From positions 1-35,293 of the forward strand of contig DASRJF010000079.1 in assembly GCA_035649615.1 (NCBI GenBank): DNA of 35,293 nucleotides. Reading direction: 5' to 3'. Shown here one piece after another: positions 1 through 35,293 of this stretch (position 1 is the stretch's first letter; every line of letters begins with the position of its first letter). This DNA comes from Planctomycetota bacterium. GTDB lineage: Bacteria; Planctomycetota; MHYJ01; JACPRB01. Both the position numbers and the translations under genes were made by a program. The notes beneath the pieces are model-generated. The model was not told the DNA's origin. It saw nothing but the letters and a program-made list of their open reading frames with translations, and made no database searches.

Positions 1-1976
1 GGCTCGCCCGACAGGCGCTCGCGGGCCGCCTCGACCATGCGCTCGAAATGGCCCGCGCTCTTCCAGGCCGTCCGCGCCCGCTCCCACGCCTCGAGGCGCT
101 GCGCGCCCCCGCGGCGGGCGATCCGCTCGAACACCTCGCCCGCCCCGAGATAGGCGTGGCGCTTGACGAGCGTGGCTCCCAGGTCGAGACCCCACTTCTC
201 CCCGGACGCGACATCGGTCGAGTGGAGATAGTGGTGCGCGATCGACTCCATCTTTTCGAAGGAGACCTGGCCGCCGCAATTCTCGAGGCCGCGCGCGACT
301 TGCAGGTGAAGCGTCGCGCGGCGCGCTTCGGGAATCGTCTCCTCGATCGAGCGGCGCAGGAACGCGGACGTGAGCTTCCAGCCGCCGTCCGCCGCGTCCG
401 CCCACCCCAGGTCCAGCAGCTTCTCGAGCGCCTCCGCGGCCCCGGCGAAGCCCGTCACGGCCCGGATCTCCCTCAGGGGAAGCGGGCGCGTCAGGAGGGC
501 GAGGAATTCGAGCGTCTCGCGCGTGACCCCATCCAGCTCCGCGACCCGCTTCGCGACCGACGTCTTCCGGTCCTCGGTCAGCGCCAGCCGCGCCTCGGGG
601 AGCAGGCGGAGCGCGCCGTCGGCGACGGTCACCCGGTCGTGGGACGCGTCGAGCAGTTCGCGCGCGAGGCCGGCATGGCCGCGCGACGCCGCCGCCAGCT
701 CGTCGATCAGGGCGGCCGAGGGGGTCGCCCCGCCCGCCCAGGAACGCGCCAGCTGCGAGAGCTCCGGCCGCTCCAGCGGCTCGAGGTCGATCGCGAGGGC
801 CCGCTCGCGCGGGAAAGGCGCCGTGCGCGACGACGCGATGAGCACCAGCCGCGACGTGTTCCGCATGGGGAGGACTTGGGCGAGGTGTTCCGCGAGGGCG
901 CGGCTGTCCCGGTCACCCAGGTCGAGATCGTCGAAGACGAGGGCGAGAGGAACCTCCTCCGCCGCGGACAGGAGCGCGCGCGTGACGCCCAGCCGCAATT
1001 CGGAGGCGTCGCCGAAGCGCCGTTCCAGGATCTCGCGCGGAAACCCTGACGGCCCAAGCATTTCCAGCGCGGCACGAGCCTGTTCGTAGGGGGTGCGCCC
1101 GCCGTCCGCCGCCCCCGAGATTCCCACGAGGAAGCCGCGGGTCTGGGCCTCGATTCTCGCCTGGTCGAGCACGGCGGACCGGCCGGAGCCGGACTCGCCA
1201 TAGACGGAGACGACGCGGTGGCCCGGCGTCCGGGCCAGGGCGGCATCGAGGAGTTCCCCGAGATTCTTGAGCTCCCGGTCGCGCCCGAAGATGCGAAGGT
1301 CGCGGCCGACTTGCTCGACGACGCGCGGATCGATGGCCCGCGCCGCCGCGAGGACGGCGTCCGGCTCCTCGATCCGCAGGCCCGGCTTCGACGTGACCAA
1401 CCGGTCCAGGAGATCGCGGATCGGCGACACGCCCTCGGGAAGCAGCTTGAGGAGATGGCGGCCGAACGAGCGCAGGTCTTCCGCGATGGACGCGTCCGGA
1501 CCCGCGAGCCCGAGGTCGATCAGCTTCACCGAAATCTCGGAGCCGCTGCGGCGGATGACGATGTTGCCCGGGTGCAGGTCGCCGTGGGCGATACCGCTGC
1601 GGCGCAGGTGATCGAGCGCGCCGACGACCTGGACGATGATCTGCAGCGCGACGTCCGGTCCCCGGTTCGTGCGCCGCCTCATGAACCGCCCGAGATCTTC
1701 TCCCTCGACGAACTCGGTCGTGTAGAAGCAGCGGCTGCCGGAGACGCCGAAGTCGAGCGCCTTGGGGAATCCCGGGTGCGCGATGCGCGAGAGCGCGGTG
1801 AATTCCCGTTTCAACTTGAGACGGCCGTCGGGCGAGGCGTCTCCCTCGAGGATCTTGACGGCGACCTCGAGATTCCGGCGTGAGTCGTCGTGGGCGAGGA
1901 ACGTCCGGGCCGTCGCACCCTGTCCCAGGGTGCGGACGATCCGATACCGGTCCGCCAAGACGACGGGTTCTTTCAC
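1..1976 (-). CDS. Protein-kinase-like domain fused to an AAA_16/STAND-type P-loop NTPase. The N-terminus is in the window and the C-terminus runs off the left edge.
   Basis: Not in the ORF track because there is no stop in the window. My translation of the minus strand starts at GTG 1976, with an in-frame TAA at 1980-1982 just upstream. It reads VKEPVVLADRYRIVRTLGQGATARTFLA..VAVKIL..IAHGDLHPGNIVI..LIDLGLAG, then VSVYGESGSGRSAVLD (P-loop) and LALVFDDLDL (Walker B-like). The frame stays open to position 1. Confidence 0.75.
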   Translation of the reverse strand, partial: MKEPVVLADRYRIVRTLGQGATARTFLAHDDSRRNLEVAVKILEGDASPDGRLKLKREFTALSRIAHPGFPKALDFGVSGSRCFYTTEFVEGEDLGRFMRRRTNRGPDVALQIIVQVVGALDHLRRSGIAHGDLHPGNIVIRRSGSEISVKLIDLGLAGPDASIAEDLRSFGRHLLKLLPEGVSPIRDLLDRLVTSKPGLRIEEPDAVLAAARAIDPRVVEQVGRDLRIFGRDRELKNLGELLDAALARTPGHRVVSVYGESGSGRSAVLDQARIEAQTRGFLVGISGAADGGRTPYEQARAALEMLGPSGFPREILERRFGDASELRLGVTRALLSAAEEVPLALVFDDLDLGDRDSRALAEHLAQVLPMRNTSRLVLIASSRTAPFPRERALAIDLEPLERPELSQLARSWAGGATPSAALIDELAAASRGHAGLARELLDASHDRVTVADGALRLLPEARLALTEDRKTSVAKRVAELDGVTRETLEFLALLTRPLPLREIRAVTGFAGAAEALEKLLDLGWADAADGGWKLTSAFLRRSIEETIPEARRATLHLQVARGLENCGGQVSFEKMESIAHHYLHSTDVASGEKWGLDLGATLVKRHAYLGAGEVFERIARRGGAQRLEAWERARTAWKSAGHFERMVEAARERLSGE

Positions 1977-2280
1977 GAGTTAGCGCGCCCCAATCCCAGA
2001 CAGTCTCCGGCCAGGCGCTCGTCTCTCCCCGGGCGGACCCTTACCGGCCGGATGAATTCAGAAGAAGTCTATCCTGCGGGGGGTCAAACGCAATAAAAAT
2101 ATGACTCTATTTGGGACAGGGGGGATTGGCCCGGGGGTTGCAGCGCAACCGCCTCAACCTCAAGGACTTAAAGTGAAAACGTGACCCTTGCCGCCGCCGT
2201 CGGGCGTGAAAATCTGCATTTCCGGGTGCGATTTCCTGGCGTTCGGGTGGGAATGCGACCGGATGAGGGCGAACGCGAAA

Positions 2281-3129
2281 TCAAGTCGTGATCGCGCCGA
2301 GGATGTCGAGGAAATCCTCGTCGCCGGAATAGGCCGCGAACTTTTGCCGCGAGGCGCTGATGTCCTCTTTCCACATGGCGAGCGTCCGCTTGCGGTCGAT
2401 GATCACGCACCGCCGCAGGTAGTCCATCGCCTCGTCTCGCCGGCCACGAACGGCCGCGAGGCCCGCCAGGTTGAACAGGCTCGAGAGATTCTTCGGATTG
2501 ATCTCCACCGCGCGCTTCCACGCGTCCTCGGCGCTGTCGTAGTCGCCGATGCAGACCGCGTACGAGAGTCCGAGCGTGCCGAGGACCTGGTCGTCCTCCG
2601 GAAGACGCTTGGAAATCTCCAGCGCCGCCTCGTGCGCCTGCTCCTTGCGCTCGAGGCCCATGTAGGCCTCCCAGAGCCCGAGGTAGATGTGCTTCGAGGC
2701 GAGCCCCTTGGCGATGGCGCGGCCGAACGCCGTCACCGCCTGGTCGGGATCGCCGACCTCGAGGAAGTAGTAGCCGAGGTATTCGTGCGCGGCGCCCAGC
2801 TCCTCATCCATGTCGAGCGCGCGCGTGTACTCCTGGAAGGCTTCCTGGAATTCGCCCCGGCTCTGGTGCAGCCGTCCCATGCTGACGTGCGCGTCGGCCG
2901 TCTCCTGGTACCGGAGCGACCGTTCGAAATCGATGCCCGCCCGGTCCATCGCCCCGGCCTCCGCCTGGGCGATGCCCCGGAGGTTCAAGGCGGCCGCGAT
3001 CGCGCTCTTCACCTCACGGTCGTCCGGATACTTCTCCGTGAGGTGCATCAACCGGGCCAGCGCCTCCTGGTGGCGGCCCTTGGCGAGCTGCTCCCGCGAC
3101 TGCTTCAGTCCCTGGGTCAGATCCTCCAT
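2281..3129 (-). CDS. TPR-repeat protein
   Basis: Track ORF 2281..3225. I prefer the internal ATG at 3129 (MEDLTQGLKQ) because GGGAG lies 4 nt upstream. The sequence is a run of TPR-like hairpins, e.g. AHEYLGYYFLEVGDPDQAVTAFGRAI and GTLGLSYAVCIGDYDSAEDAWKRAVEINP. Confidence 0.8.
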   Translation of the reverse strand: MEDLTQGLKQSREQLAKGRHQEALARLMHLTEKYPDDREVKSAIAAALNLRGIAQAEAGAMDRAGIDFERSLRYQETADAHVSMGRLHQSRGEFQEAFQEYTRALDMDEELGAAHEYLGYYFLEVGDPDQAVTAFGRAIAKGLASKHIYLGLWEAYMGLERKEQAHEAALEISKRLPEDDQVLGTLGLSYAVCIGDYDSAEDAWKRAVEINPKNLSSLFNLAGLAAVRGRRDEAMDYLRRCVIIDRKRTLAMWKEDISASRQKFAAYSGDEDFLDILGAITT

Positions 3130-3260
3130 GACGCTCCCGTAGTTCGCGGCCGGGCCCGGCCCTCGATATCGACTCCGGGCATTAGACGCCCCGCGATCAC
3201 CGCTGTTACTACCTATCGAACGCAACGGGCTGCCAACTTGTTCCCCATTGTTTATTTATA

Positions 3261-3284
3261 CGACGAAAATCCCGTTCTCACGGG
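3261..3284 (-). terminator. Weak intrinsic terminator candidate after the M61 peptidase gene
   Basis: The minus strand reads CCCGT-GAGA-ACGGG followed by ATTTTCGTCG, starting 9 nt after the stop at 3293. The stem is only 5 bp. Confidence 0.35.
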
Positions 3285-3292
3285 GCAATTCA

Positions 3293-5071
3293 TCACTTGG
3301 AAGGAGCCAGCCACCCCCTCAGCAGGGCCTTCTGGGCTTCGGTCGGATCGGCGGCAACCTTGACCGCATAGGGACCTTCGACAATCGCCAGTTCCTTCTG
3401 AAGGGGGTCCTTCTCTCCCTGCCGGGTGAATTCAACGATGACCTTGTCTCCCAGGGACCAGGGTTCCAGCGCCTTGTACAGCTGGTCCTGGTTCGCGACC
3501 GGTTTGTTCGCGATCTTGACGATCCGGTCGTTCCGGCGCACGTCCGCCTTCTTGGCTTCGCTGTCCGCCGCGGGTTCGACCACCCTCATGCCCTGCAGGG
3601 AAATGGACAGCGCCTTGCGTCGGGTCAACGAGAGCCCCGCCTCCTGGGCGACCTCGACATACGGGAGCTCTTCGGTTCCTGATACATATCTTGTAAAGAA
3701 CTCGGTGAAGTCCTTGCCGGAAACCTCGTTCACCGCATTGAGGATTTCCCCCTCCTCGAATCCCACCCCGATCGGCCCCTTTCCTTGCTTGGCCGGCTCG
3801 ATGACCCCCGTGCGGTACAGGTGCCTCATCACGTCGTCGAAGGACTTCTTGCCTTCCGTGGCGTGGCGAATCTTCAGGTCGAGCAGCCACCCGAGGAGCT
3901 CGCCCTTGGTGTAGTAGTCGATCCACGCGGTGAAATTCGGGCCGCGGTCCCAGACGGTCCACGCGGCTTGTTCGACGGACTGCGTCTTGCGGTCGGGATC
4001 GGCCTGGAGCTCGTTCACCTCGCGCGCGAGATGGTCGAGGTAGACGTCGCGTGTCCAGACTCCCGCGCGGGCCAGGCTCAGGTCGCCGTAGTAGCTCGTC
4101 ACGCCCTCGCAGAGCCACAAGGCCTTGGAGCGGACCGGCCGCGTGTAATCGAACGGCCCGAGCTCCTTCGGCCGGATCCGCTTCACGTTCCAGAGATGGA
4201 AGAATTCGTGCGACGTGATGCTGGCGATGCTGGCGGGATCGTCCTTGACCCGGCTCATCGGGAACGTGATGTGGGTCGAATTGAGATGCTCCAGGCCGGC
4301 GCCCCCCATCTGGTTGCGGAAGTGGTAAATGATGACGTATCGTTCAAACGGCGCCCCGCCGAACATCCGCGTCTGCTCGGCGACGATCTTGCGGCACGTC
4401 TCCACGAGCTTGGCAACGTTGAACTCCTCCGTGGCATGCAGGACGAGTTCGTACGTGACCCCGTCATGCTCGAACTTCTGGAGCGAGAATGTTCCGAGCT
4501 CGATCGGGCAGTCGATGAACGTGTCGTAGTCCCGCTCGCCGTAGTGCGCCGGCCCCAGCTTCTTGAGCCCCGTCCCCACGTTCCATCCCGTGGGAAGTTT
4601 GAACGTGACCCGGTGGGGACCGTCCAGGTGGTCCAGGACAAAGAGCCACGCCGCCGGCCCCTGCAGGTCGTAGTGGTCCGCCGTGAGGTTGCCTCGAAGC
4701 TGGGGGACGTCGGCCGGCTTGTTCGTGTACCGGATCGTGAAGGTCGGCGCGCGACCGGTCTTCACCTTCCACAGCGATTTGTGATCCGTCGCCGTCACGT
4801 CGACTTTCTTGCCGCCGACTTCGGCCTCGAGGTCACTGATCGCGAGGAAATAGGAAACGGTCCGGTAGGACCCCGGGGCCCACGTCGGAATGCCGATCGT
4901 GACCTCGTCGTCGCGGTTGTTCTCGACCCGCATCTCGACCTTGACCGCCCCGGACTTCGGCTCGGTCACGTCGAGGGTGTACGACACCGAGACCGGTGGC
5001 CGGGCTTCGTCCTGGGCGGCGAGCGCCGGCCCGATGAGCAGCGGGAGAAAGAACAGGAGTGCGCGTTTCAT
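3293..5071 (-). CDS. Secreted M61-family (glycyl aminopeptidase-like) zinc metallopeptidase with C-terminal PDZ domain
   Basis: Signal peptide MKRALLFFLPLLIGPALAAQ. HExxH motif in SITSHEFFHLWNVKRIRP. PDZ-like GMRVVEPAADSEAKKADVRRNDRIVKIANKPV. GGAGGA lies 6 nt upstream of the ATG. Confidence 0.9.
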   Translation of the reverse strand: MKRALLFFLPLLIGPALAAQDEARPPVSVSYTLDVTEPKSGAVKVEMRVENNRDDEVTIGIPTWAPGSYRTVSYFLAISDLEAEVGGKKVDVTATDHKSLWKVKTGRAPTFTIRYTNKPADVPQLRGNLTADHYDLQGPAAWLFVLDHLDGPHRVTFKLPTGWNVGTGLKKLGPAHYGERDYDTFIDCPIELGTFSLQKFEHDGVTYELVLHATEEFNVAKLVETCRKIVAEQTRMFGGAPFERYVIIYHFRNQMGGAGLEHLNSTHITFPMSRVKDDPASIASITSHEFFHLWNVKRIRPKELGPFDYTRPVRSKALWLCEGVTSYYGDLSLARAGVWTRDVYLDHLAREVNELQADPDRKTQSVEQAAWTVWDRGPNFTAWIDYYTKGELLGWLLDLKIRHATEGKKSFDDVMRHLYRTGVIEPAKQGKGPIGVGFEEGEILNAVNEVSGKDFTEFFTRYVSGTEELPYVEVAQEAGLSLTRRKALSISLQGMRVVEPAADSEAKKADVRRNDRIVKIANKPVANQDQLYKALEPWSLGDKVIVEFTRQGEKDPLQKELAIVEGPYAVKVAADPTEAQKALLRGWLAPSK

Positions 5072-5114
5072 CCAGGATCCTCCAGGGCGGTTTATACCAA
5101 GCCGACACCGGATT

Positions 5115-6728
5115 TCATGCCGCGCGGAAATAATCGCCCAGGGCTTCCTCGCGGCGGAGCAGGGCGCGCTCCGAGATCTTCAAGCCGATCGCGTAGAGCG
5201 CGCCGGCATACGCCAGGCCCGCGAACGCGACGAGGATCGCCACGGGTTTCCCCTGCACCAGCAGGGAAACCGCCAGCACGGGGGAGAGCAGGGCGAACGT
5301 CAGCAGGTACAGCAGGGACCGCGCCAGCATCATGAGGCAGCCGCTTTCATCCCGCCGAGACACGCGCTGGCCCGGGGCGAGAAAGGGCATCGGAAAGTAG
5401 ACGGACGTCACGTTGCCGAGAGCGAAGACCACCAGCAGCGCCGAGAAATGGGACGCCAGCCCCGCCGGAATCCGCTCCGGCACGCCGGTCGCCGCCGCGA
5501 GGACGACCAGGACCACCGCGTTGAACGGCGCGAAAAGAGCGAAGTACGCGAGGTTCTTTCCCAGGAACAGGTGGCGGCGCGACGCGGGGAACCAGAGGAG
5601 GTTCCGCACCGCCGCGCCCTCGAAGCCGAAAATGTTCGTGAGGAAGAACATCTCGACGAAGAGCAGGATGAATCCGCCCACCGCCAGCGCTTCCGACTTC
5701 GCGCCCCCCGAGCGGACGACAAAGAGCATGACGAACGGGACGAGAATGTAGAAGACGCTCGAGAGCACCCGGTGCCGGACCACGGGGTCCCGGAAGAAGA
5801 TGGCCAGTTCCTTGCGCGTGACGGCGGCCGCGGCCGGACCCACCCCCCTGAGGACGGCCCGCGAGATTCCCTTGAGGAAGGGGACGCGGGCCGACCCCGC
5901 GTCCCGCTTCGGCCGGTGCTGGAAGATCGGCTCCGAAAAGGCCAGCCGCTCCTCCGCCCAGCCCCCCGCGCGATGGATGAGCGCCGTCACGAGAGCGAAA
6001 GCCCCGAATCCGGCGGCGGATCGGGCCCCGTCCAGCTGGTAGGCCCACGAGAGCCAGACGCCGGGGCACCACGCCAGCCAGGCGGAGGGACCGCCGGACT
6101 CCGCGAACCGCTTGACCGCGGCCACGGCCTCCACCCCCGACTCGGTCCGGAACAGCTGCGTCGCGACATACATGCCGCCGCCGATCAACGTCGAGATCAG
6201 GACAGCCGCGTCGCGCCACCGCCGGCTCGTCAGGACGGCGAGGAACGTCAGCCGGATCAGGCGCGCCGTCATCTGCAGGTGGGCGATGAGGAGCACGAAG
6301 AGGAGCGCCCGCACGACCCTCTCGAAGGGGTCGCCGGGAACGCCGACGGCGAATCCCGCGAGGAGGGCGCCTCCGAAGATCGACGCCATCCCGATGAAGG
6401 AAGCCAGCGTGCTTCCCAGGAACAAAGTCCGGGGCACCACGGGGAAGGACGCCAATCGCGCAGGGTCGTACAAGTCGTTGAAGCTGCCCGAGTAGAGCCA
6501 GAAGAAATAGATGACCGCGAACGCGAGGTGGACCAGTTCCCAGGACATCCCCGGCGGCTGCTTCTCGAAGAGAAGGCCGAGCGTCGCGCTCGAATAGAAG
6601 AACAGCCCCGCGGCGATCGCGAGCGACACGATCAGCGACACTCCGGCGCCGATCTTCCGGGATCGCCCTCCCGCCCGCAGGAGGTACTTCCATCGGAGGT
6701 AGGCCAGCAACCGCAGGTGACGGATCAT
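5115..6728 (-). CDS. ABC exporter permease, polytopic membrane protein of about 537 aa
   Basis: This is the C-terminal part of track ORF 5115..7571, starting at MIRHLRLLAYLRWKYLL (ATG 6728). Upstream of that the long ORF is Arg-rich shadow overlapping the ATPase gene. There are many hydrophobic helices. The ATG overlaps the ATPase stop (ATGA at 6725-6728). Confidence 0.8.
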   Translation of the reverse strand: MIRHLRLLAYLRWKYLLRAGGRSRKIGAGVSLIVSLAIAAGLFFYSSATLGLLFEKQPPGMSWELVHLAFAVIYFFWLYSGSFNDLYDPARLASFPVVPRTLFLGSTLASFIGMASIFGGALLAGFAVGVPGDPFERVVRALLFVLLIAHLQMTARLIRLTFLAVLTSRRWRDAAVLISTLIGGGMYVATQLFRTESGVEAVAAVKRFAESGGPSAWLAWCPGVWLSWAYQLDGARSAAGFGAFALVTALIHRAGGWAEERLAFSEPIFQHRPKRDAGSARVPFLKGISRAVLRGVGPAAAAVTRKELAIFFRDPVVRHRVLSSVFYILVPFVMLFVVRSGGAKSEALAVGGFILLFVEMFFLTNIFGFEGAAVRNLLWFPASRRHLFLGKNLAYFALFAPFNAVVLVVLAAATGVPERIPAGLASHFSALLVVFALGNVTSVYFPMPFLAPGQRVSRRDESGCLMMLARSLLYLLTFALLSPVLAVSLLVQGKPVAILVAFAGLAYAGALYAIGLKISERALLRREEALGDYFRAA

Positions 6729-7525
6729 GACGGGCTCGGCGGCGGGCTTCCCACCCAGTCGAGGTCTCCCCCCTGCGACACGGTCCGCCCGACCAGCGTG
6801 ACGAAGACGTCGTCCAGCGCCGCGGCGGGCCCGAGTCCCGCCTGGGCGCCCAATTCCGCCACGGTGCCGATGCCGCGGAGCCGGCCCTCGTGGATGACCG
6901 CGATCCGCGTGCAGAGCTTCTCCACCACTTCGAGCACGTGCGACGTGTAGAAGATCGTCAACCCCTTTGCGGTCAGTCCCTGGAGCACCTTCTGGATGAC
7001 CTGGGTCGAGATCGCGTCGATGCCGTTGAAGGGCTCGTCGAGGAAGAGCACCTCGGGCCCGTGGATCAGGGCGCAGGCGAGCGCCGCCTTCTTCCGCATT
7101 CCCAGCGAATAGTCGATGACGAGGCGCGCGCGGTCCGCGGGCTCCAGGTCCACGAGGTCGAGCAGCCGCCCGGCCCGCCGCTCCGCCTCCTCTTCCGCCA
7201 CGCCGTGCATGAGGCCGCTGAAGACGACGAGCTCCCAGCCGGTGAGGCGGTCGAACGTCTCGATCGTGTCGGGGAGGATGCCGATCCGCGCCTTGACCCC
7301 GAGCGGGTCCGCCGCGACATCGCGGCCGGCGACGAGGACCTGGCCCGACGTGGGCTTCATCAGGCCGCAGAGCATCTTGATCGTGGTCGTCTTCCCCGCG
7401 CCGTTCGGTCCGAGGAAGCCGAAGAACTCCCCGCGTCCGACCGTGAAGGAGACGCTGTCGACCGCGAGCTTCTCCTTGAATCGCTTGGTGAGATCGACGG
7501 CGGCGATGCGGGGGGCGTCGTTCAT
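6725..7525 (-). CDS. ABC transporter ATP-binding protein
   Basis: Walker A GPNGAGKTT. Signature-like YSLGMRKKAALACAL. Walker B VLFLDEPFNGID. H-loop YTSHVLE. The ATG overlaps the stop of the upstream kinase (ATGA at 7522-7525). Confidence 0.93.
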   Translation of the reverse strand: MNDAPRIAAVDLTKRFKEKLAVDSVSFTVGRGEFFGFLGPNGAGKTTTIKMLCGLMKPTSGQVLVAGRDVAADPLGVKARIGILPDTIETFDRLTGWELVVFSGLMHGVAEEEAERRAGRLLDLVDLEPADRARLVIDYSLGMRKKAALACALIHGPEVLFLDEPFNGIDAISTQVIQKVLQGLTAKGLTIFYTSHVLEVVEKLCTRIAVIHEGRLRGIGTVAELGAQAGLGPAAALDDVFVTLVGRTVSQGGDLDWVGSPPPSPS

Positions 7526-10500
7526 TTCGCGAGGGGCTCGTAGGCGTACCGGCGGAGGAGGCCGTCGTCACCGCCGACGAAGACCGACGCTCCGTCGGCG
7601 GCGCACAGGACCGACCGCGCGGCGGCGAAGCCCGTCGCGGGGGCCACCCGGGCGTCCCCCAGGCGGACGAGGAAGACGCGCCGGCCGGCGACGACCGCGG
7701 CGCCCGCCGCGGACACGCTCAGGCCGGTGGGGGATTCGGGAAGCGGGATGGAGCGTTCGACGCGCCCCCCGGCGGCGTCGATGACGAAGAGCTTCTTCGC
7801 CAAGGTGGCGACCAGGAGCTTCGCGCCGTCGGGCGTGAAGGAGAGCAGGGCGCCGTCTCCGACGGCTTCCCCGAGGTCGACGGGCCGCTTGGCGAACGTG
7901 TCGCGCGCCCACAGGTAGACCTGCGTGTCGTTCTTGCGCTCGTCGACCACGCTCTTGTTCCCCTCGCGCTTCCACGTCCGGTAGGTGCCTCCGCCGGTGG
8001 CGAAATAGCTTCCGGCCGGCGGCACGGCGATCGAGCCGTGGGCCTGGCCCCGGTCCGACGTCGGATTCCCCGCCCCGGATTTTTCAGTGTCGAGCACGTC
8101 GAGCGTGTAGACGTCGGTTCCGCCGCGATCGTCGCCCGGGGTCAGCCGGACGCGCAGGACCAGGAAGCCGTCGAAAGGGGCGAGGCGCGTCGCCGTGACC
8201 GGCACTTTCAATCCGGACGTTTCGACGTGGAGGTGGCGCGACTTCCCGTTCTCCCAGATGGCGACCTGCTCCGTCTCGGGCCCGTCGATTCCCGCGGGGC
8301 CCGTCAGTCCGGCGAGCCGCAGGCCGTCCTTCTCGATGAGCGCCGCGTAGAAGGGCTTGGGACCTCCCTTCACGGGGGGAGAATCGAGTTTCAGATCCTC
8401 CGCTCCCCAGACCGCGAACGACCCGAAACCGGCGCCGATGCCGACGACCCGGCCGTCCGCGGCGGCCGAGAGTTCATCGACGGGTCCTTTCGCGGCCGCC
8501 GCCGCCTTCTCGACGTAGAGATCGGCCCACAGGTCGCTCTCGAGATCTTTCAGTTCAGGCGCGCCTGGATTCTCGACCGCGGCCGCCCGCGCATGCCGGA
8601 CCGCCGCTGCGCGGTCGCCGCCCGCCAGGGCCGCCTTGGCCAGGCCGAGCGACCCCGGGCCCTTCAGCTCGTCGACGATCGCGCGGGCCTCCGCCGAATC
8701 GCCCCGGAGCGCGAGCGCCTTCTGCGCGGCGGCCAGGGCCTCGGCCCTCTTTCCATCCCCCTTGAAACGGCGCGCCTCGGCAAGGTGCTCGAGGAATCGG
8801 TTCTCGTCCCTGATTTTCCCGTGGCGGGCGCCGGAGGGCAGCAGCTTCTCGGCCTCCGCCAGGTATTTCCGCGCCTCGTCGAAGTTCCCCGCCCTGGCTT
8901 TCTCCACCGCCTTGTCGCATTCCGCCGCGTAGAGCGATCGCACTTCCTCCTCGGCCTTGCGGACGAGCGCTTCCGTCGCGGAGTCCGCCTTCAGCGAATA
9001 CGCCTCCTGGTACGCGGCCAGCGCCTCCGGCCACAGCTGCGACGCCTCGGCCTGTTTTCCGCGGGCCAGGGCGGCCTGCCACTTCCGACCCTGCTCGATG
9101 GAGCGCGAGAAGCCCGCCCGCTGGGCGGGGTCGACCCGTTCGAGCAGTTTTTCCGCCGCTTCCCAATCTCCCTGGTCGATCGCCAGCTGGATCTGCGGCA
9201 GGACGCCACCCGCCTGGTCCGCCTGCTTCTTCTTTTCATCCAGCTTGTCGCGAAGGGAGATCGCCTCCCCCTTCCGCTTCGGGCCGGAGAGGCGGATCGC
9301 CTGGTTGACGTCATTCAACGCCAGCGCGTACATGTCGTACGTCCCGTGATCGAGCGCCAGCCGGGCGGCGGCCAGGCGAAGGATGATCGCGGTCGGATGG
9401 AGGTCGATTCCCGCGCGCAATTTGTCCCACGCTCCCTGGAAATTCCGGTTCCGCACGAGCGCGTCCGCCTCTCCCGCTGCTTTCGCGGCCGATGATTCCT
9501 GCTCGCGAAGCTCGCGGGCGCGGCGCTCTCCGTCCTGCGCTTCGGAGGATTGGGGCTTCAAGTCGCGCGCCTTCTTGAAGAGCCTCTCGGCCTTGGCGAA
9601 GTCCTCGTCGGCCAGCGCGGCCTCGGCCTCTTTCATGATTCCGGCGAACTCGGTGCCCGGGGTGTCGACGACCGGAGGAGCCGGAGGGCTTCCCTTCGAG
9701 TTCTGGGCGAGCTTCTGGAGCAGGTAAATCCCTCCGATGCCCGCGGCGGTGACGAGCGCCAGCACGGCCGCCACCGCGATCAAGATCGGCGCCTTCGACT
9801 TCCGGGCCGGGATTGGGATCGAAGCCGCGGCCGCGGGGGCCGGCGGCGACGGCGAGGTGACCGCCGGGCGCGCGGGAGTCGAGGGAAGGACCGATGCCGC
9901 GTCGGAGCGAAGGGTGACTTCCGCCGCGGAGATCGAGGCGAGGTTCTGGAGCGAGGCGAGCGTGAATTCGGTGGTGGATTCCCCCCCGAGCGACTGCCGG
10001 CAGGCCTTGAGTCCCTCGCGCAGGATCCCGGCGTTCGCGTAGCGGGCCTCGGGCCGCTTCGCGAGACACGTGTCGATGAGCACGTCCGTGGGCCGGCTCA
10101 CGCTGGGATTGATCTGCCGCACCGGGACGTGCGGTTCGTCGCTCGTCTTCTTCAGGACATTGAGCACCGTCGTGCCCGTGAACGGGGCCGCGCCGGTCAG
10201 CAGGTTGTAGAGCGTCGCGCCCATGGCGAAGATGTCCGCCGACGGCCCCGCGCCTTTCGCGTTCTCGGCCTGCTCCGGCGCCATGTAGCCGGGCGTCCCC
10301 ATGGCCACGTTCGTGCCCGTCAGGCCGAGCGACAGGTCCTCCGAGTGCACCTTCGCCAGGCCGAGGTCCATGAGCTTCGCCTTCCGGTACTGCGGCTCGC
10401 CCTCCGCCGAGAGGGGGATGATGATGTTCTCGGGCTTGATGTCGCGGTGCACGAACCGCTCCTCGTGGGCGGCCGCGAGTCCGTCGCTGACCGTCAGGAG

Positions 10501-10947
10501 GAGGTCGAGGGCGTCCGCCTCCGGCAGCGGGCCCTGGCCCGATTTCACGCGGTCCTTGATGAGCCGGCCGGCGGTCTTGCCCGCCACGAACTCCATCACG
10601 AGATACCAGATCGCGGAGCCCGCCTTGGGGTCGCCGTCGACGTTGACGTCGAAGATGCGCACGAGGTTCGGGTGGTTCAATCGCGCGGCGACATTGGCTT
10701 CTCGCATGAAGTACTCGATCGCGTTGGGATCCTGGTCCGCGAGGTGGAAGGGCAGGATCTTCACGGCGACTTCGACGCCGAGCCGGGGGTGTTTCCCGAG
10801 ATAGACGGCGCCCATCCCGCCCTGCCCGAGCTTGCGGTACAGGGGGATTCCGCCCAGGGTCGGCCGTCCCGAGGGATCCCGGGGGGCGATGGCGAGCAGC
10901 CCGTCCTTGGCGAGATCCTTTTCGGACGCGTCGGGCATGGATTCCAT
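7522..10947 (-). CDS. Membrane Ser/Thr protein kinase STK1: Hanks kinase, one TM helix, TPR-like repeats, C-terminal beta-propeller-like domain
   Basis: GQGGMGAVYLG, VAVKIL, HRDIKPEN, DLG in place of DFG, GTPGYMAPEQ. TM helix APILIAVAAVLALVTAAGIGGIYLL. A long TPR-like helical region follows, then a Gly/Asp-rich beta-strand region at the C-terminus. An alternative start is the ATG at 10938. Confidence 0.9.
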   Translation of the reverse strand: MESMPDASEKDLAKDGLLAIAPRDPSGRPTLGGIPLYRKLGQGGMGAVYLGKHPRLGVEVAVKILPFHLADQDPNAIEYFMREANVAARLNHPNLVRIFDVNVDGDPKAGSAIWYLVMEFVAGKTAGRLIKDRVKSGQGPLPEADALDLLLTVSDGLAAAHEERFVHRDIKPENIIIPLSAEGEPQYRKAKLMDLGLAKVHSEDLSLGLTGTNVAMGTPGYMAPEQAENAKGAGPSADIFAMGATLYNLLTGAAPFTGTTVLNVLKKTSDEPHVPVRQINPSVSRPTDVLIDTCLAKRPEARYANAGILREGLKACRQSLGGESTTEFTLASLQNLASISAAEVTLRSDAASVLPSTPARPAVTSPSPPAPAAAASIPIPARKSKAPILIAVAAVLALVTAAGIGGIYLLQKLAQNSKGSPPAPPVVDTPGTEFAGIMKEAEAALADEDFAKAERLFKKARDLKPQSSEAQDGERRARELREQESSAAKAAGEADALVRNRNFQGAWDKLRAGIDLHPTAIILRLAAARLALDHGTYDMYALALNDVNQAIRLSGPKRKGEAISLRDKLDEKKKQADQAGGVLPQIQLAIDQGDWEAAEKLLERVDPAQRAGFSRSIEQGRKWQAALARGKQAEASQLWPEALAAYQEAYSLKADSATEALVRKAEEEVRSLYAAECDKAVEKARAGNFDEARKYLAEAEKLLPSGARHGKIRDENRFLEHLAEARRFKGDGKRAEALAAAQKALALRGDSAEARAIVDELKGPGSLGLAKAALAGGDRAAAVRHARAAAVENPGAPELKDLESDLWADLYVEKAAAAAKGPVDELSAAADGRVVGIGAGFGSFAVWGAEDLKLDSPPVKGGPKPFYAALIEKDGLRLAGLTGPAGIDGPETEQVAIWENGKSRHLHVETSGLKVPVTATRLAPFDGFLVLRVRLTPGDDRGGTDVYTLDVLDTEKSGAGNPTSDRGQAHGSIAVPPAGSYFATGGGTYRTWKREGNKSVVDERKNDTQVYLWARDTFAKRPVDLGEAVGDGALLSFTPDGAKLLVATLAKKLFVIDAAGGRVERSIPLPESPTGLSVSAAGAAVVAGRRVFLVRLGDARVAPATGFAAARSVLCAADGASVFVGGDDGLLRRYAYEPLAK

Positions 10948-11015
10948 TTATACCACGCGCCGCCGGGTCAGAAGCCCCCGCGTTCGACGTCCGCGGTCCG
11001 GGCTTCGGACTCGCC

Positions 11016-14000
11016 TTGCCCATTGGGTATACTTGGTCGATGGAAGTGGGGAGCAAACCGCCGACGTCGGCCATCCACGGAGGAGCCACGGCTCCCGCCT
11101 CGCCCCCGGCCCGCGGGGGGGACGACCGGCTTCTCGGATCCCTGGCGGTCCGCGAGGGCTTCGTCTCCTCCCAGCAGGTCGAGGAGTGCGTGGCGCTCCA
11201 GAAATCGGCGGCGTCCCCCCGCAAGCTCGGCGAGATCCTCATCGAGAAGGGCTACATCACCGCGAAGCGGCTCATGGCCCTGCTGGACATCCAGAGCCGC
11301 CAGGTCCGGATCGTGGCGGCGGACCCGGCGCTCGGGGGGCTCTTCGGCCAGATCGCGCTCGACCTCGGCTTCGTGCCGGCGGACAAGATCGAGCAGGCCC
11401 TCCAGGAGCAGGCCTCGCTGTCGCGCACCGGGTCGCCCGCCATGCTGGGGCAGATCCTCCTGCGCAAGGGATGGCTCCAGACCGGGCAGTTCCTCGAGAT
11501 CCTCAAGGTCCAGCGGCGGACCATCCTGCGCTGCCCGGGCTGCGACACGTTTTACCGGTTCGAGGAGAAGGACCGCGGCTCGAAGTTCGCGTGCCGGCGC
11601 TGCGGGAACATCGTGCCGATCCCCGCGGCGGAGCCCGACGAACCGCGGGCCGGGGCGAGCCCGTCGGTCCCGGGGAAGCGCGCGGGAGAATCGGGGACCC
11701 AGTTCGGGCGGTACGCGATCCAGGAGGAGCTCGGCCGGGGAGGCATGGGGATCGTCTACAAGGCGCTGCACAAGGACCTGAACACCGTTTTCGCGCTCAA
11801 GATCCTGCGGGAGACGGAGATCTCGTCGGCGGAGGTCCTCGACCGGTTCAAGCGCGAGGCGCAGGCGGAGGCGCGGCTCCGCCACCCGAACATCGTCTCG
11901 ATCCACGATGCGGGCCAGGAGTCGGGCGTCCATTACCTCGCGATGGACTACATCGAGGGGGACCCGCTCACGACGCACCTCGCCCGGGGGTTCAAGATCC
12001 GCGACATGATCGCGCGCCTCGAGAAGGTCCTGCAGGCCGTCCACCACGCCCACGAGGAGGGGATCATCCACCGCGACCTCAAGCCCGCGAACATCATGAT
12101 CGACCTCGCGGGCGAGCCCCACGTCATGGATTTCGGGCTCGCCAAGTTCCTCGACGATCCGAAGCGCCTCATGCTGACGAAGGACGGGAGCTTCCTCGGC
12201 ACGCCCCATTACATGGCGCCGGAGCAGATCCGCGGCGAGGCGCGCCTCGTGGGCCCGCGCAGCGACATCTATTCGCTGGGGGTGATCCTCTACGAGATCC
12301 TGTGCGGCCGCACGCCCCACGTCGCGCCGAACAGCGTCGAGATCTTCCACAAGATCCTGACGGAGGAGCCGCCGCCGCCCCGGCTCTTCAACGCGCGCGT
12401 CCACCCCGACCTGCAGACGGTCTGCCTCAAGGCGATCGACAAGGACCCGGCGGTGCGGTACGCGACGGCCGGCGAGTTCGCGGACGACCTCCGGCGGTAT
12501 CTCGAGGGCGAGCCGATCCTGGCCCGGCCCCGGCCGTGGCCGATCCGCGCCCTCCGTCGCCTGCGGAAGAACAAGTCGACGGCCCTGGCCGCGATCTCGC
12601 TGTTCCTCTTCGCGATCTCCGGCGGCCTGGTCCTCTTCCTGATGTCGCGCGACGCGCGGGAGTTCGACCGGATCGCGAAGGAGGCGAAGGAGAGCTTCGA
12701 CGACCGGCAGTACGAGGAGGCCCTCCTGCACGCGCAGTCGGCGCTCCGCCTGCGGCCCGACGACAAGGCGATGGCCGAGTTCGTCGAGTGGGTCACGAAC
12801 CGGATCCGGACGCAGCGGGAGGAGTTCAGCAAGCGGCTCGTGCAGGACGAGAAGCGTCGGGAGGCCGAGCCCCGGATCGCCGCGGCGCGCATCATGCTGG
12901 AGATGATCCCGCGCCAGGCGGACCTCGACGGCGCGGGGGTCATGAAGCGGGCGGCGGAGGTCGAGAAGATCTTCGACGACGCGCTGAAGATCGTGACCGA
13001 CCACGAGGACGCGCTCCACGGGCGCGGCCGGGCCCGCATGCTGAAGGGGGACGCGGCCGGGGCGCTCGAGGATTTCGCGACGGTGTTGGAGAAGGCCCCG
13101 GGTCGCGTCGAGGCGCGCCAGGACGCGGCCCGCGTCCGGCTGTCGCTCGTGATCGAGGCGCGGCTGGTCGACCCGCGGCCCCCCGGCGTGCCTCCCGCCT
13201 CCGCCTTCGTGGAGGCCCGCAAGCGCGCGCACGCTGAATTTTCAGAGGTGTGGGCCAGCATGTCGCGCGACCCGGCGCGGGACGAATTCGCGCAGGCCGC
13301 GCTGCGGTGGCTCGATGGAAAGATCGCGGACGCGGCGGGCGGCCTGGACCGCTACGTCGGGTCGTACCCCGCGGATCCGGACGCGTGGCGGCTCCGCGCG
13401 ATGGCGCGGCTGGTCTCCGGGAATCCGGAGGGGGCGGAATCGGACCTGTCGATGGCGGCGCGGTATTCCCCGGGGGACGTCGTGACCCGGCTGGCGCGGG
13501 CGTGGGTTCGTCATGTCCGGGGGGACGCGGCCGGGGCCGACGCGGACCTCGCCGCGGTGGCGGCGCTGGCGCCGCAGAGTCCCGCGCGCGCGCTCCTGCG
13601 GGGCCGCATGCTGCTCGATCGGGGCGGGTTCCCGGCGGCGGCGGACGCGTTCGGCGCGGCGGCGGCCCTGGACCCCAAGTCACCCGGGGCGGCGCTGGGG
13701 ACCGGCTTGGCGCGCCTGCGGCGGGACGACCTGGAGGGTGCGCTGGCGCCGTTGCAGCGCGCGGCGGAGCTCGATGCCGCGGACGCCTGGCCGCTTCTGC
13801 TGCAGTCGGAGGTCCAGGAGCGACGGGGGCGCGCGCCGGAAGCGCTGGAGGCGTCGGAAGCGGCGGTCCGCCGGGCGCCGGACGCCGCGGTCGCGTACGA
13901 GCGGCGGGCGCGCGCGTGGGCGCGCCTGGAGAAGTTCCCCGAGGCGGTCAGGGACCTGGAGCGGGCCGTGAAGCTCGACCCCTCCTCCGCGGCGCGCCTG

Positions 14001-14048
14001 GACGCCGACCTGAAGGCGGCGCGGGCGCGGGTCTCCGGTCGGCCCTGA
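11016..14048 (+). CDS. Membrane Ser/Thr protein kinase STK2: two MshEN/T2SSE_N-like modules, zinc ribbon, Hanks kinase, TM helix, periplasmic TPR repeats
   Basis: The track start at 11016 is TTG. ATG 11040 is more likely because TATACT lies 6 nt upstream. Kinase motifs are GRGGMGIVYKA, FALKIL, HRDLKPAN, DFGLAK and GTPHYMAPEQ. The zinc ribbon is CPGC-x16-CRRC. The TM helix is ALAAISLFLFAISGGLVLFLM. The C-terminus has many TPR-like repeats. Confidence 0.9.
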   Translation: MPIGYTWSMEVGSKPPTSAIHGGATAPASPPARGGDDRLLGSLAVREGFVSSQQVEECVALQKSAASPRKLGEILIEKGYITAKRLMALLDIQSRQVRIVAADPALGGLFGQIALDLGFVPADKIEQALQEQASLSRTGSPAMLGQILLRKGWLQTGQFLEILKVQRRTILRCPGCDTFYRFEEKDRGSKFACRRCGNIVPIPAAEPDEPRAGASPSVPGKRAGESGTQFGRYAIQEELGRGGMGIVYKALHKDLNTVFALKILRETEISSAEVLDRFKREAQAEARLRHPNIVSIHDAGQESGVHYLAMDYIEGDPLTTHLARGFKIRDMIARLEKVLQAVHHAHEEGIIHRDLKPANIMIDLAGEPHVMDFGLAKFLDDPKRLMLTKDGSFLGTPHYMAPEQIRGEARLVGPRSDIYSLGVILYEILCGRTPHVAPNSVEIFHKILTEEPPPPRLFNARVHPDLQTVCLKAIDKDPAVRYATAGEFADDLRRYLEGEPILARPRPWPIRALRRLRKNKSTALAAISLFLFAISGGLVLFLMSRDAREFDRIAKEAKESFDDRQYEEALLHAQSALRLRPDDKAMAEFVEWVTNRIRTQREEFSKRLVQDEKRREAEPRIAAARIMLEMIPRQADLDGAGVMKRAAEVEKIFDDALKIVTDHEDALHGRGRARMLKGDAAGALEDFATVLEKAPGRVEARQDAARVRLSLVIEARLVDPRPPGVPPASAFVEARKRAHAEFSEVWASMSRDPARDEFAQAALRWLDGKIADAAGGLDRYVGSYPADPDAWRLRAMARLVSGNPEGAESDLSMAARYSPGDVVTRLARAWVRHVRGDAAGADADLAAVAALAPQSPARALLRGRMLLDRGGFPAAADAFGAAAALDPKSPGAALGTGLARLRRDDLEGALAPLQRAAELDAADAWPLLLQSEVQERRGRAPEALEASEAAVRRAPDAAVAYERRARAWARLEKFPEAVRDLERAVKLDPSSAARLDADLKAARARVSGRP
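11028..11033 (+). promoter_or_regulatory. -10 box candidate for STK2 (leaderless geometry)
   Basis: TATACT with exactly 6 nt before ATG 11040, so the predicted +1 is the A of the ATG. Confidence 0.35.
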
Positions 14049-14150
14049 GCCCTCTCCCGCGGGCCACTGTTTACATATTCACGCATTCGTAAATATGTAG
14101 ATATCGAGGCGGGCGAGCCGTGAGCCTGGAACGGGGGTCCGGCGGCCGGT

Positions 14151-17100
14151 CTAGAACTTCTTGTGGATGCGGGTGATGTCGCGGATCCGCGGGTCGCTGA
14201 CCGCCTGCGACACCGCTTCCTCGGCCTGGCGGGTTCCCTGCGCCGCCAGCGCGAGGACCGCCGCGGCGCGCGTCTCCTCCCCGAAGCCCTTCACGAGGCC
14301 GAAGAACCGGGGGCGCGTCTGCGCGATCTTCGTCAGGAGCGGCACCACGGCCGCGTTCGGGACCTGGCGGAAGTACGCCGAGCACAGGATCATGAGCGCC
14401 TCGTCCTGCGCCCCCTCGAGGATCTTCCCCACCTCGGCCTTCACCGCCTCGATCTTCATCTGCGCGGCCGCCTCGAGCCCCGAGTCCCTCAACTCCCTCG
14501 AGGAGTTCGCCAGCAGGCGGCGGATGATCCCCGCCACGACCGAGCGGGGCCAGTGCTCGGCCGACTTGAGAATGATCCCCCTCAGGTCCGGGCTGCCGTG
14601 CTCGGCCAGCATCGCCAGGTGCCCCGCGATCGGCGCCGTCAGGAGCGGTTCGATGACCTGCAGCACCCGCACCGTGCGCTCGATCGGGCCGTCCGGCGGG
14701 ATCAGGCGCATGATCTCCACCGCCAGCCGTTCCGCCGACGCGGACAGGGAGAGCGCGATCGCCCGGCGGATCCGCACGTCGGGCTCCTCCGCCAGGATGT
14801 CCACGAGCTTCTCCACGGTCGGGCCCCCGACCGCGAGGAGGATCGTGATGGCCGCGTTGCGGTCGTCCTCCGAGGGCTTCCTCACGGCCGCGCAGATCGC
14901 GTCGAACGCCATCGACTGCGGGATCAGAAGGAGCGCCGCCTCGCACACCGCCGCGACCTCGGGCGGCGTGACGGGGGAATCCGCCCGGCGCCGGAGCGTC
15001 CGGCCCGCGATCTCCGCCAGCTCCCCGAGGCATCCGGACGCCGCCGCCGCGGGGATCCAGACCGGAAGCAGGTTCACCGCGGCGCGCACGTGGAGCGGCT
15101 CCGTGTCCTCCGACAGTCTCATCTTGAGCGACGCGGCCGACCGCATGACCGCGAGCTTGCGCGTCCCCGGCGAGGCGAACGCGATCGACCGCGTCAGGAG
15201 GTTGAACGCCCGCGTCCGGTGCGAGAGGCTCGGATGGTGGAAGTGGGTTCCCAGCCGGTCCACGAGCTGCTCCGCGACGGGCCGTCCCGCGCCGTACGCG
15301 AGGGCCTCCACCAGGAGCGGGAACTGCCGCTCGAGGTCGGGCGTGAGGAACTCCTCGTTCGAGCGCGCCAGGTGCTCCCGCGCCCGGATCTCCGACCGCA
15401 CCGGCTTGGGCGGAGGGTGCAGCGGCATCTCCAGGTCGTCGGTCGCCCGCTCGTAGACGCGCGCGCCGAACGCGACGTGGCTGAATTGCGTGAAGAGCCG
15501 GTCCCCCGTGCCGGGCTGCATCGCCTCCTCCGGCGACAGCGAGAAGTAGCTGATGAGGGCCCGGATCTCGTCCTCCATCAGGCCCCGCCCGATGAGCACG
15601 CTCTTGATCTTGCGGTGGTCGATCTCCTTCGTCAGCCAGGCGCCCGCGTCGCTGAAGAACTTCGCGTCCGCCGGATGACCGTTGAGCACCAGTTCGGCGT
15701 CGGCCGTTCCCCACGCCACGGCCGGCACCTTGCGCAGGAGTTCCATGAAGGCGCGGACGCACTGGGCCGTCGTTTCTTCCACGAGCGTGTGGCCCGGCGG
15801 GTAGCGCTTCAGGTTGTCGACGCCCGCTTTGAGATACCGCATCGCGTCCCGCACCGCCGGCAGGTCGTCGGCGGGCACGGGCTTGTCCGCCGCTTCCAGG
15901 CGCACCCGGCGCATCGTTTCCCGGGCCTGGTACGCCTTCTGGACGATGTCGACCGCCTCCATGGCCTCGCGCGCCAGGAACCGCTCCCAGAAGTCGGGCG
16001 CCGCGCGCGCCCGGTCGAACGGCTCCGTGAAGTTCCGGACGATCGTCTCGATCCGCGGGGTCTCGAACGGGGGAAGAATGGTGATCGATTCAACGAGACG
16101 GTCGTCGAGGAGCCGTCCGAAATCCGCCGCGACCGGATTGTCGGTCTGGACGCCGTTGATCGCCGGCCCGTTCGTCGTGACGGAGAAGGTCAGCCCGGGG
16201 CCCCCGATCAGGAGCGCCTCGAGCGACCCGCGAAGCTGCGCGAGGAACGTGGTGCCGACCTGGCTCCACTGCGGATAGAGGCGCCCGATCTTCACCGCGG
16301 CCATGAAATGGCGCATCAGGGCCAGGCTTTGTTCGGTGGCCGACGCCGCCAGGTTCGTGGTCACCGCCGGAAGGCGGGGTCTCCGGGATCCCGCCTTGGC
16401 GGGCGGCTGGATGAGCGTCGCGCGCTTCTGGGCCACCTCGTCGAACTTCCGCGCCTTCGCCTCCCGGCCGGCCCGGTTGTAGTGGAACGCGATCTCGTCC
16501 GCGATGTGGTCGATGTCGCCGCCGTGGCGCGCCTCCTGCACGACGCCGACGCGGTCGTGGATCTCCTTCCGCTCCGTCGCGTCCGACGTCTGCAGCCGGA
16601 CGCGCCGCGCGTGGGCCGCCGGGAAGGAGAGGAGGTCCTGCCCCGACTCGGAGGGGACCAGCAGGCGGGTCCGCCGGACCTCGTCGATGAGGTCCAGCAT
16701 TTCCGTGTCGCCCTCGCCGAGGACTTCCTGCAGCAGCTCGGGATCGAACCGCGTGCCGATCACGGCCGCGCGCGTGAGCAGGCTGTTCGCGCCGGTCGGC
16801 AGCGCCTCGGCGACGGCGCGGATGGCGCCCGCGAGATCGCGCGAGAGGTCGGACGGCAGGAGCTCCGGCAGCGACCACCGGCCCGCCGACTGCTTCATCC
16901 GGCCGCGCAGCAGGAGGGAGCGGACGGTCTCCTCGAGGTAGAGCGGGTTGCCCTGCGACGCCACGATGAGCCGCGCCACCGATTCGTTGCTGATTTCCGC
17001 GTCGGGCAGGATGCCGCGGATCATCTGGCGCAGGTCCTCGGCAGGCAGGGGCAGCAGGTTGAGGCGCGCCGCGCCGGGCGCGAAGTCCCGCCAGAAGGCG

Positions 17101-18215
17101 CCCGAGGGCGTCATCTCCATTTCCGTCGACGGCCGGGCCGACCCGACGGCCACCAGGATCGGCAGCTTCCGGTTGATCGCCGCCCGGTACACCTCGAACG
17201 TGGCGCCGTCGGCGAATTCCACCTCGTCGATCAGCGCCAGCAGGGGGCCGATCCGCGACAGCTCATCGAAGAGCGCCCCGAAAGCCTCGAAGACCAGGCG
17301 GCCCGCGTTGCCGGGCGGCACCTGCTCCGCGGACCACTCCGGCGGAAGATCCCGCAGGACGATCGCCAGGGCCGCCCGATGCGGGGGGCTGATCCGCTCC
17401 ATGGCCTTGAGGACCATGGGGCGGTCATAGGCCATCAGCGTCTCGATTTGCTCCGCGAGCGTCGAATACGGAGCGGTGGAGCGCGACTCCTGGCTCGTGG
17501 CCGTCAGGAGGACGAACTTCTCGATCCGCGACCAGACGCCCAGCTCGTGCAGGAGCCGCGACTTGCCGACGCCGGAAGCGCCGGTGACGATCGCGACCGA
17601 CGGTCCGACGTTGCGGACGTCGCTCGCGAGCTGCCGCATGCGCGACTGCTCCCCGACCCGGCCCACGAGGATCGGGCACGGAAGTCCGCGGAAGATGCCG
17701 ATCTCCGCGAGCGCCACCGGGTCGAGCCGCCCCGCGACCGCGATCTTGTTGTGGCCCTGGTGCTTGGCGACCAGGAGCGCTCTCTCCGAAGCCTCGATCA
17801 CGGCGGCCGGGGACTTGCCGTCCATCGGATAGCTCGCCACCGACGCGCTGGCCGTCAGCGTGACCTGCCGGCCGCCTGCCGTGAAGGGCTTGTGGTCGAC
17901 CGCGCCCCGCAGTTTCTCCGCGGTGGCGGCTCCCTTGTCGCGGTCGGCGTCGGGAACGAGCAGGCAGAACGAGTCGCCGCCGTAGCGGAACAGGAGCGCC
18001 CCGTCGCCGGCGGCTTCCTTCAGGCGGGCCGCGACCTCCCGGAGCAGGGCGTCCAGCTTCGGGCGGTCGAGGCCCTCGGTCGTGGCGTTGAAGGCGTCGA
18101 GGTCGACCAGGACGAGCGCGCCCGCGTGGGCGGGCATCCGCTCGCGAAGGGCGGATAGAAGGCCCCGGCGGTTGCCGAGCCCGGTCGCGAGATCCTGATG
18201 TGAAGGGTCGACCAT
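14151..18215 (-). CDS. Degenerate GGDEF domain, P-loop (AAA_16/STAND-like) NTPase and long helical/HEAT-repeat region, 1354 aa
   Basis: The N-terminus reads DLATGLGNRRGL..LVLVDLDAFN..RYGGDSF (17967-17981). Walker A is GASGVGKS (17559-17582) and Walker B is LLALIDEVEFAD. The C-terminal third has HEAT-like repeats, e.g. EEPDVRIRRAIALSL, GSPDLRGIILKSA and DPRIRDITRI. Confidence 0.8.
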   Translation of the reverse strand: MVDPSHQDLATGLGNRRGLLSALRERMPAHAGALVLVDLDAFNATTEGLDRPKLDALLREVAARLKEAAGDGALLFRYGGDSFCLLVPDADRDKGAATAEKLRGAVDHKPFTAGGRQVTLTASASVASYPMDGKSPAAVIEASERALLVAKHQGHNKIAVAGRLDPVALAEIGIFRGLPCPILVGRVGEQSRMRQLASDVRNVGPSVAIVTGASGVGKSRLLHELGVWSRIEKFVLLTATSQESRSTAPYSTLAEQIETLMAYDRPMVLKAMERISPPHRAALAIVLRDLPPEWSAEQVPPGNAGRLVFEAFGALFDELSRIGPLLALIDEVEFADGATFEVYRAAINRKLPILVAVGSARPSTEMEMTPSGAFWRDFAPGAARLNLLPLPAEDLRQMIRGILPDAEISNESVARLIVASQGNPLYLEETVRSLLLRGRMKQSAGRWSLPELLPSDLSRDLAGAIRAVAEALPTGANSLLTRAAVIGTRFDPELLQEVLGEGDTEMLDLIDEVRRTRLLVPSESGQDLLSFPAAHARRVRLQTSDATERKEIHDRVGVVQEARHGGDIDHIADEIAFHYNRAGREAKARKFDEVAQKRATLIQPPAKAGSRRPRLPAVTTNLAASATEQSLALMRHFMAAVKIGRLYPQWSQVGTTFLAQLRGSLEALLIGGPGLTFSVTTNGPAINGVQTDNPVAADFGRLLDDRLVESITILPPFETPRIETIVRNFTEPFDRARAAPDFWERFLAREAMEAVDIVQKAYQARETMRRVRLEAADKPVPADDLPAVRDAMRYLKAGVDNLKRYPPGHTLVEETTAQCVRAFMELLRKVPAVAWGTADAELVLNGHPADAKFFSDAGAWLTKEIDHRKIKSVLIGRGLMEDEIRALISYFSLSPEEAMQPGTGDRLFTQFSHVAFGARVYERATDDLEMPLHPPPKPVRSEIRAREHLARSNEEFLTPDLERQFPLLVEALAYGAGRPVAEQLVDRLGTHFHHPSLSHRTRAFNLLTRSIAFASPGTRKLAVMRSAASLKMRLSEDTEPLHVRAAVNLLPVWIPAAAASGCLGELAEIAGRTLRRRADSPVTPPEVAAVCEAALLLIPQSMAFDAICAAVRKPSEDDRNAAITILLAVGGPTVEKLVDILAEEPDVRIRRAIALSLSASAERLAVEIMRLIPPDGPIERTVRVLQVIEPLLTAPIAGHLAMLAEHGSPDLRGIILKSAEHWPRSVVAGIIRRLLANSSRELRDSGLEAAAQMKIEAVKAEVGKILEGAQDEALMILCSAYFRQVPNAAVVPLLTKIAQTRPRFFGLVKGFGEETRAAAVLALAAQGTRQAEEAVSQAVSDPRIRDITRIHKKF

Positions 18216-18224
18216 GAAAGCCGG

Positions 18225-18230
18225 ATTATA
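18225..18230 (-). promoter_or_regulatory. -10 box candidate for the GGDEF-STAND gene (near-leaderless)
   Basis: Perfect TATAAT on the minus strand ending 9 nt before ATG 18215. No SD sequence is present. Confidence 0.35.
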
Positions 18231-18253
18231 CGACGGCGGCCCCGGACCCCGAG

Positions 18254-18295
18254 GGAATCTGGAATCTCGAATTTAGAATTTGAACGGCGGAATTC
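18254..18295 (+). repeat. Heptanucleotide tandem array of 6 units (nGAATnT type)
   Basis: GGAATCT GGAATCT CGAATTT AGAATTT GAACGGC GGAATTC. The reverse complement contains GAATTCCGCCGTTC, close to GATTCCGCCGATC at 31226-31238. Confidence 0.8.
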
Positions 18296-18319
18296 CGACG
18301 ACGAGGCCCGACCTTCGGC

Positions 18320-20350
18320 TCAATTCCCCTCGTTGAGCTGGTGCAGGTACTCCGACGCCTGGCCTTCGAACTGGGTCCCCTTGAGCTCCCGAAGCAGGTC
18401 CCGGGCCATGGCCGGATAGTTCGCGGACATGGCGTACAGCGCGAGCGCGAACTTGTTCCCCGGCGAATCGAGCAGGGGAGGGAGCTTGTCGGTGCGGGTC
18501 AGGGCCATTTCGCGGATCCCCGTCGGCCCGAACTTGGACCACGGAGCGAAGTCCGACGGCTGCTGCCCGATGACGTAGATGACGCCGTCCGTCTGGGCCT
18601 TCGTGAGCGTCACATTCTTCGCCTGCGTCGTCCCGATCGTCAGCTTCAACAGGTACGGATTCGTCGCCAGGATGCGATCGATGAGCTGCTGCTTGAACAT
18701 CGCGATGTGCTCCCGGCGGCGCAGGATCTCGCTGAACTCGGGCCGCTTCAGCACGTCCGGGCCGAGCGAATCGACCAGGTCGGGACGGAATTCCTCCAGG
18801 TGTTTCATCGCCTTGTCCGTGGAGGTGCCGCTTTCGAACCAGCTCCGGATCCTCGACTGGAAGATGAACGTGGCCGAGGCCGCGATCAGCATCAGGAAGA
18901 CCACGAGCAGGATCGGGACCCACCGGCCCTTGCGCGATCCCAGCGACTCGGCGATGTCCTGCATCCCCGCCGGGAGCGTATTGACGGACGCCATCTTCGG
19001 AAGCGACCGCTTGCCTCCCCCCGAGACGTTGGCCAGCTCCTCGGCGAACGCGAGCGCGTTCTGGGGACGCTTCTGCGGATCCTTGGACAGGGACCGCATG
19101 CACAGCGCCTCCAATTCCGGGGGGACGACGAGCATCCGGCGCGAGGAGGCCGCCGCCGAGTCCCGGCCCCAGGCCAGCTCGCTCGGCGCCTTCGGTTTCT
19201 CATCCTGGACGCGCTTGAGGACGTCCATCACCTCGCCGACGAACGGCGGCTGCCCCGCCAGCATCTCGTAGAGGATCGACCCCAGGCCGTACACGTCGGT
19301 GCGCGGATCGAGCAGGTCGTTGCGCCCCGCCGCCTGCTCCGGCGCCATGTACGACGGCGTCCCGCTCACCACGCCCTGCTCGACCTTGATCTCGCCGAGC
19401 TGGCGGGCGAGGCCGAAGTCCAGGATGCAGGCGCGTCCCTCGCCCGTGACCATGATGTTCGCGGGCTTCAGGTCGCAATGGAGCAGCGGCGCCGGCCGCG
19501 TGTGCGCATAGTGGAGCGCCTGCGCCGTCTCGTAGAGGACGCCGATCCACTTCCGCGGATTCTCGTGGAAGGGCGAGACCTTGCCGGCCTTCTTGCACTC
19601 CTGGATCTCGTCGAGCATCGTCCGGCCGTCGAGGAACTCCATGCTGATGTAGTACTCGTCCTCGACCCGGCCGATGTCGTAGATCGACACGATGTTCGGA
19701 TGGCGGAGCTTGATCGCGTTGTGGGCCTCGTTGAGGAGGCTCGCGACCCGCGTGTGGCGGACCGCCTTGCCCGAGCCCTGCGGCGGAGGCTTGATCCGCT
19801 TGAGCGCCACGAGCTGGTTCAGGTAGACGTCCCACGCGCGGTAGATCGCGCCGATGCCCCCGCGCCCGATCTCGCCCAGGATGACGTACTTGCCGAACCG
19901 CTTGGAGGGATCCTTGCGCGCCTCGATGACATCGGGCGGGACCGGCGCGCTGCTGGCGACGATGATCATCGAGTCGATGCTGTCGTCCGGGCGGTCCGGC
20001 GACGGCTCGATGAGAATCGTCTCGCACTTCCCGCACTTGTAGCCGATGGCGTCCGGCCGCAAGTTGACCGTCACCATGATGTTGCAGCGCGTGCAGAGGA
20101 GGACCTTCTTGTTCTGCTCCGCGAGGGCGTCGCGGATGGCCTCCTTGGTCGTGTAGCCCTTCTGGAGCAGCAATTCGCCGATGCGCGGGACCACCGCCTG
20201 GCCCTGCATCGACTGCTGGATCTTCAGGCATTCGTCGAGGTGGACCACGGTGACGGACCCCATCCGGAGCAGGATCTGCCCCATGTCCGCCCGCGGAGGC
20301 GCGGACAGGGCGGGAGACGTCACCGGGCCGGGCGGAGGGGGAATAGCCAT
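18320..20350 (-). CDS. Membrane Ser/Thr protein kinase STK3: one MshEN/T2SSE_N-like module, zinc ribbon, non-RD Hanks kinase, TM helix, uncharacterised extracytoplasmic domain
   Basis: Track ORF 18320..20548. The real start is probably ATG 20350 (MAIPPPPGPV), because upstream of it the ORF is Arg/Cys-rich shadow. Motifs are GRGGIGAIYRA, VALKRI, HCDLKPAN (non-RD), DFGLAR and GTPSYMAPEQ. The zinc ribbon is CTRC-x16-CGKC. The TM helix is WVPILLVVFLMLIAASATFIF. Confidence 0.9.
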   Translation of the reverse strand: MAIPPPPGPVTSPALSAPPRADMGQILLRMGSVTVVHLDECLKIQQSMQGQAVVPRIGELLLQKGYTTKEAIRDALAEQNKKVLLCTRCNIMVTVNLRPDAIGYKCGKCETILIEPSPDRPDDSIDSMIIVASSAPVPPDVIEARKDPSKRFGKYVILGEIGRGGIGAIYRAWDVYLNQLVALKRIKPPPQGSGKAVRHTRVASLLNEAHNAIKLRHPNIVSIYDIGRVEDEYYISMEFLDGRTMLDEIQECKKAGKVSPFHENPRKWIGVLYETAQALHYAHTRPAPLLHCDLKPANIMVTGEGRACILDFGLARQLGEIKVEQGVVSGTPSYMAPEQAAGRNDLLDPRTDVYGLGSILYEMLAGQPPFVGEVMDVLKRVQDEKPKAPSELAWGRDSAAASSRRMLVVPPELEALCMRSLSKDPQKRPQNALAFAEELANVSGGGKRSLPKMASVNTLPAGMQDIAESLGSRKGRWVPILLVVFLMLIAASATFIFQSRIRSWFESGTSTDKAMKHLEEFRPDLVDSLGPDVLKRPEFSEILRRREHIAMFKQQLIDRILATNPYLLKLTIGTTQAKNVTLTKAQTDGVIYVIGQQPSDFAPWSKFGPTGIREMALTRTDKLPPLLDSPGNKFALALYAMSANYPAMARDLLRELKGTQFEGQASEYLHQLNEGN

Positions 20351-20426
20351 AAGCGGCCCCGGGTCGATCCCGGGGTCCGCATAGATAATACACAAATCGC
20401 GGTCGAGGAGGGAGCCCGGCGAGCGA

Positions 20427-21962
20427 CTACGGCGGCGCCCCGGCCAGGTCCGCAGGCAGGTGGGCCAGCCCGATCCGGGAGCCCCCGGCCGCCGCGAGCA
20501 GGCGTTCCACGACCACGCGCAGCTCCCGCACGTTGCCCGGCCAGGCATGGGATTCCAGGCGGCGCCGGACCTCGGGGTCGAGATGATCGTCGAGCGAACC
20601 GACGCCGCGGCCGCCGAGCGTCCTCAGGAAATGATGGAGGAGCGCCGGCAGATCGCCCATCCGATCGCGCAGCGGGGGCAGCGCGACCACGTCGCCGAAC
20701 CGGCGGTCGAAGCCCTGTCCGCTGGAGGCGCCCGCCAGGACCCGAACGTCCTCCTCCACCGACGGCTCTTCCACGAGGACGAGGAGCCGCTCGCGGATCG
20801 GTTCCGCCATCGTGTCGAGGCCGTCGACATACAGGGTGCCGCCGCGCGCCTCGGCGACGCGACCCCCGGCCCCGAACAAGGCCGCCTCGAGGAGGCCGGG
20901 CGCGACGGCCGCGCCGCGGACCGACACGAACGGTCCCACGGCGCGGGGTCCGAGGGTGTGAAGCCGCCGGGCCGCCCGCTCCTTCCCCGTGCCGGGCTCG
21001 CCCGTGAACAGGACCGGCGTGTCCGACGAGGCCGCGCGCTCGATGCTCGCGATGGCGGCGGACAGGGCGCCCGAGGTCACCAGCTCGCATCCCTCCGCCA
21101 GGCGTCCGGCGGCCGCGGCCACCGCCTCGCGGGCCCGCCGCATCCGGCGCGCGGTGGCGATCGCCCCGGCGCCGAAGGACGCGATCCACGCCGCGTAGCG
21201 AAGGTCGGCGCGCGTGAAGGCCGGCGGCGGGGCGTCGAGGTAGACGAACCCCAGCATGTCCCGGCCCGCCGCGAGGGGCGTCGCCAGCACCTCGACGGGC
21301 CGGCCCGACCACGTCCCTCCCCGCGCCGCGTCCGACGCGAGCACCGACTTGCGCTCCTTCCACACCTTGTGGAAGAGCACGTTCGAAAGCTGGATCTCGT
21401 CGTCCCCCGGGGGAGCGCGCCGCGCCGCGGGCTGGAGGCGGCCTCCTTCTGAAGCCAGCATGACAAAGCCCCGGCGCGCCTTCAGATCCGTCACCAGGCG
21501 GTCGAGGAGCATCCGGACCGCCGTGTCTTCCGGCTCCGCCCCGTGGAACGCGCGCGCGGCGTCGAGCGTGGAGGCCGTCCGCGCGGCATCGAGCGCCTCG
21601 TCGAACGGATCCTCGAGCGTTTCGGTGACGAGCGTCGCCCCGCCGGGCCGCGAGCGGGGCGAGCTGTCGCGCTCGGCCGTGGGATCGAAGACGAGCAGGT
21701 GCTCGCCGATCTCGATCTCGTCGTCGCGCGAGAGGTCCTTTTCGGCGACCTTCTGCCCGTTCACGAAGATCCCGTTGCGGCTCCCCGCATCCTGGATGGC
21801 GAACCCTGCGGAACGGCGCACGAATCGTGCGTGCACGCGGGAGATGTGGTTGCCTTCGATGCGGACGGCGCAAGAGACCGCACGGCCGACGGTGCTTCCG
21901 TCGTCGATTTCGAACGTCCGGCCGCGCAGCGGGCCTTCGACGGCGACGAGTCGGGTCGTCAT
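20427..21962 (-). CDS. FHA, GAF-like and sigma-54-interaction-type AAA+ protein with no DNA-binding domain
   Basis: Start at ATG 21962 (MTTRLVAVEGPLRGRTFEI), which overlaps the upstream stop (ATGA at 21959-21962). FHA motifs are GRAVSCAVRI..ISRVHARF..DAGSRNGIFVNG. AAA+ motifs are VLFTGEPGTGKE, GGTLYVDGLD and WPGNVRELR. The protein ends about 30 aa after the sensor-II region. Confidence 0.85.
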   Translation of the reverse strand: MTTRLVAVEGPLRGRTFEIDDGSTVGRAVSCAVRIEGNHISRVHARFVRRSAGFAIQDAGSRNGIFVNGQKVAEKDLSRDDEIEIGEHLLVFDPTAERDSSPRSRPGGATLVTETLEDPFDEALDAARTASTLDAARAFHGAEPEDTAVRMLLDRLVTDLKARRGFVMLASEGGRLQPAARRAPPGDDEIQLSNVLFHKVWKERKSVLASDAARGGTWSGRPVEVLATPLAAGRDMLGFVYLDAPPPAFTRADLRYAAWIASFGAGAIATARRMRRAREAVAAAAGRLAEGCELVTSGALSAAIASIERAASSDTPVLFTGEPGTGKERAARRLHTLGPRAVGPFVSVRGAAVAPGLLEAALFGAGGRVAEARGGTLYVDGLDTMAEPIRERLLVLVEEPSVEEDVRVLAGASSGQGFDRRFGDVVALPPLRDRMGDLPALLHHFLRTLGGRGVGSLDDHLDPEVRRRLESHAWPGNVRELRVVVERLLAAAGGSRIGLAHLPADLAGAPP

Positions 21963-23854
21963 CTCGTGATTTTCAACGTCTTCTTCATCCGTTCCAGCGC
22001 GGGCCGGCAGGCGTCCTCGTCCCCCTTCAGGACGACCTCGAGCACCTCGCCGGGGCCCAGGCGCACGTACCACCGGCTGTCGGTCTCGTAAGTCTCGCGC
22101 CCCTCCAGCGTCCCCAATTCTCCTGACGACGAGGCGCCCAGCTTCCGTGCGGCCTTTCGGGTGTCGAGCTTGACGAGCTCGTACGGCAGGTCGATGTAGC
22201 TCACGATCGCCCGGTTGTCCGGGTCGGCCGATCCGATCACGGCGAGCGTGAACGGCGGGAGATCCTTCGCGTCGCGGAACGTCCAGCCCTCGGGCTTCTC
22301 GAATGCGACGCCGAGGAGCGGCGCCTCGAAACGGTTCCCCTCCGCCGCCGGCGGCGGCGCCACTTTCGTGGCGCGGCCCTCGATCGTGTAGTCGAGGATC
22401 TCGATCTTCATGGCGCCGTGCATGAACCCCGCGCCCCGCATTCCCTCGAGCGTCGAGCCGGAATCTTCCGCGTCCGTCTCGCTGAACTTGAGGCGGGCCG
22501 CGTCGGCGACGCTCCCGCCGAGCGTCGCGTCAAAGTCCACCCACCGCCCCAGCCAGGCGCTCGTCCACGCGTGGCCTCCCCAGGCGCCGCGGTAATAGAG
22601 GTACCCGCAGCACACCTTCGCGGGGATTCCCGCCGCGCGGAACATGGCCGCCAGGAGGACCGCGTGCTCGGTGCAGTCCCCGGTCCGGTTCGTGTAGACC
22701 TCGCGGGCGCTCGCCGCCCCGATGTCCATGCTCTTCTTGTCGATGTGGTTGTGCACCCACGCGGCGAGGCGGCCGGCCACGAGGGCGGGGTCCTTCTCGT
22801 CTCCGGCGATTTTCCGGGCCTCCGCCGCGATCTCCGCGTCATCGCATTGAACGGCCGGCGACGGCTTGAGGAAGATCGCCAGGTCCGGACCCGGCGTTCC
22901 GGTCGTGGGCTGACTCGACTCCACGCGCAGGGTCACGGATCGCGCGCTCCGGTTGACCACCGACTGGGTCCCGGCCGGGGCTTTCCATTCCGCGAAGACC
23001 TCGTCGGGCCGCGTCATCTGGACGGTGAGGGCCGTGATCTCGCGGGGACGGGGAAGCGCGACGTTCGACCGCGGCATGGTTCCGAAGAAGACCTCGGGCA
23101 TCTCGGCGCCGGTGTTCTTCAGCGCCTCCTCCCGGGTCGCGGGCTCCATGACGATCTTGATCCCCATCATGTTGGTTTCCATCGCGACGGAGGACGCCTT
23201 GTCGTCCATCCAGGAGGTGATGGCGATGCCCGGTTGAAGCGACGTCTTCGTGAGGACGCGGACGAGCTCCTGTTCGCGGCCCTGGAAAGTCTTCTTCTCG
23301 CGGCCTTCCACGAGAATGGAGATCTCGTCGGGCTTCCCCAGTTCCGCGTTGAAGCTCTTGAGCGTGTAGGCGGTTCCCTTCGCGAATCCCTTCTTGAGCG
23401 TGGCAAGCCGCATTCCCTCGGACAGGATCCACTCGGGGTCCCAGGCGATCTCGGATTCGCGGGTCGCGCCTCCGGTCGTGGTCGACAGCTTGAGCCGGCC
23501 GTCCTTGATGACTCCCTCGTTCACGGTCGGGGACGACGACATCACCATGCGCGACGTGAAGCGCAGCGGCCGGCCGTCGGGAGTTTCGACATGCCGCGTG
23601 TCCGTCGTGACCTCGATGCCGGTGCCCATGCGCTTCAGGACCATGCGGGACTTGACTTGCGTTTCGACCTCGTCGGGGCGGCACGTCCGCGTGCCGTGGA
23701 CGTAACCGACGCGCACGGCGCGCTCTCCCACCACCGACATGATTCCCCAGCTCTCCTCGACCTGGACCTCGGGCTTCGGCGGCGCGAGGGGGGCCGGCAC
23801 GTGGCTGTCGCACGCCGAGGCGAGGAGAAGAAGGAGGGCGACGGCGGCGCGCAT
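21959..23854 (-). CDS. Transglutaminase-like (Cys-His-Asp) lipoprotein
   Basis: Start at ATG 23854 (MRAAVALLLLLASAC, lipobox-like ASAC), with GGGAG 7 nt upstream. The core is TGDCTEHAVLLAAMFRAAGIPAKVCCGY..GGHAWTSAWL..WVDFDAT. Confidence 0.85.
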   Translation of the reverse strand: MRAAVALLLLLASACDSHVPAPLAPPKPEVQVEESWGIMSVVGERAVRVGYVHGTRTCRPDEVETQVKSRMVLKRMGTGIEVTTDTRHVETPDGRPLRFTSRMVMSSSPTVNEGVIKDGRLKLSTTTGGATRESEIAWDPEWILSEGMRLATLKKGFAKGTAYTLKSFNAELGKPDEISILVEGREKKTFQGREQELVRVLTKTSLQPGIAITSWMDDKASSVAMETNMMGIKIVMEPATREEALKNTGAEMPEVFFGTMPRSNVALPRPREITALTVQMTRPDEVFAEWKAPAGTQSVVNRSARSVTLRVESSQPTTGTPGPDLAIFLKPSPAVQCDDAEIAAEARKIAGDEKDPALVAGRLAAWVHNHIDKKSMDIGAASAREVYTNRTGDCTEHAVLLAAMFRAAGIPAKVCCGYLYYRGAWGGHAWTSAWLGRWVDFDATLGGSVADAARLKFSETDAEDSGSTLEGMRGAGFMHGAMKIEILDYTIEGRATKVAPPPAAEGNRFEAPLLGVAFEKPEGWTFRDAKDLPPFTLAVIGSADPDNRAIVSYIDLPYELVKLDTRKAARKLGASSSGELGTLEGRETYETDSRWYVRLGPGEVLEVVLKGDEDACRPALERMKKTLKITR

Positions 23855-24019
23855 CGGTTGGCTCCCGGGAACGGATGACAGGGAACGAGCTACCCCTGCT
23901 TGAAGTCGGCCCAATGGGTCAGAGTATATACGACGCCGGCCGGGACACTTCCGTCCGTGCCGGGACAGACTCCAAGACTGGGCGTCCCTGAAGTGTGAGA
24001 ACGGGGAGCCGGGGAACTT

Positions 24020-24358
24020 CTAACGCCGGGAACTGAAGCAGTCGCTGCAGTACACGGGCCGGTCGCCGCGCGGCTTGAAAGGGACCTGCGTCTGCTTGCC
24101 GCACTGGGCGCACACGGCGGGGAACATTTCCCGCGGTCCCCCGCGTCCGCCGCCCATGCCGCCGCCGCCGCCCCCGCCGCCGCCCCCGCCGCGCCCGCCC
24201 CCGCCGCCGCCGGTCGCCGCCTTCTTCGCCGCCCGGCAGGGGGCGCACCGCTTGGGCTCATTCGTGAACCCGAGCTGGGCATGCCGCTCCTGCTCCGCCG
24301 CGGTGAACGTGAACGCCGCTCCGCACTCCACGCACGTCAACTGCTTGTCCGTGTACAT
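24020..24358 (-). CDS. Small double zinc-ribbon protein (CxxC..CxxC twice) with a Gly/Arg-rich linker
   Basis: Start at ATG 24358 (MYTDKQLTCVECGAAFTFTAAEQE). The Cys pairs are CVEC..CAPC and CAQC..CSDC. The linker GGGGGGRGGGGGGGGGGGMGGGRGG is encoded at 24137-24211. Confidence 0.75.
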   Translation of the reverse strand: MYTDKQLTCVECGAAFTFTAAEQERHAQLGFTNEPKRCAPCRAAKKAATGGGGGGRGGGGGGGGGGGMGGGRGGPREMFPAVCAQCGKQTQVPFKPRGDRPVYCSDCFSSRR

Positions 24359-24488
24359 TCCCGGCCCCGCTGTTGTGACTACTGCAACCTGTGCTCGGCG
24401 CACCCTGCGTCGAGGGGGGAATTATCCCACCTTTGTTCCGGCCAAAGCCAATAAAAAAATTTGATCGCGCCGGGGGGAGCTCCCGAGG

Positions 24489-24517
24489 TTGAGCCGGACC
24501 GGCGCGTGCCCCATAAT
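24489..24517 (+). promoter_or_regulatory. Promoter candidate giving a near-leaderless thiF-like mRNA
   Basis: TTGAGC, a 17-nt spacer, then CATAAT ending 9 nt before ATG 24527. No SD sequence is present. Confidence 0.4.
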
Positions 24518-24526
24518 GCGCGCGCC

Positions 24527-25549
24527 ATGACGACGAGCGACCGGTACGCGCGCCAGAGACTTTTCGCGCCCTTCGGCGGGAAGGCCCAGGAGAAGCTCGG
24601 CGCGGCGCGCGTCACCCTCGTCGGCTGCGGCGCGCTGGGAACCCACCTGGCCCAGCACCTCGTGCGGGCCGGCGTCGGACGCCTGAGGATCTGCGACCGC
24701 GATTTCGTCGAGCTGCACAACCTCCAGCGCCAGGTCCTCTTCGACGAGCAGGACGTGCGGGACAACCTTCCCAAGGCGGCCGCGGCCGCGGCCAAGCTGG
24801 CGCGCGTCAACGCCGAGGTGGCCGTCGAGCCGCGCATCGTCGACGTGAATCCCTCCAATGTCGAATCGCTGATCGCGGACGCCGATCTCGTGCTCGACGG
24901 GACCGACAACTTCGAGACGAGGTTCCTGCTGAACGACGCGTGCCTGAAGCGCCGCAAGCCGTGGGTGTATGGAGGATGCGTCGGGGCGGACGGCATGGTC
25001 CTGGCCGTGATCCCGGGAACGACGGCCTGCTTCCGGTGCTTCGTGCCCGACGCGCCGGAGCCGGGGAGCGTGGCGACGTGCGACACGGCGGGCGTGCTGG
25101 GTCCCGCCGTGGGGGTCGTCGCGTCGTTGCAGGCGGCGGAGGCGCTGAAGCTGCTCACGGGGCACGCCGACGCGCTCGCGGAAGGTCTCGTGACGGTGGA
25201 CGTGTGGGGCAACCGCCAGCACGTCTTCAAGATGGCGCGGGTTCCGGAGTGTCCCGCCTGCGGGAAGGGGCGATACGACTTTCTCGAGGGCGGGGCGTCG
25301 GGCGCGGCGACCACGCTGTGCGGGCGGAACGCCGTCCAGATCAGGCCCGCGGCGGAGGCGGCCATCGACCTTCCGGCGCTCGAGCGCCGGCTGGCGGCCG
25401 TGGGCCCGGTGAAACGGAACGAGTACCTGCTCCGCCTCGACGCGGAGGGATTCGAGATCACGGTCTTCCCCGACGGCCGCGCCATCGTGCGGGGAACGGA
25501 CGACCCGGCCCGCGCGCGCGCCGTCTACGCGAAGTTCGTCGGGGCCTGA
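24527..25549 (+). CDS. ThiF/MoeB/HesA-family E1-like adenylyltransferase
   Basis: Start at ATG 24527 (MTTSDRYARQ). Motifs are RYARQ, the nucleotide loop VGCGALGTHLAQHLVRAGVG, DRDFVELHNLQRQ, zinc CxxC pairs CFRC and CPAC, and a C-terminal extension of about 100 aa. Confidence 0.88.
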   Translation: MTTSDRYARQRLFAPFGGKAQEKLGAARVTLVGCGALGTHLAQHLVRAGVGRLRICDRDFVELHNLQRQVLFDEQDVRDNLPKAAAAAAKLARVNAEVAVEPRIVDVNPSNVESLIADADLVLDGTDNFETRFLLNDACLKRRKPWVYGGCVGADGMVLAVIPGTTACFRCFVPDAPEPGSVATCDTAGVLGPAVGVVASLQAAEALKLLTGHADALAEGLVTVDVWGNRQHVFKMARVPECPACGKGRYDFLEGGASGAATTLCGRNAVQIRPAAEAAIDLPALERRLAAVGPVKRNEYLLRLDAEGFEITVFPDGRAIVRGTDDPARARAVYAKFVGA

Positions 25550-25550
25550 C

Positions 25551-26066
25551 CTACTTCTTCTGGCGGACGTACTCGAACTTCATCGCGTGGTCGGGCTTCC
25601 CGTCCTTCATCAGCCCCCATTCCGCCGTGAAATTGTCGTCGTCCTTGAAGGTGAAGAACGCGGAGTGCATGTGGGCGTCGGTGTCGCACTTCATGTTGGA
25701 TCCGCCGACGCAGCGGAAATCGAGCGTCCCTTCCTTCGAGTCCTTCTGCGCCTTCATGCGGGGCTGGTTGCCGATCGCGCAGTAGTGCGTGAGCACGAGG
25801 TCGTCGCCGTCGAGGTGATACATGGTGACCATCTCGTGGGGCTGGCCCGGCATGATGGTTTCCATGACGGTGGAGCCGCCGGAGACGACGCGATAGGTGA
25901 CGTTGACCTTCCCCATCTGCTTCGTGTCGGCCTGCCAGGTCCCGACCAGCTTCTTGAGCCGCTCCAGACCCGGGTGCGACTTCTTTTCCTTCTTCTCCGT
26001 TTCCTGCGCGGCGCCGGGAAGGGAGGCGGCGAGCGCGACGGCGAGGGCGGCGATCGTGAGTTTCAT
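25551..26066 (-). CDS. Secreted hypothetical protein
   Basis: Start at ATG 26066 (MKLTIAALAVALAASLPGAAQ, a signal peptide), with GGAG 6 nt upstream. I cannot name a family. The stop is 1 nt from the convergent thiF-like stop. Confidence 0.65.
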   Translation of the reverse strand: MKLTIAALAVALAASLPGAAQETEKKEKKSHPGLERLKKLVGTWQADTKQMGKVNVTYRVVSGGSTVMETIMPGQPHEMVTMYHLDGDDLVLTHYCAIGNQPRMKAQKDSKEGTLDFRCVGGSNMKCDTDAHMHSAFFTFKDDDNFTAEWGLMKDGKPDHAMKFEYVRQKK

Positions 26067-26161
26067 GAATGTTCTCCAGAGAGTTCCCCAGAAGTTATCA
26101 GTTTGATACGGGGGAGGGGATGAATACGTTGCATCCGGTTTCAACACGCGGCCGATAGAGG

Positions 26162-26170
26162 TGGTATCAT
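26162..26170 (+). promoter_or_regulatory. Extended -10 candidate upstream of the tRNA
   Basis: TGGTATCAT (TGn plus hexamer) about 60 nt upstream of the tRNA 5' end. Confidence 0.3.
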
Positions 26171-26230
26171 GTCGACGATGACGGGCCCCGCGCGCACCCT
26201 CCGAATAGCGCGCTGATCGTCCACCTTCCG

Positions 26231-26302
26231 GGGCCCGTGGCTCAACGGTAGAGCAGGGGACTCATAATCCCTTGGTTGTCGGTTCGAATCCGACCGGGCC
26301 CA
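26231..26302 (+). tRNA. tRNA with CAU anticodon (elongator Met, or Ile2 if lysidine-modified)
   Basis: Hand-folded cloverleaf. Acceptor GGGCCCG/CGGGCCC. D stem GCTC/GAGC. Anticodon stem GGGGA/TCCCT with loop CTCATAA. T arm GTCGG-TTCGAAT-CCGAC. Discriminator A. CCA is not encoded. Confidence 0.9.
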
Positions 26303-26591
26303 CTTCGACTCGCGATGCTCTGCTTCGCTCGCTCAGTGCAGGCATTCTTCCGCGAGCCGAAGTGCCCTGAGCGAGCGCAGCGAGTCGAAGGGCACGGTTC
26401 TGGTTCGCCACGGGTGACTGAAGAGCCACTTCGACTCGCCGCGACCAGGTCTTTGCGGCCCGCTCCGTGCAAGCGGGCTCGCCGCGGGACCCCCGAGTTG
26501 CATTTTATGGAACATTCGCGCCACCCGAACTGTCATAATGGGTTATACGAGCGGGAGTATTCGCCTGTCGGCGCCGAAGGAGGCCGTGGCC

Positions 26592-27560
26592 ATGTTTCGC
26601 CCCCTCTACGTCGTAGCCCTCTCTGCCGCTCTGCTCGCCGCGTCCACGGGCGCATCCGCGGTCCAGGACCCTCCCAAGGAACCGCCCAAGAAGGATCCGA
26701 AGGCGGCCTCTCCCCAGAAGGCGGCGCCCGCGACGGATGAGGAGGCGGAAGCCGCCCTCGCCGAATTCAAGAAGTCGATGACCGCCGACCTGGCCTCCTC
26801 GCAGGTGGCCGCGATCAAGACGGTTTCCAAGGTCCGGCACGAGAAAGTGATCCGCGCCGTCGCCGGCTGCCTCAGGTCGAATCTCCTCGACGTGGCCGCG
26901 TGCGCGGCGCTCCAGCTCGCCGAGCTGGACCATCCGGTCTCGGCCGAAGTGCTCGTCCAGGGGATCGCCCCCAACGACAAGCGGCCGGTCGTCCTCGGCG
27001 CCATCTTCAACTCGCTCGGCAAGCTCGGCTACGAATCCGCCTCCGGCCCCCTCGTGTCGCTGCTCGACAAGTCCAACGAGGACGGCTGGAAGAAGGTCCT
27101 CGAGGAAGCCGTCAACGCCGTCGGCCGCATCGGCAGCGCGAAGGCGGTCGATCCCCTCCTCGACTGGCGTCGCCGGCAGCCCGGCGGCGGATTCGGCGGC
27201 GGACGGTGGGGCGGCGGCGGCGGAGGCGGCGGCGGCAACCAGAGCGGCCGCCTGTGGAGCGCCATCGATCGCGCCCTGAAATCGATCACCGGCGGCGACG
27301 AGGAGACCACGTCCGACTGGGAGAAGTGGTGGAAGGCGAACCGGGCCGATCTCGTCGCGAACGCCACGGCGACGTACCGGTGCAAGGTCTCGTGGGAGCG
27401 GTACGACGGCCCGGCCGGCCGCCGCAACCCCTGCCCGCACGCACCGGACAAGGGCCACACGTCCTGTTCGCAAGGCATCCGGGTCCGTCTCATTCCCGAA
27501 CCGGACGCGCCCGCGGACGGCGGCGGGCCGCCCCCGGGCGGCGGCGGCGGAAACCCGTAG
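26592..27560 (+). CDS. Secreted HEAT-repeat (PBS-lyase-like) protein with a poly-Gly tract
   Basis: Start at ATG 26592 (MFRPLYVVALSAALLAASTGASA), with AAGGAGG 9 nt upstream. HEAT-like repeats include VRHEKVIRAVAGCL, DHPVSAEVLVQGI and GSAKAVDPLLDW. The Gly run is GGGFGGGRWGGGGGGGGGN. Confidence 0.7.
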   Translation: MFRPLYVVALSAALLAASTGASAVQDPPKEPPKKDPKAASPQKAAPATDEEAEAALAEFKKSMTADLASSQVAAIKTVSKVRHEKVIRAVAGCLRSNLLDVAACAALQLAELDHPVSAEVLVQGIAPNDKRPVVLGAIFNSLGKLGYESASGPLVSLLDKSNEDGWKKVLEEAVNAVGRIGSAKAVDPLLDWRRRQPGGGFGGGRWGGGGGGGGGNQSGRLWSAIDRALKSITGGDEETTSDWEKWWKANRADLVANATATYRCKVSWERYDGPAGRRNPCPHAPDKGHTSCSQGIRVRLIPEPDAPADGGGPPPGGGGGNP

Positions 27561-27567
27561 GCCCGCT

Positions 27568-27597
27568 TTGACATTTCCTTCGCGCCGGGCCTAGAAT
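27568..27597 (+). promoter_or_regulatory. Sigma-70-type promoter candidate for the STAS-PP2C gene
   Basis: TTGACA (27568-27573), an 18-nt spacer, then TAGAAT (27592-27597). This is followed by GGAGGA and GTG 27617. Confidence 0.5.
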
Positions 27598-27616
27598 CCC
27601 GCCGGAGGACTTCGCC

Positions 27617-29125
27617 GTGCCCTTCGGTCCCTTGCCGACGCCCAAACCCTCGACCGCGTCGGAGTCCATCCTGGCCCGCACCCCGTCGTACGAAGTCATC
27701 ACCCAGCCCCGCGGCCCCTGGCTTCTCATCACCCTGCGCGGCATGTACGACGAAGCCATGGTCGAAATCCTCCGCTCGAAGATCTTCACCCGGAAGTCGT
27801 CGTTCGCGTTCGATCTCACCAACCTCAGCGGCGTCACGATCCAGCTCGCCCGCGAGCTCTACTTCACCGCGAACAAGTTGAGGTCCGGCGAGCACCGGCT
27901 CGTCCTCGTCAACCCCGGCGAGAAAATCAGCAGCCTCATCCTGCTCATCGCCCGCGACGCCAAGATCGCGAGCTTCCCCTCCCTCGAGGAGCTCCCGTCC
28001 GATCCCCGCTCGCTCGAACAGCAGATCGAGCGCCTCGAGGTGGAGTTCGAGGAGATCCGGAAGAACCTCTTCACGAACCCGCTCTGGCAGTTCGTCGACC
28101 GCGATTCCTGCTGGCTCTGCCCCTTTTGCGCGAACGCGGTCGAGGACGTCAAGATCGTCTCGCGCGTCTCGATCGCCCGCCAGACGCTCGACAACCTCTA
28201 CCGCCATCTCCACCGCCGCTGCATCGGCTTCAACCCCAAGATGCCGCGCTTCAAGCCGCAGGCGGAGCTCGAGACGAAGCTCAAGAAGGTCAACGCGGAG
28301 AAGTTCTCGGCCTCCAAGACCCTGACCACGGCCCTCGAGTCGAAAGTGAAGGTGCTCGCGGACAAGGCGCAGCTCGCGGACTCCCTCGAGCAGAGCCTCA
28401 GGATCGCCGTCGACCGCCAGCAGCGCCTGCTCCCCGCCAAGCCGCCGCAGCTCCCGAACTGCGACATCGCCCTGACGTACCGCCCCGCCCAGCGGCTCAG
28501 CGGGGACTTCTACGATTTCATCGACATGGGCCAGGGCCGCATGGGGTTCGCCATCGGCGACGTGGCGGGACACGGCATCGAGGCGGGCATCCTCATGGGA
28601 ATGACCAAGAAGGTGCTGAACATCCGGGCGAGCGAACTGATGGACCCGGTCGAGGCGATGAAGCAGACCAACCTCGACGTCTACAAGGATCTCGACCGCC
28701 AGACCTTCGTCACCGCGTTCCTCGGGATGCTCGACCCGGAGAAGCGCACGCTGACCTACGCGCGGGCGGGACACAATCCGCCGCTCATCTACAACAAGGA
28801 CCGGACGCCTCCCCACGGGAAGCTCGAGGCCGGCGGGATGATGCTCGGCATGGCGCCCGGCGCCCTCTTCGACCGCGTCATGGTCGCGGAGACGCTCCAG
28901 CTCCAGGCGGGCGACATCATCCTGATCTACACGGACGGATTGGAAGAGGCGAAGAACGACAAGAGCGAGCTCTTCGGGTTGGCGCGATGCACGCCCGTGC
29001 TCGAGCACGACGCGGACCGGCCCGCTTCCTACATCCTGGGCGCGATCGCGTTCGAGCTCGAGCGGTTCTGCGGGATGCTCCCCCAGGAAGACGACATCAC
29101 CGCCATCTGCCTGAAGATCAGCTGA
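27617..29125 (+). CDS. STAS domain, Cys/His-rich coiled region and PP2C (SpoIIE/RsbU-type) Ser/Thr phosphatase
   Basis: GTG start with GGAGGA 7 nt upstream. The STAS-like N-terminus is WLLITLRGMYDEAMVEILRSKI..FDLTNLSGVT. PP2C motifs are LSGDFYDFIDMGQGRMGFAIGDVAGHGIEAG and ILIYTDGLEEAKN. Confidence 0.88.
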   Translation: MPFGPLPTPKPSTASESILARTPSYEVITQPRGPWLLITLRGMYDEAMVEILRSKIFTRKSSFAFDLTNLSGVTIQLARELYFTANKLRSGEHRLVLVNPGEKISSLILLIARDAKIASFPSLEELPSDPRSLEQQIERLEVEFEEIRKNLFTNPLWQFVDRDSCWLCPFCANAVEDVKIVSRVSIARQTLDNLYRHLHRRCIGFNPKMPRFKPQAELETKLKKVNAEKFSASKTLTTALESKVKVLADKAQLADSLEQSLRIAVDRQQRLLPAKPPQLPNCDIALTYRPAQRLSGDFYDFIDMGQGRMGFAIGDVAGHGIEAGILMGMTKKVLNIRASELMDPVEAMKQTNLDVYKDLDRQTFVTAFLGMLDPEKRTLTYARAGHNPPLIYNKDRTPPHGKLEAGGMMLGMAPGALFDRVMVAETLQLQAGDIILIYTDGLEEAKNDKSELFGLARCTPVLEHDADRPASYILGAIAFELERFCGMLPQEDDITAICLKIS

Positions 29126-29164
29126 CGCCGCCGGAGGCCGCGCGAGGATTGCGTTTCTTGAAGT

Positions 29165-29193
29165 TTGACGTCCCCTTCCGCGCGTCCTAAGAT
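29165..29193 (+). promoter_or_regulatory. Sigma-70-type promoter candidate for the YcfL-like lipoprotein gene
   Basis: TTGACG, a 17-nt spacer, then TAAGAT. AGGAG and ATG 29217 lie downstream. Confidence 0.45.
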
Positions 29194-29216
29194 TCGGGGT
29201 CCAACTAGGAGCCGAC

Positions 29217-29753
29217 ATGAGCTTGACCCGATTCGCGCCCCTCGCCCTCGCCGCCCTCGTCCTGGCCGGCTGCGGGAGCACCCCCGAGAACTACGTCGAA
29301 CCCGAGCAGCCCGCGCCCGCGGCCGCGCCGGACGACGTGTCGATGTCGGAACTCATGAACCGCAACATGCGGACGTCGGAACTCGGCGTCGGCCTCCTCA
29401 AGGACCCGGCGAAGACGGTGGGCTACGCCCCGGGAAGCACCGGGGCCGGCGAGAGGATGCTCGACGGATCCCTCATCGTGGAGCACGTGGCGCGCCAGGA
29501 CGCGGACAATCATTTCGGCGCGACCGTGTCGGTCTTCAACAACCGCGACGACGCGCCGCTCTCGTTCGAGTGGCGGATCGCCTTCTTCAATGTCAAGGGC
29601 GCGGAAGTGCCGTCGTTGAATCCCGGGTGGAAGAAGCGGACGCTCGACGCCAATCGATGGGGATCGGTCTCGAACTCGGCGACCGTGCGGGGAGCCGTGA
29701 CCTTCAAGCTCGAGGCCCGCGCCCCGCAGGCGGCCCCGGCCCCGGCTCCCTAA
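29217..29753 (+). CDS. Lipoprotein, YcfL/DUF1425-like
   Basis: Lipobox LVLAGC. AGGAG lies upstream. The C-terminal pattern VSVFNNRDDAPLSFEWRIAFFNVKGAEV..WKKRTLDAN resembles the YcfL family. The family call is from memory only. Confidence 0.6.
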   Translation: MSLTRFAPLALAALVLAGCGSTPENYVEPEQPAPAAAPDDVSMSELMNRNMRTSELGVGLLKDPAKTVGYAPGSTGAGERMLDGSLIVEHVARQDADNHFGATVSVFNNRDDAPLSFEWRIAFFNVKGAEVPSLNPGWKKRTLDANRWGSVSNSATVRGAVTFKLEARAPQAAPAPAP

Positions 29754-29770
29754 GAACTATTGTCGATCCT

Positions 29771-29784
29771 GGATTCTCGATTCT
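29771..29784 (+). repeat. Two heptamer units (GGATTCT CGATTCT), the left remnant of the array split by the IS
   Basis: Direct reading. Deleting 29782-31221 rejoins CGAT|TCT in phase with the units at 31225 onward. Confidence 0.75.
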
Positions 29785-29804
29785 TCCATGAGAAGGTCTG
29801 TCAA

Positions 29805-30045
29805 GTGAGGGCCGACGTGGCGGCCTCTGTGCGCCACCGAAGAGCAACCAGTACCGCCACGCTTCCATTCGCACTCTGATAAGCCCGCTACGGGGGCTCG
29901 GTGCATGATGAAGTCCGTCCAGCTCGGACGCTGCCATCTCGATTACGGTCTCGTGGACCTCAGAATCGTCGCAGTCGTCCGGACTGGGCGGTTGGTTGCG
30001 CTTCGGCTCGCCCTCTGCTGAACCTCCTCCGCCTCGATCCCGTTC
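29805..30045 (-). ncRNA. Candidate bridge/seek guide RNA in the 3' non-coding end of the IS
   Basis: A 240-nt non-coding stretch lies between the transposase stop and the right IR. It has stems CGTGGCGG/CCGCCACG (29816-29823 with 29854-29861) and CGTCC/GGACG. It also has a 9-nt match to the IS flank at 29936-29944. No expression data are available. Confidence 0.4.
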
Positions 30046-31122
30046 CTACTTCCCTGACGTCATGGTCCTCGTCTCCTTCGCGTTCCGGAGCGGTTCGTAC
30101 GTTCCGCTCGTCACCCAGAGCCGATGCAGGAGCACCGACAGCTTCCGTGCGACCGCGACGATCGCCCTCTTCTTCGCCGTCTTCCCCCCGCTCGCCAGCT
30201 TCAGTCCCCACCGGCGGAGATCGGTGTCCGGCCCGAAGGCCCCCAGGATGTAATGCGCGCTGCTGACCAGGAGTCTTCGAAGCAGCCCGTCGCCCGCCTT
30301 GGTAATCCGGAGTTCCGGATCGTGCTCCCCCGATTGCGACTGCCGCGGTCTCAAGCCCAGGTACGCGCCCACCTGGCGGCTGCTTTCGAAGCGGCCCGCC
30401 TCCCCCAGCGTCAGCACGAAAGCCAGCGACGTGACGGGTCCCACGCCCGAGATCTGCTGCAGCGTCCGGGTCTGCGGATAGCGGAGCTCCGCCGCTTCCT
30501 CAGCTGCCCGGTCCTCCTGGCGGATCTGCTCCGTCAGCTTCCGGATCACTTCCAGCACCGGCTGCAGCGCCGGCCTCAGACACCCCGGCAGCTGCTCCTC
30601 CGCCTTGGTCCCGAAGGAGTCGGCCGACATCGCCGCGATCCTTCCGCCCATCGACTTCACCGCTCCGCGAACGTGGTTGATCAGCTTCGACCTCGACCGC
30701 ACCAGCGCATCCCGGGCCCGCAGGATGGCCAGGTCCTGCTGGGCTTGCGCGCTGCGGTGCTGGATCGGCGACAGCAGGTCCGGATCCATCCGCGCCACCT
30801 TCGCCAGCATCAGCGCGTCCGCCTTGTCGTTCTTCGTGTCACTCTGGAAGATCATCCGCAGCTTCCGCGCGTTGGCCACGATCACTTCGTGGCCCAAATC
30901 CTCGAGCAGTCGGTGCACCCACGCCGAATGCGTCCCCACTTCCAGCGCCACCCGCGCCGGCGACATCGTCTTGAACCGATTCGCCACCCCCTCCGGCGTC
31001 GTTCGGATCTTCGACTCCTCCAGCACCTCCCCTTCGGAGTCCAAAACGCAGACGTGCGAGTGCCTGTCGCTCACATCAAGTCCCACCGTGACACGTCCCT
31101 CTGCCGTGATAAGATTCGCCAA
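30046..31122 (-). CDS. IS110-family transposase/recombinase
   Basis: VGLDVSDRHSHVCVLD (DEDD N-domain) and LQQISGVGPVTSLAFVLTLGEAGRFESSRQVGAYLGLRPRQSQSGE (Transposase_20-type). I prefer TTG 31122 because GGAGGGAGG lies 7 nt upstream. The track start is GTG 31152. Confidence 0.9.
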   Translation of the reverse strand: MANLITAEGRVTVGLDVSDRHSHVCVLDSEGEVLEESKIRTTPEGVANRFKTMSPARVALEVGTHSAWVHRLLEDLGHEVIVANARKLRMIFQSDTKNDKADALMLAKVARMDPDLLSPIQHRSAQAQQDLAILRARDALVRSRSKLINHVRGAVKSMGGRIAAMSADSFGTKAEEQLPGCLRPALQPVLEVIRKLTEQIRQEDRAAEEAAELRYPQTRTLQQISGVGPVTSLAFVLTLGEAGRFESSRQVGAYLGLRPRQSQSGEHDPELRITKAGDGLLRRLLVSSAHYILGAFGPDTDLRRWGLKLASGGKTAKKRAIVAVARKLSVLLHRLWVTSGTYEPLRNAKETRTMTSGK

Positions 31123-31217
31123 GGTCGGCCTCCCTCCTGTCGTGGGCCACACGAGCCCGTCCTATTTTGGGAGCCCGTAAGGGCATCCCGCTAGACAGTG
31201 GAGGCTGACCTTCTCAT

Positions 31218-31280
31218 CTAATCTCGATTCCGCCGATCTGATGACTGATTTCTGATGTCTGATTTCTGATTTCCGATGTC
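31218..31280 (+). repeat. Heptanucleotide tandem array of 9 in-phase units (YGATNNC type)
   Basis: CTAATCT CGATTCC GCCGATC TGATGAC TGATTTC TGATGTC TGATTTC TGATTTC CGATGTC. It continues the units GGATTCT CGATTCT at 29771-29784 on the other side of the IS. Confidence 0.85.
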
Positions 31281-31304
31281 TGCGGACCTGTCCCGCTCCC
31301 TTGC

Positions 31305-31844
31305 CTACCGGATCGCTTTCCGCAGTTTTTCGATGTTGCGGTAGTAGATCGTCTTCACCGTCTCGGTCGGATGGTTCGTCGCCCGGCCGATCGCCGCGAA
31401 GGATTTCCCCTCCAGCAGCCTGAGCCGGGCGACCGTCTGCGCGGGCTCCTTGAGCAGGCTGATCGCCTCCATCAGCGCCATCGTGATCTCGTTGCCGCCC
31501 GCGGGCGTCATGCCCGCCGCGAGCAGGGACTCGTCGAGGGACACGGTCGCCGTGCGGCGCCGCCGGAGATGGTTGAGCGCGTCGTTGCGCGCGACGGTGG
31601 CGAGCCACGAGGTGAAGCGCCCTTTCGAGGCGCGGTAGCGGACGGCCTTGCGGAAGGCCCGGAGGAAGATGTCCTGCACCATGTCTTCCACGTCCTCCGG
31701 ATCGGCCCCGGCCTGCCGGACGATGTTCGCCACGAGCCCCGAGTGCCGGCGGATGATGGAATCCCCCGCCGAGCGGTCGCCCGCCACGAGGCTCTCGACG
31801 AGCTCCTCGTCGGTGGGTTCCTTCGGGCGCTGAGGCGCGGACAT
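31305..31844 (-). CDS. ECF-type sigma-70 family RNA polymerase sigma factor
   Basis: Start at ATG 31844 (MSAPQRPKEP). Region 2 is EDMVQDIFLRAFRKAVRY..FTSWLATVARNDALNHLRR. Region 4 is ARLRLLEGKSFAAIGRATNHPTETVKTIYYRNIEKLRK. Confidence 0.88.
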   Translation of the reverse strand: MSAPQRPKEPTDEELVESLVAGDRSAGDSIIRRHSGLVANIVRQAGADPEDVEDMVQDIFLRAFRKAVRYRASKGRFTSWLATVARNDALNHLRRRRTATVSLDESLLAAGMTPAGGNEITMALMEAISLLKEPAQTVARLRLLEGKSFAAIGRATNHPTETVKTIYYRNIEKLRKAIR

Positions 31845-32205
31845 GGTCCGGCCCGTCCAAAGAAGGAAACCGCTGTACCGGGAGCGGCGTCGCGGGAGCG
31901 AGGACCGGACAGGGAATGGGAAGGCGCGCCGACACTGAGGCCACCACCGTCCACCGCAGCCCGCAGGGCTGCAGGACCGGACGTCACCCCCAGGCAACAT
32001 CCGTCGCAACCCGCTTCTCCCGGCGGCGTCCCCTTCCCGCTCCAAACGCCGCCCTCCACCATCCCCTTTTCAGCCCATGGGAGGAGAAGCAGATCGCTTC
32101 GGATCGTACCACCGGAGGAATCGCGGTCAAAGGAATTCAACAGGAGACCGCGGCGCCGGGGCCCGACCGTTGACAGCGCGCGCGCCCCGTGCGAAGGTCG
32201 CGGCC

Positions 32206-32772
32206 ATGAGCACAACGTTCGACGCGACGAAGGGCCGGGCCCGATTGCTGGAAATCGTCCGCGACAAGGCGCTGCGGCGCGGCACCTTCACGCTCGCGAG
32301 CGGAAAGACGAGCGACTTCTACCTCGACTGCCGCCTCGTCACGCTCGACCCCGAGGGGCTCTTCCTCCTGAGCCGGCTCATCCTCGAAGACCTGAAGGAC
32401 TCCCCGGTCGAGGCCGTCGGCGGGCTGACGCTCGGCGCCGATCCGATCGCGGCGGGAGTGGCCGCGCTGTCCCATCTCGAGGGGCGCCCGGTCCGGGCGT
32501 TCCTCGTCCGCAAGGAGATGAAGTCCCACGGCACCCAGAAGCGGATCGAGGGCGCGCCGCTCGACGGCGCGCGCGTGGCGGTGGTCGAGGACACGATGAC
32601 GACCGGCGGGTCCGCGCGCGAAGCGATCGCGCAGGCGGAGGCCGCGGGCGCGAAGGTCGACCGGGTCTACTGCCTCGTGGACCGGCTCGAAGGCGGCGGC
32701 GCGGAGCTCCGGTCGAAGGGATACGACGTGCGGGCGATCTTCGAGGTGCCCGAGGTGCTCGGCCGCTCCTGA
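32206..32772 (+). CDS. pyrE: Orotate phosphoribosyltransferase
   Basis: Start at ATG 32206 (MSTTFDATKG). Motifs are FTLASGKTSDFYLDCR, GGLTLGADPIA and the PRPP loop VAVVEDTMTTGGS. Confidence 0.92.
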   Translation: MSTTFDATKGRARLLEIVRDKALRRGTFTLASGKTSDFYLDCRLVTLDPEGLFLLSRLILEDLKDSPVEAVGGLTLGADPIAAGVAALSHLEGRPVRAFLVRKEMKSHGTQKRIEGAPLDGARVAVVEDTMTTGGSAREAIAQAEAAGAKVDRVYCLVDRLEGGGAELRSKGYDVRAIFEVPEVLGRS

Positions 32773-32794
32773 TCGGCGCCTTTCCTCCCCTGGA

Positions 32795-33355
32795 CTAATC
32801 CGCCTGGGCGGCGCCCTTCGCCAGCTCGTACTTCTTCCCGTTCCGCGTGAACAGGTCGGTGCGCTTGCGCAGGGCGAGGCTGACGGTGATGGCGAAGACC
32901 TGGGGCTTGCTCTTGGTCCGGTAGCCGTTGTCGCGGGCCGAGGTCGCCAACTCCGACACGCTCATCGGCTGGCTCTTCTTCGAGAGGACGTCGCGGAGCA
33001 CCTGGGCCAGGGGCTTCGCGTTGGCGCGCCGGCGCCCCCGCCGTCCCGCCGCCTTCGGCGGACGGCCGGGTCCCCTCCGCTTCGGCGGGCGCCCGGGTCC
33101 GCGCCGCTTCGGAGGCCGCCCCGGCCCGCGCCCTGCGGAACCCGCTCCCGCGAGCAGCGCCGAGAGCTTCCGCTCGGCCGCCGCGAGGCGCCGCTCCAGC
33201 CGTCCCTCTTTCGCGTCGAGCGCCGTCTTGTCCTTCCGCACCGCGGCGAGCCGGCGCTCGAGGATCTGCACGCCGGCTTCGACGCCGCCGGCGCGGATCA
33301 GGAGCCGCAGGCGGCGGCGGGGCAGTTTCGCGAGGGCGCGGATCAGGCTGTTCAT
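32795..33355 (-). CDS. DNA-binding protein: coiled coil, three AT-hook-like repeats and a winged-helix (HARE-HTH-like) C-terminus
   Basis: Start at ATG 33355 (MNSLIRALAKL), with AAGGAG 9 nt upstream. The rest of track ORF 32795..34192 is shadow over ppx. The repeats are GRGPGRPPKRRGPGRPPKRRGPGRPPK. The C-terminus is PLAQVLRDVLSKKSQPMSVSELA..LFTRNGKKYEL. Confidence 0.7.
   Translation of the reverse strand: MNSLIRALAKLPRRRLRLLIRAGGVEAGVQILERRLAAVRKDKTALDAKEGRLERRLAAAERKLSALLAGAGSAGRGPGRPPKRRGPGRPPKRRGPGRPPKAAGRRGRRRANAKPLAQVLRDVLSKKSQPMSVSELATSARDNGYRTKSKPQVFAITVSLALRKRTDLFTRNGKKYELAKGAAQAD
33053..33133 (-). repeat. 27-bp tandem repeat x3 inside a CDS, encoding the AT-hook-like units
   Basis: On the plus strand, CTTCGGCGGACGGCCGGGTCCCCTCCG / CTTCGGCGGGCGCCCGGGTCCGCGCCG / CTTCGGAGGCCGCCCCGGCCCGCGCCC. 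Each encodes (R)RGPGRPPK on the minus strand. Confidence 0.85.
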
Positions 33356-33404
33356 GCGTGGGTTCTCCTTGCGCGTGGCGGACATCATATTCAAAGTACC
33401 GCTT

Positions 33405-33455
33405 CTGGAAAGAAATAACCTCGATATTGTGCAATAAATAATTTCACAAATATCG
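33405..33455 (-). terminator. Intrinsic terminator candidate after ppx
   Basis: The minus strand reads CGATATTTGTG-N13-CACAATATCG followed by AGGTTATTTCTTTCC. It lies 29 nt after the ppx stop. Confidence 0.45.
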
Positions 33456-33483
33456 TCCCAGGGTGAAGCAGGACGGGATCGAC

Positions 33484-35064
33484 CTAGGGGCCGGCGAGGC
33501 TGGCGGCGGCGCGCACGCGGCGGCCCGGGGCGACGGCCGGGCCGAATTCGACGGGCCGGCCGCACACCTTTTCCAGGAGCCCCTTGCGCTGCTCCGCGGA
33601 CCAGATCTCCATGGCGGGATCCCCCTTGGAGACGGTCCGGATCTTCAGGCCCTTGCGGCCCCCGCGGATGCGCACGTCGCTGACGACGCCGAAGTGGCTG
33701 CGATCGAGCGCGTCCGCCACGCGGAGGATCCCCGCGAGGGCCGCCACGGTGCGGCGGTCGCGGCCCGCGAGGCCGCCGACGGCGAGGTCCTTGGCTTTCG
33801 GCGGGCGCTTCCGGTGGTAGCGGGCCACGCTCGCGATGATCTCGATCTCGTCCGGCGCGAACCCGGGCAGCTCGGCGTTCTTGACCAGGTAATAGGCGTG
33901 CTTGTGGTGCTTGGAGTAGCTGACGTGGTAGCCGATGTCGTGCAGGATCGCGGCGTATTCGAGGAGCTCCCGCGCGTTCGGCCTCAAGCCGGACGGGAGC
34001 GGCACGCCGTCGTACAGCTGGAGCGCCAGCCGCGCCACGGTCCGGGCATGCGACGCCTCGTACTCGCAGCGCGTGGCCAGCTGGACCACCGAGCGCATCC
34101 GGACGTTGGGAATCTCCATCTCCGCCCGGATCTTCCGCGAGTTTTTCTGGAGGTAGTCCAGGATGACCCCTTCGCGGATCGCCTTGTCGCACAGCACGAT
34201 TTCATTCCGGCCCGTGCTGCGGAGGACCTGGAGCAGGAGGCACGCGCCGGGGAGCAGGTGGTCCCGCCGTTCCGGGTCGAGCCCGGGAATCTCGTCGAGC
34301 TCGCGGCGCGAGACGCGCGCCAGGTCCCGGTGCACGTCCTTCAGCTCGTCCGCGGTGAAGGTGAAGCCCAGCGGGTTCGCCAGGGGCTCGCCGGTCCGCC
34401 GCTCGTGGATGATCGAGCCGAGGTTGATCGCCGTGCCGGAGGTCGCCACGATCTGCTCGAACCCCGCGGCCCGCATCTCCGCGAGCGTGCTCTCCATCGA
34501 CTCGTCGAGGTGGCGATGGATCCGCTCGTGGTCCGACTTGGGCACCGGCTGGTCCGTGATGAACAGGTCCCGCAGGCGCGCGCCCCCGAGCTTGAGGCTG
34601 CGCTCGCCGAGCATCACCTGGCCGGATCCCACGATGAGCTCCACGCTGCCGCCGCCGATGTCCACGATGAGGGCGCGCCGCTTCGAGAGGTCGGTGAAAT
34701 GGCGCACGGCGAGGTAGATGAGGCGCGCCTCTTCGTCTCCCGTGATCGTGCGCACCTTGAGACCGGTCTGGCGGAGGATGCGGTCCGCGAACTCGCCGCC
34801 GTTCGACGCCTCGCGCACCGCCGCCGTCGCGAACGCGAGGACCTTCTGGACGCCCCGGTGGCGCGCGAGCTGGACGAAGCGCTGCACGACCGCGATCCCC
34901 TCCTCCATCTTGCGGCGCGACAGCCAGCCCGACTTCAGCGTCTCGTCGCCGAGGCGCGTCATGTCCTTGCCCCGGCCGACGATCTCGAACTGGGTCTCCC
35001 CCGTGATCTCGGCGATGACGATGTGGATGGAATTCGACCCGATGTCGAGGACGCCGAGCTTCAT
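33484..35064 (-). CDS. ppx: Ppx/GppA-family exopolyphosphatase with C-terminal HD domain
   Basis: Start at ATG 35064 (MKLGVLDIGSNSIHIVIAEI). Motifs are LIVDIGGGSVELI and the HD region ILHDIGYHVSYSKHHKHAYYLV. The ATG overlaps the upstream stop (ATGA at 35061-35064). Confidence 0.9.
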   Translation of the reverse strand: MKLGVLDIGSNSIHIVIAEITGETQFEIVGRGKDMTRLGDETLKSGWLSRRKMEEGIAVVQRFVQLARHRGVQKVLAFATAAVREASNGGEFADRILRQTGLKVRTITGDEEARLIYLAVRHFTDLSKRRALIVDIGGGSVELIVGSGQVMLGERSLKLGGARLRDLFITDQPVPKSDHERIHRHLDESMESTLAEMRAAGFEQIVATSGTAINLGSIIHERRTGEPLANPLGFTFTADELKDVHRDLARVSRRELDEIPGLDPERRDHLLPGACLLLQVLRSTGRNEIVLCDKAIREGVILDYLQKNSRKIRAEMEIPNVRMRSVVQLATRCEYEASHARTVARLALQLYDGVPLPSGLRPNARELLEYAAILHDIGYHVSYSKHHKHAYYLVKNAELPGFAPDEIEIIASVARYHRKRPPKAKDLAVGGLAGRDRRTVAALAGILRVADALDRSHFGVVSDVRIRGGRKGLKIRTVSKGDPAMEIWSAEQRKGLLEKVCGRPVEFGPAVAPGRRVRAAASLAGP

Positions 35065-35293
35065 GGGGCCCGTCCATTCCCGCCCCGGGAAGGCGGCCCG
35101 GCGGTCCGGAGGGCCGCCGCGAGGGAAGCGACGCCCGCGCGCAGGGCGGCCTCGCGCGCCGCGGCCCGGATCGCCACCGGATCGCGCGCCGGCAGGAGCG
35201 CCCGGAGCGCTTCGAGATCGTGGATGCGGCCGAGCCTCCGCTGCAGGCGTTTGAGGGCGAGTTCGCGGTTCCGCCACGCCCGGATTCCCATGA
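35061..35293 (-). CDS. C-terminal fragment of a CHAD-domain-like protein (N-terminus beyond the right edge)
   Basis: The ORF is open to the window edge. NRELALKRLQRRLGRIHDLEALRALL resembles the conserved His/Arg helices of CHAD domains, which commonly neighbour polyphosphate enzymes. Confidence 0.5.
   Translation of the reverse strand, partial: MGIRAWRNRELALKRLQRRLGRIHDLEALRALLPARDPVAIRAAAREAALRAGVASLAAALRTAGPPSRGGNGRAP

Follow-up and report, generated by a model that had tools for sequence, protein, structure and literature searches.

A putative c-di-GMP-binding cassette of two MshEN_N-like modules and a zinc ribbon on a planctomycete Hanks-type receptor kinase

The kinase gene STK2, located at 11016..14048 on the forward strand of the window (the whole stretch of DNA analysed, 35,293 nucleotides), probably encodes a bitopic receptor kinase with a cytoplasmic c-di-GMP-binding cassette made of two MshEN_N bundles and a zinc ribbon; we put the probability of this reading at about 0.6. 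The gene was delimited from the list of open reading frames and from its Pfam and NCBIfam domains. It encodes 1010 aa when counted from TTG 11016, the start used for residue numbers here, and the ORF had a GC3 of 0.95. Translation probably starts at ATG 11040 (M9) rather than at TTG 11016, because an 84%-identical homologue (P0039) starts there. The order of the domains was two MshEN_N-like modules, zinc ribbon, Hanks kinase, transmembrane (TM) helix and TPR ectodomain. STK2 was absent from the records in an exact-sequence look-up, and close orthologues were not found among GTDB species representatives, where the best match was 41% identical and covered the kinase only.

Four 24-residue motifs were observed in exact register in STK2 (aa 39-62, 70-93, 109-132 and 143-166; nt 11130-11201, 11223-11294, 11340-11411 and 11442-11513), all sharing the pattern x-h-G-xx-hh-xx-G-hh-xxxx-h-xxx-h-xx-Q. 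The four segments quoted in a preliminary description of this DNA were present letter for letter, and the two complete two-motif modules that it proposed were recovered as in-register pairs. Module 1 (aa 39-93; 11130..11294, forward strand) comprised motif 1, LLGSLAVREGFVSSQQVEECVALQ, a 7-aa spacer and motif 2, KLGEILIEKGYITAKRLMALLDIQ; module 2 (aa 109-166; 11340..11513, forward strand) comprised motif 3, LFGQIALDLGFVPADKIEQALQEQ, a 10-aa spacer and motif 4, MLGQILLRKGWLQTGQFLEILKVQ. The pattern was expected by chance 0.0004 times per shuffled STK2 copy, showing that four consecutive motifs were far above chance. When all six frames of the window were scanned, no further match to this strict pattern was returned beyond the four motifs. 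The spacers within the motif pairs (7 and 10 residues) departed from the five-residue criterion of VcMshE; spacer length is a soft criterion, since Geobacter PilB (5tsg) in the phmmer search of the PDB also had 7 residues, as in module 1.

Gly3 (G41, G72, G111 and G145) and Gln24 (Q62, Q93, Q132 and Q166) were present in all four motifs. Position 1 was occupied by L39, K70, L109 and M143; the first three match the extended (R/K/L) consensus, and M143 is a large hydrophobic residue outside it. An Arg directly preceded motifs 1 and 2 (R38 and R69). The hydrophobic cluster L40+L86/L90 was canonical, and the clusters L71+V55/V59, F110+F159/L163 and L144+I125/L129 carried conservative substitutions. 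Of the critical MshE positions, Gly11 was kept, and the Leu cluster appeared to be kept in largely conservative form. The Val, Ile and Phe residues at some position-17/21 cluster sites, conservative as they are, may affect binding, as may the near-invariant Phe at motif-3 position 2 and the Met at motif-4 position 1.

Homology of the cassette to MshEN_N was supported by three independent lines, which were the NCBIfam model NF053729 ('c-di-GMP_motif, MshE-related'; curated cutoff 38 bits), PDB sequence matches and the predicted fold. Both the full protein (55.6 bits) and the N-terminal fragment (65.8 bits) exceeded the NF053729 cutoff. Module 1 alone reached 44.5 bits, and module 2 alone was slightly below the cutoff at 35.0 bits (E 9e-9); the positive control VcMshE scored 84.3 bits. 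Weak NCBIfam matches to the c-di-GMP-binding tail of NfrB were also present in STK2. When the PDB was searched with STK2 using phmmer, PilF 6f8l was matched at E 6e-6, and module 1 was aligned in register with VcMshE 9-59 (5htl) at E 1.4e-4. AF2 models of the whole cassette (pLDDT 80) and of module 2 alone (pLDDT 90.7, four helices) both had the MshE-c-di-GMP complex (5htl) as their best PDB match among 350,542 chains in Foldseek. The cassette model fitted 5htl_B with an rmsd of 1.1 A over 56 columns of module 1 (probability 1.00), and the module 2 model fitted the same chain with a TM of 0.66 and an rmsd of 1.9 A over 59 columns (probability 0.97). The domain is short, about 55 residues, which explains the weak Foldseek E-values of these matches (0.16 and 0.59). 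The predicted models thus point to the fold that the preliminary description had anticipated rather than to an unrelated one.

No PF05157 (T2SSE_N) match to STK2 was found in the Pfam scan, even at E<=10. A control with VcMshE aa 9-59 also lacked PF05157 and gave only a weak FumaraseC_C/DUF4388 signature, the same as STK2. The absence of this profile, proposed earlier as grounds for rejecting the domain assignment, was thus real but failed as a refutation, because the genuine VcMshE c-di-GMP site was missed too. Evidently, the 53-residue MshEN_N site lies outside the coverage of PF05157. Since STK2 and the VcMshE control both gave no PF05157 match, STK2 is of the 'MshEN_N only' type, a category in Supp. 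Table 4 of PMC5013675, and not a full MshEN domain. For annotators, this means that PF05157 misses MshEN_N-only modules and that spurious FumaraseC_C/DUF4388 matches are their fingerprint. Profile, PDB sequence and predicted fold agreed on the identity first suggested, that of two tandem MshEN_N-like modules and a zinc ribbon on a receptor Hanks kinase.

The putative four-Cys zinc ribbon CPGC-x16-CRRC (aa 173-196; 11532..11603, forward strand) ended exactly where the region first described ends. Pfam Zn_ribbon_4 (PF13717) scored 19-21 bits on it, below the gathering score of 30.3. In the AF2 model the ribbon formed four short strands and was matched by Foldseek to the ZitP zinc finger 2nb9 and to LysW. 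Its four Cys were at least 90% conserved in the cassette family, and stand-alone homologues retained it, indicating that the zinc ribbon belongs to the cassette. The loci examined in the search for STK2 orthologues showed that PVC-group kinases often carry a short CPxCG...GLCPxC knuckle immediately ahead of the kinase domain. This knuckle occurs without MshEN motifs and is not the same element as the cassette's ribbon.

The Hanks-type Ser/Thr kinase domain (aa 233-480; 11712..12455, forward strand) matched PF00069 at E 4e-52 (177.6 bits), as the preliminary description had expected, and its catalytic motifs were complete (GRGGMG at 240, ALK with K262, HRDLKPAN at 352, DFG at 372 and APE at 401). 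A single TM helix was found by hydropathy scan (aa 521-545; 12576..12650, forward strand), directly preceded by RALRRLRKNK, which fits a cytoplasmic N-terminal side. Given the TM helix and a cytoplasmic kinase, the tail with Pfam TPR matches at aa 665-995 (12651..14045, forward strand) would be extracytoplasmic. Pfam, motifs and hydropathy therefore bore out the layout proposed earlier, with CPGC-x16-CRRC, a kinase core, one TM helix and TPRs outside.

The two modules with the zinc ribbon are a widespread N-terminal cassette, mostly planctomycete. The cassette profile recovered 330 cluster representatives at E<=1e-30, and the best 150 of these comprised 44 Hanks-kinase fusions, 51 stand-alone proteins and 55 others. 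Most of the non-kinase fusion partners had no recognisable domain. A TM helix immediately followed the kinase in 38 of 64 kinase fusions. Across 122 diverse full-length cassettes, conservation in each of the four motifs was 92-100% for Gly3 and 89-100% for Gln24, whatever the partner; Gln24 has no obvious structural role besides ligand contact. The family consensus for motifs 1-4 was L-F/L-G, P/K/R-L-G, L-F-G and R/P/L-L-G, and Phe at motif-3 position 2 was 89-97% conserved. Matches to a degenerate DNA pattern for GGLFGQIA were for the most part due to chance; the 7 true loci retained after HMM filtering were all in Planctomycetota MAGs, with no cultured host among them. Stand-alone cassette proteins had neighbours of three kinds: response regulators, a PAS-type histidine kinase, and PilZ/HD-type/T2SSE genes. 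One stand-alone homologue adjoined PilZ, GAF-HD-type and T2SSE ATPase genes, which favours the c-di-GMP reading. In the Rosetta-stone test, no conserved kinase gene was found beside the stand-alone cassette proteins. In public records the annotation reads 'protein kinase' for the fused proteins and 'hypothetical protein' for those that stand alone, so that the sensory cassette at present goes unseen.

A paralogous cassette was present elsewhere in the window. The neighbouring kinase gene STK3 (ORF 18320-20548, reverse strand; Pkinase aa 220-495) carried this one-module version (20024..20287, reverse strand) consisting of DMGQILLRMGSVTVVHLDECLKIQ, a 10-aa spacer and RIGELLLQKGYTTKEAIRDALAEQ, followed by CTRC-x16-CGKC. 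NF053729 gave 36.2 bits on STK3 (E 3.7e-9; cutoff 38). The strict motif regex overlooked this cassette, which was spotted by eye instead, indicating that regex counts of motif-bearing kinases are underestimates. The neighbouring GGDEF protein was degenerate (GGDSF, no RxxD I-site), and its gene was absent from orthologous neighbourhoods. The adjacent gene was therefore rejected as a dedicated source of c-di-GMP, and the genomic context gave no specific support.

Ligand binding had been doubted in the preliminary description because the position-1 Arg is replaced (L/K/L/M). The replacement was confirmed, but the doubt was largely answered by PilF GSPII-B, which has K and L at position 1 and binds c-di-GMP with a KD of 6 nM (PMC11731258), indicating that loss of the position-1 Arg need not prevent binding; the consensus has been widened to (R/K/L)LG (PMC11731258). 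As reported in PMC5013675, substitutions of MshE Arg9 reduced affinity less than 5-fold, and Gly11 and the Leu cluster were critical. According to the same source, the Gly3 backbone reads guanine O6/N7, substitution of G11 abolishes binding, and Gln24 makes ribose-phosphate contacts in MshE.

For STK2, c-di-GMP as the ligand, the number of molecules bound and a response of the kinase are all inferred. Each four-helix bundle would most likely take one extended c-di-GMP in the manner of MshE and PilF. Gly3 and the residue after it would read the guanine Hoogsteen edge through their backbone amides; hydrophobic residues at positions 2 and 17/21 would make up two clusters beneath the bases, with the position-1 residue (L/K; L/M) stacked on top and Gln24 holding the ribose-phosphate. 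Bound ligand may order or reorient the cassette, about 35 residues ahead of the kinase N-lobe, and as a result kinase autophosphorylation or oligomerisation may be altered, with an activating or an inhibiting outcome. The kinase would then integrate the cytoplasmic c-di-GMP level with any signal or binding partner of the periplasmic TPR domain.

The cassette might instead keep the MshEN_N fold without nucleotide binding and act as a platform for protein-protein interaction, dimerisation or localisation of the kinase. The degenerate N-domains of XpsE/GspE or of X. citri PilB behave so, the latter binding PilZ, and the X. citri PilB(N)-PilZ complexes 7lkm and 7lko were among the fold matches. 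Loss of binding in many MshEN copies was noted by Wang et al. (2016, PMC5013675), and in this family three motifs out of four deviate from the canonical RLG. The resemblance of the zinc ribbon to the ZitP finger, a protein-interaction module, and the prevalence of non-kinase partners lacking a recognisable domain are also consistent with such a platform. However, the changes that kill binding in XpsE (G11V, R38G/G40L, L54H, L58C and Q61V) were absent here, and a position-1 K or L does not preclude nanomolar binding. Conservation of Gly3 and Gln24 at 89-100% in 122 members is hard to explain without a ligand, and we consider a non-binding platform rather unlikely.

It is improbable that the ligand is another second messenger (for example 3'3'-cGAMP or c-di-AMP) or that the modules differ in specificity. 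VcMshEN_N does bind cGAMP detectably, although more weakly, according to PMC5013675, and the two modules are separately conserved (L-[F/L]-G / P-L-G vs L-F-G / R-L-G). However, every characterised MshEN/GSPII domain prefers c-di-GMP, and the guanine-reading geometry (Gly3) and Gln24 were kept, with nothing positive for another ligand. An origin of the motif matches by chance, or as a generic amphipathic-helix repeat unrelated to MshEN, would fit the missing PF05157 match and the Foldseek E-values above 0.1, but the true VcMshE site behaves alike in Pfam. With four in-register motifs against 0.0004 expected, NF053729 above its cutoff, phmmer E-values of 6e-6 and 1.4e-4 in the PDB and MshE as the top structural match for both modules, a chance origin of the motifs is effectively refuted.

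Beyond STK2 itself, we suggest tentatively that the cassette could be an undescribed, lineage-expanded c-di-GMP receptor that gates Hanks receptor kinases in Planctomycetota, is joined to other outputs and also stands alone. MshEN_N was already known as a promiscuous module (PMC5013675). A characterised MshEN-Ser/Thr kinase was not found in the literature, which held only a catalogue entry from 2016, nor was an experimentally documented direct link between c-di-GMP and Hanks-type phosphorylation. The earlier claim of novelty thus stands for function, with no characterised example found in the literature, but not for the kind of architecture, since the combination of MshEN and Pkinase was listed in 2016 and the family is sizeable. 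In Isosphaera pallida and similar planctomycetes, which have c-di-GMP enzymes, MshEN was the sole known receptor type in the table of PMC5013675, and the cassette bears on the planctomycete receptor puzzle raised there by Wang et al. If the proposal is true, STK2 would be the first eukaryotic-like Ser/Thr kinase under c-di-GMP control, the two differently conserved modules could act cooperatively, with dual affinity or as sensors of two ligands, and in Planctomycetota, a phylum with few PilZ receptors, c-di-GMP could reach cellular outputs chiefly through the cassette. Among bacterial signalling systems, c-di-GMP signalling and Hanks-type Ser/Thr phosphorylation rank with the largest. The cassette family offers testable candidates for a link between them, having a short soluble cassette beside a complete kinase and control mutations at Gly3 and Gln24.

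CckA and ShkA are c-di-GMP-regulated histidine kinases whose binding sites are unrelated to MshEN. The PilZ-domain Ser/Thr kinase Pkn1 of M. xanthus shares with them the concept proposed for STK2, a c-di-GMP receptor module on a protein kinase; its PilZ domain lacks the binding motifs (PMC8844925). Like MshEN_N of Vibrio cholerae MshE (5HTL; Wang et al. 2016, PMC5013675), each STK2 module has two 24-residue motifs in a predicted four-helix bundle and shares Gly3, Gly10, Gln24 and the hydrophobic core, with cluster residues at positions 17/21 that are kept or conservatively replaced. Unlike MshE, STK2 has no MshEN_C/T2SSE_N1 subdomain and no secretion ATPase; it carries two copies of the module with a zinc ribbon behind them, and its output is a Hanks kinase. 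Position 1 is L/K/L/M rather than R/R, and the spacers are 7 and 10 residues rather than 5. GSPII-B of Thermus thermophilus PilF (8PE0/8PDK/9GL5; PMC11731258) has an Arg-free site whose position-1 residues are Lys and Leu, as in STK2 module 1, and was a fold match of the predicted cassette model (rmsd 1.7 A over 58 columns). It has, however, a ligand-contacting C-terminal subdomain in a T4P ATPase context, whereas STK2 has the bundle alone, and the position-1 Met and position-2 Phe of STK2 module 2 have no counterpart in this precedent.

Tandems of MshEN_N are listed for Cyanothece cce_1044, Geobacter Glov_2742 ((MshEN_N)2-CheX) and M. xanthus MXAN_7396 ((MshEN_N)2-REC-cyclase) (PMC5013675 Supp. 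Table 4). Like STK2, these proteins lack T2SSE_N1 and place the modules as N-terminal input on signalling outputs. However, none of the listed tandems has a four-Cys zinc ribbon or a kinase output, and the STK2 cassette family differs from them by its own motif consensus. Stigmatella aurantiaca PKN11 (ADO72257), catalogued in 2016 as a predicted Pkinase-MshEN-UNK-REC protein (PMC5013675), combines a Hanks kinase and an MshEN-type module in one polypeptide, as STK2 does. In PKN11, which is myxobacterial rather than planctomycete, the kinase comes first, the MshEN domain is full, and zinc ribbon, TM helix and TPR ectodomain are all absent.

The open reading frame of the kinase STK2 (11016-14048, + strand) had 1010 codons and a third-position GC of 0.95, typical of real genes in a window of about 70% GC. 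Judged from the sequence, translation probably starts at ATG 11040 rather than at the listed TTG 11016, from which residues are numbered here; the N-terminus read from the ATG (MEVGSKPP...) aligned with that of an 84%-identical homologue, P0039 (MESTGSPAP...). The four 24-residue segments with MshEN spacing reported in the preliminary description were recovered verbatim at residues 39-62, 70-93, 109-132 and 143-166 (nt 11130-11513). All four fitted the pattern x-h-G-xx-hh-xx-G-hh-xxxx-h-xxx-h-xx-Q, and no further copy was found in the six frames of the window. Position 1 was left free in this pattern; even so, only 0.0004 matches were expected per shuffled STK2 copy, and chance is a negligible explanation of the motifs. 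Spacers of 7 and 10 residues separated motifs 1/2 (module 1) and motifs 3/4 (module 2), and motifs 1 and 2 were each preceded by Arg, one position upstream. The elements said to follow the motifs were all located on the same strand: the zinc ribbon CPGC-x16-CRRC (residues 173-196), a Pkinase domain (233-480, E 4e-52) with the canonical GRGGMG, ALK, HRDLKPAN, DFG and APE, a single TM helix (521-545) and TPR matches (665-995). The two modules and the ribbon are called the cassette below.

No PF05157 match was found in STK2 by Pfam scan, even at E<=10, an outcome that the preliminary description had named as refuting. However, the true 51-residue c-di-GMP site of Vibrio cholerae MshE (VcMshE, aa 9-59), scanned as a control, gave no PF05157 match either, so the miss does not refute the MshEN identity. 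The only Pfam matches of the control were weak ones to FumaraseC_C (22.7 bits) and DUF4388 (20.2 bits), an odd signature common to the VcMshE site, STK2 and STK2 homologues. The profile suited to this site is NCBIfam NF053729 ('cyclic di-GMP-binding domain, MshE-related'; 53 positions, 38-bit cutoff). It scored 55.6 bits on full-length STK2, 65.8 bits on the N-terminal fragment, 44.5 bits on module 1 alone, 35.0 bits (E 9e-9, under the cutoff) on module 2 alone and 84.3 bits on the VcMshE control. When PDB sequences were searched with STK2, T. thermophilus PilF (E 6e-6), VcMshE in its c-di-GMP complex (5htl, E 1.4e-4, both motifs aligned in register) and Geobacter PilB, with the 7-residue spacer of module 1, were matched.

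Structure prediction was supportive of the MshEN_N assignment. An AlphaFold2 model of the cassette (aa 36-203, 28-sequence alignment, mean pLDDT 80) consisted of two four-helix units and a four-stranded ribbon. Among 350,542 PDB chains it matched MshE with bound c-di-GMP best, at 38% identity and an rmsd of 1.1 A over 56 columns, and PilF GSPII-B with bound c-di-GMP was also among the matches. Module 2 modelled alone (pLDDT 90.7) again had 5htl as its top match (TM 0.66, rmsd 1.9 A over 59 columns). The small size of the domain kept the Foldseek E-values of the two models weak (0.16 and 0.59), and the fold evidence alone is therefore not decisive.

Fold matches of module 2 included fumarase and aspartase C-terminal domains. 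PF10415 (FumaraseC_C) and PF14332 (DUF4388/PatA_N) gave weak or sub-threshold matches for bona fide MshEN_N sites and for the cassette (11130-11513), and in public tables stand-alone cassette homologues were tagged with these two families only. Such matches may mark unannotated MshEN_N modules, and a related helical hairpin may be embedded in the PATAN domain.

The reported replacement of the position-1 Arg (L/K/L/M) was real, but published work largely removes the doubt that it cast on ligand binding by module 1. Arg9 changes in MshE shift affinity less than five-fold, the critical residues being Gly11 and the Leu cluster (Wang et al., PMC5013675). In PilF GSPII-B the position-1 residues are Lys and Leu, and c-di-GMP is bound 83-fold tighter than by MshEN (KD 6 nM); the consensus was widened to (R/K/L)LG, and a hydrophobic first residue was proposed as a predictor of high affinity (Neissner et al., PMC11731258). 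Module 1 (Leu, Lys) lies within this extended consensus; the position-1 residues of module 2 are Leu and Met, and the second residue of its motif 3 is Phe. Over 122 diverse full-length cassettes, position 1 was by motif L, P/K/R, L/I and R/P/L, and motif 3 position 2 was Phe in 89-97%. Gly3 and Gln24, ligand contacts in VcMshE, were conserved at 92-100% and 89-100% in all motifs, equally in kinase-fused, stand-alone and other cassettes. This near-invariance is the strongest indirect argument for continued nucleotide binding in the family. Position 20 of motif 1 was Cys in about 70% of the family (C58 in STK2), and that of motif 3 was Cys or Ala (A128); the aligned VcMshE segment has no Cys there. 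Could this Cys have a redox role, or bind metal?

Our best-supported reading, with a probability of roughly 0.6, is that each four-helix module would take one c-di-GMP in the manner of MshE and PilF, and that occupancy would be relayed to the kinase. The kinase N-lobe would receive the signal through the zinc ribbon and a roughly 35-residue linker, and autophosphorylation or oligomerisation of STK2 would shift with it; the periplasmic TPR domain would either act as a scaffold or feed in a second, independent signal. The analysis demonstrates the domain layout, the homology, the predicted fold, the recurrence of the fusion and the conservation; we infer the ligand, the stoichiometry and the sign of regulation. 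Retention of the MshEN_N fold for protein binding only has precedents in XpsE and X. citri PilB-PilZ, and is unlikely given the near-invariant ligand contacts. That the cassette would bind a different nucleotide, or two ligands, is less probable still.

The nearest relatives of the STK2 N-terminal fragment were stand-alone proteins of about 172 aa, annotated 'hypothetical protein', in which the four motifs and the zinc ribbon were kept. A search with STK2 aa 1-515 returned many kinases spanning more than 90% of the query including the N-module, with identities from 84% down to about 35%; those with a named source were labelled Planctomycetota or Planctomycetes. Against 1.84 billion cluster representatives, a cassette profile gave 9955 matches at E<=1e-3, 2413 at E<=1e-10 and 330 at E<=1e-30. 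Co-occurrence with a Hanks kinase was confirmed in 44 of the best 150 representatives; 51 were stand-alone (<=260 aa), and 55 had other or unrecognised C-terminal parts, including a few histidine kinases, Amidase_2, HEAT, FGE-sulfatase, HlyD and FHA. This variety argues that the cassette is a mobile N-terminal module, with Hanks kinases as its commonest recognisable partner. A TM helix directly followed the kinase in 38/64 kinase fusions, the ectodomains being 20-790 residues long; most fusions are predicted to have the receptor-type layout seen in STK2. All seven confirmed loci among the genome-scan matches listed were from Planctomycetota MAGs.

Three top-scoring representatives (P0159, P0161, P0163) were very large kinases of 1741-1972 aa with an internal cassette (about aa 490-950) in 3-4 matched stretches, showing that multi-copy or internal cassettes exist. 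A distinct N-terminal element, the short, strongly conserved zinc knuckle CPxCGxxLPxxAPQGLCPxC, was very common directly before the kinase domain in many PVC-group (Planctomycetota/Verrucomicrobiota) Hanks kinases (loci L003-L081, e.g., L016, L027, L035, L037), which had no MshEN motifs.

The window is a signalling neighbourhood. Divergent from STK2 lies STK1 (7522-10947, - strand, 1141 aa), a kinase with TM helix, TPRs and a probable beta-propeller-like tail. STK3 (18320-20548, - strand) carries a one-module cassette (20024-20287; DMGQILLRMGSV...IQ / RIGELLLQKGYT...EQ, the second motif having the canonical R-I-G), followed by CTRC-x16-CGKC, kinase and TM helix; NF053729 scored it at 36.2 bits (E 3.7e-9, cutoff 38). 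As STK1 has no cassette, two of the three window kinases carry one. At L180 (Planctomycetota MAG nzgw515, JAHFOZ010000207), two adjacent same-strand kinase ORFs of 977 aa (full two-module cassette) and 956 aa (single module) resembled STK2/STK3, which suggests that such pairs may recur. Immediately upstream of STK3 is an FHA-GAF-sigma54 activator gene (20427-22073, - strand); because the two overlap by about 120 nt, STK3 probably starts internally, at M67 (nt 20350) or M89 (nt 20284). FHA domains bind phospho-Thr, and the cluster's kinases could plausibly have the activator as a target downstream. Convergent with STK2 is a gene for a GGDEF-AAA_16-HEAT protein (14151-18215, - strand, 1354 aa). 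This protein has GGDSF in place of GGDEF, and AGDG where an I-site would have RxxD. Cyclase activity and a receptor role through the I-site are both improbable for it. In the neighbourhoods compared, loci of orthologous kinases lacked this gene and shared an M61 peptidase-PDZ gene and further kinases instead. For these reasons it was set aside as support for a c-di-GMP link. One stand-alone cassette homologue had PilZ, GAF-HD-type and T2SSE ATPase genes as neighbours; others lay among response regulators or beside a PAS histidine kinase. The closest reference-genome matches to window proteins were 41% (kinase) and 58% (ThiF) identical, and the window's Planctomycetota-like lineage appears sparse among reference genomes.

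The literature searched was incomplete and is no proof of absence; in it we found no account of the two-MshEN_N plus four-Cys ribbon cassette with its own consensus, of its spread as a planctomycete input module or of receptor-type Hanks kinases as its main fusion partners. The statement that no characterised example of the architecture was known stood as far as experiments go, none being found in these sources on any MshEN-Ser/Thr kinase. As a candidate for the first Hanks kinase under c-di-GMP control, STK2 is clean and directly testable. As a matter of architecture the statement needs narrowing, and a c-di-GMP specialist would not be surprised by STK2. The general idea of MshEN on a kinase is known, since the curated NF053729 model already detects the site and MshEN_N was catalogued in 2016 as a promiscuous c-di-GMP module, together with (MshEN_N)2 tandems and the MshEN+Pkinase combination of Stigmatella PKN11 (PMC5013675). 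The domain order of PKN11 is Pkinase-MshEN-UNK-REC, whereas in STK2 the cassette precedes the kinase.

Follow-up and report, generated by a model that had tools for sequence, protein, structure and literature searches.

Related systems and overall architecture

In PMC4381067 and PMC6468293, STAND ATPases are modelled as passing from a closed ADP form to an open ATP multimer. MalT and PH0952-type STAND ATPases (6mfv, the best non-GGDEF structural match in Foldseek) resemble the protein described here in having a nucleotide-binding oligomerisation domain (NOD) with both Walker A and Walker B, a GxP-type motif (here GNPLYLEE), a winged helix, an arm and a C-terminal helical-repeat sensor, and that model presumably carries over. 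They differ in that their sensor is built of TPR or SUPR repeats, whereas here two unannotated alpha/beta modules are followed by HEAT repeats, and in that a GGDEF-fold domain occupies the effector position held by a DNA-binding domain in MalT-type proteins. The class III adenylyl cyclase-AAA_16-TPR proteins (PF00211 plus PF13191; mycobacterial Rv0386 type) show the same order of parts, and their cyclase fold is common to GGDEF domains as well (Pei and Grishin 2001, as cited in PMC7159879). Outside the family, the closest NOD homologues come from these proteins (25-28% identity across ~30% of the query), so the parallel to them drawn in an initial annotation of this DNA is well founded. In our protein, by contrast, the head is a catalytically degenerate GGDEF domain instead of PF00211, the sensor consists of the alpha/beta (MID) modules and HEAT repeats, and there is no HTH.

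Non-catalytic GGDEF domains (PelD, PopA, LapD, CsrD, GdpP) have kept the fold after losing the signature and are reused for regulation, as appears to be the case here, and the NCBIfam LapD, CsrD and GdpS models gave weak matches to our protein. PelD and PopA, however, bind c-di-GMP through an RxxD motif that our protein lacks, and we know of none of the five that is attached to a STAND NTPase.

The gene lies in a window (the whole stretch of DNA analysed, 35 kb) as follows:

14151..18215, minus strand: whole gene, GGDEF(pseudo)-STAND NTPase-2xMID-HEAT, 1354 amino acids plus stop (ORF, codon bias, Pfam domains)

The ORF has an ATG start and a codon-position GC of 0.72/0.48/0.94. The ATG at 18215 is favoured over Met27 because residues 8-26 are conserved in orthologues; an identical database protein, P0001, uses the later Met27 start. 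A plus-strand ORF at 14163..18158 was rejected as an Arg-rich antisense shadow of this gene. About 44 full-length orthologues were found, at 28-100% identity.

Overall, the protein resolves into four predicted parts: a GGDEF domain, an AAA_16/STAND NTPase, two tandem alpha/beta modules of ~145 amino acids and a HEAT solenoid of ~410 amino acids. The order previously proposed, a nucleotide-cyclase-fold head, a STAND ATPase and then a repeat sensor, is thus upheld, and every motif on which it was based was located: DLATGLGNRR (residues 8-17), LVLVDLDAFN, RYGGDSF (77-83), AKHQGHNK, GASGVGKS (212-219) and LLALIDEVEFAD (325-336). The Pfam check it called for returned PF00990 and PF13191, with HEAT_2 at the cutoff when the full length was scanned. 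The two-module middle, the mostly active-looking wider family and the kinase-fusion relatives described below were absent from that annotation.

The GGDEF head

17745..18200, minus strand: degenerate GGDEF domain, residues 6-157 (Pfam, PDB sequence matches, AF2 model, Foldseek, dN/dS)
17967..17981, minus strand: signature G79-G-D-S-F83 in place of GG[DE]EF (sequence, alignment)

PF00990 matched residues 6-157 with an E value of 2.8e-23 (82.9 bits against a cutoff of 23.8), and the domain found PA0575, PleD, WspR and DosC as PDB sequence matches. Its AF2 model (pLDDT 89) aligned in Foldseek with isolated GGDEF domains at TM 0.8-0.87 and an rmsd of ~2 A.

The Glu at the fourth position of the signature (PleD E371) is needed for metal binding and catalysis. 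Among 43 core-clade sequences this position holds Ala 29 times and Ser 12 times, with Val and Glu once each, and in 16 of them the second Gly of the signature has given way to A, L, R, V, M or S. The equivalent of N335 is never Asn (T13, S11, C7, A6, V5), that of K332 is Lys in five sequences, and those of G339-H340 are lost across the clade, the GHxxGD stretch reading DRPKLD in our protein. PMC6629876, citing the PleD structure, uses D327, K332, N335, D344, position 370, K442 and R446 to judge GGDEF catalysis; E371 is not among the residues listed there. Because the E371, N335, K332 and G339-H340 equivalents are lost clade-wide, it is supported that the head is a pseudoenzyme throughout the Planctomycetota core clade, its cyclase competence having been lost. 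Alignment to the PleD positions thus agrees with the initial annotation that the signature is a degenerate GGDSF without the catalytic Glu and that both the GxxGD stretch and the RxxD I-site are missing.

The domain has nevertheless not been released from selection: its dN/dS is 0.15-0.23 against 0.20-0.22 for the NOD, that is, purifying selection like that on the ATPase. The metal- and phosphate-contacting residues D38, D40, R77 and D81 (equivalents of PleD D327, D329, R366 and E370, the last as Asp) are kept in at least 42 of the 43 sequences, and the K442 equivalent, K151, in 41, so the pocket could still bind some phosphorylated ligand. In the sensor initially proposed, the head would bind c-di-GMP, or GTP in what was the active site, and would thereby set the state of the STAND ATPase. 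There are established precedents for ligand binding by degenerate GGDEF domains, with GTP in PdeA/CC3396 and c-di-GMP in PelD and PopA; the kept contacts, the purifying selection and an MshEN-like segment in the partner kinase (see below), which hints at a c-di-GMP setting, are also in favour of such a sensor. The residues do not bear this role out, however. The guanine-reading Asn335 position is variable, the G339-H340 pair is gone, the D344 equivalent is Asp in just 31 of 43 sequences, and the R446 equivalent, present in 28 of 43, is His in the window copy. No RxxD I-site was found in our protein, where the aligned position is G70-D-G-A73, and across the 43 aligned sequences its Arg occurs once and its Asp never. 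Because the base-reading positions vary, a conserved ligand pocket is disfavoured, and we regard such a sensor as unlikely.

The STAND core and the C-terminal half

17661..17741, minus strand: GGDEF-to-NOD linker, AVAGRLDPVALAEIGIFRGLPCPILVG, residues 159-185 (conservation score, dN/dS)
16416..17660, minus strand: STAND nucleotide-binding oligomerisation core, residues 186-600 (Pfam, TIGR03903, Foldseek)
17559..17582, minus strand: Walker A, G212-ASGVGK-S219; G215, G217 and K218 invariant in 46 aligned sequences
17223..17243, minus strand: Walker B, L325-LALID-E331; D330 at least 90% conserved
15891..16352, minus strand: MID module 1, residues 622-775 (AF2 pLDDT ~90; internal duplication by hhalign)
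15441..15881, minus strand: MID module 2, residues 779-925, the second copy, with NLKRYPPGH and LVLNG motifs
14154..15398, minus strand: HEAT/ARM-like alpha-solenoid, residues ~940-1354 (Pfam on fragment, AF2 pLDDT >95, Foldseek)

The 30-residue block 151-180, which contains most of the linker, has the top conservation score of the protein (0.86), and the linker dN/dS is 0-0.09. The core that follows is laid out as a P-loop NTPase, a helical domain with the GNPLYLEE motif, a winged helix and an arm, the last three spanning residues 350-600. AAA_16 (PF13191) matched residues 183-348 (E 2e-11), the NOD region matched TIGR03903 (E 4e-29), and its Foldseek matches were the STAND protein 6mfv, Apaf-1 (3shf/3sfz) and CED-4. 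The hhhhD[ED] Walker B pattern is present in all Planctomycetota relatives. Judged by its motifs, the P-loop ATPase core is intact, with Walker A and B both kept, and by these matches the protein is a MalT/AAA_16-type STAND switch.

MID module 1 is an alpha-alpha-beta-beta-alpha-beta-alpha unit with RLYP and NG motifs, and hhalign pairs it with module 2 at a probability of 99.7 (E 2.5e-25). The module has no Pfam match and no PDB sequence match. A profile search returned 2830 cluster representatives at E<=1e-3, 120 of them at E<=1e-30, and in 133 of 150 among the best matches listed the module came as two tandem copies. HEAT_2, only at the cutoff on the whole protein, scored 34.7 bits in four stretches, above the cutoff, on the C-terminal fragment alone; the top Foldseek matches of the solenoid were the PP2A PR65 subunit, importins and designed ARM/alphaRep proteins. 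Presumably it acts as a sensor or scaffold. The ~900 residues of helical or HEAT-like repeats originally described after the P-loop are therefore confined to ~940-1354, residues 350-600 being STAND core and 622-925 alpha/beta.

Origin of the degenerate head

The wider GGDEF-AAA_16-2xMID-HEAT family comprises at least 78 full-length cluster representatives. [AGS]GDEF is carried by 67 of 87 GGDEF-containing representatives, mostly together with FKxINDxxGHxxGD, and is kept in all Rokuibacteriota loci. Since about three quarters of the GGDEF-bearing members retain it, mostly with the full substrate-binding motifs, the family probably descends from a STAND-regulated diguanylate cyclase. The parent family (P0045-P0047 and the Rokuibacteriota pairs) is like our protein in its four-part architecture and length, at 24-26% identity end to end, but unlike the window clade it retains FKxINDxxGHxxGD and an intact [AG]GDEF, is predicted to consist of active cyclases, and has no adjoining kinase; the Rokuibacteriota copies are tandem paralogue pairs. 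A second Planctomycetota clade (28-30% identity) has the dead signature GGD[SA]F and no adjoining kinase, and catalytic loss therefore does not require the kinase.

That close architectural relatives look catalytic, that the fold is fully intact with D327 and the E370-equivalent Asp kept, and that some enzymes with variant signatures such as AGDEF and SGDEF are active might suggest that the head is still an enzyme, either an unusual-signature diguanylate cyclase or a cyclase or nucleotidyltransferase for another substrate, activated by STAND oligomerisation. With Ala or Ser standing in for the fourth-position Glu in 41 of the 43 sequences, the second Gly often replaced, N335 and K332 lost clade-wide and R446 a His in the window, we judge this highly improbable.

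The partner kinase and its neighbourhood

18320..20350, minus strand: partner membrane Ser/Thr kinase (Pkinase E 5.6e-42; orthologue alignment; conserved position)
20114..20287, minus strand: MshEN-like pair of 24-residue motifs in the partner kinase, DMGQILLRMGSVTVVHLDECLKIQ ... RIGELLLQKGYTTKEAIRDALAEQ (profile match, motif comparison)

The mechanical ORF of this kinase extends to 20548, a Met near 20350 being the likely start. It comprises the MshEN-like motif pair, a Zn ribbon, a non-RD kinase (HCDLKPAN), one TM helix and an extracytoplasmic domain of ~200 amino acids. In 19 of 22 core-clade loci the orthologous kinase ends 4-130 nt upstream of the GGDEF-STAND gene (L014, L015 and L035 are without it), and no terminator-like site was seen in the 104-nt gap in the window. 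None of the loci whose GGDEF signature is intact (about 20 gene copies) has this kinase. Of the kinase pairings initially proposed, this upstream, same-strand one stands, whereas the converging downstream kinase (11016-14048, plus strand) stays in place only among relatives with identities of 77% or more; likewise, the neighbourhood is conserved for the upstream kinase, while all other neighbours change between loci. Note that Ser/Thr kinases are so numerous here, with five in the window, that chance alone should produce some adjacency.

Both flanking kinases had been credited with putative c-di-GMP receptor domains. For the upstream one, a profile of eight orthologous N-termini matched the PilF c-di-GMP-binding domains 8pfa (E 2.6e-11) and 6f8l (E 1.2e-18) and MshEN 5htl (E 3.6e-4); the downstream one has MshEN-type motifs by regex only, and the Pfam MshEN model PF05157 matched neither. 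The partner-kinase N-terminus has two tandem 24-residue xhGxxhhxxG......hxxxhxxQ motifs in common with MshEN/T2SSE_N (5htl; PilF GSPII domains, 8pfa), but motif I invariably carries Asp in place of Arg9 of MshE, the residue that stacks on guanine, and the spacer is 10-13 residues against 5 in MshEN, so c-di-GMP binding by the kinase is only putative. MshEN-Ser/Thr kinase fusions have been reported already (PMC5013675).

Kinase-headed AAA_16 STANDs are common (one lies in the window at 3-1976), and with the M. tuberculosis PknK-type proteins, the 'Kinase + MalT-like' class of PMC1262709, they couple a Ser/Thr kinase to an AAA_16 NOD as in the pairing proposed here. In our case, by contrast, the kinase is separate, membrane-anchored and encoded upstream, and a pseudo-GGDEF domain stands between the would-be kinase position and the NOD. 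Just such an arrangement within one chain, Pkinase-GGDEF-AAA_16-MID-HEAT, occurs in P0212 (2140 amino acids) and P0215 (1762), with the likewise dead signatures STGTF and ASSSF; these belong to a lineage separate from the window clade and their kinase is of a different, RD type.

A further reading is an antiviral STAND (Avs/NLR-like) that would recognise a phage protein through its HEAT region, with the dead GGDEF serving as a decoy or being what is left of an effector. It is suggested by the layout of N-terminal effector, STAND and C-terminal repeats in Avs proteins and by the prominence of STAND NTPases in defence, but is the least probable of all. PADLOC matched no more than a P-loop fragment (E 0.025). 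From 48% to 100% identity, the gene behaves like an orthologue passed on vertically in single copy, and its kinase partner stays the same. Apart from that kinase it is surrounded by housekeeping genes (pyruvate carboxylase, Fe-ADH, GreA) and no defence island, and dN/dS is ~0.2 uniformly, the putative sensor included.

A proposed STAND switch coupled to a kinase

The best explanation, to which we assign a probability of about 0.5, is a pseudo-GGDEF STAND switch whose output would be coupled to the co-encoded membrane kinase, a link proposed because the operon is conserved and because kinase, pseudo-GGDEF and STAND have been fused independently. The MID/HEAT region would read a signal, releasing autoinhibition and allowing ADP-to-ATP exchange and NOD oligomerisation, as in MalT and PH0952. 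In the catalytic relatives, c-di-GMP would be made once oligomerisation had gathered the GGDEF domains; in the window clade, the clustered dead heads and the invariant linker would instead form a platform on which the co-transcribed membrane Ser/Thr kinase docks or is held in proximity, and the output would be protein phosphorylation. The direction might also be the opposite, with the kinase controlling the STAND switch.

Under the pseudo-GGDEF switch reading, and since most family members keep the catalytic and substrate-binding residues, the window's Planctomycetota clade is a predicted pseudoenzyme offshoot of a STAND-regulated diguanylate cyclase. That the head appears dead yet is under selection, and that a kinase lies almost always directly upstream, suggests that output in this clade may have shifted from second-messenger synthesis to working with a partner kinase.

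Gene and Domain Layout

The GC content of the window is ~70%, and long ORFs are therefore present on both strands. The target gene (minus strand, 14151–18215) starts with ATG and encodes 1354 amino acids; the GC of its first, second, and third codon positions (0.72, 0.48, and 0.94) is the coding signature expected for the genome, and the translation is that of a normal protein. An overlapping plus-strand ORF at 14163–18158 was rejected as an Arg-rich antisense shadow, typical of 70% GC DNA. Because residues 8–26 (DLATGLGNRRGLL...) are kept in all orthologues, the ATG at 18215 is judged a better start than the later Met called for P0001, a 1328-aa database protein that is 100% identical to the target.

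Domains of the target protein
aa 6–157: GGDEF (PF00990), Pfam E 2.8e-23, 82.9 bits against a cutoff of 23.8, model positions 2–161 of 161
aa 183–348: AAA_16 (PF13191), Pfam E 2e-11
aa 622–775: MID module 1, alpha/beta, ~145 residues, between the STAND arm and the solenoid
aa 779–925: MID module 2, alpha/beta, ~145 residues, before the solenoid

The GGDEF head proposed in the initial annotation was borne out by both sequence and fold. TIGR00254 scored 69.7 bits against a cutoff of 37.4, and in the AlphaFold2 model of residues 1–620 (pLDDT 89.3, pTM 0.84; 44–46 homologues were used for this and the following model) the head superposes in Foldseek on the isolated GGDEF domains 4iob, 3icl, 3ign, and 4zmm with TM 0.8–0.87 and an rmsd of ~2 Å. 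The NCBIfam matches to the GGDEF domain were generic, with no equivalog. The P-loop NTPase claimed to follow the head is also there, with Walker A (G212ASGVGKS219, of which G215, G217, and K218 are invariant) and Walker B (LLALID330E, fitting hhhhD[DE]) both intact. Residues 183–592 match the STAND core of the TOMM kinase/cyclase fusion model (NCBIfam TIGR03903, E 4e-29), and the ~430 residues after the head superpose in Foldseek on the STAND proteins PH0952 (6mfv; TMq 0.40, 426 columns), Apaf-1 (3shf/3sfz), and CED-4 (4m9s). The target has an intact STAND ATPase core of the AAA_16/MalT clade, with a putative C-terminal sensor of the repeat type.

The description of the rest of the protein as ~900 aa of helical/HEAT-like repeats needs amending: the C-terminal ~410 residues are indeed a solenoid, resembling the PP2A PR65 subunit, importins, and designed ARM/alphaRep solenoids in Foldseek, but the two MID modules lie between it and the STAND arm. 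Foldseek matches to the model of residues 600–1354 (pLDDT 90.6) were dominated by the HEAT solenoid, and HEAT_2, which Pfam places at the cutoff in the full-length protein, exceeded it in four stretches when the C-terminal fragment was scanned alone. In each MID module, a conserved (R/K)LYP loop with an invariant YP links two long helices; a beta-hairpin with an invariant NG turn and an alpha-beta-alpha-beta tail complete the unit. The two modules are duplicates of each other (hhalign probability 99.7%, E 2.5e-25). Pfam offered no family for residues 600–1000 at E ≤ 10, and the profile of this region gave only noise against PDB sequences. Against 1.84 billion cluster representatives, a profile of the MID region yielded 2830 matches at E ≤ 1e-3, of which 453 had E ≤ 1e-10 and 120 had E ≤ 1e-30. 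A word-indexed homologue search using an alignment of the single module returned zero matches. The MID pair (window 15441–16352, minus strand; aa 622–925) is a candidate for an undescribed sensor domain.

State of the GGDEF Head

Head residues were mapped onto a PleD sequence that was checked against published active-site residue numbers; E371, the fourth-position Glu of the signature, is taken here to be needed for cyclase activity. PMC6629876 lists PleD active-site residues, neither E371 nor G339-H340 being among them; the latter pair was added here as a conserved landmark beside the substrate-contacting K332, N335, and D344.

Target residues and their PleD equivalents
D38: D327
D40: D329
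N43: K332
T46: N335
D50-R51: G339-H340
D55: D344
G70...A73 (reading G70-D-G-A73): R359...D362 (I-site)
R77: R366
G79-G-D-S-F83: G368-G-E-E-F372
K151: K442
H155: R446

The target signature is GGDSF, from which the initial annotation had deduced a loss of catalysis, and the aligned core clade of 43 Planctomycetota sequences agrees. The E371 equivalent is Ala in 29 of these, Ser in 12, Val in one, and Glu in one; Asn is never found at the N335 position (T13, S11, C7, A6, V5, G1), and the K332 equivalent, Asn in the target, is Lys in only five. The G339-H340 pair is DR in the target, the D344 equivalent is kept in 31/43, and the second Gly of the signature is substituted in 16/43. The reported absence of an RxxD I-site also holds across the clade, where Arg occurs once and Asp not at all (0/43). 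Conversely, the positions of D327, D329, R366, F372, and K442, together with the Asp equivalent to E370, are near-invariant. On the metal/phosphate side, D38, D81, and K151 are kept in the target and R446 is His (Arg in 28/43), these residues being necessary but insufficient for activity. Judged by these positions, cyclase chemistry and guanine reading appear to be lost in the core clade, with the metal/phosphate side of the pocket preserved, and the canonical c-di-GMP inhibitory site was seemingly never present. The head of the target clade is very probably not a cyclase.

The head is not decaying. Among four relatives at 78–85% identity, dN/dS is 0.15–0.23 for the head, 0.20–0.22 for the STAND NTPase (NOD), 0.17–0.21 for MID, and 0.09–0.20 for HEAT, values that point to a head under selection; the linker from head to NOD (aa 159–185) is near-invariant, with dN/dS of 0–0.09. 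As to what is being selected, the initial annotation favored a sensor of GTP or c-di-GMP. Retention of the metal and phosphate residues would suit a ligand sensor, but the base-reading positions vary and the I-site is missing, whereas c-di-GMP receptor GGDEFs of the PelD/PopA kind have an RxxD I-site five residues before the signature; we consider ligand sensing unlikely. That the head is a residual or altered enzyme is more doubtful still. An adaptor, rather than a ligand sensor, is what we would give an even chance.

A Family of Predicted STAND-Controlled Cyclases

Word-indexed searching recovered ~44 full-length orthologues at 28–100% identity, the named ones being MAGs of "Planctomycetes/Planctomycetota bacterium" with the protein annotated as "diguanylate cyclase", and three further proteins at 24–25% identity with the same complete architecture. 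More distant matches were GGDEF-AAA_16-TPR, class III cyclase-AAA_16-TPR, and kinase-AAA_16 proteins. One relative, P0048 (1570 aa), carries TPR, HD-GYP, GGDEF (AGDEF), AAA_16, and TPR, i.e., predicted c-di-GMP synthesis and degradation domains on one STAND core.

Layouts of the MID-profile matches were inspected for the best 150 of the 2830 representatives: complete GGDEF-NOD-MID-HEAT proteins account for 78 and kinase fusions for two, and the others appear to be fragments with this layout. Among 87 representatives with a GGDEF domain, the signature is AGDEF in 51, GGDEF in 14, SGDEF in one, and DGDEF in one, and most of these also carry FKxINDxxGHxxGD. Because most keep both features, family members in general look like active cyclases built on a STAND, with the target clade as a degenerate branch. 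We think it very probable that the target clade derives from a STAND-regulated cyclase, and its "diguanylate cyclase" annotation is very likely wrong.

In genome and metagenome loci, the core clade and a second degenerate clade (28–30% identity to the target, GGD[SA]F, Asn335 kept) are found in Planctomycetota MAGs from soil and groundwater, and the intact-signature forms mostly in Rokuibacteriota. At nine Rokuibacteriota loci (L006, L019, L021–L025, L049, L050), the intact-signature relatives are two tandem paralogues. Canonical motifs (LTGLYNRR, RFAGDEF, Walker B LDD) are found in the upstream one; the downstream one reads LTQLYNWW, and its Walker B, LLENL, has lost the Asp. Their sequences suggest an obligate hetero-pair in which one subunit is ATPase-dead.

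The Upstream Kinase Is the Conserved Partner

Genes near the target
21959–23914, minus: transglutaminase, upstream of the FHA-GAF-sigma54-type AAA gene in the minus-strand series
20427–22073, minus: FHA-GAF-sigma54-type AAA+ protein, between the transglutaminase and the partner kinase, directly upstream of the latter
18320–~20350, minus: partner Ser/Thr kinase, immediately upstream of the target
11016–14048, plus: second Ser/Thr kinase, converging from the other side of the target
7522–10947, minus: third kinase, farther from the target than the second

Of the 22 loci at 48–100% identity for which enough upstream DNA was available, 19 have a same-strand orthologue of the partner kinase (phmmer 400–1700 bits, full length) that ends 4–130 nt upstream of the target gene; it is missing at the other three (L014, L015, L035). 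All other neighbors vary between lineages. In the window, the 104-nt gap between kinase and target has no terminator-like site. The upstream kinase is the sole conserved partner among the target's neighbors, and the two form a conserved operon. The initial annotation had paired the target with both adjoining kinases, and this stands for the upstream one only, the kinase at 11016–14048 being syntenic only in relatives of ≥77% identity. The FHA-GAF-sigma54 activator and the transglutaminase were rejected as extra partners, as they are syntenic only in the 85% relative. The activator ends at its AAA lid, and Pfam found no DNA-binding HTH in it.

The partner kinase comprises a pair of 24-residue MshEN-type motifs, a CxxC...CxxC zinc ribbon, a kinase domain, one TM helix, and an extracytoplasmic domain of ~200 residues. 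The kinase domain has the VALK Lys, DFG, and APE, with HCD for HRD (a non-RD kinase). The mechanical ORF of the partner kinase (18320–20548, minus) runs ~120 nt into the upstream gene, and the start suggested by aligning orthologues is near Met67 (nt ~20350). A profile of the N-terminus matched the PilF c-di-GMP-binding domains 8pfa (E 2.6e-11) and 6f8l (E 1.2e-18) in PDB, and MshEN 5htl (E 3.6e-4) with both motifs covered; designed pentatricopeptide proteins at the top of that list were dismissed as an artefact of summed ~7-bit repeat matches. Published MshEN domains have two 24-residue RLGxxhhxxGhhxxxxLxxxLxxQ motifs with a 5-residue spacer and an Arg at position 1 that stacks on guanine (PMC5013675). 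In the kinase, motif I begins with Asp in all orthologues and the spacer is 10–13 residues; motif II fits the published relaxed pattern in six of eight orthologues, though not in the window copy, and Pfam PF05157 (MshEN) gave zero matches in the kinase N-termini at E ≤ 10. By homology, this segment is best described as MshEN-like. In L001, the 85% relative, a stop separates the N-terminal segment from the kinase domain, and the record annotates the two ORFs as individual genes; a true gene split, a frameshift, or a misassembly may explain this.

Other signaling genes in the window include the converging kinase (11016–14048, plus), which shares its N-terminal layout with the partner kinase and has four 24-residue MshEN-type motifs in two pairs and a zinc ribbon ahead of its kinase domain, with a TM helix and TPR repeats after it. 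They also include a Pkinase-AAA_16 protein (3–1976, minus) cut by the window edge, so that a kinase-headed and a GGDEF-headed STAND occur in one window. An IS110-family transposase (30046–31152, minus) and a Ppx/GppA phosphatase with an HD domain (33484–35277, minus) are unrelated to the target finding. An antiviral STAND is highly improbable: the neighbors are housekeeping and signaling genes with no defence island, no defence profile matched (the sole PADLOC hit was PtuA, E 0.025, over 27 residues of the P-loop), and evolution is orthologous, syntenic, and uniformly constrained.

A second association with a kinase is seen in P0212 (2140 aa) and P0215 (1762 aa), where Pfam and our own HMMs place a Pkinase domain N-terminal to GGDEF-AAA_16-MID-HEAT. 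No other GGDEF signatures seen were as degenerate as theirs (STGTF and ASSSF), and both proteins have also lost the equivalents of N335 and D344. The two are 31% identical to each other and each only 22–27% to the rest of the set. Their amino-acid composition is of the low-GC type, and their kinase is RD-type (HRDIKPSN), which the partner kinase is not. Since the fusions carry an RD-type kinase and sit apart from the target clade, kinase association appears to have arisen at least twice on this chassis, with a predicted dead GGDEF both times. The converse fails, because the 28–30% clade is degenerate without a kinase: the partner's orthologue is missing at all of its ~8 loci. It is missing too at all ~20 gene copies with an intact signature.

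Discussion

Both STAND ATPases and GGDEF cyclases have been well characterized on their own. Planctomycete signaling is almost unstudied. Degenerate GGDEF domains are common, as are planctomycete loci rich in kinases. The component parts of the target (GGDEF fold, AAA_16 STAND, HEAT repeats) are of known kinds, and cyclase-STAND-TPR proteins are parallel in logic, with a cyclase-type head, a STAND, and repeats. In our literature search for GGDEF with STAND, AAA_16, NB-ARC, or MalT, neither a GGDEF-headed STAND family nor the MID module nor the pseudoenzyme-plus-kinase branch turned up. Kinase-TPR-GGDEF and kinase-MalT-like proteins appear in an early survey (PMC1262709), and one comparative-genomics paper mentions that in vWA-MoxR conflict systems, which are unrelated, GGDEF rarely takes the place of cNMP cyclases (PMC7159879).

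The most far-reaching reading is that an undescribed family of STAND-controlled diguanylate cyclases lost its cyclase chemistry at least twice and was rewired to a Ser/Thr kinase, by operon in the target clade and, in P0212 and P0215, by fusion at the N-terminus. The dead GGDEF would be a pseudoenzyme adaptor that relays STAND oligomerisation to the kinase; we put the probability of this reading at roughly 35%. GGDEF domains need a dimer to make c-di-GMP. The MID/HEAT region would read the signal, and the NOD would then exchange ADP for ATP and multimerise, as described for MalT and PH0952 (PMC4381067, PMC6468293). In intact relatives, multimerisation would juxtapose the GGDEF domains; in the target clade, it would cluster the pseudo-GGDEF heads, which together with the invariant linker would provide a platform that recruits or clusters the kinase. 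Alternatively, the kinase would gate the STAND switch. That the target functions with the upstream kinase is somewhat more likely than not; the overall mechanism, a STAND switch whose pseudo-GGDEF head works with the kinase, could equally be right or wrong.

Were this model correct, catalytic relatives would offer a clear example of an NLR-like switch that activates c-di-GMP synthesis by induced proximity, and the target clade one of a signaling enzyme domain kept as a pseudoenzyme while the pathway output passed to a kinase. An unchanged sensor chassis would then have exchanged second-messenger synthesis for protein phosphorylation as its output. The MID module, with thousands of cluster representatives, is a candidate new sensor domain.

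Follow-up and report, generated by a model that had tools for sequence, protein, structure and literature searches.

The window analysed here is a stretch of 35,293 nucleotides from an uncultured soil planctomycete (assembly GCA_035649615.1, contig DASRJF010000079.1, positions 1 to 35,293). On its minus strand, gene and domain calls place a small zf_Tbcl zinc-finger protein first and then, in the order that the first-pass annotation had read from the sequence, a transglutaminase-like lipoprotein (TGase), an FHA–GAF–AAA+ protein, the Hanks kinase STK3 and a STAND NTPase with GGDSF, AAA_16 and HEAT domains. The junctions were also described correctly: the TGase gene (21959-23854) and the FHA gene (20427-21962) share an ATGA overlap, a 76-bp spacer holding TATTAT and the palindrome CCCCGGGATCGACCCGGGG separates FHA from STK3, and 104 bp containing TATAAT separate STK3 from STAND. 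The heptamer array reported in this second gap is only 2.7 copies long (TRF score 31), and is common to the window and its closest relative, L111, only. STK2 points toward the array and away from the divergent STK1, which shares an overlap with an ABC ATPase gene, in agreement with the proposed coupling to an ABC exporter. At the left edge, the kinase-like STAND is present as a Pkinase+AAA_16 gene. The phosphatase described as STAS-PP2C is a SpoIIE/PP2C gene (27617-29125) on the opposite strand, 4 kb from the cluster; Pfam at E<=10 found no STAS domain in its N-terminus, and in the loci examined outside the window's clade the gene is not beside the cluster. Most other domain calls held up, with a marginal GAF and an MshEN that lacks Pfam support. 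The grouping of Hanks kinase, FHA reader and PP2C in one region recalls the T6SS PpkA/PppA/Fha1 and actinobacterial FhaA/FhaB–PknB–PstP clusters, but the window contains neither T6SS genes nor the RodA/PbpA cell-division genes, and the set was rightly kept apart from both.

The zinc-finger protein (24020..24358, minus strand) combines the treble-clef domains zf_Tbcl and zf_Tbcl_2 (Pfam PF13451 and PF23477; NCBIfam TIGR04272) with a Gly-rich linker. Its gene precedes TGase in each of the three lineages carrying the TGase–FHA unit (L001, L009 and L010). TGase (21959..23854, minus strand; PF01841) is a periplasmic lipoprotein with the lipobox LLLASAC, an N-terminal β-barrel (DUF1849/LprG/LolA-like), a transglutaminase-like Cys-protease core and a C-terminal PsbP-like domain. 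The residues C394, H428 and D442 are invariant in the alignment. Foldseek searches with the AF2 model (pLDDT 83) returned 3isr, 6ntr, TgpA (6g4h) and CyanoP (2lnj). TGase shares the periplasmic location, the transglutaminase/papain-like core and the Cys-His-Asp triad with TgpA from P. aeruginosa and with the putative cysteine protease 3isr from Cytophaga. It differs from both in its additional N-terminal β-barrel and C-terminal PsbP-like domain, and from the polytopic membrane protein TgpA in being a lipoprotein. Beside 80 distant TGase homologs, the partner genes were absent.

The next gene (20427..21962, minus strand), whose start overlaps the TGase stop, encodes an FHA–GAF protein with a degenerate σ54-type AAA+ domain. 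Pfam detects FHA, a partial Sigma54_activat (65 bits) and AAA_lid_14 but no HTH_8; the GAF call is confirmed by the narrowest of margins (22.5 bits, cutoff 22.4), with GAF_3 below cutoff. The pThr-binding FHA residues R27, S41, R42 and N63 are invariant. Compared with PspF and the L009 ortholog, GAFTGA is deleted, Walker B reads DG instead of DE, and part of the R-finger region is missing. The ortholog in L009, by contrast, is an intact σ54 enhancer-binding protein (EBP) with GAFTGA, Walker A and B, HTH_8 and a Sigma54_activat score of 224 bits. Directly downstream of it lies an exact σ54 site, TGGCAC-N5-TTGC, matched in none of 100 shuffles. Some other lineages lack the AAA+ domain altogether, leaving FHA–GAF–HTH_8. 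Although degenerate, the window protein is 79-86% conserved within its own clade, and its FHA and GAF parts are still conserved. To judge from its losses, including that of the DNA-binding HTH, it can no longer activate transcription; its probable remaining role is that of a phospho-dependent adaptor.

The FHA-EBPs of Myxococcus xanthus (Jelsbak, Givskov & Kaiser 2005, cited in PMC12288465) likewise join an FHA N-terminus to a σ54-type AAA+ domain and are controlled by Hanks kinases, with a Ser/Thr kinase encoded adjacently. Every hallmark of these proteins is present in the L009 ortholog, the downstream σ54 promoter included. The window protein departs from them by the losses described above (GAFTGA, the Walker-B glutamate, the HTH and part of the R-finger region), by a GAF between FHA and AAA+, and by its translational coupling to a lipoprotein TGase. 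Among PDB entries, Brucella NtrX (5m7n) is the closest in sequence to the AAA+ domain of the window protein and also aligns without the GAFTGA loop. NtrX is, however, a response regulator that keeps its DNA-binding domain, whereas the window protein has FHA and GAF inputs, no HTH and, in addition, a degenerate Walker B.

STK3 (18320..20350, minus strand) is a single-pass, receptor-type, non-RD Hanks kinase according to Pfam Pkinase, hydropathy and motif positions (VALK181, HCDLKPAN291, DFG311 and APE336). A cytoplasmic MshEN-like four-helix unit (residues 22-79) and a CxxC-x16-CxxC zinc ribbon precede the kinase domain, which is followed by a transmembrane helix (474-501) and an extracytoplasmic C-terminal domain of ~175 residues. 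STK2 (11016..14048, plus strand; Pfam, NF053729) consists of two MshEN-like units, a zinc ribbon, kinase, TM and TPR. The two N-terminal architectures, described earlier as the same, are therefore similar but not identical. STK2 is confined to loci of the window's clade and lies outside the conserved core.

The MshEN assignment is supported by fold and sequence, and by the profile models in part. Pfam did not detect MshEN/T2SSE_N in either kinase even at E<=10. On NF053729, the 53-residue MshE-related NCBIfam model, STK2 passes the cutoff of 38 with 55.6 bits while STK3 fails with 33.7. Nevertheless, the STK3 N-terminus matches the c-di-GMP domains of PilF (GSPII) and MshE in sequence, and Foldseek aligns its AF2 model with 8pdk and 5htl over 56-61 residues (rmsd 0.9-1.8 Å, probability 1.0, 24-32% identity). 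As in V. cholerae MshE (5htl) and T. thermophilus PilF-GSPIIB (8pdk), two tandem helix-hairpin motifs form the four-helix unit (PMC5013675). In contrast to these domains, motif I of STK3 begins, almost without exception, with Asp at the position of the key Arg that contacts c-di-GMP (alignment A4; PMC5013675), the spacer measures 10-12 residues rather than 5, and the zinc ribbon replaces the C-terminal MshEN subdomain. MshEN–Ser/Thr kinase fusions were already listed by Wang et al. 2016 (PMC5013675).

The last gene of the array (14151..18215, minus strand) encodes a cytoplasmic protein of 1354 residues with a GGDEF domain (GGDSF), an AAA_16 STAND NTPase, a long helical region and HEAT repeats (Pfam GGDEF, AAA_16 and HEAT_2). 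In the family alignment (A1), Walker A (GxGKS) and Walker B (D330/E331) are conserved. The GGDEF consensus is RYAGDAF, with xGDxF family-wide; no RxxD I-site was found in this domain, and its substrate-binding and nucleotide-contact residues have decayed. The GGDEF domain is, to judge by these positions, catalytically dead across the family. STAND orthologs form a tight group of ~43 clusters at >=48% identity, after which identity drops to 28%, and STK3 orthologs are similar in number. The nearest non-orthologous matches of the STAND region are Pkinase–AAA_16–GAF–GGDEF fusions, and the TOMM system kinase/cyclase fusion model (TIGR03903) matches both STK3 and the STAND protein. As Rosetta-stone evidence, these sequence relationships support the STK3–STAND pair. 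Like class III cyclase–AAA_16–TPR proteins, such fusions combine an AAA_16 STAND and a Hanks kinase with a cyclase-fold domain. At the window, however, the kinase is encoded separately, as a membrane protein; the STAND protein begins with a dead GGDEF as its cyclase-fold domain and has a sensor arm of HEAT repeats rather than TPR.

What the sequences show is the order of the genes, the state of their domains and how far both are conserved; the relatives are all MAGs or metagenome contigs. STK3 and STAND are adjacent in ~11 diverged lineages of Planctomycetota with unrelated flanking genes, STK3 lying directly upstream (L009/L023, L018, L022, L024, L115, L117, L119, L121, L128, L129 and L130) and the gaps outside the window's lineage being mostly 0-16 bp. 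The pair is not obligatory, since no kinase adjoins STAND in L010, L116 and L123. Linkage of TGase–FHA to the core is limited to the window's clade, L009 and L010. L009, a basal branch in a rough NJ tree, has the order zf–TGase–kinase–FHA-EBP–small ORF–STK3–GGDEF*-STAND, that is, the full array plus an extra kinase. Its TGase and STAND are 47% and 52% identical to those of the window, its flanking genes are completely different, and it is the only lineage with the full array in changed surroundings. L010 has zf–TGase–FHA–STAND without STK3. Its synteny with the window extends further, to TPR, M61 peptidase and ABC genes, so its TGase–FHA–STAND adjacency may represent inherited order instead of selected linkage. 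Where the upstream sequence is informative, ~8 other lineages keep only STK3 and STAND together, and in at least three genomes (nzgw515, SRP292972_co2_155 and SMAG_U3121) the FHA-GAF gene is on a separate contig without TGase, immediately after a small kinase of its own. The neighborhood is therefore conserved beyond this genome, fully in L009 and partly in L010, but not as one fixed four-gene module.

Putative promoters also divide the array. A −10-like box, CGTCGTATATACTC (23918..23935, minus strand), precedes TGase and may serve as promoter for the TGase–FHA unit; it is conserved in the window, L001, L120 and L112 despite diverging flanks. It is one of four matches to GTAT[AT][AT][TA][AC][TC] in 35 kb, all just 5' of minus-strand gene starts. 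A second conserved −10-like box, GTGTATTATC/GTGTATAATC (20378..20395, minus strand), occupies the 76-bp gap as putative STK3 promoter. The third, CGTCGTATAATCC (18218..18235, minus strand), ends 9 nt before the STAND start codon; as a putative promoter it would give a near-leaderless transcript. The conserved boxes before TGase, STK3 and STAND suggest three transcription units rather than a single supra-operon.

An integrated supra-operon coupling c-di-GMP, via MshEN and the degenerate GGDEF, to Ser/Thr phosphorylation was nonetheless what the first-pass annotation proposed. The four genes are indeed co-oriented, no terminator was detected between them and the array recurs in L009 and in part in L010. 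The MshEN fold of STK3, its similarity to c-di-GMP-bound PilF and MshE and the NF053729 score of STK2 agree with such coupling, and c-di-GMP receptors are known among degenerate GGDEF domains. We consider this reading decidedly unlikely, as the array is split in most lineages and carries three conserved boxes, and STK3 stays below the NCBIfam cutoff. Because the GGDEF appears dead and lacks an I-site and motif I of STK3 has Asp with a lengthened spacer (PMC5013675), c-di-GMP would be a possible input at most. The opposite view, that TGase–FHA and STK3–STAND are separate pathways whose adjacency is inherited order without functional meaning, fits their separation in most lineages, the long-range synteny of L010, the individual promoter-like boxes and the kinase-rich background: Planctomycetota have many paralogous Hanks kinases of STK3 architecture, several of them on a single contig. 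It is unlikely but deserves some weight; L009 holds all genes together at ~50% protein identity with both flanks replaced, and FHA readers need a kinase, of which STK3 is the nearest to a window FHA gene that has lost the dedicated small kinase found with it elsewhere.

An anti-phage or conflict system, analogous to Avs-like STANDs and kinase-based defenses, would be suggested by the occurrence of STAND NTPases and Ser/Thr kinases in defense systems, by the matches of the STK3 kinase domain to the PADLOC models PD-T4-6 and mad6, and by an IS110 transposase 12 kb away. These matches are limited to the generic kinase domain, however, while the STAND, TGase and zinc-finger proteins have none. There is about one STAND ortholog per lineage, tracking kinase divergence unlike patchy defense islands, and the effector position holds a dead GGDEF in place of a nuclease, protease or other toxic domain. 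A role in defense is thus highly improbable.

We favor, with a probability of roughly 55%, a lineage-specific juxtaposition of conserved signaling pairs in an uncultured soil/groundwater Planctomycetota clade, not a fixed operon. The robust core is the first pair, STK3 and STAND; the second comprises TGase and the translationally coupled FHA–GAF reader. For the phosphorylation partners, the ligand and the output we infer the following. The outer domain of STK3 would sense an envelope signal, which TGase might, quite speculatively, generate, and the MshEN-like unit may also sense a nucleotide. STK3 would then phosphorylate threonines on itself and/or the STAND protein, and the FHA domain would dock on these sites. 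NTP-driven oligomerization of STAND would gather the dead GGDEF domains into an interaction or ligand-binding surface, not a cyclase.

The minus strand of the window carries a co-oriented array that runs from a zf_Tbcl zinc-finger gene (24020-24358) through a lipoprotein transglutaminase-like gene (TGase, 21959-23854), an FHA–GAF–σ54-type AAA+ gene (20427-21962) and the Hanks kinase gene STK3 (18320-20350) to a gene encoding a GGDEF(GGDSF)–AAA_16–HEAT protein (STAND, 14151-18215). The first-pass annotation had read the last four as a supra-operon coupling c-di-GMP to Ser/Thr phosphorylation; what it observed is largely right, while this reading is only partly supported. The ATGA overlap between TGase and FHA is present in the sequence, the 76-bp FHA/STK3 gap contains TATTAT and a GC palindrome, the 104-bp STK3/STAND gap contains TATAAT, and the kinase gene STK2, STK1 with its ABC ATPase, the left-edge kinase–AAA_16 gene and the SpoIIE/PP2C gene lie where they had been placed. 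The proposed heptamer array amounts to 2.7 copies only and is not conserved beyond L111, a contig of the window's clade. A GAF domain in the FHA protein does have a Pfam match, albeit a marginal one, and the STAS domain assigned to the PP2C protein has no Pfam match even at E<=10. With zero T6SS genes in the 35-kb window or the related loci, we agree that this is not the T6SS PpkA/PppA/Fha set. The window (G+C ~70%) is identical in sequence to the JGI metagenome contig Ga0075420_100002318 (L110), and its closest relatives are Planctomycetota MAGs.

The flanks of the array hold further genes. At the left edge (1-1976) an AAA_16 STAND NTPase is fused to a partial Pkinase that extends from the N-lobe only as far as the catalytic loop. 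The gene continues beyond the end of the window and represents a second kinase–STAND combination within 35 kb. The minus-strand 448-aa ORF between the ABC ATPase and M61 peptidase genes (5347-6693), in a region of strong AT skew (0.24-0.33), has no Pfam match and is presumably the permease partner. An IS110-family transposase gene (DEDD_Tnp_IS110 + Transposase_20, 30046-31152) has the PP2C region on one side and an ECF-type sigma factor gene (31305-32045) on the other. The right edge encodes a Ppx/GppA phosphatase with an HD domain (33484-35277), which places a (p)ppGpp/polyphosphate enzyme near the signalling cluster.

The whole 25 kb is common to close relatives at 75-85% protein identity, a distance at which common gene order tells little about function, and distant relatives are more informative. 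All relatives found are MAG or metagenome sequences, and the output of our own ORF/GC3 gene caller, which is crude and fused some ORFs, was read only together with tblastn and database gene calls. The STAND family comprises ~43 clusters of at least 48% identity over the full length before identity drops to 28%, and on these values it is a tight orthologous group. An STK3 orthologue lies directly upstream of the STAND orthologue in L009/L023, L018, L022, L024, L115, L117, L119, L121, L128, L129 and L130, contigs with unrelated flanking genes and with gaps of mostly 0-16 bp. The STK3–STAND pair is the conserved core of the array. STAND occurs alone, with no adjoining kinase, in L116 and L123, and directly after the FHA gene in L010.

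The TGase–FHA unit is found upstream of STAND in three places only, namely the window's clade, L009 and L010. The order in L009 is zf–TGase–kinase–FHA-EBP (σ54 enhancer-binding protein)–small ORF–STK3–STAND with both flanks new, and in L010 it is zf–TGase–FHA–STAND. Because L010 also has TPR, M61-peptidase and ABC genes in common with the window, its adjacency may be inherited order; the TPR, M61 peptidase–PDZ and ABC ATPase genes (window 2281-7525) recur downstream of STAND in L010/L020 (L020:10105-15431). STK1, STK2 and STK3 are absent from the L010/L020 locus, so that either the window's clade acquired them or L010 lost them. L009 is basal in a rough NJ tree, suggesting that the joined state is old and has been repeatedly broken. 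No partner genes were found beside TGase relatives at 41% and 36% identity. As a negative control we used a genome scan with the TGase alignment, whose listed matches were relatives of 24-32% identity on generic TGase-core patterns, close orthologues not being among them; partner genes adjoined none of the at least 80 matches listed.

A query restricted to FHA–GAF added seven genomes with orthologues of 43-54% identity. The FHA–GAF gene lies directly behind a small soluble Hanks kinase (276-300 aa) in six of these seven, with no TGase nearby, and in nzgw515, SRP292972_co2_155 and SMAG_U3121 the FHA–GAF gene and the STAND locus are on different contigs of the same MAG. The FHA domain itself (PF00498, 56.9 bits) has the residues that contact phosphothreonine, Arg (β3-β4), Ser-Arg-x-His (β4-β5) and Asn (β6-β7), and R27, S41, R42, H44 and N63 are invariant in five orthologues down to 48% identity.

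The output end of this reader has decayed to different degrees. The L009 orthologue is a full σ54 EBP with a Sigma54_activat domain of 224 bits, GAFTGA (LFGHEKGAFTGA), a Walker B DE and HTH_8. L132 retains a weakened AAA+ domain (89 bits, without GAFTGA) followed by HTH_8, L133-L139 encode FHA–GAF–HTH_8 proteins of 342-384 aa without AAA+, and the window clade and L010 end in a degenerate AAA+ without HTH. In the window clade a deletion of ~12 residues has removed the GAFTGA loop that contacts σ54. The window protein, which is 79-86% conserved within the clade, keeps an intact Walker A (GEPGTGKE), has Gly for Glu in Walker B (LYVDGL, DE to DG) and a deletion around the first Arg finger, and terminates directly after the AAA lid with no HTH_8 detected by Pfam; the L010 protein has lost the Walker A lysine as well. 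Having lost GAFTGA, the Walker-B Glu and the HTH, the window protein can neither serve as a σ54 activator nor regulate by binding DNA. No TGGCAC-N5-TTGC-like σ54 site was found in the intergenic regions of the window's cluster. One FHA–GAF reader is found with four outputs: an intact EBP accompanied by its promoter, a degenerate AAA+ plus HTH, HTH only, and a degenerate AAA+ lacking HTH.

Region 15586-15850 of L009 holds the promoter, an exact σ54 site (TGGCACGCGCCTTGC) that lies ~125 bp past the end of the EBP gene, and a 71-aa ORF that begins 35 bp after it; none of 100 shuffles gave a match to the site. The ORF product is predicted to be secreted and combines a signal peptide with a tail that is highly charged and rich in Arg/Asp/Glu. 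Behind the ORF come a terminator-like GC hairpin and T-run, and the ORF is probably the direct target of the adjoining FHA-EBP. The window has no counterpart of this promoter or ORF. Among the short FHA–GAF–HTH_8 loci (L133:9127-11080; L134:7343-9324; L135:2324-4203; L136:9096-11032; L139:2711-4699), the preceding kinases show a catalytic loop of the form H(G/S/A)D-x-(G/V/T)-P-x-N, which lacks both the arginine of RD kinases and the lysine of the loop, and these proteins may be atypical kinases or pseudokinases.

The TGase (PF01841, 69.7 bits) has a Cys-His-Asp triad, C394, H428 and D440/D442, which is invariant in 13 orthologues. Its model (pLDDT 83) consists of an N-terminal beta-barrel (DUF1849/LprG/LolA-like), a Cys-protease/TGase core and a PsbP-like C-terminal domain; the core with its triad resembles 3isr and TgpA (6g4h), both matched by Foldseek. 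The zf_Tbcl gene lies upstream of TGase in all three lineages with the TGase–FHA unit, and the window's zf_Tbcl protein is composed of two CxxC-type treble-clef halves with a ~30-residue Gly/Arg run between them (GGGGGGRGGGGGGGGGGGMGGGRGG).

STAND has the architecture of a STAND NTPase, with an AAA_16 P-loop NTPase (45.1 bits) followed by a helical arm and, C-terminally, a repeat sensor. G215, G217, K218 and D330 are invariant; E331 is almost so. HEAT_2 scores 27.6 bits, just under the cutoff of 27.7, and the profile also matches alphaRep/HEAT structures at positions 1092-1237; PDB searches with the STAND–HEAT part yielded GGDEF and HEAT repeats and nothing further. The head is homologous to GGDEF domains (PF00990, 82.9 bits; PDB matches PleD, WspR and others at E 1e-13 to 1e-19). 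Its active-site motif is RYGGDSF in the window with a consensus of RYAGDAF over 19 orthologues, GGDSF or GGDAF in close paralogues, and the catalytic second Glu is missing. The I-site five residues upstream is absent (GDGA in place of the RDVD of the cyclase 5m3c, without RxxD), and the substrate-contact segment FK..ND..GH..GD has become FN..TE..DR..LD. The window GGDEF is no cyclase and is unlikely to be a receptor of the I-site type.

Distant GGDEF–STAND–HEAT paralogues (24-25% identity) occur as tandem gene pairs without kinases (L126:1253-8016; L210:1763-10332). The L126 pair, the one checked, has a near-canonical AGDEF, with the FK..ND..GH..GD segment intact in the first copy. These proteins may be active STAND-controlled diguanylate cyclases, and the architecture probably arose as a cyclase under STAND control. 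Their lack of kinases makes the kinase link specific to the window's orthologous family and one paralogue locus (L124). A second GGDEF*(GGDAF/GGDSF)–STAND–HEAT paralogue at 28-30% identity lies at another locus in genomes of the window's clade (L027:1110-5384, from the same MAG as L001; L025; L124), and in L124 it has Hanks kinases on both flanks.

STK3 has a full catalytic set (VALK181, HCDLKPAN291, DFG311, APE336). It is a non-RD kinase, with HCD where RD kinases have HRD, a feature kept across the family, and a single TM segment (474-501) separates off an outer domain of ~175 aa. MshEN was defined as two tandem 24-residue motifs, RLGxx(L/V/I)(L/V/I)xxG(L/V/I)(L/V/I)xxxxLxxxLxxQ, with a 5-residue spacer, in a study that already listed MshEN–Ser/Thr-kinase fusions (Wang et al. 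2016, PMC5013675). None of STK1, STK2 and STK3 has the strict motif, and with the published relaxed motif most orthologues match by motif II only and STK2 by one of four half-sites. Motif I of STK3 (DMGQILLRMGSVTVVHLDECLKIQ) opens with an Asp that is nearly invariant in 21 family members, whereas MshE has at this position Arg9, which stacks on guanine; mutating conserved motif residues markedly lowers binding in MshE (PMC5013675). Motif II (RIGELLLQKGYTTKEAIRDALAEQ) fits save for position 12, and the spacer, 10 residues in the window and ~12 in orthologues, departs from the 53-residue unit.

The predicted fold agrees closely with the MshEN family. The AF2 model shows a four-helix bundle (23-30, 35-47, 57-64, 69-78; pLDDT ~70-78) besides a zinc ribbon, and the top eight PDB matches of the model in Foldseek are c-di-GMP-bound PilF-GSPIIB and MshE (rmsd 0.9-1.8 Å, probability 0.99-1.0). 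By sequence, phmmer matched the STK3 N-terminus to the c-di-GMP-binding GSPII domains of T. thermophilus PilF (E 5e-8 to 1e-5). NCBIfam NF053729, a 53-residue MshE-related c-di-GMP motif with a cutoff of 38, scores 55.6 bits in STK2 and 33.7 in STK3, and Pfam T2SSE_N has no match in either at E<=10. Taking model and motifs together, c-di-GMP is at most a possible input to STK3.

Alignment of the window clade revealed three conserved −10-like boxes in otherwise diverged spacers: CGTCGTATATACTC before TGase, GTGTAT(T/A)ATC before STK3, and CGTCGTATAATCC at 18218-18235. The motif occurs four times in 35 kb, each time just upstream of a minus-strand gene start, and became visible only through the alignment, a scan for σ70 promoter consensus and terminators having found no match in the cluster. 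The last box, conserved across the clade, ends 9 nt before the STAND start codon, which implies a leaderless or near-leaderless mRNA. The genes are co-oriented, and in outgroups STK3 and STAND are separated by 0-16 bp. The array most likely comprises three predicted units (TGase–FHA, STK3 and STAND) with possible read-through.

The best reading of these data is that two conserved signalling pairs happen to adjoin in this lineage. STK3–STAND would be the functional core, analogous to a split form of the Pkinase–AAA_16–GAF–GGDEF and kinase–STAND–cyclase fusions that are the nearest non-orthologous matches. The FHA–GAF reader, here deprived of its dedicated small kinase and of its transcriptional role, would plausibly read threonines phosphorylated by STK3 and would be co-expressed with the periplasmic TGase-like enzyme; kinase–substrate pairings, ligand and output are what we infer here. 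The integrated c-di-GMP module of the first-pass annotation ranks lower, weakened by the split arrangement of the genes among relatives and by the state of their domains. That the adjacency of the two pairs is meaningless synteny also ranks lower, as L009 has the same genes joined between new flanks. A defence system is not supported: PADLOC has no match for the STAND, TGase and zf proteins, and we rejected this candidate as its matches are to generic kinase and AAA+ domains only.

A more novel reading would make STK3/GGDEF*-STAND-HEAT a hitherto undescribed nucleotide-gated kinase–STAND signalosome. Here a guanine nucleotide or cyclic dinucleotide would be the ligand of the MshEN-like unit (Asp variant), of the dead GGDEF or of both, kinase output would be controlled through oligomerisation of STAND, and a decayed σ54 activator would be re-used as an FHA adaptor to the periplasmic TGase-like enzyme. 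We consider this improbable as a whole, at roughly one chance in seven. If it were true, the family would record a stepwise passage from an EBP to a σ54-independent phospho-adaptor.

The component types are all known already: Hanks kinase, FHA reader, STAND NTPase, degenerate GGDEF, MshEN–kinase fusion and EBPs without GAFTGA. A literature search on GGDEF with STAND/AAA_16 returned nothing relevant, and we found no prior description of the conserved kinase/GGDEF*-STAND-HEAT pairing or of the graded decay of the FHA-EBP. For annotation, 'GGDEF' or 'MshEN' labels alone do not indicate c-di-GMP signalling in this lineage. Hanks kinases are very numerous in Planctomycetota, and to our knowledge almost none of them has a known partner. 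For STK3 a defined partner, conserved and open to test, is now at hand in a STAND ATPase whose GGDEF head is dead.

Follow-up and report, generated by a model that had tools for sequence, protein, structure and literature searches.

The receptors through which c-di-GMP acts on motility, secretion and transcription have been well charted, and members of the Planctomycetota possess very large repertoires of Ser/Thr kinases whose inputs are mostly unknown. A search of the literature uncovered no experimentally characterised case of c-di-GMP acting directly on a Hanks-type Ser/Thr kinase, and a search of the literature on Planctomycetota for a link between c-di-GMP and kinases found nothing.

Among the described c-di-GMP receptors, MshE from Vibrio cholerae (5HTL; Wang et al., 2016; PMC5013675) possesses an MshEN_N domain in which two 24-residue motifs in tandem, with the pattern (R)hGxxhhxxGhhxxxxhxxxhxxQ and separated by a spacer of 5 residues, build a four-helix bundle; a second subdomain (MshEN_C/T2SSE_N1) follows, and the output domain is a T2SS/T4P ATPase. 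The polar contacts of MshE with c-di-GMP map to Gly3 and Gln24 of the motifs (PMC5013675). The isolated MshEN_N domain (residues 1-62) binds c-di-GMP with a KD of 0.35 µM, changes at Arg9 shift the affinity of MshE less than five-fold, and the enzyme activity of MshE in vitro is barely changed by c-di-GMP. In the GSPII-B and GSPII-C domains of PilF from Thermus thermophilus (8PDK, 8PFA, 6F8L; Neissner et al., 2024; PMC11731258), no Arg is needed at position 1, the spacer can exceed 5 residues (7 in GSPII-C, as read from the alignment, and also 7 in Geobacter PilB), and a C-terminal subdomain adds affinity; a zinc ribbon does not directly follow the bundle. GSPII-B binds c-di-GMP at 6 nM with a residue other than Arg at position 1 (PMC11731258). 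The GSPII-A domain of the same protein has near-consensus motifs and does not bind, a property attributed to an N-cap-stabilised extension of helix 1.

The combination of an MshEN-type domain with a Ser/Thr kinase in a single polypeptide has a precedent in PKN11 of Stigmatella aurantiaca (Myxococcales; Pkinase-MshEN-UNK-REC; PMC5013675, Supplementary Table 4), a type of fusion cited by the authors as a hint that c-di-GMP might feed into protein phosphorylation (PMC5013675). Like the protein STK3 described here, PKN11 is known as a bioinformatic architecture; it differs from STK3 in its N-terminally placed kinase, its full MshEN domain with the C-subdomain, the absence of a zinc ribbon, its REC output, and its origin in another phylum. 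Proteins of the (MshEN_N)2 type that are devoid of T2SSE_N1 (Cyanothece cce_1044; (MshEN_N)2-CheX, (MshEN_N)2-REC-ACyc; PMC5013675) use the bundle alone as a portable unit with varied outputs and often in tandem duplication, as in the STK3 paralogue STK2; none of the architectures of this type given there carries a zinc ribbon or stands N-terminal to a membrane-bound Hanks kinase. Finally, short beta-hairpin ribbons with four Cys residues in a CxxC...CxxC array are represented by MJ0042-type/Zn_ribbon_4 domains (PF13717), e.g., the N-terminal ribbon of Myxococcus AgmX (7ZOK). MshEN-kinase fusions were thus described in 2016, but not in the bundle-ribbon-kinase arrangement that we report here.

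Domain organisation of STK3 and its paralogue STK2

The window, i.e., the whole stretch of 35,293 nucleotides of planctomycetal DNA that was analysed, contains the genes for STK3 and STK2, whose features are as follows.

18320..20350, minus strand: coding sequence of STK3, 676 amino acids plus stop codon (open reading frame listing, translation)
20216..20287, minus strand: MshEN-type motif 1, DMGQILLRMGSVTVVHLDECLKIQ, residues 22-45 (24 residues)
20186..20215, minus strand: inter-motif spacer of 10 residues, residues 46-55
20114..20185, minus strand: MshEN-type motif 2, RIGELLLQKGYTTKEAIRDALAEQ, residues 56-79 (24 residues)
20024..20095, minus strand: putative zinc ribbon CTRC-x16-CGKC, residues 86-109, separated from Gln24 of motif 2 by 6 residues
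19061..19888, minus strand: Hanks-type Ser/Thr kinase domain, non-RD, residues 155-430 (Pfam Pkinase)
18860..18922, minus strand: single predicted transmembrane helix, residues 477-497 (the sole Kyte-Doolittle window above 1.6)
18323..18856, minus strand: C-terminal domain of about 180 amino acids following the transmembrane helix, presumed periplasmic
11016-14048, plus strand: STK2 gene (cassette, RD kinase, transmembrane helix, TPR repeats)
11130..11603, plus strand: STK2 cassette, two motif pairs and CPGC-x16-CRRC
11130-11294, plus strand: STK2 motif pair 1, with a 7-residue spacer
11340-11513, plus strand: STK2 motif pair 2, with a 10-residue spacer and followed by a 6-residue linker
11532-11603, plus strand: putative STK2 zinc ribbon CPGC-x16-CRRC, with the Cys spacing of STK3

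The STK3 protein is organised in the order N-terminal putative sensor cassette, Hanks kinase, one transmembrane helix and C-terminal domain. Its reading frame has a third-position GC content of 0.93, and its orthologues (76%, 74%, and 45% identity) are colinear with it over the full length. The orthologues open with MTIPPPP or MTFPPPP, which supports translation initiation at 20350. The kinase domain, located about 45 residues behind the zinc ribbon, is recognised by Pfam Pkinase (E 4.5e-42, 144.7 bits), and the G-loop GRGGIG and the VALK, HCDLKPAN, DFG, and APE motifs were all located; judged by this motif content, the enzyme is predicted to be catalytically complete. Within the catalytic loop HCDLKPAN (residues 291-298), a Cys precedes the catalytic Asp, so that the original prediction of a non-RD kinase holds.

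The extracytoplasmic domain had been described as resembling nothing recognisable, and this remains the case: Pfam and NCBIfam searches returned no match for it, a sequence search recovered orthologue fragments only, and a comparison of its profile with PDB sequences yielded designed helical repeats only. Its sole recognisable relatives are orthologues, and it is kept in the 45%-identical one (P0052); the domain appears to be lineage-specific.

By translation, the interval 20024-20287, originally proposed to encode a motif pair and a zinc ribbon, corresponds exactly to residues 22-109. We used the motif in the form (R/K/L)LGxx(L/V/I)(L/V/I)xxG(L/V/I)(L/V/I)xxxxLxxxLxxQ, with two 24-residue copies in tandem. 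Motif 1 of STK3 retains Gly3, Gly10, Leu17, Leu21, and Gln24 and deviates at position 1 (Asp instead of R/K/L), position 2 (Met), and the core position 11 (Ser). Motif 2 retains the position-1 Arg, as predicted (Arg56), together with Gly3, Gly10, Leu21, and Gln24, and otherwise fits fully, with Ile replacing Leu at positions 2 and 17. Gly3 of the two motifs is represented by G24 and G58, Gln24 by Q45 and Q79; the base-stacking residue at position 1 is present in motif 2 (Arg56) and absent from motif 1 (Asp22). In comparison with MshE, the Gly3 and Gln24 residues of both motifs are shared, while STK3 has a spacer twice as long, its first motif opens with Asp, a ribbon takes the place of the MshEN_C/T2SSE_N1 subdomain after 6 residues, and the output is a Hanks kinase instead of an ATPase. 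The spacer of 10 residues lies outside the range of 5-7 found in characterised MshEN domains.

The identical Cys spacing claimed for the two ribbons (CPGC-x16-CRRC in STK2, CTRC-x16-CGKC in STK3) is found in the sequences, and the motif/ribbon cassette is indeed shared by the two N-termini; the claim that these are the same is not borne out in one respect, as STK2 has two motif pairs and STK3 only one. Pairwise alignment of the N-termini, set beforehand as a test, gave an E-value of 7e-11 across 101 residues, among them those of the zinc ribbon; this is far above background. With an identity of 26% between the modules and of 31% over 425 residues between the colinear whole proteins, a recent tandem duplication is ruled out, and STK2 and STK3 are, by this degree of divergence, old paralogues. 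Scanning all six frames of the window for the motifs and the Cys pattern that goes with them located these in STK2 and STK3 only; two further kinases of the window (7522-10947 and 3-1979) are without the cassette.

Homology, predicted fold and distribution of the cassette

The proposed kinship of the paired motifs with MshEN domains is upheld by sequence, profile and predicted fold. The STK3 N-terminus matches T. thermophilus PilF in the PDB with an E-value of 3.3e-8 and finds in PilF its best sequence match; with the GSPII-B domain the E-value is 1.8e-5, the best local match to motif 2 being KLGELLLQKGWISREALEEALVEQ. The NCBIfam model NF053729 ('c-di-GMP_motif') aligns to residues 23-79 of STK3 over profile positions 2-53 of 53 (E 2.3e-8). 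Its score of 33.7 bits is about 4 bits below the curated cutoff of 38, a threshold surpassed by the STK3 orthologues (40.9, 43.6, and 44.0 bits), STK2 (55.6 bits) and other members of the cassette family (53-73 bits). A profile built for this family (A5) recovered PilF (E 6.1e-14), Geobacter PilB (E 6.6e-8) and MshE (5htl, E 1.3e-6), and the STK2 N-terminus by itself matched MshE 5htl at E 2.5e-4. The profile searches foreseen in the original prediction have a divided outcome: NF053729 and PilF support the assignment, while Pfam made none to MshEN and the NF053729 score of STK3 falls short. Pfam PF05157 (MshEN) did not match STK3 or STK2 at E<=0.1, and on cassette family members Pfam reports only partial DUF4388 and spurious FumaraseC_C matches. 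This missing Pfam match is uninformative and is not evidence against MshEN homology.

AlphaFold2 (AF2) modelling from a 48-sequence alignment gave a mean pLDDT of 85.3 and predicted four helices (construct positions 5-15, 21-33, 43-50, and 55-65) followed by beta-hairpins, which make up the ribbon region; the four-helix bundle still closes in the model despite the 10-residue spacer. Single-sequence AF2 of residues 1-151 reached a pLDDT of only 42.7. The highest-probability Foldseek match of the model was MshE in complex with c-di-GMP (5htl_A; probability 0.94, rmsd 1.8 Å, 56 columns). For this small two-part model no match in the PDB reached E<=1e-3, with all E-values about 1 (5htl_A, 1.0), and from the 5htl match we took the rmsd and the probability alone as supporting evidence.

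The ribbon shows a weak similarity to Zn_ribbon_4. With the family profile, the ribbon of AgmX (7zok) is matched at E 5.9e-4; the Pfam Zn_ribbon_4 model scores 19.3 bits on STK2, under its gathering threshold of 30.3, has no match on STK3, and reaches E<=1e-3 in 9 of 67 family members. Furthermore, the ribbons of STK3 and STK2, unlike Zn_ribbon_4 domains, stand at a fixed distance of 6 residues from the bundle.

While a word-indexed search with the STK3 N-terminus returned one 80%-identical fragment only, an exhaustive search with the cassette profile recovered 3,599 cluster representatives at E<=1e-3, and all named family members belong to the Planctomycetota. Gly3 is retained in 112 (motif 1) and 111 (motif 2) of 113 members and Gln24 in 104 and 110; the 6-residue linker is found in 112/113, the inner ribbon spacing of x16 in 99/112 and the 10-residue spacer in 77/113, and the four Cys residues are invariant in the 48-sequence alignment. 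The cassette is consequently not special to the STK2/STK3 locus, and its spacings there are the family norm. A Hanks kinase is found 25-50 residues downstream of the cassette in about 40% of the long members; where a kinase is present, it is always downstream, usually 25-50 residues past the ribbon. Further contexts are Hpt/HATPase_c proteins and TPR proteins, and stand-alone cassette proteins of 170-198 amino acids (about 175) are encoded on contigs up to 60 kb in length. Two motif pairs, as in STK2, are the common form, with the first pair carried by 106/113 members. STK3 is from a rare lineage that has a single pair, with a motif 1 that begins with Asp; most of the family has Leu at this position.

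By these spacings, the pair-x6-CxxC-x16-CxxC cassette is a rigidly conserved composite, and it behaves as a portable input module. The original argument for a functional unit, as opposed to a chance fusion, holds in view of its presence in thousands of proteins, including stand-alone ones; this family-wide conservation is a stronger reason for that conclusion than recurrence in two neighbouring genes. A fortuitous resemblance of amphipathic helices, together with a coincidental Cys spacing, is extremely improbable. Such a reading could invoke the partial and uninformative Pfam matches on family members (DUF4388, FumaraseC_C) and the non-significant Foldseek E-values, but it is refuted by matches, at E 1e-8 to 1e-14, to MshEN-type domains of solved structure and to a curated model of NCBIfam, by the STK2/STK3 alignment, by thousands of homologues with identical spacings, and by the confident four-helix model. 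Collectively, these sequence comparisons argue that the STK3 N-terminus is truly homologous to MshEN_N-type domains.

Prospects for c-di-GMP binding by STK3

We lean, with moderate confidence, towards STK3 being a bitopic non-RD receptor kinase in which binding of c-di-GMP by the cassette changes the kinase output. What the analysis shows is homology, the predicted fold, retention of the positions that contact the ligand, the architecture and how widely it is distributed; that c-di-GMP is bound, that it acts on the kinase and what the kinase phosphorylates are points that we infer. In the proposed mechanism, the four-helix bundle would bind one c-di-GMP molecule in the manner of MshE and PilF. 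Backbone amides at Gly3 of each motif would contact the Hoogsteen edges of the guanines, the Gln24 side chains would contact ribose and phosphate, and the hydrophobic residues at positions 2, 17, and 21 would pack on the bases. Occupancy might then alter the kinase output either via the short linker or via a changed self-association. STK3 would in this way join an intracellular second-messenger signal with a periplasmic one, and its likely downstream partners are the products of the two flanking genes, the FHA-domain AAA+ protein (upstream gene) and the degenerate-GGDEF STAND protein (downstream gene). The allosteric effect is speculative because the activity of MshE barely responds to its ligand.

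The invariant or near-invariant columns of the family coincide with the polar-contact positions of MshE, plus the four Cys residues, and STK3 keeps all of them. Substitutions of G11 and G40 abolish c-di-GMP binding; STK3 carries the equivalent of none of the binding-abolishing XpsE substitutions (G11V, L29R, R38G, G40L, L54H, L58C, Q61V), except that the I19 position is taken by a small residue. With the window copy about 4 bits under the NCBIfam cutoff and Pfam giving no MshEN assignment, binding by STK3 itself is plausible only.

One deviation lies in the residue that opens motif 1. Binders confirmed by experiment use R, K, L, or P at this place, and the PilF domains have K, L, R, or P at position 1 and never Asp. 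STK3 orthologues retain Asp22 even at 45% identity, and only 3/113 family members have an Asp here. By analogy, the Asp directly before the helix could act like the helix extension of GSPII-A. It is conceivable, if rather unlikely, that the cassette derives from MshEN_N but lost binding in the STK3 lineage and now serves as a structural, dimerisation or partner-docking module, with the ribbon as interaction surface and, for instance, the degenerate-GGDEF STAND protein following STK3 as the docking partner. Apart from the conserved Asp, this would fit the score of the window copy under the NF053729 cutoff, the loss from the STK3 lineage of the first motif pair, and the precedents of PilF GSPII-A and XpsE for non-binding proteins with near-consensus motifs. 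However, both motifs still have the most binding-critical residues, Gly3 and Gln24, and the STK3 orthologues exceed the NCBIfam cutoff. Moreover, the less than five-fold cost of the Arg9 changes in MshE means that a stacking residue at position 1 is not strictly required, and a purely structural retention of Gln24 would be unexpected because this residue contacts the ligand and is not part of the core.

The acidic residue at the base-stacking position, which is particular to the STK3 lineage, and the combination of a 10-residue spacer with a fixed ribbon fusion, which sets the cassette apart from every characterised MshEN domain, could also be taken to mean that Asp and spacer retune the specificity of the bundle towards another nucleotide or small ligand, e.g., another cyclic dinucleotide. 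We regard this as improbable; nothing speaks positively for another ligand, every polar contact position matches those that serve c-di-GMP, and Leu, the usual position-1 residue of the family, goes along with very tight c-di-GMP binding in PilF.

Genetic context and implications

Two genes flank STK3 on the same strand.

14151..18215, minus strand: gene immediately downstream of STK3, encoding a degenerate GGDEF domain (GGDSF), AAA_16 (STAND-type NTPase) and HEAT repeats (Pfam)
20427..22073, minus strand: gene immediately upstream of STK3, encoding an FHA-GAF-AAA+ protein, sigma-54-activator-like (Pfam FHA, GAF, and partial Sigma54_activat)

The same degenerate-GGDEF neighbour is found at the orthologous loci L001 (GGDAF) and L003 (AADAF), in the latter directly after the stop codon of the 45%-identical orthologue; the GGDEF-STAND gene is a conserved partner of STK3 orthologues. 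An RxxD I-site was not seen in the neighbouring GGDEF protein, and from its sequence it is probably catalytically dead. We considered this gene as a local source of c-di-GMP and rejected it in view of the GGDSF, GGDAF and AADAF motifs and the missing RxxD; since the only nearby GGDEF protein is degenerate, the locus supplies no c-di-GMP source. The FHA-GAF-AAA+ gene occupies the same position in L001 and is absent from it in L004; its product is a candidate for recognising phospho-threonine generated by STK3.

A wider proposal, which we put forward tentatively, is that the cassette may define a large, unannotated class of c-di-GMP-gated Hanks receptor kinases in the Planctomycetota, with stand-alone and histidine-kinase-linked forms, in which Ser/Thr phosphorylation would be switched directly by c-di-GMP. 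Two of these switches would be STK2 and STK3, each responding to a periplasmic input of its own and connected with the FHA-AAA+ and degenerate-GGDEF STAND proteins. The published survey of planctomycetal Ser/Thr kinases was built on Pfam, which is blind to the cassette.

Even if it should not bind c-di-GMP, the cassette would still be a sharply defined, unannotated domain that merits a profile model of its own. In the case of binding, the fixed geometry of bundle and ribbon would provide biochemical work with a compact construct about 90 residues long. If the cassette does bind c-di-GMP, a sizeable share of the kinases of the Planctomycetota would gain a defined cytoplasmic input.

Domain layout of STK3 and its relationship to STK2

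The Ser/Thr kinase STK3 comprises 676 residues and is encoded by a minus-strand open reading frame that, upon translation, extends from an ATG at position 20350 to position 18320, a start site backed by the N-termini of its orthologues (MTIPPPP and MTFPPPP). The interval 20024-20287, where the original prediction had placed a motif pair and a zinc ribbon, corresponds exactly to residues 22-109 and contains the following elements:

Residues 22-45: MshEN-type motif 1, DMGQILLRMGSVTVVHLDECLKIQ
Residues 46-55: inter-motif spacer, 10 residues
Residues 56-79: MshEN-type motif 2, RIGELLLQKGYTTKEAIRDALAEQ
Residues 86-109: CTRC-x16-CGKC, starting six residues past motif 2

In the kinase domain, the G-loop, VALK, DFG and APE motifs were each located, and the catalytic loop (HCDLKPAN) is of the non-RD type, as had been proposed. 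A single hydrophobic span (residues 477-497) is followed by about 180 C-terminal residues.

The neighbouring paralogue STK2, at 11016-14048 (+), carries four motifs, arranged as two pairs. Its ribbon (CPGC-x16-CRRC) has the same Cys spacing as that of STK3, and the N-termini of the two proteins, whose kinship had been suggested from this resemblance, align with an E-value of 7e-11 over 101 residues, with the zinc ribbon inside the alignment. When the complete proteins are compared, colinearity runs from cassette to kinase (31% identity over 425 residues). A six-frame scan of the window found no such motifs with an associated Cys pattern outside the STK2 and STK3 genes. The 35 kb hold four Ser/Thr kinases in total; of the two others, at 7522-10947 (-) and 3-1979 (-), one combines Pkinase with TPR without an N-terminal cassette, and the other combines Pkinase with AAA_16 and is cut by the window edge.

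The MshEN-type cassette and its family

In a comparison with PDB sequences, the N-terminus of STK3 matched Thermus thermophilus PilF (E 3.3e-8) and the isolated c-di-GMP-binding GSPII-B domain of this protein (E 1.8e-5), while STK2 matched PilF (1.7e-6) and Vibrio cholerae MshE (5HTL; 2.5e-4). The NCBIfam model NF053729 ("c-di-GMP_motif, MshE-related"; 53 positions) was matched end to end by STK3 residues 23-79 (E 2.3e-8), at 33.7 bits versus a cutoff of 38 bits, a marginal score on this curated model; the scores were 55.6 bits for STK2, 40.9-44.0 for the STK3 orthologues and 53-73 for other members of the family. Pfam left the module wholly undetected in STK3 and STK2, and gave nothing but partial DUF4388 and FumaraseC_C matches to the module of family members. 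A profile of 48 aligned cassettes (A5) matched PilF (6.1e-14), Geobacter PilB (6.6e-8) and MshE (1.3e-6), and its ribbon part the AgmX zinc ribbon 7ZOK (5.9e-4).

The single-sequence AF2 model had a low pLDDT (42.7); on the A5 alignment AF2 reached 85.3 and produced four helices followed by beta-hairpins. A Foldseek comparison of this model with the PDB yielded zero statistically significant matches; the match of top probability, likewise not significant, was c-di-GMP-bound MshE (5htl_A; 0.94, rmsd 1.8 Å, 56 columns), and the other top matches, none of them significant, were zinc ribbons.

A profile built from three sequences was run with HMMER exhaustively against 1.84 billion cluster representatives; E<=1e-3 was reached by 3,599 proteins, E<=1e-10 by 924 and E<=1e-30 by 18. 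The best 150 of the 3,599 matches include 122 with the four-Cys pattern and 45 with a kinase domain, and 113 of these 150 possess the full pair plus ribbon. Within this set of 113, an extra upstream motif pair, as in STK2, is present in 106, and only seven share the STK3 layout that lacks it. The kinase lies downstream of the ribbon in all 39 kinase-bearing members, usually by 25-50 residues. The inter-motif spacer measures 10 residues in 77/113, six residues link Gln24 with the first Cys in 112/113, and 16 residues lie between the inner cysteines in 99/112 members; the identical spacing first seen in STK2 and STK3 is hence a constant of the family. Conservation is highest for the four cysteines and for Gly3 and Gln24 in each motif; in MshE, these Gly and Gln positions are the ones that make the polar c-di-GMP contacts (Wang et al., 2016; PMC5013675).

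The cassette is also fused to TPR arrays and to Hpt/HATPase_c. Named kinase members stem throughout from Planctomycetota MAGs, and their annotation goes no further than "protein kinase" or "TPR repeat protein". Stand-alone members (P0158-P0213; 170-198 aa) consist of two motif pairs and a CxxC-x16-CxxC ribbon and no more; their contigs reach about 60 kb (60.7 kb for P0158), and their labels are mostly missing or "hypothetical", some reading "DUF1610 Zn-ribbon", with one labelled Acidobacteria. Many A5 members show a short acidic or hydrophobic patch 10-20 residues past the last Cys (e.g., ...V(D/E)xxx); the STK3 orthologues instead have D(S/T)x(V/I)IVxSxxPVPxEV immediately ahead of the kinase. 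Such a segment may act as a conserved linker coupling cassette and kinase.

STK3 orthologues and their gene neighbourhood

STK3 orthologues with 76% and 74% identity are present in two genomes, both Planctomycetota MAGs, and remoter ones are P0118 (53%) and P0052, which aligns full-length at 45%. Both of the latter still have a single motif pair with Asp as the first residue of motif 1, the ribbon, and a catalytic loop of non-RD type (HCD or HLD); P0052 also retains the C-terminal domain. The gene order of the window recurs in locus L001 (transglutaminase-like, FHA-GAF-AAA+, STK3, degenerate GGDEF-AAA_16-HEAT, convergent STK2). The adjacent genes are:

14151-18215 (-): GGDEF-STAND protein after STK3, 1,354 aa, with N-terminal degenerate GGDEF, AAA_16 (STAND-type) NTPase and HEAT repeats; counterparts at L001 12038-16099 and L003 2105-2581
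20427-22073 (-): FHA-GAF-AAA+ protein, sigma-54-activator-like

Even where identity to STK3 has dropped to 45%, the GGDEF-STAND gene comes straight after the orthologue; in L003, the short contig bearing P0052, its first base immediately follows the P0052 stop codon. Its GGDEF signature reads GGDSF in the window, GGDAF in L001 and AADAF in L003, so that STK3 is consistently paired with a GGDEF-STAND protein that, judged by these degenerate signatures, is probably catalytically dead; for the same reason we rejected this neighbour as a c-di-GMP source. The GGDEF-STAND protein would be a partner or target of STK3.

The FHA neighbour is not conserved in locus L004. By eye, its GAFTGA loop is absent (ALFGAGGRVAEARGGTLYVDGLD stands there), VDGLD occupies the place where the DE of Walker B is expected, and the protein ends at the AAA lid without an HTH. 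The protein is unlikely to be a genuine sigma-54 activator, and may serve as a phospho-threonine reader for the adjacent STK3. A same-strand string, in an order common to L001, is headed by the gene for a protein of 651 aa whose core is transglutaminase-like (21959-23914 (-)), and continues with FHA-AAA+, STK3 and GGDEF-STAND. At 24020-24403 (-), a 127-aa protein has the treble-clef zinc fingers zf_Tbcl and zf_Tbcl_2, connected by a long Gly-rich linker, GGGGGGRGGGGGGGGGGGMGGGRGG.

Putative c-di-GMP sensing by STK3

The isolated MshEN_N bundle binds c-di-GMP with a KD of 0.35 µM, and changes of G11 or G40 in MshE abolish binding; STK3 retains the counterparts of both. The non-binding homologue XpsE is marked by G11V, L29R, R38G, G40L, L54H, L58C and Q61V, substitutions of a type without counterpart in STK3 save for a Ser at the I19 position. 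The Arg at position 1 is dispensable, since changes there shift binding by MshE less than five-fold, and PilF GSPII-B, whose motifs have Lys and Leu at this position, binds c-di-GMP at 6 nM (Neissner et al., 2024; PMC11731258). However, the Asp of STK3 at position 1 of motif 1 is without precedent among validated binders, its inter-motif spacer is twice as long as that of MshE, and its NF053729 score is marginal. A stabilised N-terminal helix cap, as in PilF GSPII-A, can block an otherwise good site. On balance, we lean modestly toward c-di-GMP binding by STK3, and putative binding by canonical family members such as STK2 is the more probable.

STK3 would be a bitopic receptor kinase that takes one input through its periplasmic domain and a second, c-di-GMP, through the bundle-ribbon cassette, which lies in the cytoplasm about 45 residues N-terminal of the kinase N-lobe. 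Non-RD kinases are unlikely to depend on activation-loop phosphorylation; STK3 belongs to this type, and an N-terminal allosteric or oligomerisation switch would therefore be a reasonable mode of control. Its output would probably be read downstream by the FHA-domain protein encoded next to it and by the GGDEF-STAND-HEAT protein, its conserved neighbour. Our data show the domain architecture, fold and conservation of STK3; its ligand binding, direction of regulation and substrates we infer.

Wang et al. (2016; PMC5013675) noted that MshEN is found together with Ser/Thr kinases, the sole such architecture in their list being Pkinase-MshEN-UNK-REC from Myxococcales. Our literature search found no paper on a cassette of helical bundle and ribbon at the N-terminus, on its 10/6/16 geometry or on how common it is among the kinases of planctomycetes, and a 2024 survey of these kinases makes no reference to it. 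The cassette is a novel variant within a known receptor domain family, and is directly testable.

What the first reader, a model, noticed from the sequence alone, without database searches (positions are those of the whole stretch)
20427..21962. FHA-GAF-AAA+ protein that looks like a sigma-54 activator stripped of its sigma-54 contact loop, Walker B glutamate and DNA-binding domain
The AAA+ module has the bEBP hallmarks VLFTGEPGTGKE and WPGNVRELR. However, the segment between ..ALFG and GGTL.. is only AGGRVAEAR, so there is no GAFTGA loop. Walker B reads LYVDGL (D-G instead of D-E). The protein ends about 30 aa after sensor II with no HTH. An N-terminal FHA domain would read phospho-threonine, and three or four kinases are encoded nearby. 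Its ATG overlaps the stop of a transglutaminase-like lipoprotein gene (ATGA at 21959-21962). It may act as a phospho-dependent scaffold or remodeller and not as a transcription activator.
Basis: partly seen in the sequence, partly recalled or inferred. Interest (0 to 1): 0.66.

Follow-up and report, generated by a model that had tools for sequence, protein, structure and literature searches.

The report
Sigma-54 activator relic turned signalling adaptor
This planctomycete gene descends from a sigma-54 transcription activator but has lost every part needed to contact sigma-54, burn ATP or bind DNA. It is still kept under selection next to a protein kinase, so it probably now works as a phospho-threonine-reading signalling adaptor.

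Summary
Window 20427-21962 (-) encodes a real 511-aa FHA-GAF-AAA+-lid protein. Against PspF and intact relatives it has a clean 12-aa deletion of the GAFTGA loop, Walker B DE->DG, and no HTH. It also has a 9-aa deletion of the second sigma-54 loop (pre-sensor I), loss of sensor I, of the glutamate-switch Asn and of both arginine fingers.

The Walker A P-loop, Walker B Asp and sensor II Arg are kept. The AlphaFold model is confident (pLDDT 91.7), and within-clade dN/dS of the stripped core is about 0.2. So it is a maintained pseudo-ATPase, not a pseudogene.

The closest intact relative (P0011, 48% identity) sits in the same gene cassette: transglutaminase-like protein, EBP, membrane Ser/Thr kinase, degenerate-GGDEF/STAND/HEAT protein. 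That locus carries two textbook -24/-12 promoters, one directly after the EBP gene; the window has none.

Within this Planctomycetota subfamily the sigma-54 machinery decayed independently at least five times, each with different lesions. The FHA-GAF part and the cassette persist.

Best reading: a phospho-Thr and ligand-gated protein-protein adaptor that probably binds nucleotide without hydrolysing it. It is a new variant of the 'atypical EBP' kind. The adaptor function itself is inferred, not shown.

The parts
20427..21962 (-). Whole gene: 511-aa FHA-GAF-AAA*(degenerate)-lid protein, a stripped bEBP derivative
21678..21962 (-). FHA domain (residues 1-95). The pThr-binding signature is intact: G26-R27, S41-x-x-H44, S61-R-N63-G64, N68.
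   Evidence: Pfam FHA E 2.9e-15. GarA/OdhI are the best solved FHA matches. These residues are invariant or nearly invariant in A1/A2.
21543..21677 (-). Linker (residues 96-140) with the subfamily-conserved motif RPGGAT110-LVTETLEDPF. Residues 98-106 are predicted disordered and 111-116 are predicted as a beta strand.
21138..21542 (-). GAF-like domain (residues 141-275), running into a 41-residue helix (251-291) that leads to the AAA* module
   Evidence: Pfam GAF 22.5 bits and GAF_3 25.8 bits. Orthologs carry GAF_2/GAF_3 hits. Secondary structure.
20688..21074 (-). Degenerate AAA+ alpha/beta subdomain (residues 297-425). The five-strand core is kept; both sigma-54-contacting hairpins and the R-finger helix are excised.
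20979..21002 (-). Walker A P-loop GEPGTGKE (residues 321-328), conserved
20865..20873 (-). Junction of the 12-aa deletion that removed the L1/GAFTGA loop (G364-A365-G366; intact relatives have HEKGAFTGAxEA here)
20820..20837 (-). Walker B TLYVDG (residues 376-381): Asp380 kept, catalytic Glu replaced by Gly381 in every clade member
20439..20687 (-). AAA+ lid (residues 426-508) with sensor II motif WPGNVRELR (20517-20543). The protein stops 32 aa after R479 and has no HTH_8.
21959..21962 (-). ATGA: the start codon overlaps the stop of the upstream gene (translational coupling). The same 4-nt overlap occurs in all clade loci.
21959..23914 (-). Upstream cassette gene: transglutaminase-like (Cys-His-Asp core) putative lipoprotein. 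The likely true start is near 23854 (MRAAVALLLLLASAC).
   Evidence: 47% identical over its full length to the L001 ortholog
18320..20350 (-). Downstream cassette gene: 676-aa Hanks-type Ser/Thr kinase with one TM segment and a C-terminal extracytoplasmic region. It is the ortholog of the kinase downstream of the intact EBP in L001 (51% identity, full length).
14151..18215 (-). Cassette gene: degenerate GGDEF (GGDSF)-AAA_16 (STAND)-HEAT protein. It is linked to the EBP(-derived) gene in L001, in the window clade and in L018.
20379..20393 (-). Conserved 15-mer GTGTATTATCTATGC (TATAAT-like) followed by a GC hairpin, in the 76-bp spacer before the kinase gene. It occupies the position where L001 has a sigma-54-driven small gene.

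Best explanation
**What it is.** The gene encodes a pseudo-ATPase that descends from a genuine FHA-GAF-type sigma-54 enhancer-binding protein. In this soil Planctomycetota clade the ancestor lost the following:
- by clean in-frame deletions, the two surface hairpins that grip sigma-54 (L1/GAFTGA and L2/pre-sensor I) and the arginine-finger helix;
- by substitution, the Walker B Glu, sensor I and the glutamate-switch Asn;
- by truncation, the Fis-type HTH.

**What is left.**
- An intact phospho-Thr-reading FHA domain.
- A GAF-like sensor domain.
- A long connecting helix.
- A compact AAA+ core plus lid that keeps the P-loop Lys, the Walker B Asp and the sensor II Arg. This core can probably still bind a nucleotide but cannot hydrolyse it or drive a hexameric motor.

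**Proposed mechanism.** It works as a signalling adaptor or switch inside a conserved four-gene cassette: a periplasmic transglutaminase-like lipoprotein, this protein, a membrane Ser/Thr kinase, and a degenerate-GGDEF/STAND/HEAT protein.
- The kinase creates a pThr mark, on itself, on the STAND protein or on the adaptor's own conserved Thr110 linker.
- The FHA domain binds that mark.
- GAF ligand and nucleotide occupancy of the dead AAA+ set its conformation or oligomeric state.
- The output is a protein-protein interaction, not promoter opening.

**Shown:** the anatomy, the descent from an intact activator, purifying selection, cassette conservation, and the absence of sigma-54 and DNA-binding determinants.

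**Inferred:** nucleotide binding without hydrolysis, the pThr partner, and the adaptor output.
For: **Lesions mapped residue by residue**
- The mapping is against PspF and against the intact relatives P0011, P0021, P0022, P0024, P0126, P0127 and P0354.
- G321/G324/G326/K327/E328, D380 and R479 remain invariant.

**Folded protein**
- AF2 mean pLDDT is 91.7 and pTM 0.73, and all five core strands are retained.
- The best structural matches are EBP AAA+ domains: DmpR, NtrX, PspF, FleQ, FlrC, NtrC1 and ZraR.

**Selection**
- Within-clade Nei-Gojobori dN/dS is 0.14-0.37 for the stripped AAA core, 0.04-0.21 for FHA, 0.07-0.30 for GAF and 0.11-0.37 for the lid.
- The deletion boundaries are identical across 75-89% identical orthologs.

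**Descent from an activator**
- P0011 (48% identity) is fully intact.
- It sits in the orthologous cassette. Identity to the window genes over full length is 47% for the transglutaminase-like gene, 51% for the kinase and 52% for GGDEF-STAND.
- Its locus has TGGCACgcgccTTGCg 34 nt before the ATG of a small gene directly after the EBP stop, and a perfect TGGCACggggcTTGCA before another secreted-protein gene.
- That is 2 sites with at most 1 mismatch against 0.08 expected by chance.

**The window itself**
- -24/-12 matches equal chance: 7 found against 6.97 expected, and none sits in a promoter position.
- The small sigma-54-driven gene is absent. A conserved TATAAT-like 15-mer lies in its place.

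**Recurrent decay**
- On an FHA+GAF tree the subfamily is monophyletic (100/100) with intact P0011 nested inside it.
- Five lineages carry different lesions: the window clade, P0121/P0122, P0123-5/P0350, P0351 and the AAA-less P0012-20.
- So the conserved function resides in FHA-GAF plus the cassette.

**Partner linkage**
- The gene is 4-nt coupled to the upstream gene in all clade loci.
- A kinase is adjacent in L001, L004 and L017 as well as in the clade.
- The GGDEF*-STAND-HEAT gene is adjacent in L001, in the clade and in the basal lineage L018.
Against: - No experiment exists on any member of the subfamily.
- The pThr partner, any nucleotide or GAF ligand, and any interaction with the cassette proteins are untested.
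- dS is partly saturated because of strong GC3 bias. The dN/dS values are therefore rough, although saturation biases them upward.
- The AAA core is the fastest-evolving domain in the protein, so part of it may be only a structural spacer.
- The GAF assignment is borderline by Pfam score.
- Loss of the R fingers may also prevent any nucleotide-dependent oligomerisation. In that case 'nucleotide switch' would be wrong and 'static scaffold' right.
- I could not inspect whole genomes, so I cannot exclude an intact paralog with which it forms mixed rings, or a separately encoded DNA-binding partner.
Confidence: 0.5

Rival explanations
1. Poison subunit or anti-activator. The stripped AAA+ core still docks into the ring of an intact FHA-GAF EBP encoded elsewhere in the genome. 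This would resemble the HrpR/HrpS or FleQ/FleT mixed rings (recalled from my own knowledge). The resulting hetero-oligomers cannot engage sigma-54, so the protein down-regulates sigma-54 transcription in a pThr-dependent way.
For: - The AAA+ fold and lid are retained and under selection.
- Many intact FHA-GAF-AAA-HTH proteins exist in Planctomycetota.
- A -24/-12-like site (TGGCACgcgccGTGC) lies 28 nt upstream of a Usp gene in clade locus L007, which hints that the clade still uses sigma-54.
Against: - The R-finger helix, which forms much of the inter-subunit interface in EBP rings, is deleted.
- No close intact paralog is seen. The next intact relatives after P0011, which comes from a different organism, are at most about 35% identical.
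- The AAA*-only search falls from 357 bits (a fragment of the same clade) to 111 bits.
- No EBP or rpoN gene lies in the window.
Confidence: 0.15
2. Relic module. Only the FHA-GAF half is functional. The AAA*-lid part is an evolutionary leftover retained as an inert folded spacer or dimerisation stub, on its way to the complete loss seen in the FHA-GAF-HTH forms.
For: - Sister lineages P0012-P0020 lost the AAA+ module altogether yet keep 44% identity over FHA-GAF.
- The AAA core has the highest dN of all domains, both within the clade and against P0011.
- The region where the R fingers used to be is variable within the clade.
Against: - dN/dS of about 0.2 is far below neutrality, across orthologs with synonymous divergence of about 0.5-1.5.
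- The P-loop, Walker B Asp, sensor II motif and much of the lid are invariant in the clade.
- The deletions removed precisely the surface hairpins and left a confident compact fold (pLDDT above 90 across 300-500).
Confidence: 0.15
3. Sigma-70-type 'atypical EBP' regulator that reaches DNA through a partner, or a second-messenger receptor of the FleQ/VpsR type. In the second form, the dead AAA+ binds c-di-GMP or a related nucleotide and relays it to the neighbouring degenerate-GGDEF STAND protein.
For: - Atypical EBPs without GAFTGA and with non-consensus Walker B are known: TyrR, HupR, HsfA, PhhR, NtrX and VpsR (PMC6158489), and DhaR and YplP (PMC3162934).
- NtrX is the best sequence match among solved structures.
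- FleQ, VpsR and VfmH bind c-di-GMP through the AAA+ domain, using among others the post-Walker A Arg (PMC10714721). That Arg is present here (K327+5 = R332).
- A GGDEF-family gene is a conserved neighbour.
Against: - All characterised atypical EBPs keep a DNA-binding domain; this one has none.
- The neighbouring GGDEF domain is degenerate in every locus (GGDSF, GGDAF, AGDSF, ARDAF), so it is unlikely to make c-di-GMP.
- The FleQ LFRS-type Arg immediately before the AAA+ domain has no counterpart. The window reads EGCELVTSG there. This rests on my recall of the FleQ motif and was not aligned here.
Confidence: 0.12
4. It is still a conventional sigma-54-dependent activator, as automatic annotation says ('sigma 54-interacting transcriptional regulator', 'Nif-specific regulatory protein').
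For: It matches Pfam Sigma54_activat and AAA_lid_14 and has weak sub-threshold matches to NtrC, PspF and NifA models. Database names are listed.
Against: - GAFTGA, the L2 hairpin, the Walker B Glu, sensor I, both R fingers and the HTH are all absent.
- NCBIfam scores are about 110 bits against cut-offs of 440-560.
- -24/-12 motifs in the window do not exceed chance.
Confidence: 0.02

Closest known systems
Canonical bacterial enhancer-binding proteins with FHA or GAF sensor domains (NtrC/PspF/NifA family). The FHA-type EBPs of Myxococcus xanthus are cited from my own knowledge; the intact ortholog P0011 was found here.
   Same: - Same ancestry and domain order (FHA-GAF-AAA+-lid).
- EBP-type P-loop GExGTGKE.
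- Sensor II motif WPGNVRELR.
- LPPLRxR lid entry.
- 48% identity and shared synteny with P0011.
   Different: - Lacks the GAFTGA/L1 loop, the L2 hairpin, the Walker B Glu, sensor I, the Arg fingers and the HTH_8.
- It cannot contact sigma-54, hydrolyse ATP or bind an enhancer.
Atypical, sigma-54-independent EBP homologs: TyrR, PhhR, HupR, HsfA, NtrX, VpsR, DhaR, YplP (PMC6158489, PMC3162934)
   Same: - EBP-type AAA+ domain without a functional GAFTGA.
- Often a non-consensus Walker B.
- Brucella NtrX (5m7n) is the top sequence hit among solved structures and a top fold hit.
   Different: - All of these retain a C-terminal DNA-binding domain and act as sigma-70-type activators or repressors. 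The window protein has no DNA-binding domain.
- It additionally lost the L2 hairpin and the R-finger helix by deletion.
EBPs that naturally lack a DNA-binding domain: Helicobacter FlgR, Chlamydia CtcC, Rhodobacter FleT (from my own knowledge; not checked in the paper library)
   Same: They end shortly after the AAA+ lid, with no HTH.
   Different: Those proteins keep GAFTGA and ATPase activity and still activate sigma-54 holoenzyme from solution or in mixed rings. This protein keeps neither.
FHA-domain phospho-Thr adaptors of bacterial Ser/Thr-kinase pathways (GarA/OdhI, FhaA/FhaB)
   Same: - FHA domain with the full pThr-binding signature.
- Best solved FHA matches are GarA and OdhI; NCBIfam gives sub-threshold FhaB and OdhI hits.
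- Encoded next to Hanks-type kinases.
- A conserved Thr-containing linker motif could act as a cis or trans ligand, as in GarA.
   Different: - GarA and OdhI are small single-domain regulators of metabolic enzymes.
- Here the FHA domain is fused to GAF and to a dead AAA+ module.
- The conserved linker is predicted to be a beta strand, not a free tail.
Degenerate AAA+ subunits used as static or nucleotide-binding scaffolds, e.g. the clamp-loader delta' subunit and non-catalytic ORC or dynein AAA modules (established general knowledge)
   Same: The AAA+ fold is retained under selection while the catalytic Glu, sensor I and Arg finger are lost.
   Different: Those belong to different AAA+ clades and have known partner rings. 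No such case has been described for the EBP clade, and no ring partner is identified here.

Membership tests
Sigma-54-dependent bacterial enhancer-binding protein (bEBP) | EBP-clade AAA+ domain (Pfam PF00158 Sigma54_activat plus AAA lid) | tested here: met
   PF00158 E 8.2e-18, but only profile positions 5-123 of 168. PF25601 E 1.4e-17. The fold matches PspF, NtrC1, FleQ and ZraR with target-normalised TM of about 0.7.
Sigma-54-dependent bacterial enhancer-binding protein (bEBP) | GAFTGA motif on the L1 loop (sigma-54 contact) | tested here: not met
   12-residue deletion. The window reads LFG-A-GGRVAE where intact relatives read LFGHEKGAFTGAxExxxGxxE.
Sigma-54-dependent bacterial enhancer-binding protein (bEBP) | Pre-sensor I insertion (L2 hairpin) that supports L1 | tested here: not met
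   9-residue deletion of FxRVGGxxx.
Sigma-54-dependent bacterial enhancer-binding protein (bEBP) | Catalytic set for ATP hydrolysis: Walker B Asp-Glu, sensor I Asn/Thr, glutamate-switch Asn, two Arg fingers | tested here: not met
   - Walker B is D380-G381.
- Sensor I AATN is replaced by AGAS.
- The PspF N64 equivalent is Arg.
- The R162 equivalent is Gly.
- The R168 helix is deleted and the residue at that site varies within the clade (R/H/Q).
Sigma-54-dependent bacterial enhancer-binding protein (bEBP) | Nucleotide-binding set: Walker A Lys, Walker B Asp, sensor II Arg | tested here: met
   GEPGTGK327E, D380 and R479 are invariant in alignment A1. Actual binding was not tested.
Sigma-54-dependent bacterial enhancer-binding protein (bEBP) | Enhancer-binding HTH (HTH_8/Fis type). 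Usual but not universal. | tested here: not met
   No PF02954 hit. The protein ends 32 aa after sensor II, whereas intact relatives have 75-90 further residues.
Sigma-54-dependent bacterial enhancer-binding protein (bEBP) | Cognate -24/-12 promoters and rpoN in the genome | tested here: inconclusive
   - Window: 7 matches with at most 2 mismatches against 6.97 expected, and none in promoter position.
- The intact ortholog's locus has 2 near-perfect sites against 0.08 expected.
Atypical sigma-70-type EBP homologs (TyrR/NtrX/VpsR/HupR class) | EBP-type AAA+ lacking a functional GAFTGA | tested here: met
   class definition from PMC6158489 and PMC3162934
Atypical sigma-70-type EBP homologs (TyrR/NtrX/VpsR/HupR class) | DNA-binding domain through which the protein activates or represses promoters | tested here: not met
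   No HTH or any other DNA-binding Pfam domain. C-terminal truncation shown.
DNA-binding-domain-less EBPs (FlgR/CtcC/FleT type) | No DNA-binding domain, but intact GAFTGA and ATPase | tested here: not met
   The DNA-binding domain is absent (feature met), but GAFTGA and the catalytic residues are also absent.
FHA phospho-threonine-binding module | Conserved Gly-Arg, Ser-x-x-His and Asn-Gly loop residues in an 11-strand beta sandwich | tested here: met
   - G26, R27, S41, H44, N63-G64 and N68 are present and invariant or nearly invariant in 69 relatives.
- Pfam E 2.9e-15.
- The model is all-beta for residues 3-92.
FHA phospho-threonine-binding module | Binding of a pThr ligand produced by a cognate kinase | not testable with these tools
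   Only gene adjacency to Hanks-type kinases is available.
GAF small-molecule-binding domain | GAF fold and profile match | tested here: inconclusive
   PF01590 scores 22.5 bits against a 22.4 cut-off, and PF13492 scores 25.8 against 27. Orthologs have GAF_2/GAF_3 hits. The predicted secondary structure is compatible. The ligand is unknown.

The most novel reading that the evidence does not exclude
The EBP branch of the AAA+ superfamily has produced a non-transcriptional signalling protein. It is a selection-maintained pseudo-ATPase from which the sigma-54-gripping hairpins were excised. It couples Ser/Thr-kinase phospho-marks (FHA) and a small ligand (GAF and/or nucleotide in the dead P-loop) to a degenerate-GGDEF/STAND/HEAT hub and an envelope transglutaminase-like enzyme. 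The same escape from sigma-54 happened at least five times independently in one Planctomycetota orthogroup. This implies that the ancestral activator already had a second, sigma-54-independent job in this cassette.
Probability: 0.4. Interest if true: 0.7.

Novelty: new variant of a known kind. Interest (0 to 1): 0.55.

Why it matters
**A state not yet described.** bEBPs are treated as obligate partners of sigma-54. The known exceptions ('atypical EBPs') are still DNA-binding transcription factors. Here one protein has lost the sigma-54 contact, the motor chemistry and the DNA-binding domain all at once, yet it is conserved and under purifying selection. I know of no characterised EBP homolog in that state.

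**A natural dissection series.** One orthogroup and its cassette offer the following forms:
- intact (P0011);
- loop lost but motor largely kept (P0350);
- loops substituted (P0123-5);
- motor dead but HTH kept (P0121/P0122);
- loops excised and HTH lost (this gene, and P0351);
- AAA+ removed entirely (P0012-20).

This makes two questions directly testable: what an EBP scaffold does besides opening promoters, and how regulators are rewired when sigma-54 dependence is abandoned.

**Practical point for annotation.** Pipelines call these proteins 'sigma-54-interacting transcriptional regulator' or 'NifA', which is wrong. Counting EBPs by PF00158 alone over-estimates sigma-54 regulons, as Francke et al. 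(PMC3162934) warned.

Tried and rejected
- **Longer GTG start at 22073 (548 aa).** Rejected. All orthologs start at M(T)TRL, and the extension lies inside the upstream gene.
- **Pseudogene or assembly artefact.** Rejected. Lesions are identical in independent assemblies, GC3 is 0.90 and dN/dS is about 0.2.
- **HTH split off as a separate ORF.** Rejected. Only 76 bp separate the stop from the kinase start, and no ORF lies there in any clade locus.
- **Sigma-54 promoters in the window.** None beyond chance. The single 1-mismatch site (2127-2142, + strand) points away from both flanking genes.
- **Canonical sigma-70 promoter scan around the gene.** No hits. The conserved TATAAT-like 15-mer has no recognisable -35.
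- **Rfam scan of the window.** Only a tRNA. The consensus fold of the conserved spacer gave one compensatory pair and no convincing RNA structure.
- **Looking for the loop-less AAA* in other architectures.** Only a fragment of the same clade turned up.
- **Cassette in P0122 and P0124 loci.** Not present; these proteins sit in different neighbourhoods.
- **Active diguanylate cyclase next door as a c-di-GMP source.** Rejected. The motif is GGD[S/A]F, AGDSF or ARDAF in all loci.
- **P0351 as sister of the window clade (shared deletion).** Rejected by the tree (0/60 bootstraps).
- **Literature searches for FHA + GAFTGA, or for GAFTGA-less EBPs in Planctomycetes.** Nothing specific found.
- **rpoN in the clade genomes.** Could not be checked.


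Full report

Yes. The minus-strand ORF 20427-21962 encodes a 511-aa protein starting MTTRLVAVEG. GC at the three codon positions is 0.78/0.54/0.90, the same signature as the neighbouring genes, and every domain shows it.

Pfam finds:
- FHA (24-86, E 2.9e-15);
- a borderline GAF (146-263, 22.5 bits against a 22.4 cut-off);
- Sigma54_activat (297-403, E 8e-18), which covers only profile positions 5-123 of 168;
- AAA_lid_14 (432-508, E 1.4e-17);
- no HTH_8.

NCBIfam EBP equivalogs (PspF, NtrC, NifA and others) score about 80-110 bits against cut-offs of 440-800.

The ATG at 21962-21960 overlaps the TGA (21961-21959) of a Transglut_core gene. Four protein-kinase ORFs lie in the window, plus a SpoIIE/PP2C-type phosphatase.

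**2. The lesions, residue by residue**

I aligned the protein to PspF (sequence taken from the PDB hit) and to intact FHA-GAF-EBPs. The full damage is:
- a 12-residue in-frame deletion that removes HEKGAFTGAxEA (the L1 loop);
- Walker B hhhhDE changed to LYVDG;
- the PspF N64 equivalent (partner of the Walker B Glu) changed to Arg;
- a 9-residue deletion that removes FxRVGGxxx (the L2/pre-sensor I hairpin);
- sensor I AATN changed to AGAS, with 3 residues missing;
- a 9-residue deletion of the helix that carries the two arginine fingers, with the first-finger position now Gly;
- no C-terminal 75-90 residues, so no HTH_8.

What is kept and invariant is the P-loop GExGxGKE, Walker B Asp380, sensor II Arg479 within WPGNVRELR, and the LPPLRxR entry to the lid. 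The residues that bind nucleotide survive. The residues that hydrolyse it, sense it across subunits or transmit it to sigma-54 are gone.

AlphaFold2 with a 69-sequence alignment gives a confident model (mean pLDDT 91.7, pTM 0.73). All five core beta strands are present, a 41-residue helix (251-291) joins GAF to AAA*, and only residues 98-106 are disordered. Foldseek places the model with EBP AAA+ domains: DmpR, NtrX, PspF, FleQ, FlrC, NtrC1 and ZraR.

**3. It is maintained, not decaying**

- Ten cluster representatives at 75-100% identity (505-511 aa), from independent soil metagenomes and Planctomycetota MAGs, share exactly the same boundaries.
- Within the clade, Nei-Gojobori dN/dS is 0.14-0.37 for the stripped AAA core, 0.04-0.21 for FHA, 0.07-0.30 for GAF and 0.11-0.37 for the lid.
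- dS is partly saturated by the GC3 bias, which can only inflate these ratios.
- The AAA core is the least constrained domain but is clearly under purifying selection.
- A search with the AAA*-lid part alone found only a fragment of the same clade (357 bits) before dropping to generic EBPs (111 bits). The loop-less module is therefore specific to this clade.

**4. Where it came from**

The nearest relative outside the clade, P0011 (48% identity, 636 aa), is completely intact. It has GAFTGA, DE, the L2 hairpin, AATS, FREDLYWRL and HTH_8.

Its locus (L001, assembly GCA_964464755.1) has the same gene order as the window:
- zf_Tbcl;
- the transglutaminase-like gene;
- an extra kinase, not present in the window;
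- the EBP;
- a small gene, not present in the window;
- a membrane Ser/Thr kinase;
- the GGDEF-AAA_16-HEAT gene.

Full-length identities to the window genes are 47% (transglutaminase-like), 51% (kinase) and 52% (GGDEF-STAND). These are orthologous cassettes.

In L001 there are two near-perfect sigma-54 promoters (2 sites with at most 1 mismatch against 0.08 expected), both intergenic and correctly oriented:
- TGGCACgcgccTTGCg lies 34 nt before the ATG of a 71-aa secreted Arg/Asp-rich gene. That gene starts 173 bp after the EBP stop and ends in a terminator-like hairpin.
- TGGCACggggcTTGCA lies 25 nt before the ATG of a 250-aa secreted protein.

In the window, matches to the same pattern equal the chance expectation (7 against 6.97), and none lies before a gene in the right orientation. 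The small gene is absent.

The 76-bp spacer before the kinase instead carries a 15-mer, GTGTATWATCYATGC, followed by a GC hairpin. The 15-mer is found once, exactly, in all eight clade loci. The loss of activator functions therefore went together with loss of the adjacent sigma-54 transcription unit.

**5. A subfamily that keeps abandoning sigma-54**

Further searches and a motif table show other members with different lesions:
- P0121/P0122: L1 shortened by 9 residues, Walker B VAE, R fingers lost, Walker A Lys->Arg in P0122, HTH kept.
- P0123-P0125: NAFPGA or GALPGV in place of GAFTGA, Walker B LEE or LLE, R fingers lost, no HTH.
- P0350: L1 shortened by 8 residues, but DE, L2 and the first R finger intact; no HTH.
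- P0351: L1 shortened by 18 residues, Walker A GAGRT, Walker B IEN, no HTH.
- P0012-P0020: FHA-GAF joined directly to HTH_8, with no AAA+ at all.

On neighbour-joining trees built only from FHA+GAF (and from FHA+GAF+lid) columns:
- the subfamily is monophyletic (100/100);
- each lesion type forms its own clade (100%);
- intact P0011 is nested inside, most often as sister of the window clade (28/60 and 42/60 bootstraps);
- P0351 is basal.

Regaining GAFTGA, the R fingers and an HTH is implausible, so the ancestor was intact and decay happened at least five times independently.

The cassette is old. The basal lineage P0351 (L018) also has the order transglutaminase-like gene (C-terminus recognisable), EBP*, GGDEF*-STAND-HEAT. 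Other members sit next to kinases: L004 has a 4-nt overlap with a kinase gene, and L017 has a convergent kinase. What persists through all of this is FHA-GAF plus kinase and cassette linkage. What is dispensable is sigma-54 activation.

**6. How it most likely works**

*Shown*
- An intact pThr-binding FHA signature: G26-R27, S41-x-x-H44, N63-G64, N68.
- Its best solved relatives are the kinase-pathway adaptors GarA and OdhI.
- Translational coupling to the periplasmic transglutaminase-like gene in all clade loci.
- An apparently active Hanks-type membrane kinase immediately downstream, carrying VALK, HCDLKPAN, DFG and GTPSYMAPE.
- A conserved partner gene with a degenerate GGDEF (GGDSF), a STAND NTPase and HEAT repeats.

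*Inferred*
- The protein is a phospho-Thr and ligand-gated adaptor or switch. Its dead AAA+ module probably still binds nucleotide, in the manner of a Walker B trap, and provides a dimerisation or docking platform.
- Its output is protein-protein interaction within the cassette, not transcription.
- The subfamily-conserved linker motif RPGGAT110LVTETLEDPF is a candidate cis or trans FHA ligand. However, AF2 predicts it as a packed beta strand, so this is only a lead.

*Rivals*
- Poison subunit for an intact EBP. This is weakened by loss of the R-finger interface and the absence of a close intact paralog.
- Inert relic. This is weakened by dN/dS and by the invariant P-loop and sensor II.
- DNA-tethered atypical EBP or c-di-GMP receptor. 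This is weakened by the missing DNA-binding domain and by the degenerate GGDEF neighbour.
- Conventional activator. This is excluded by sequence.

**7. Comparison with what is known**

Atypical EBPs without GAFTGA and with altered Walker B are an established class: TyrR, PhhR, HupR, HsfA, NtrX and VpsR (PMC6158489), and DhaR and YplP (PMC3162934). All are DNA-binding regulators. EBPs without a DNA-binding domain (FlgR, CtcC, FleT; from my own knowledge) keep GAFTGA and ATPase activity.

The window protein fails the defining tests of all three groups:
- the canonical bEBP: no GAFTGA, no L2 hairpin, no catalytic set;
- the atypical EBP: no DNA-binding domain;
- the DBD-less EBP: no GAFTGA, no ATPase.

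It shares ancestry and fold with them. I file it as a new variant: an EBP-derived pseudo-AAA+ adaptor. Database names such as 'sigma 54-interacting transcriptional regulator' and 'Nif-specific regulatory protein' are misleading.

**8. Limits**

- No whole genomes could be examined, so the presence of rpoN and of intact EBPs in the clade is unknown.
- One -24/-12-like site before a Usp gene in clade locus L007 (TGGCACgcgccGTGC) hints that sigma-54 is still in use there.
- All functional statements beyond the anatomy are inference.

**9. Verdict**

- Observation: confirmed and extended.
- Novelty: a new variant of a known kind.
- Interest: moderate to good (0.55). The main reasons are the clean excision of both sigma-54 loops under continued selection, the intact syntenic ortholog with sigma-54 promoters, and the recurrent independent decay in one orthogroup.

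Noticed in passing
window 20351-20426 (15-mer at 20379-20393, minus strand); L002 11574-11588, L003 3670-3684, L005 11580-11594, L006 11574-11588, L007 7372-7386, L008 11577-11591, L009 6028-6042: An exactly conserved 15-mer, GTGTATWATCYATGC (containing TATAAT or TATTAT), is followed by a GC-rich hairpin and then the kinase start codon. It occurs once per clade locus, in a genome of about 70% GC. It could be a -10 element plus 5' stem-loop, or another regulatory site. Only one compensatory pair was seen, and there is no Rfam match.
   Followed up: partly
L001 12035-12299 and 18596-19388: The locus of the intact ortholog has two textbook -24/-12 promoters. One drives a 71-aa secreted, extremely Arg/Asp/Glu-rich peptide (signal peptide, then ERRGERERRQERRNRDDRRRDHRRDRDD...) followed by a terminator-like hairpin. 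The other drives a 250-aa secreted protein with no Pfam match. These are the probable ancestral regulon of this EBP lineage.
   Followed up: partly
window 14151-18215 (-); orthologs in L001, L002, L005, L006, L007, L018: The 1350-1390-aa GGDEF-AAA_16(STAND)-HEAT protein has a degenerate active-site motif in every locus (GGDSF, GGDAF, AGDSF, ARDAF). It is a conserved pseudo-cyclase fused to a STAND NTPase. Together with the dead EBP this makes two pseudo-enzymes in one cassette.
   Followed up: partly
window 24020-24358 (-): A small zf_Tbcl-type double CxxC zinc-ribbon protein with a long poly-Gly tract (GGGGGGRGGGGGGGGGGGMGGGRGG) between the two ribbons. It is conserved at the head of the cassette in L001, L002, L005, L006 and L007.
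   Followed up: no
window 30046-31161 (-): An IS110-family transposase gene (DEDD_Tnp_IS110 plus Transposase_20) sits between the DUF1425 gene and the sigma-70-family gene. Those two genes are directly adjacent in the syntenic loci L002 and L005, so this is a lineage-specific insertion.
   Followed up: partly
window 26231-26303 (+): tRNA-Met (CAT), the only RNA gene found. The mechanical ORF 25551-26261(-) overlaps its first 31 bases, so that ORF's true start is probably further in.
   Followed up: no
L006 1724-5873: In the MAG GCA_035649315.1 the genes flanking the cassette are replaced by conjugation-type genes (TraL, TraU, TraG/TrwB-like coupling protein). A mobile element has inserted next to the ThiF gene.
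   Followed up: no
L004 9171-11134; proteins P0012-P0020: A sister lineage encodes about 350-aa FHA-GAF-HTH_8 proteins with no AAA+ domain at all. In L004 the gene is 4-nt coupled to a 277-aa kinase-domain-only protein. This is the opposite way of leaving sigma-54: the DNA-binding domain is kept and the motor dropped.
   Followed up: partly
L007 98-113 (+): TGGCACgcgccGTGC lies 28 nt upstream of a Usp-family gene in a clade member's contig. It is a possible sigma-54 promoter, suggesting the clade has not lost sigma-54 itself.
   Followed up: no
window 3-1979 (-): A kinase-domain protein fused to a STAND (AAA_16) NTPase, cut by the window edge. Together with the two TPR-kinases (7522-10947, 10710-14048) and a SpoIIE/PP2C phosphatase (27572-29125), it makes the region unusually dense in Ser/Thr phospho-signalling genes.
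   Followed up: no
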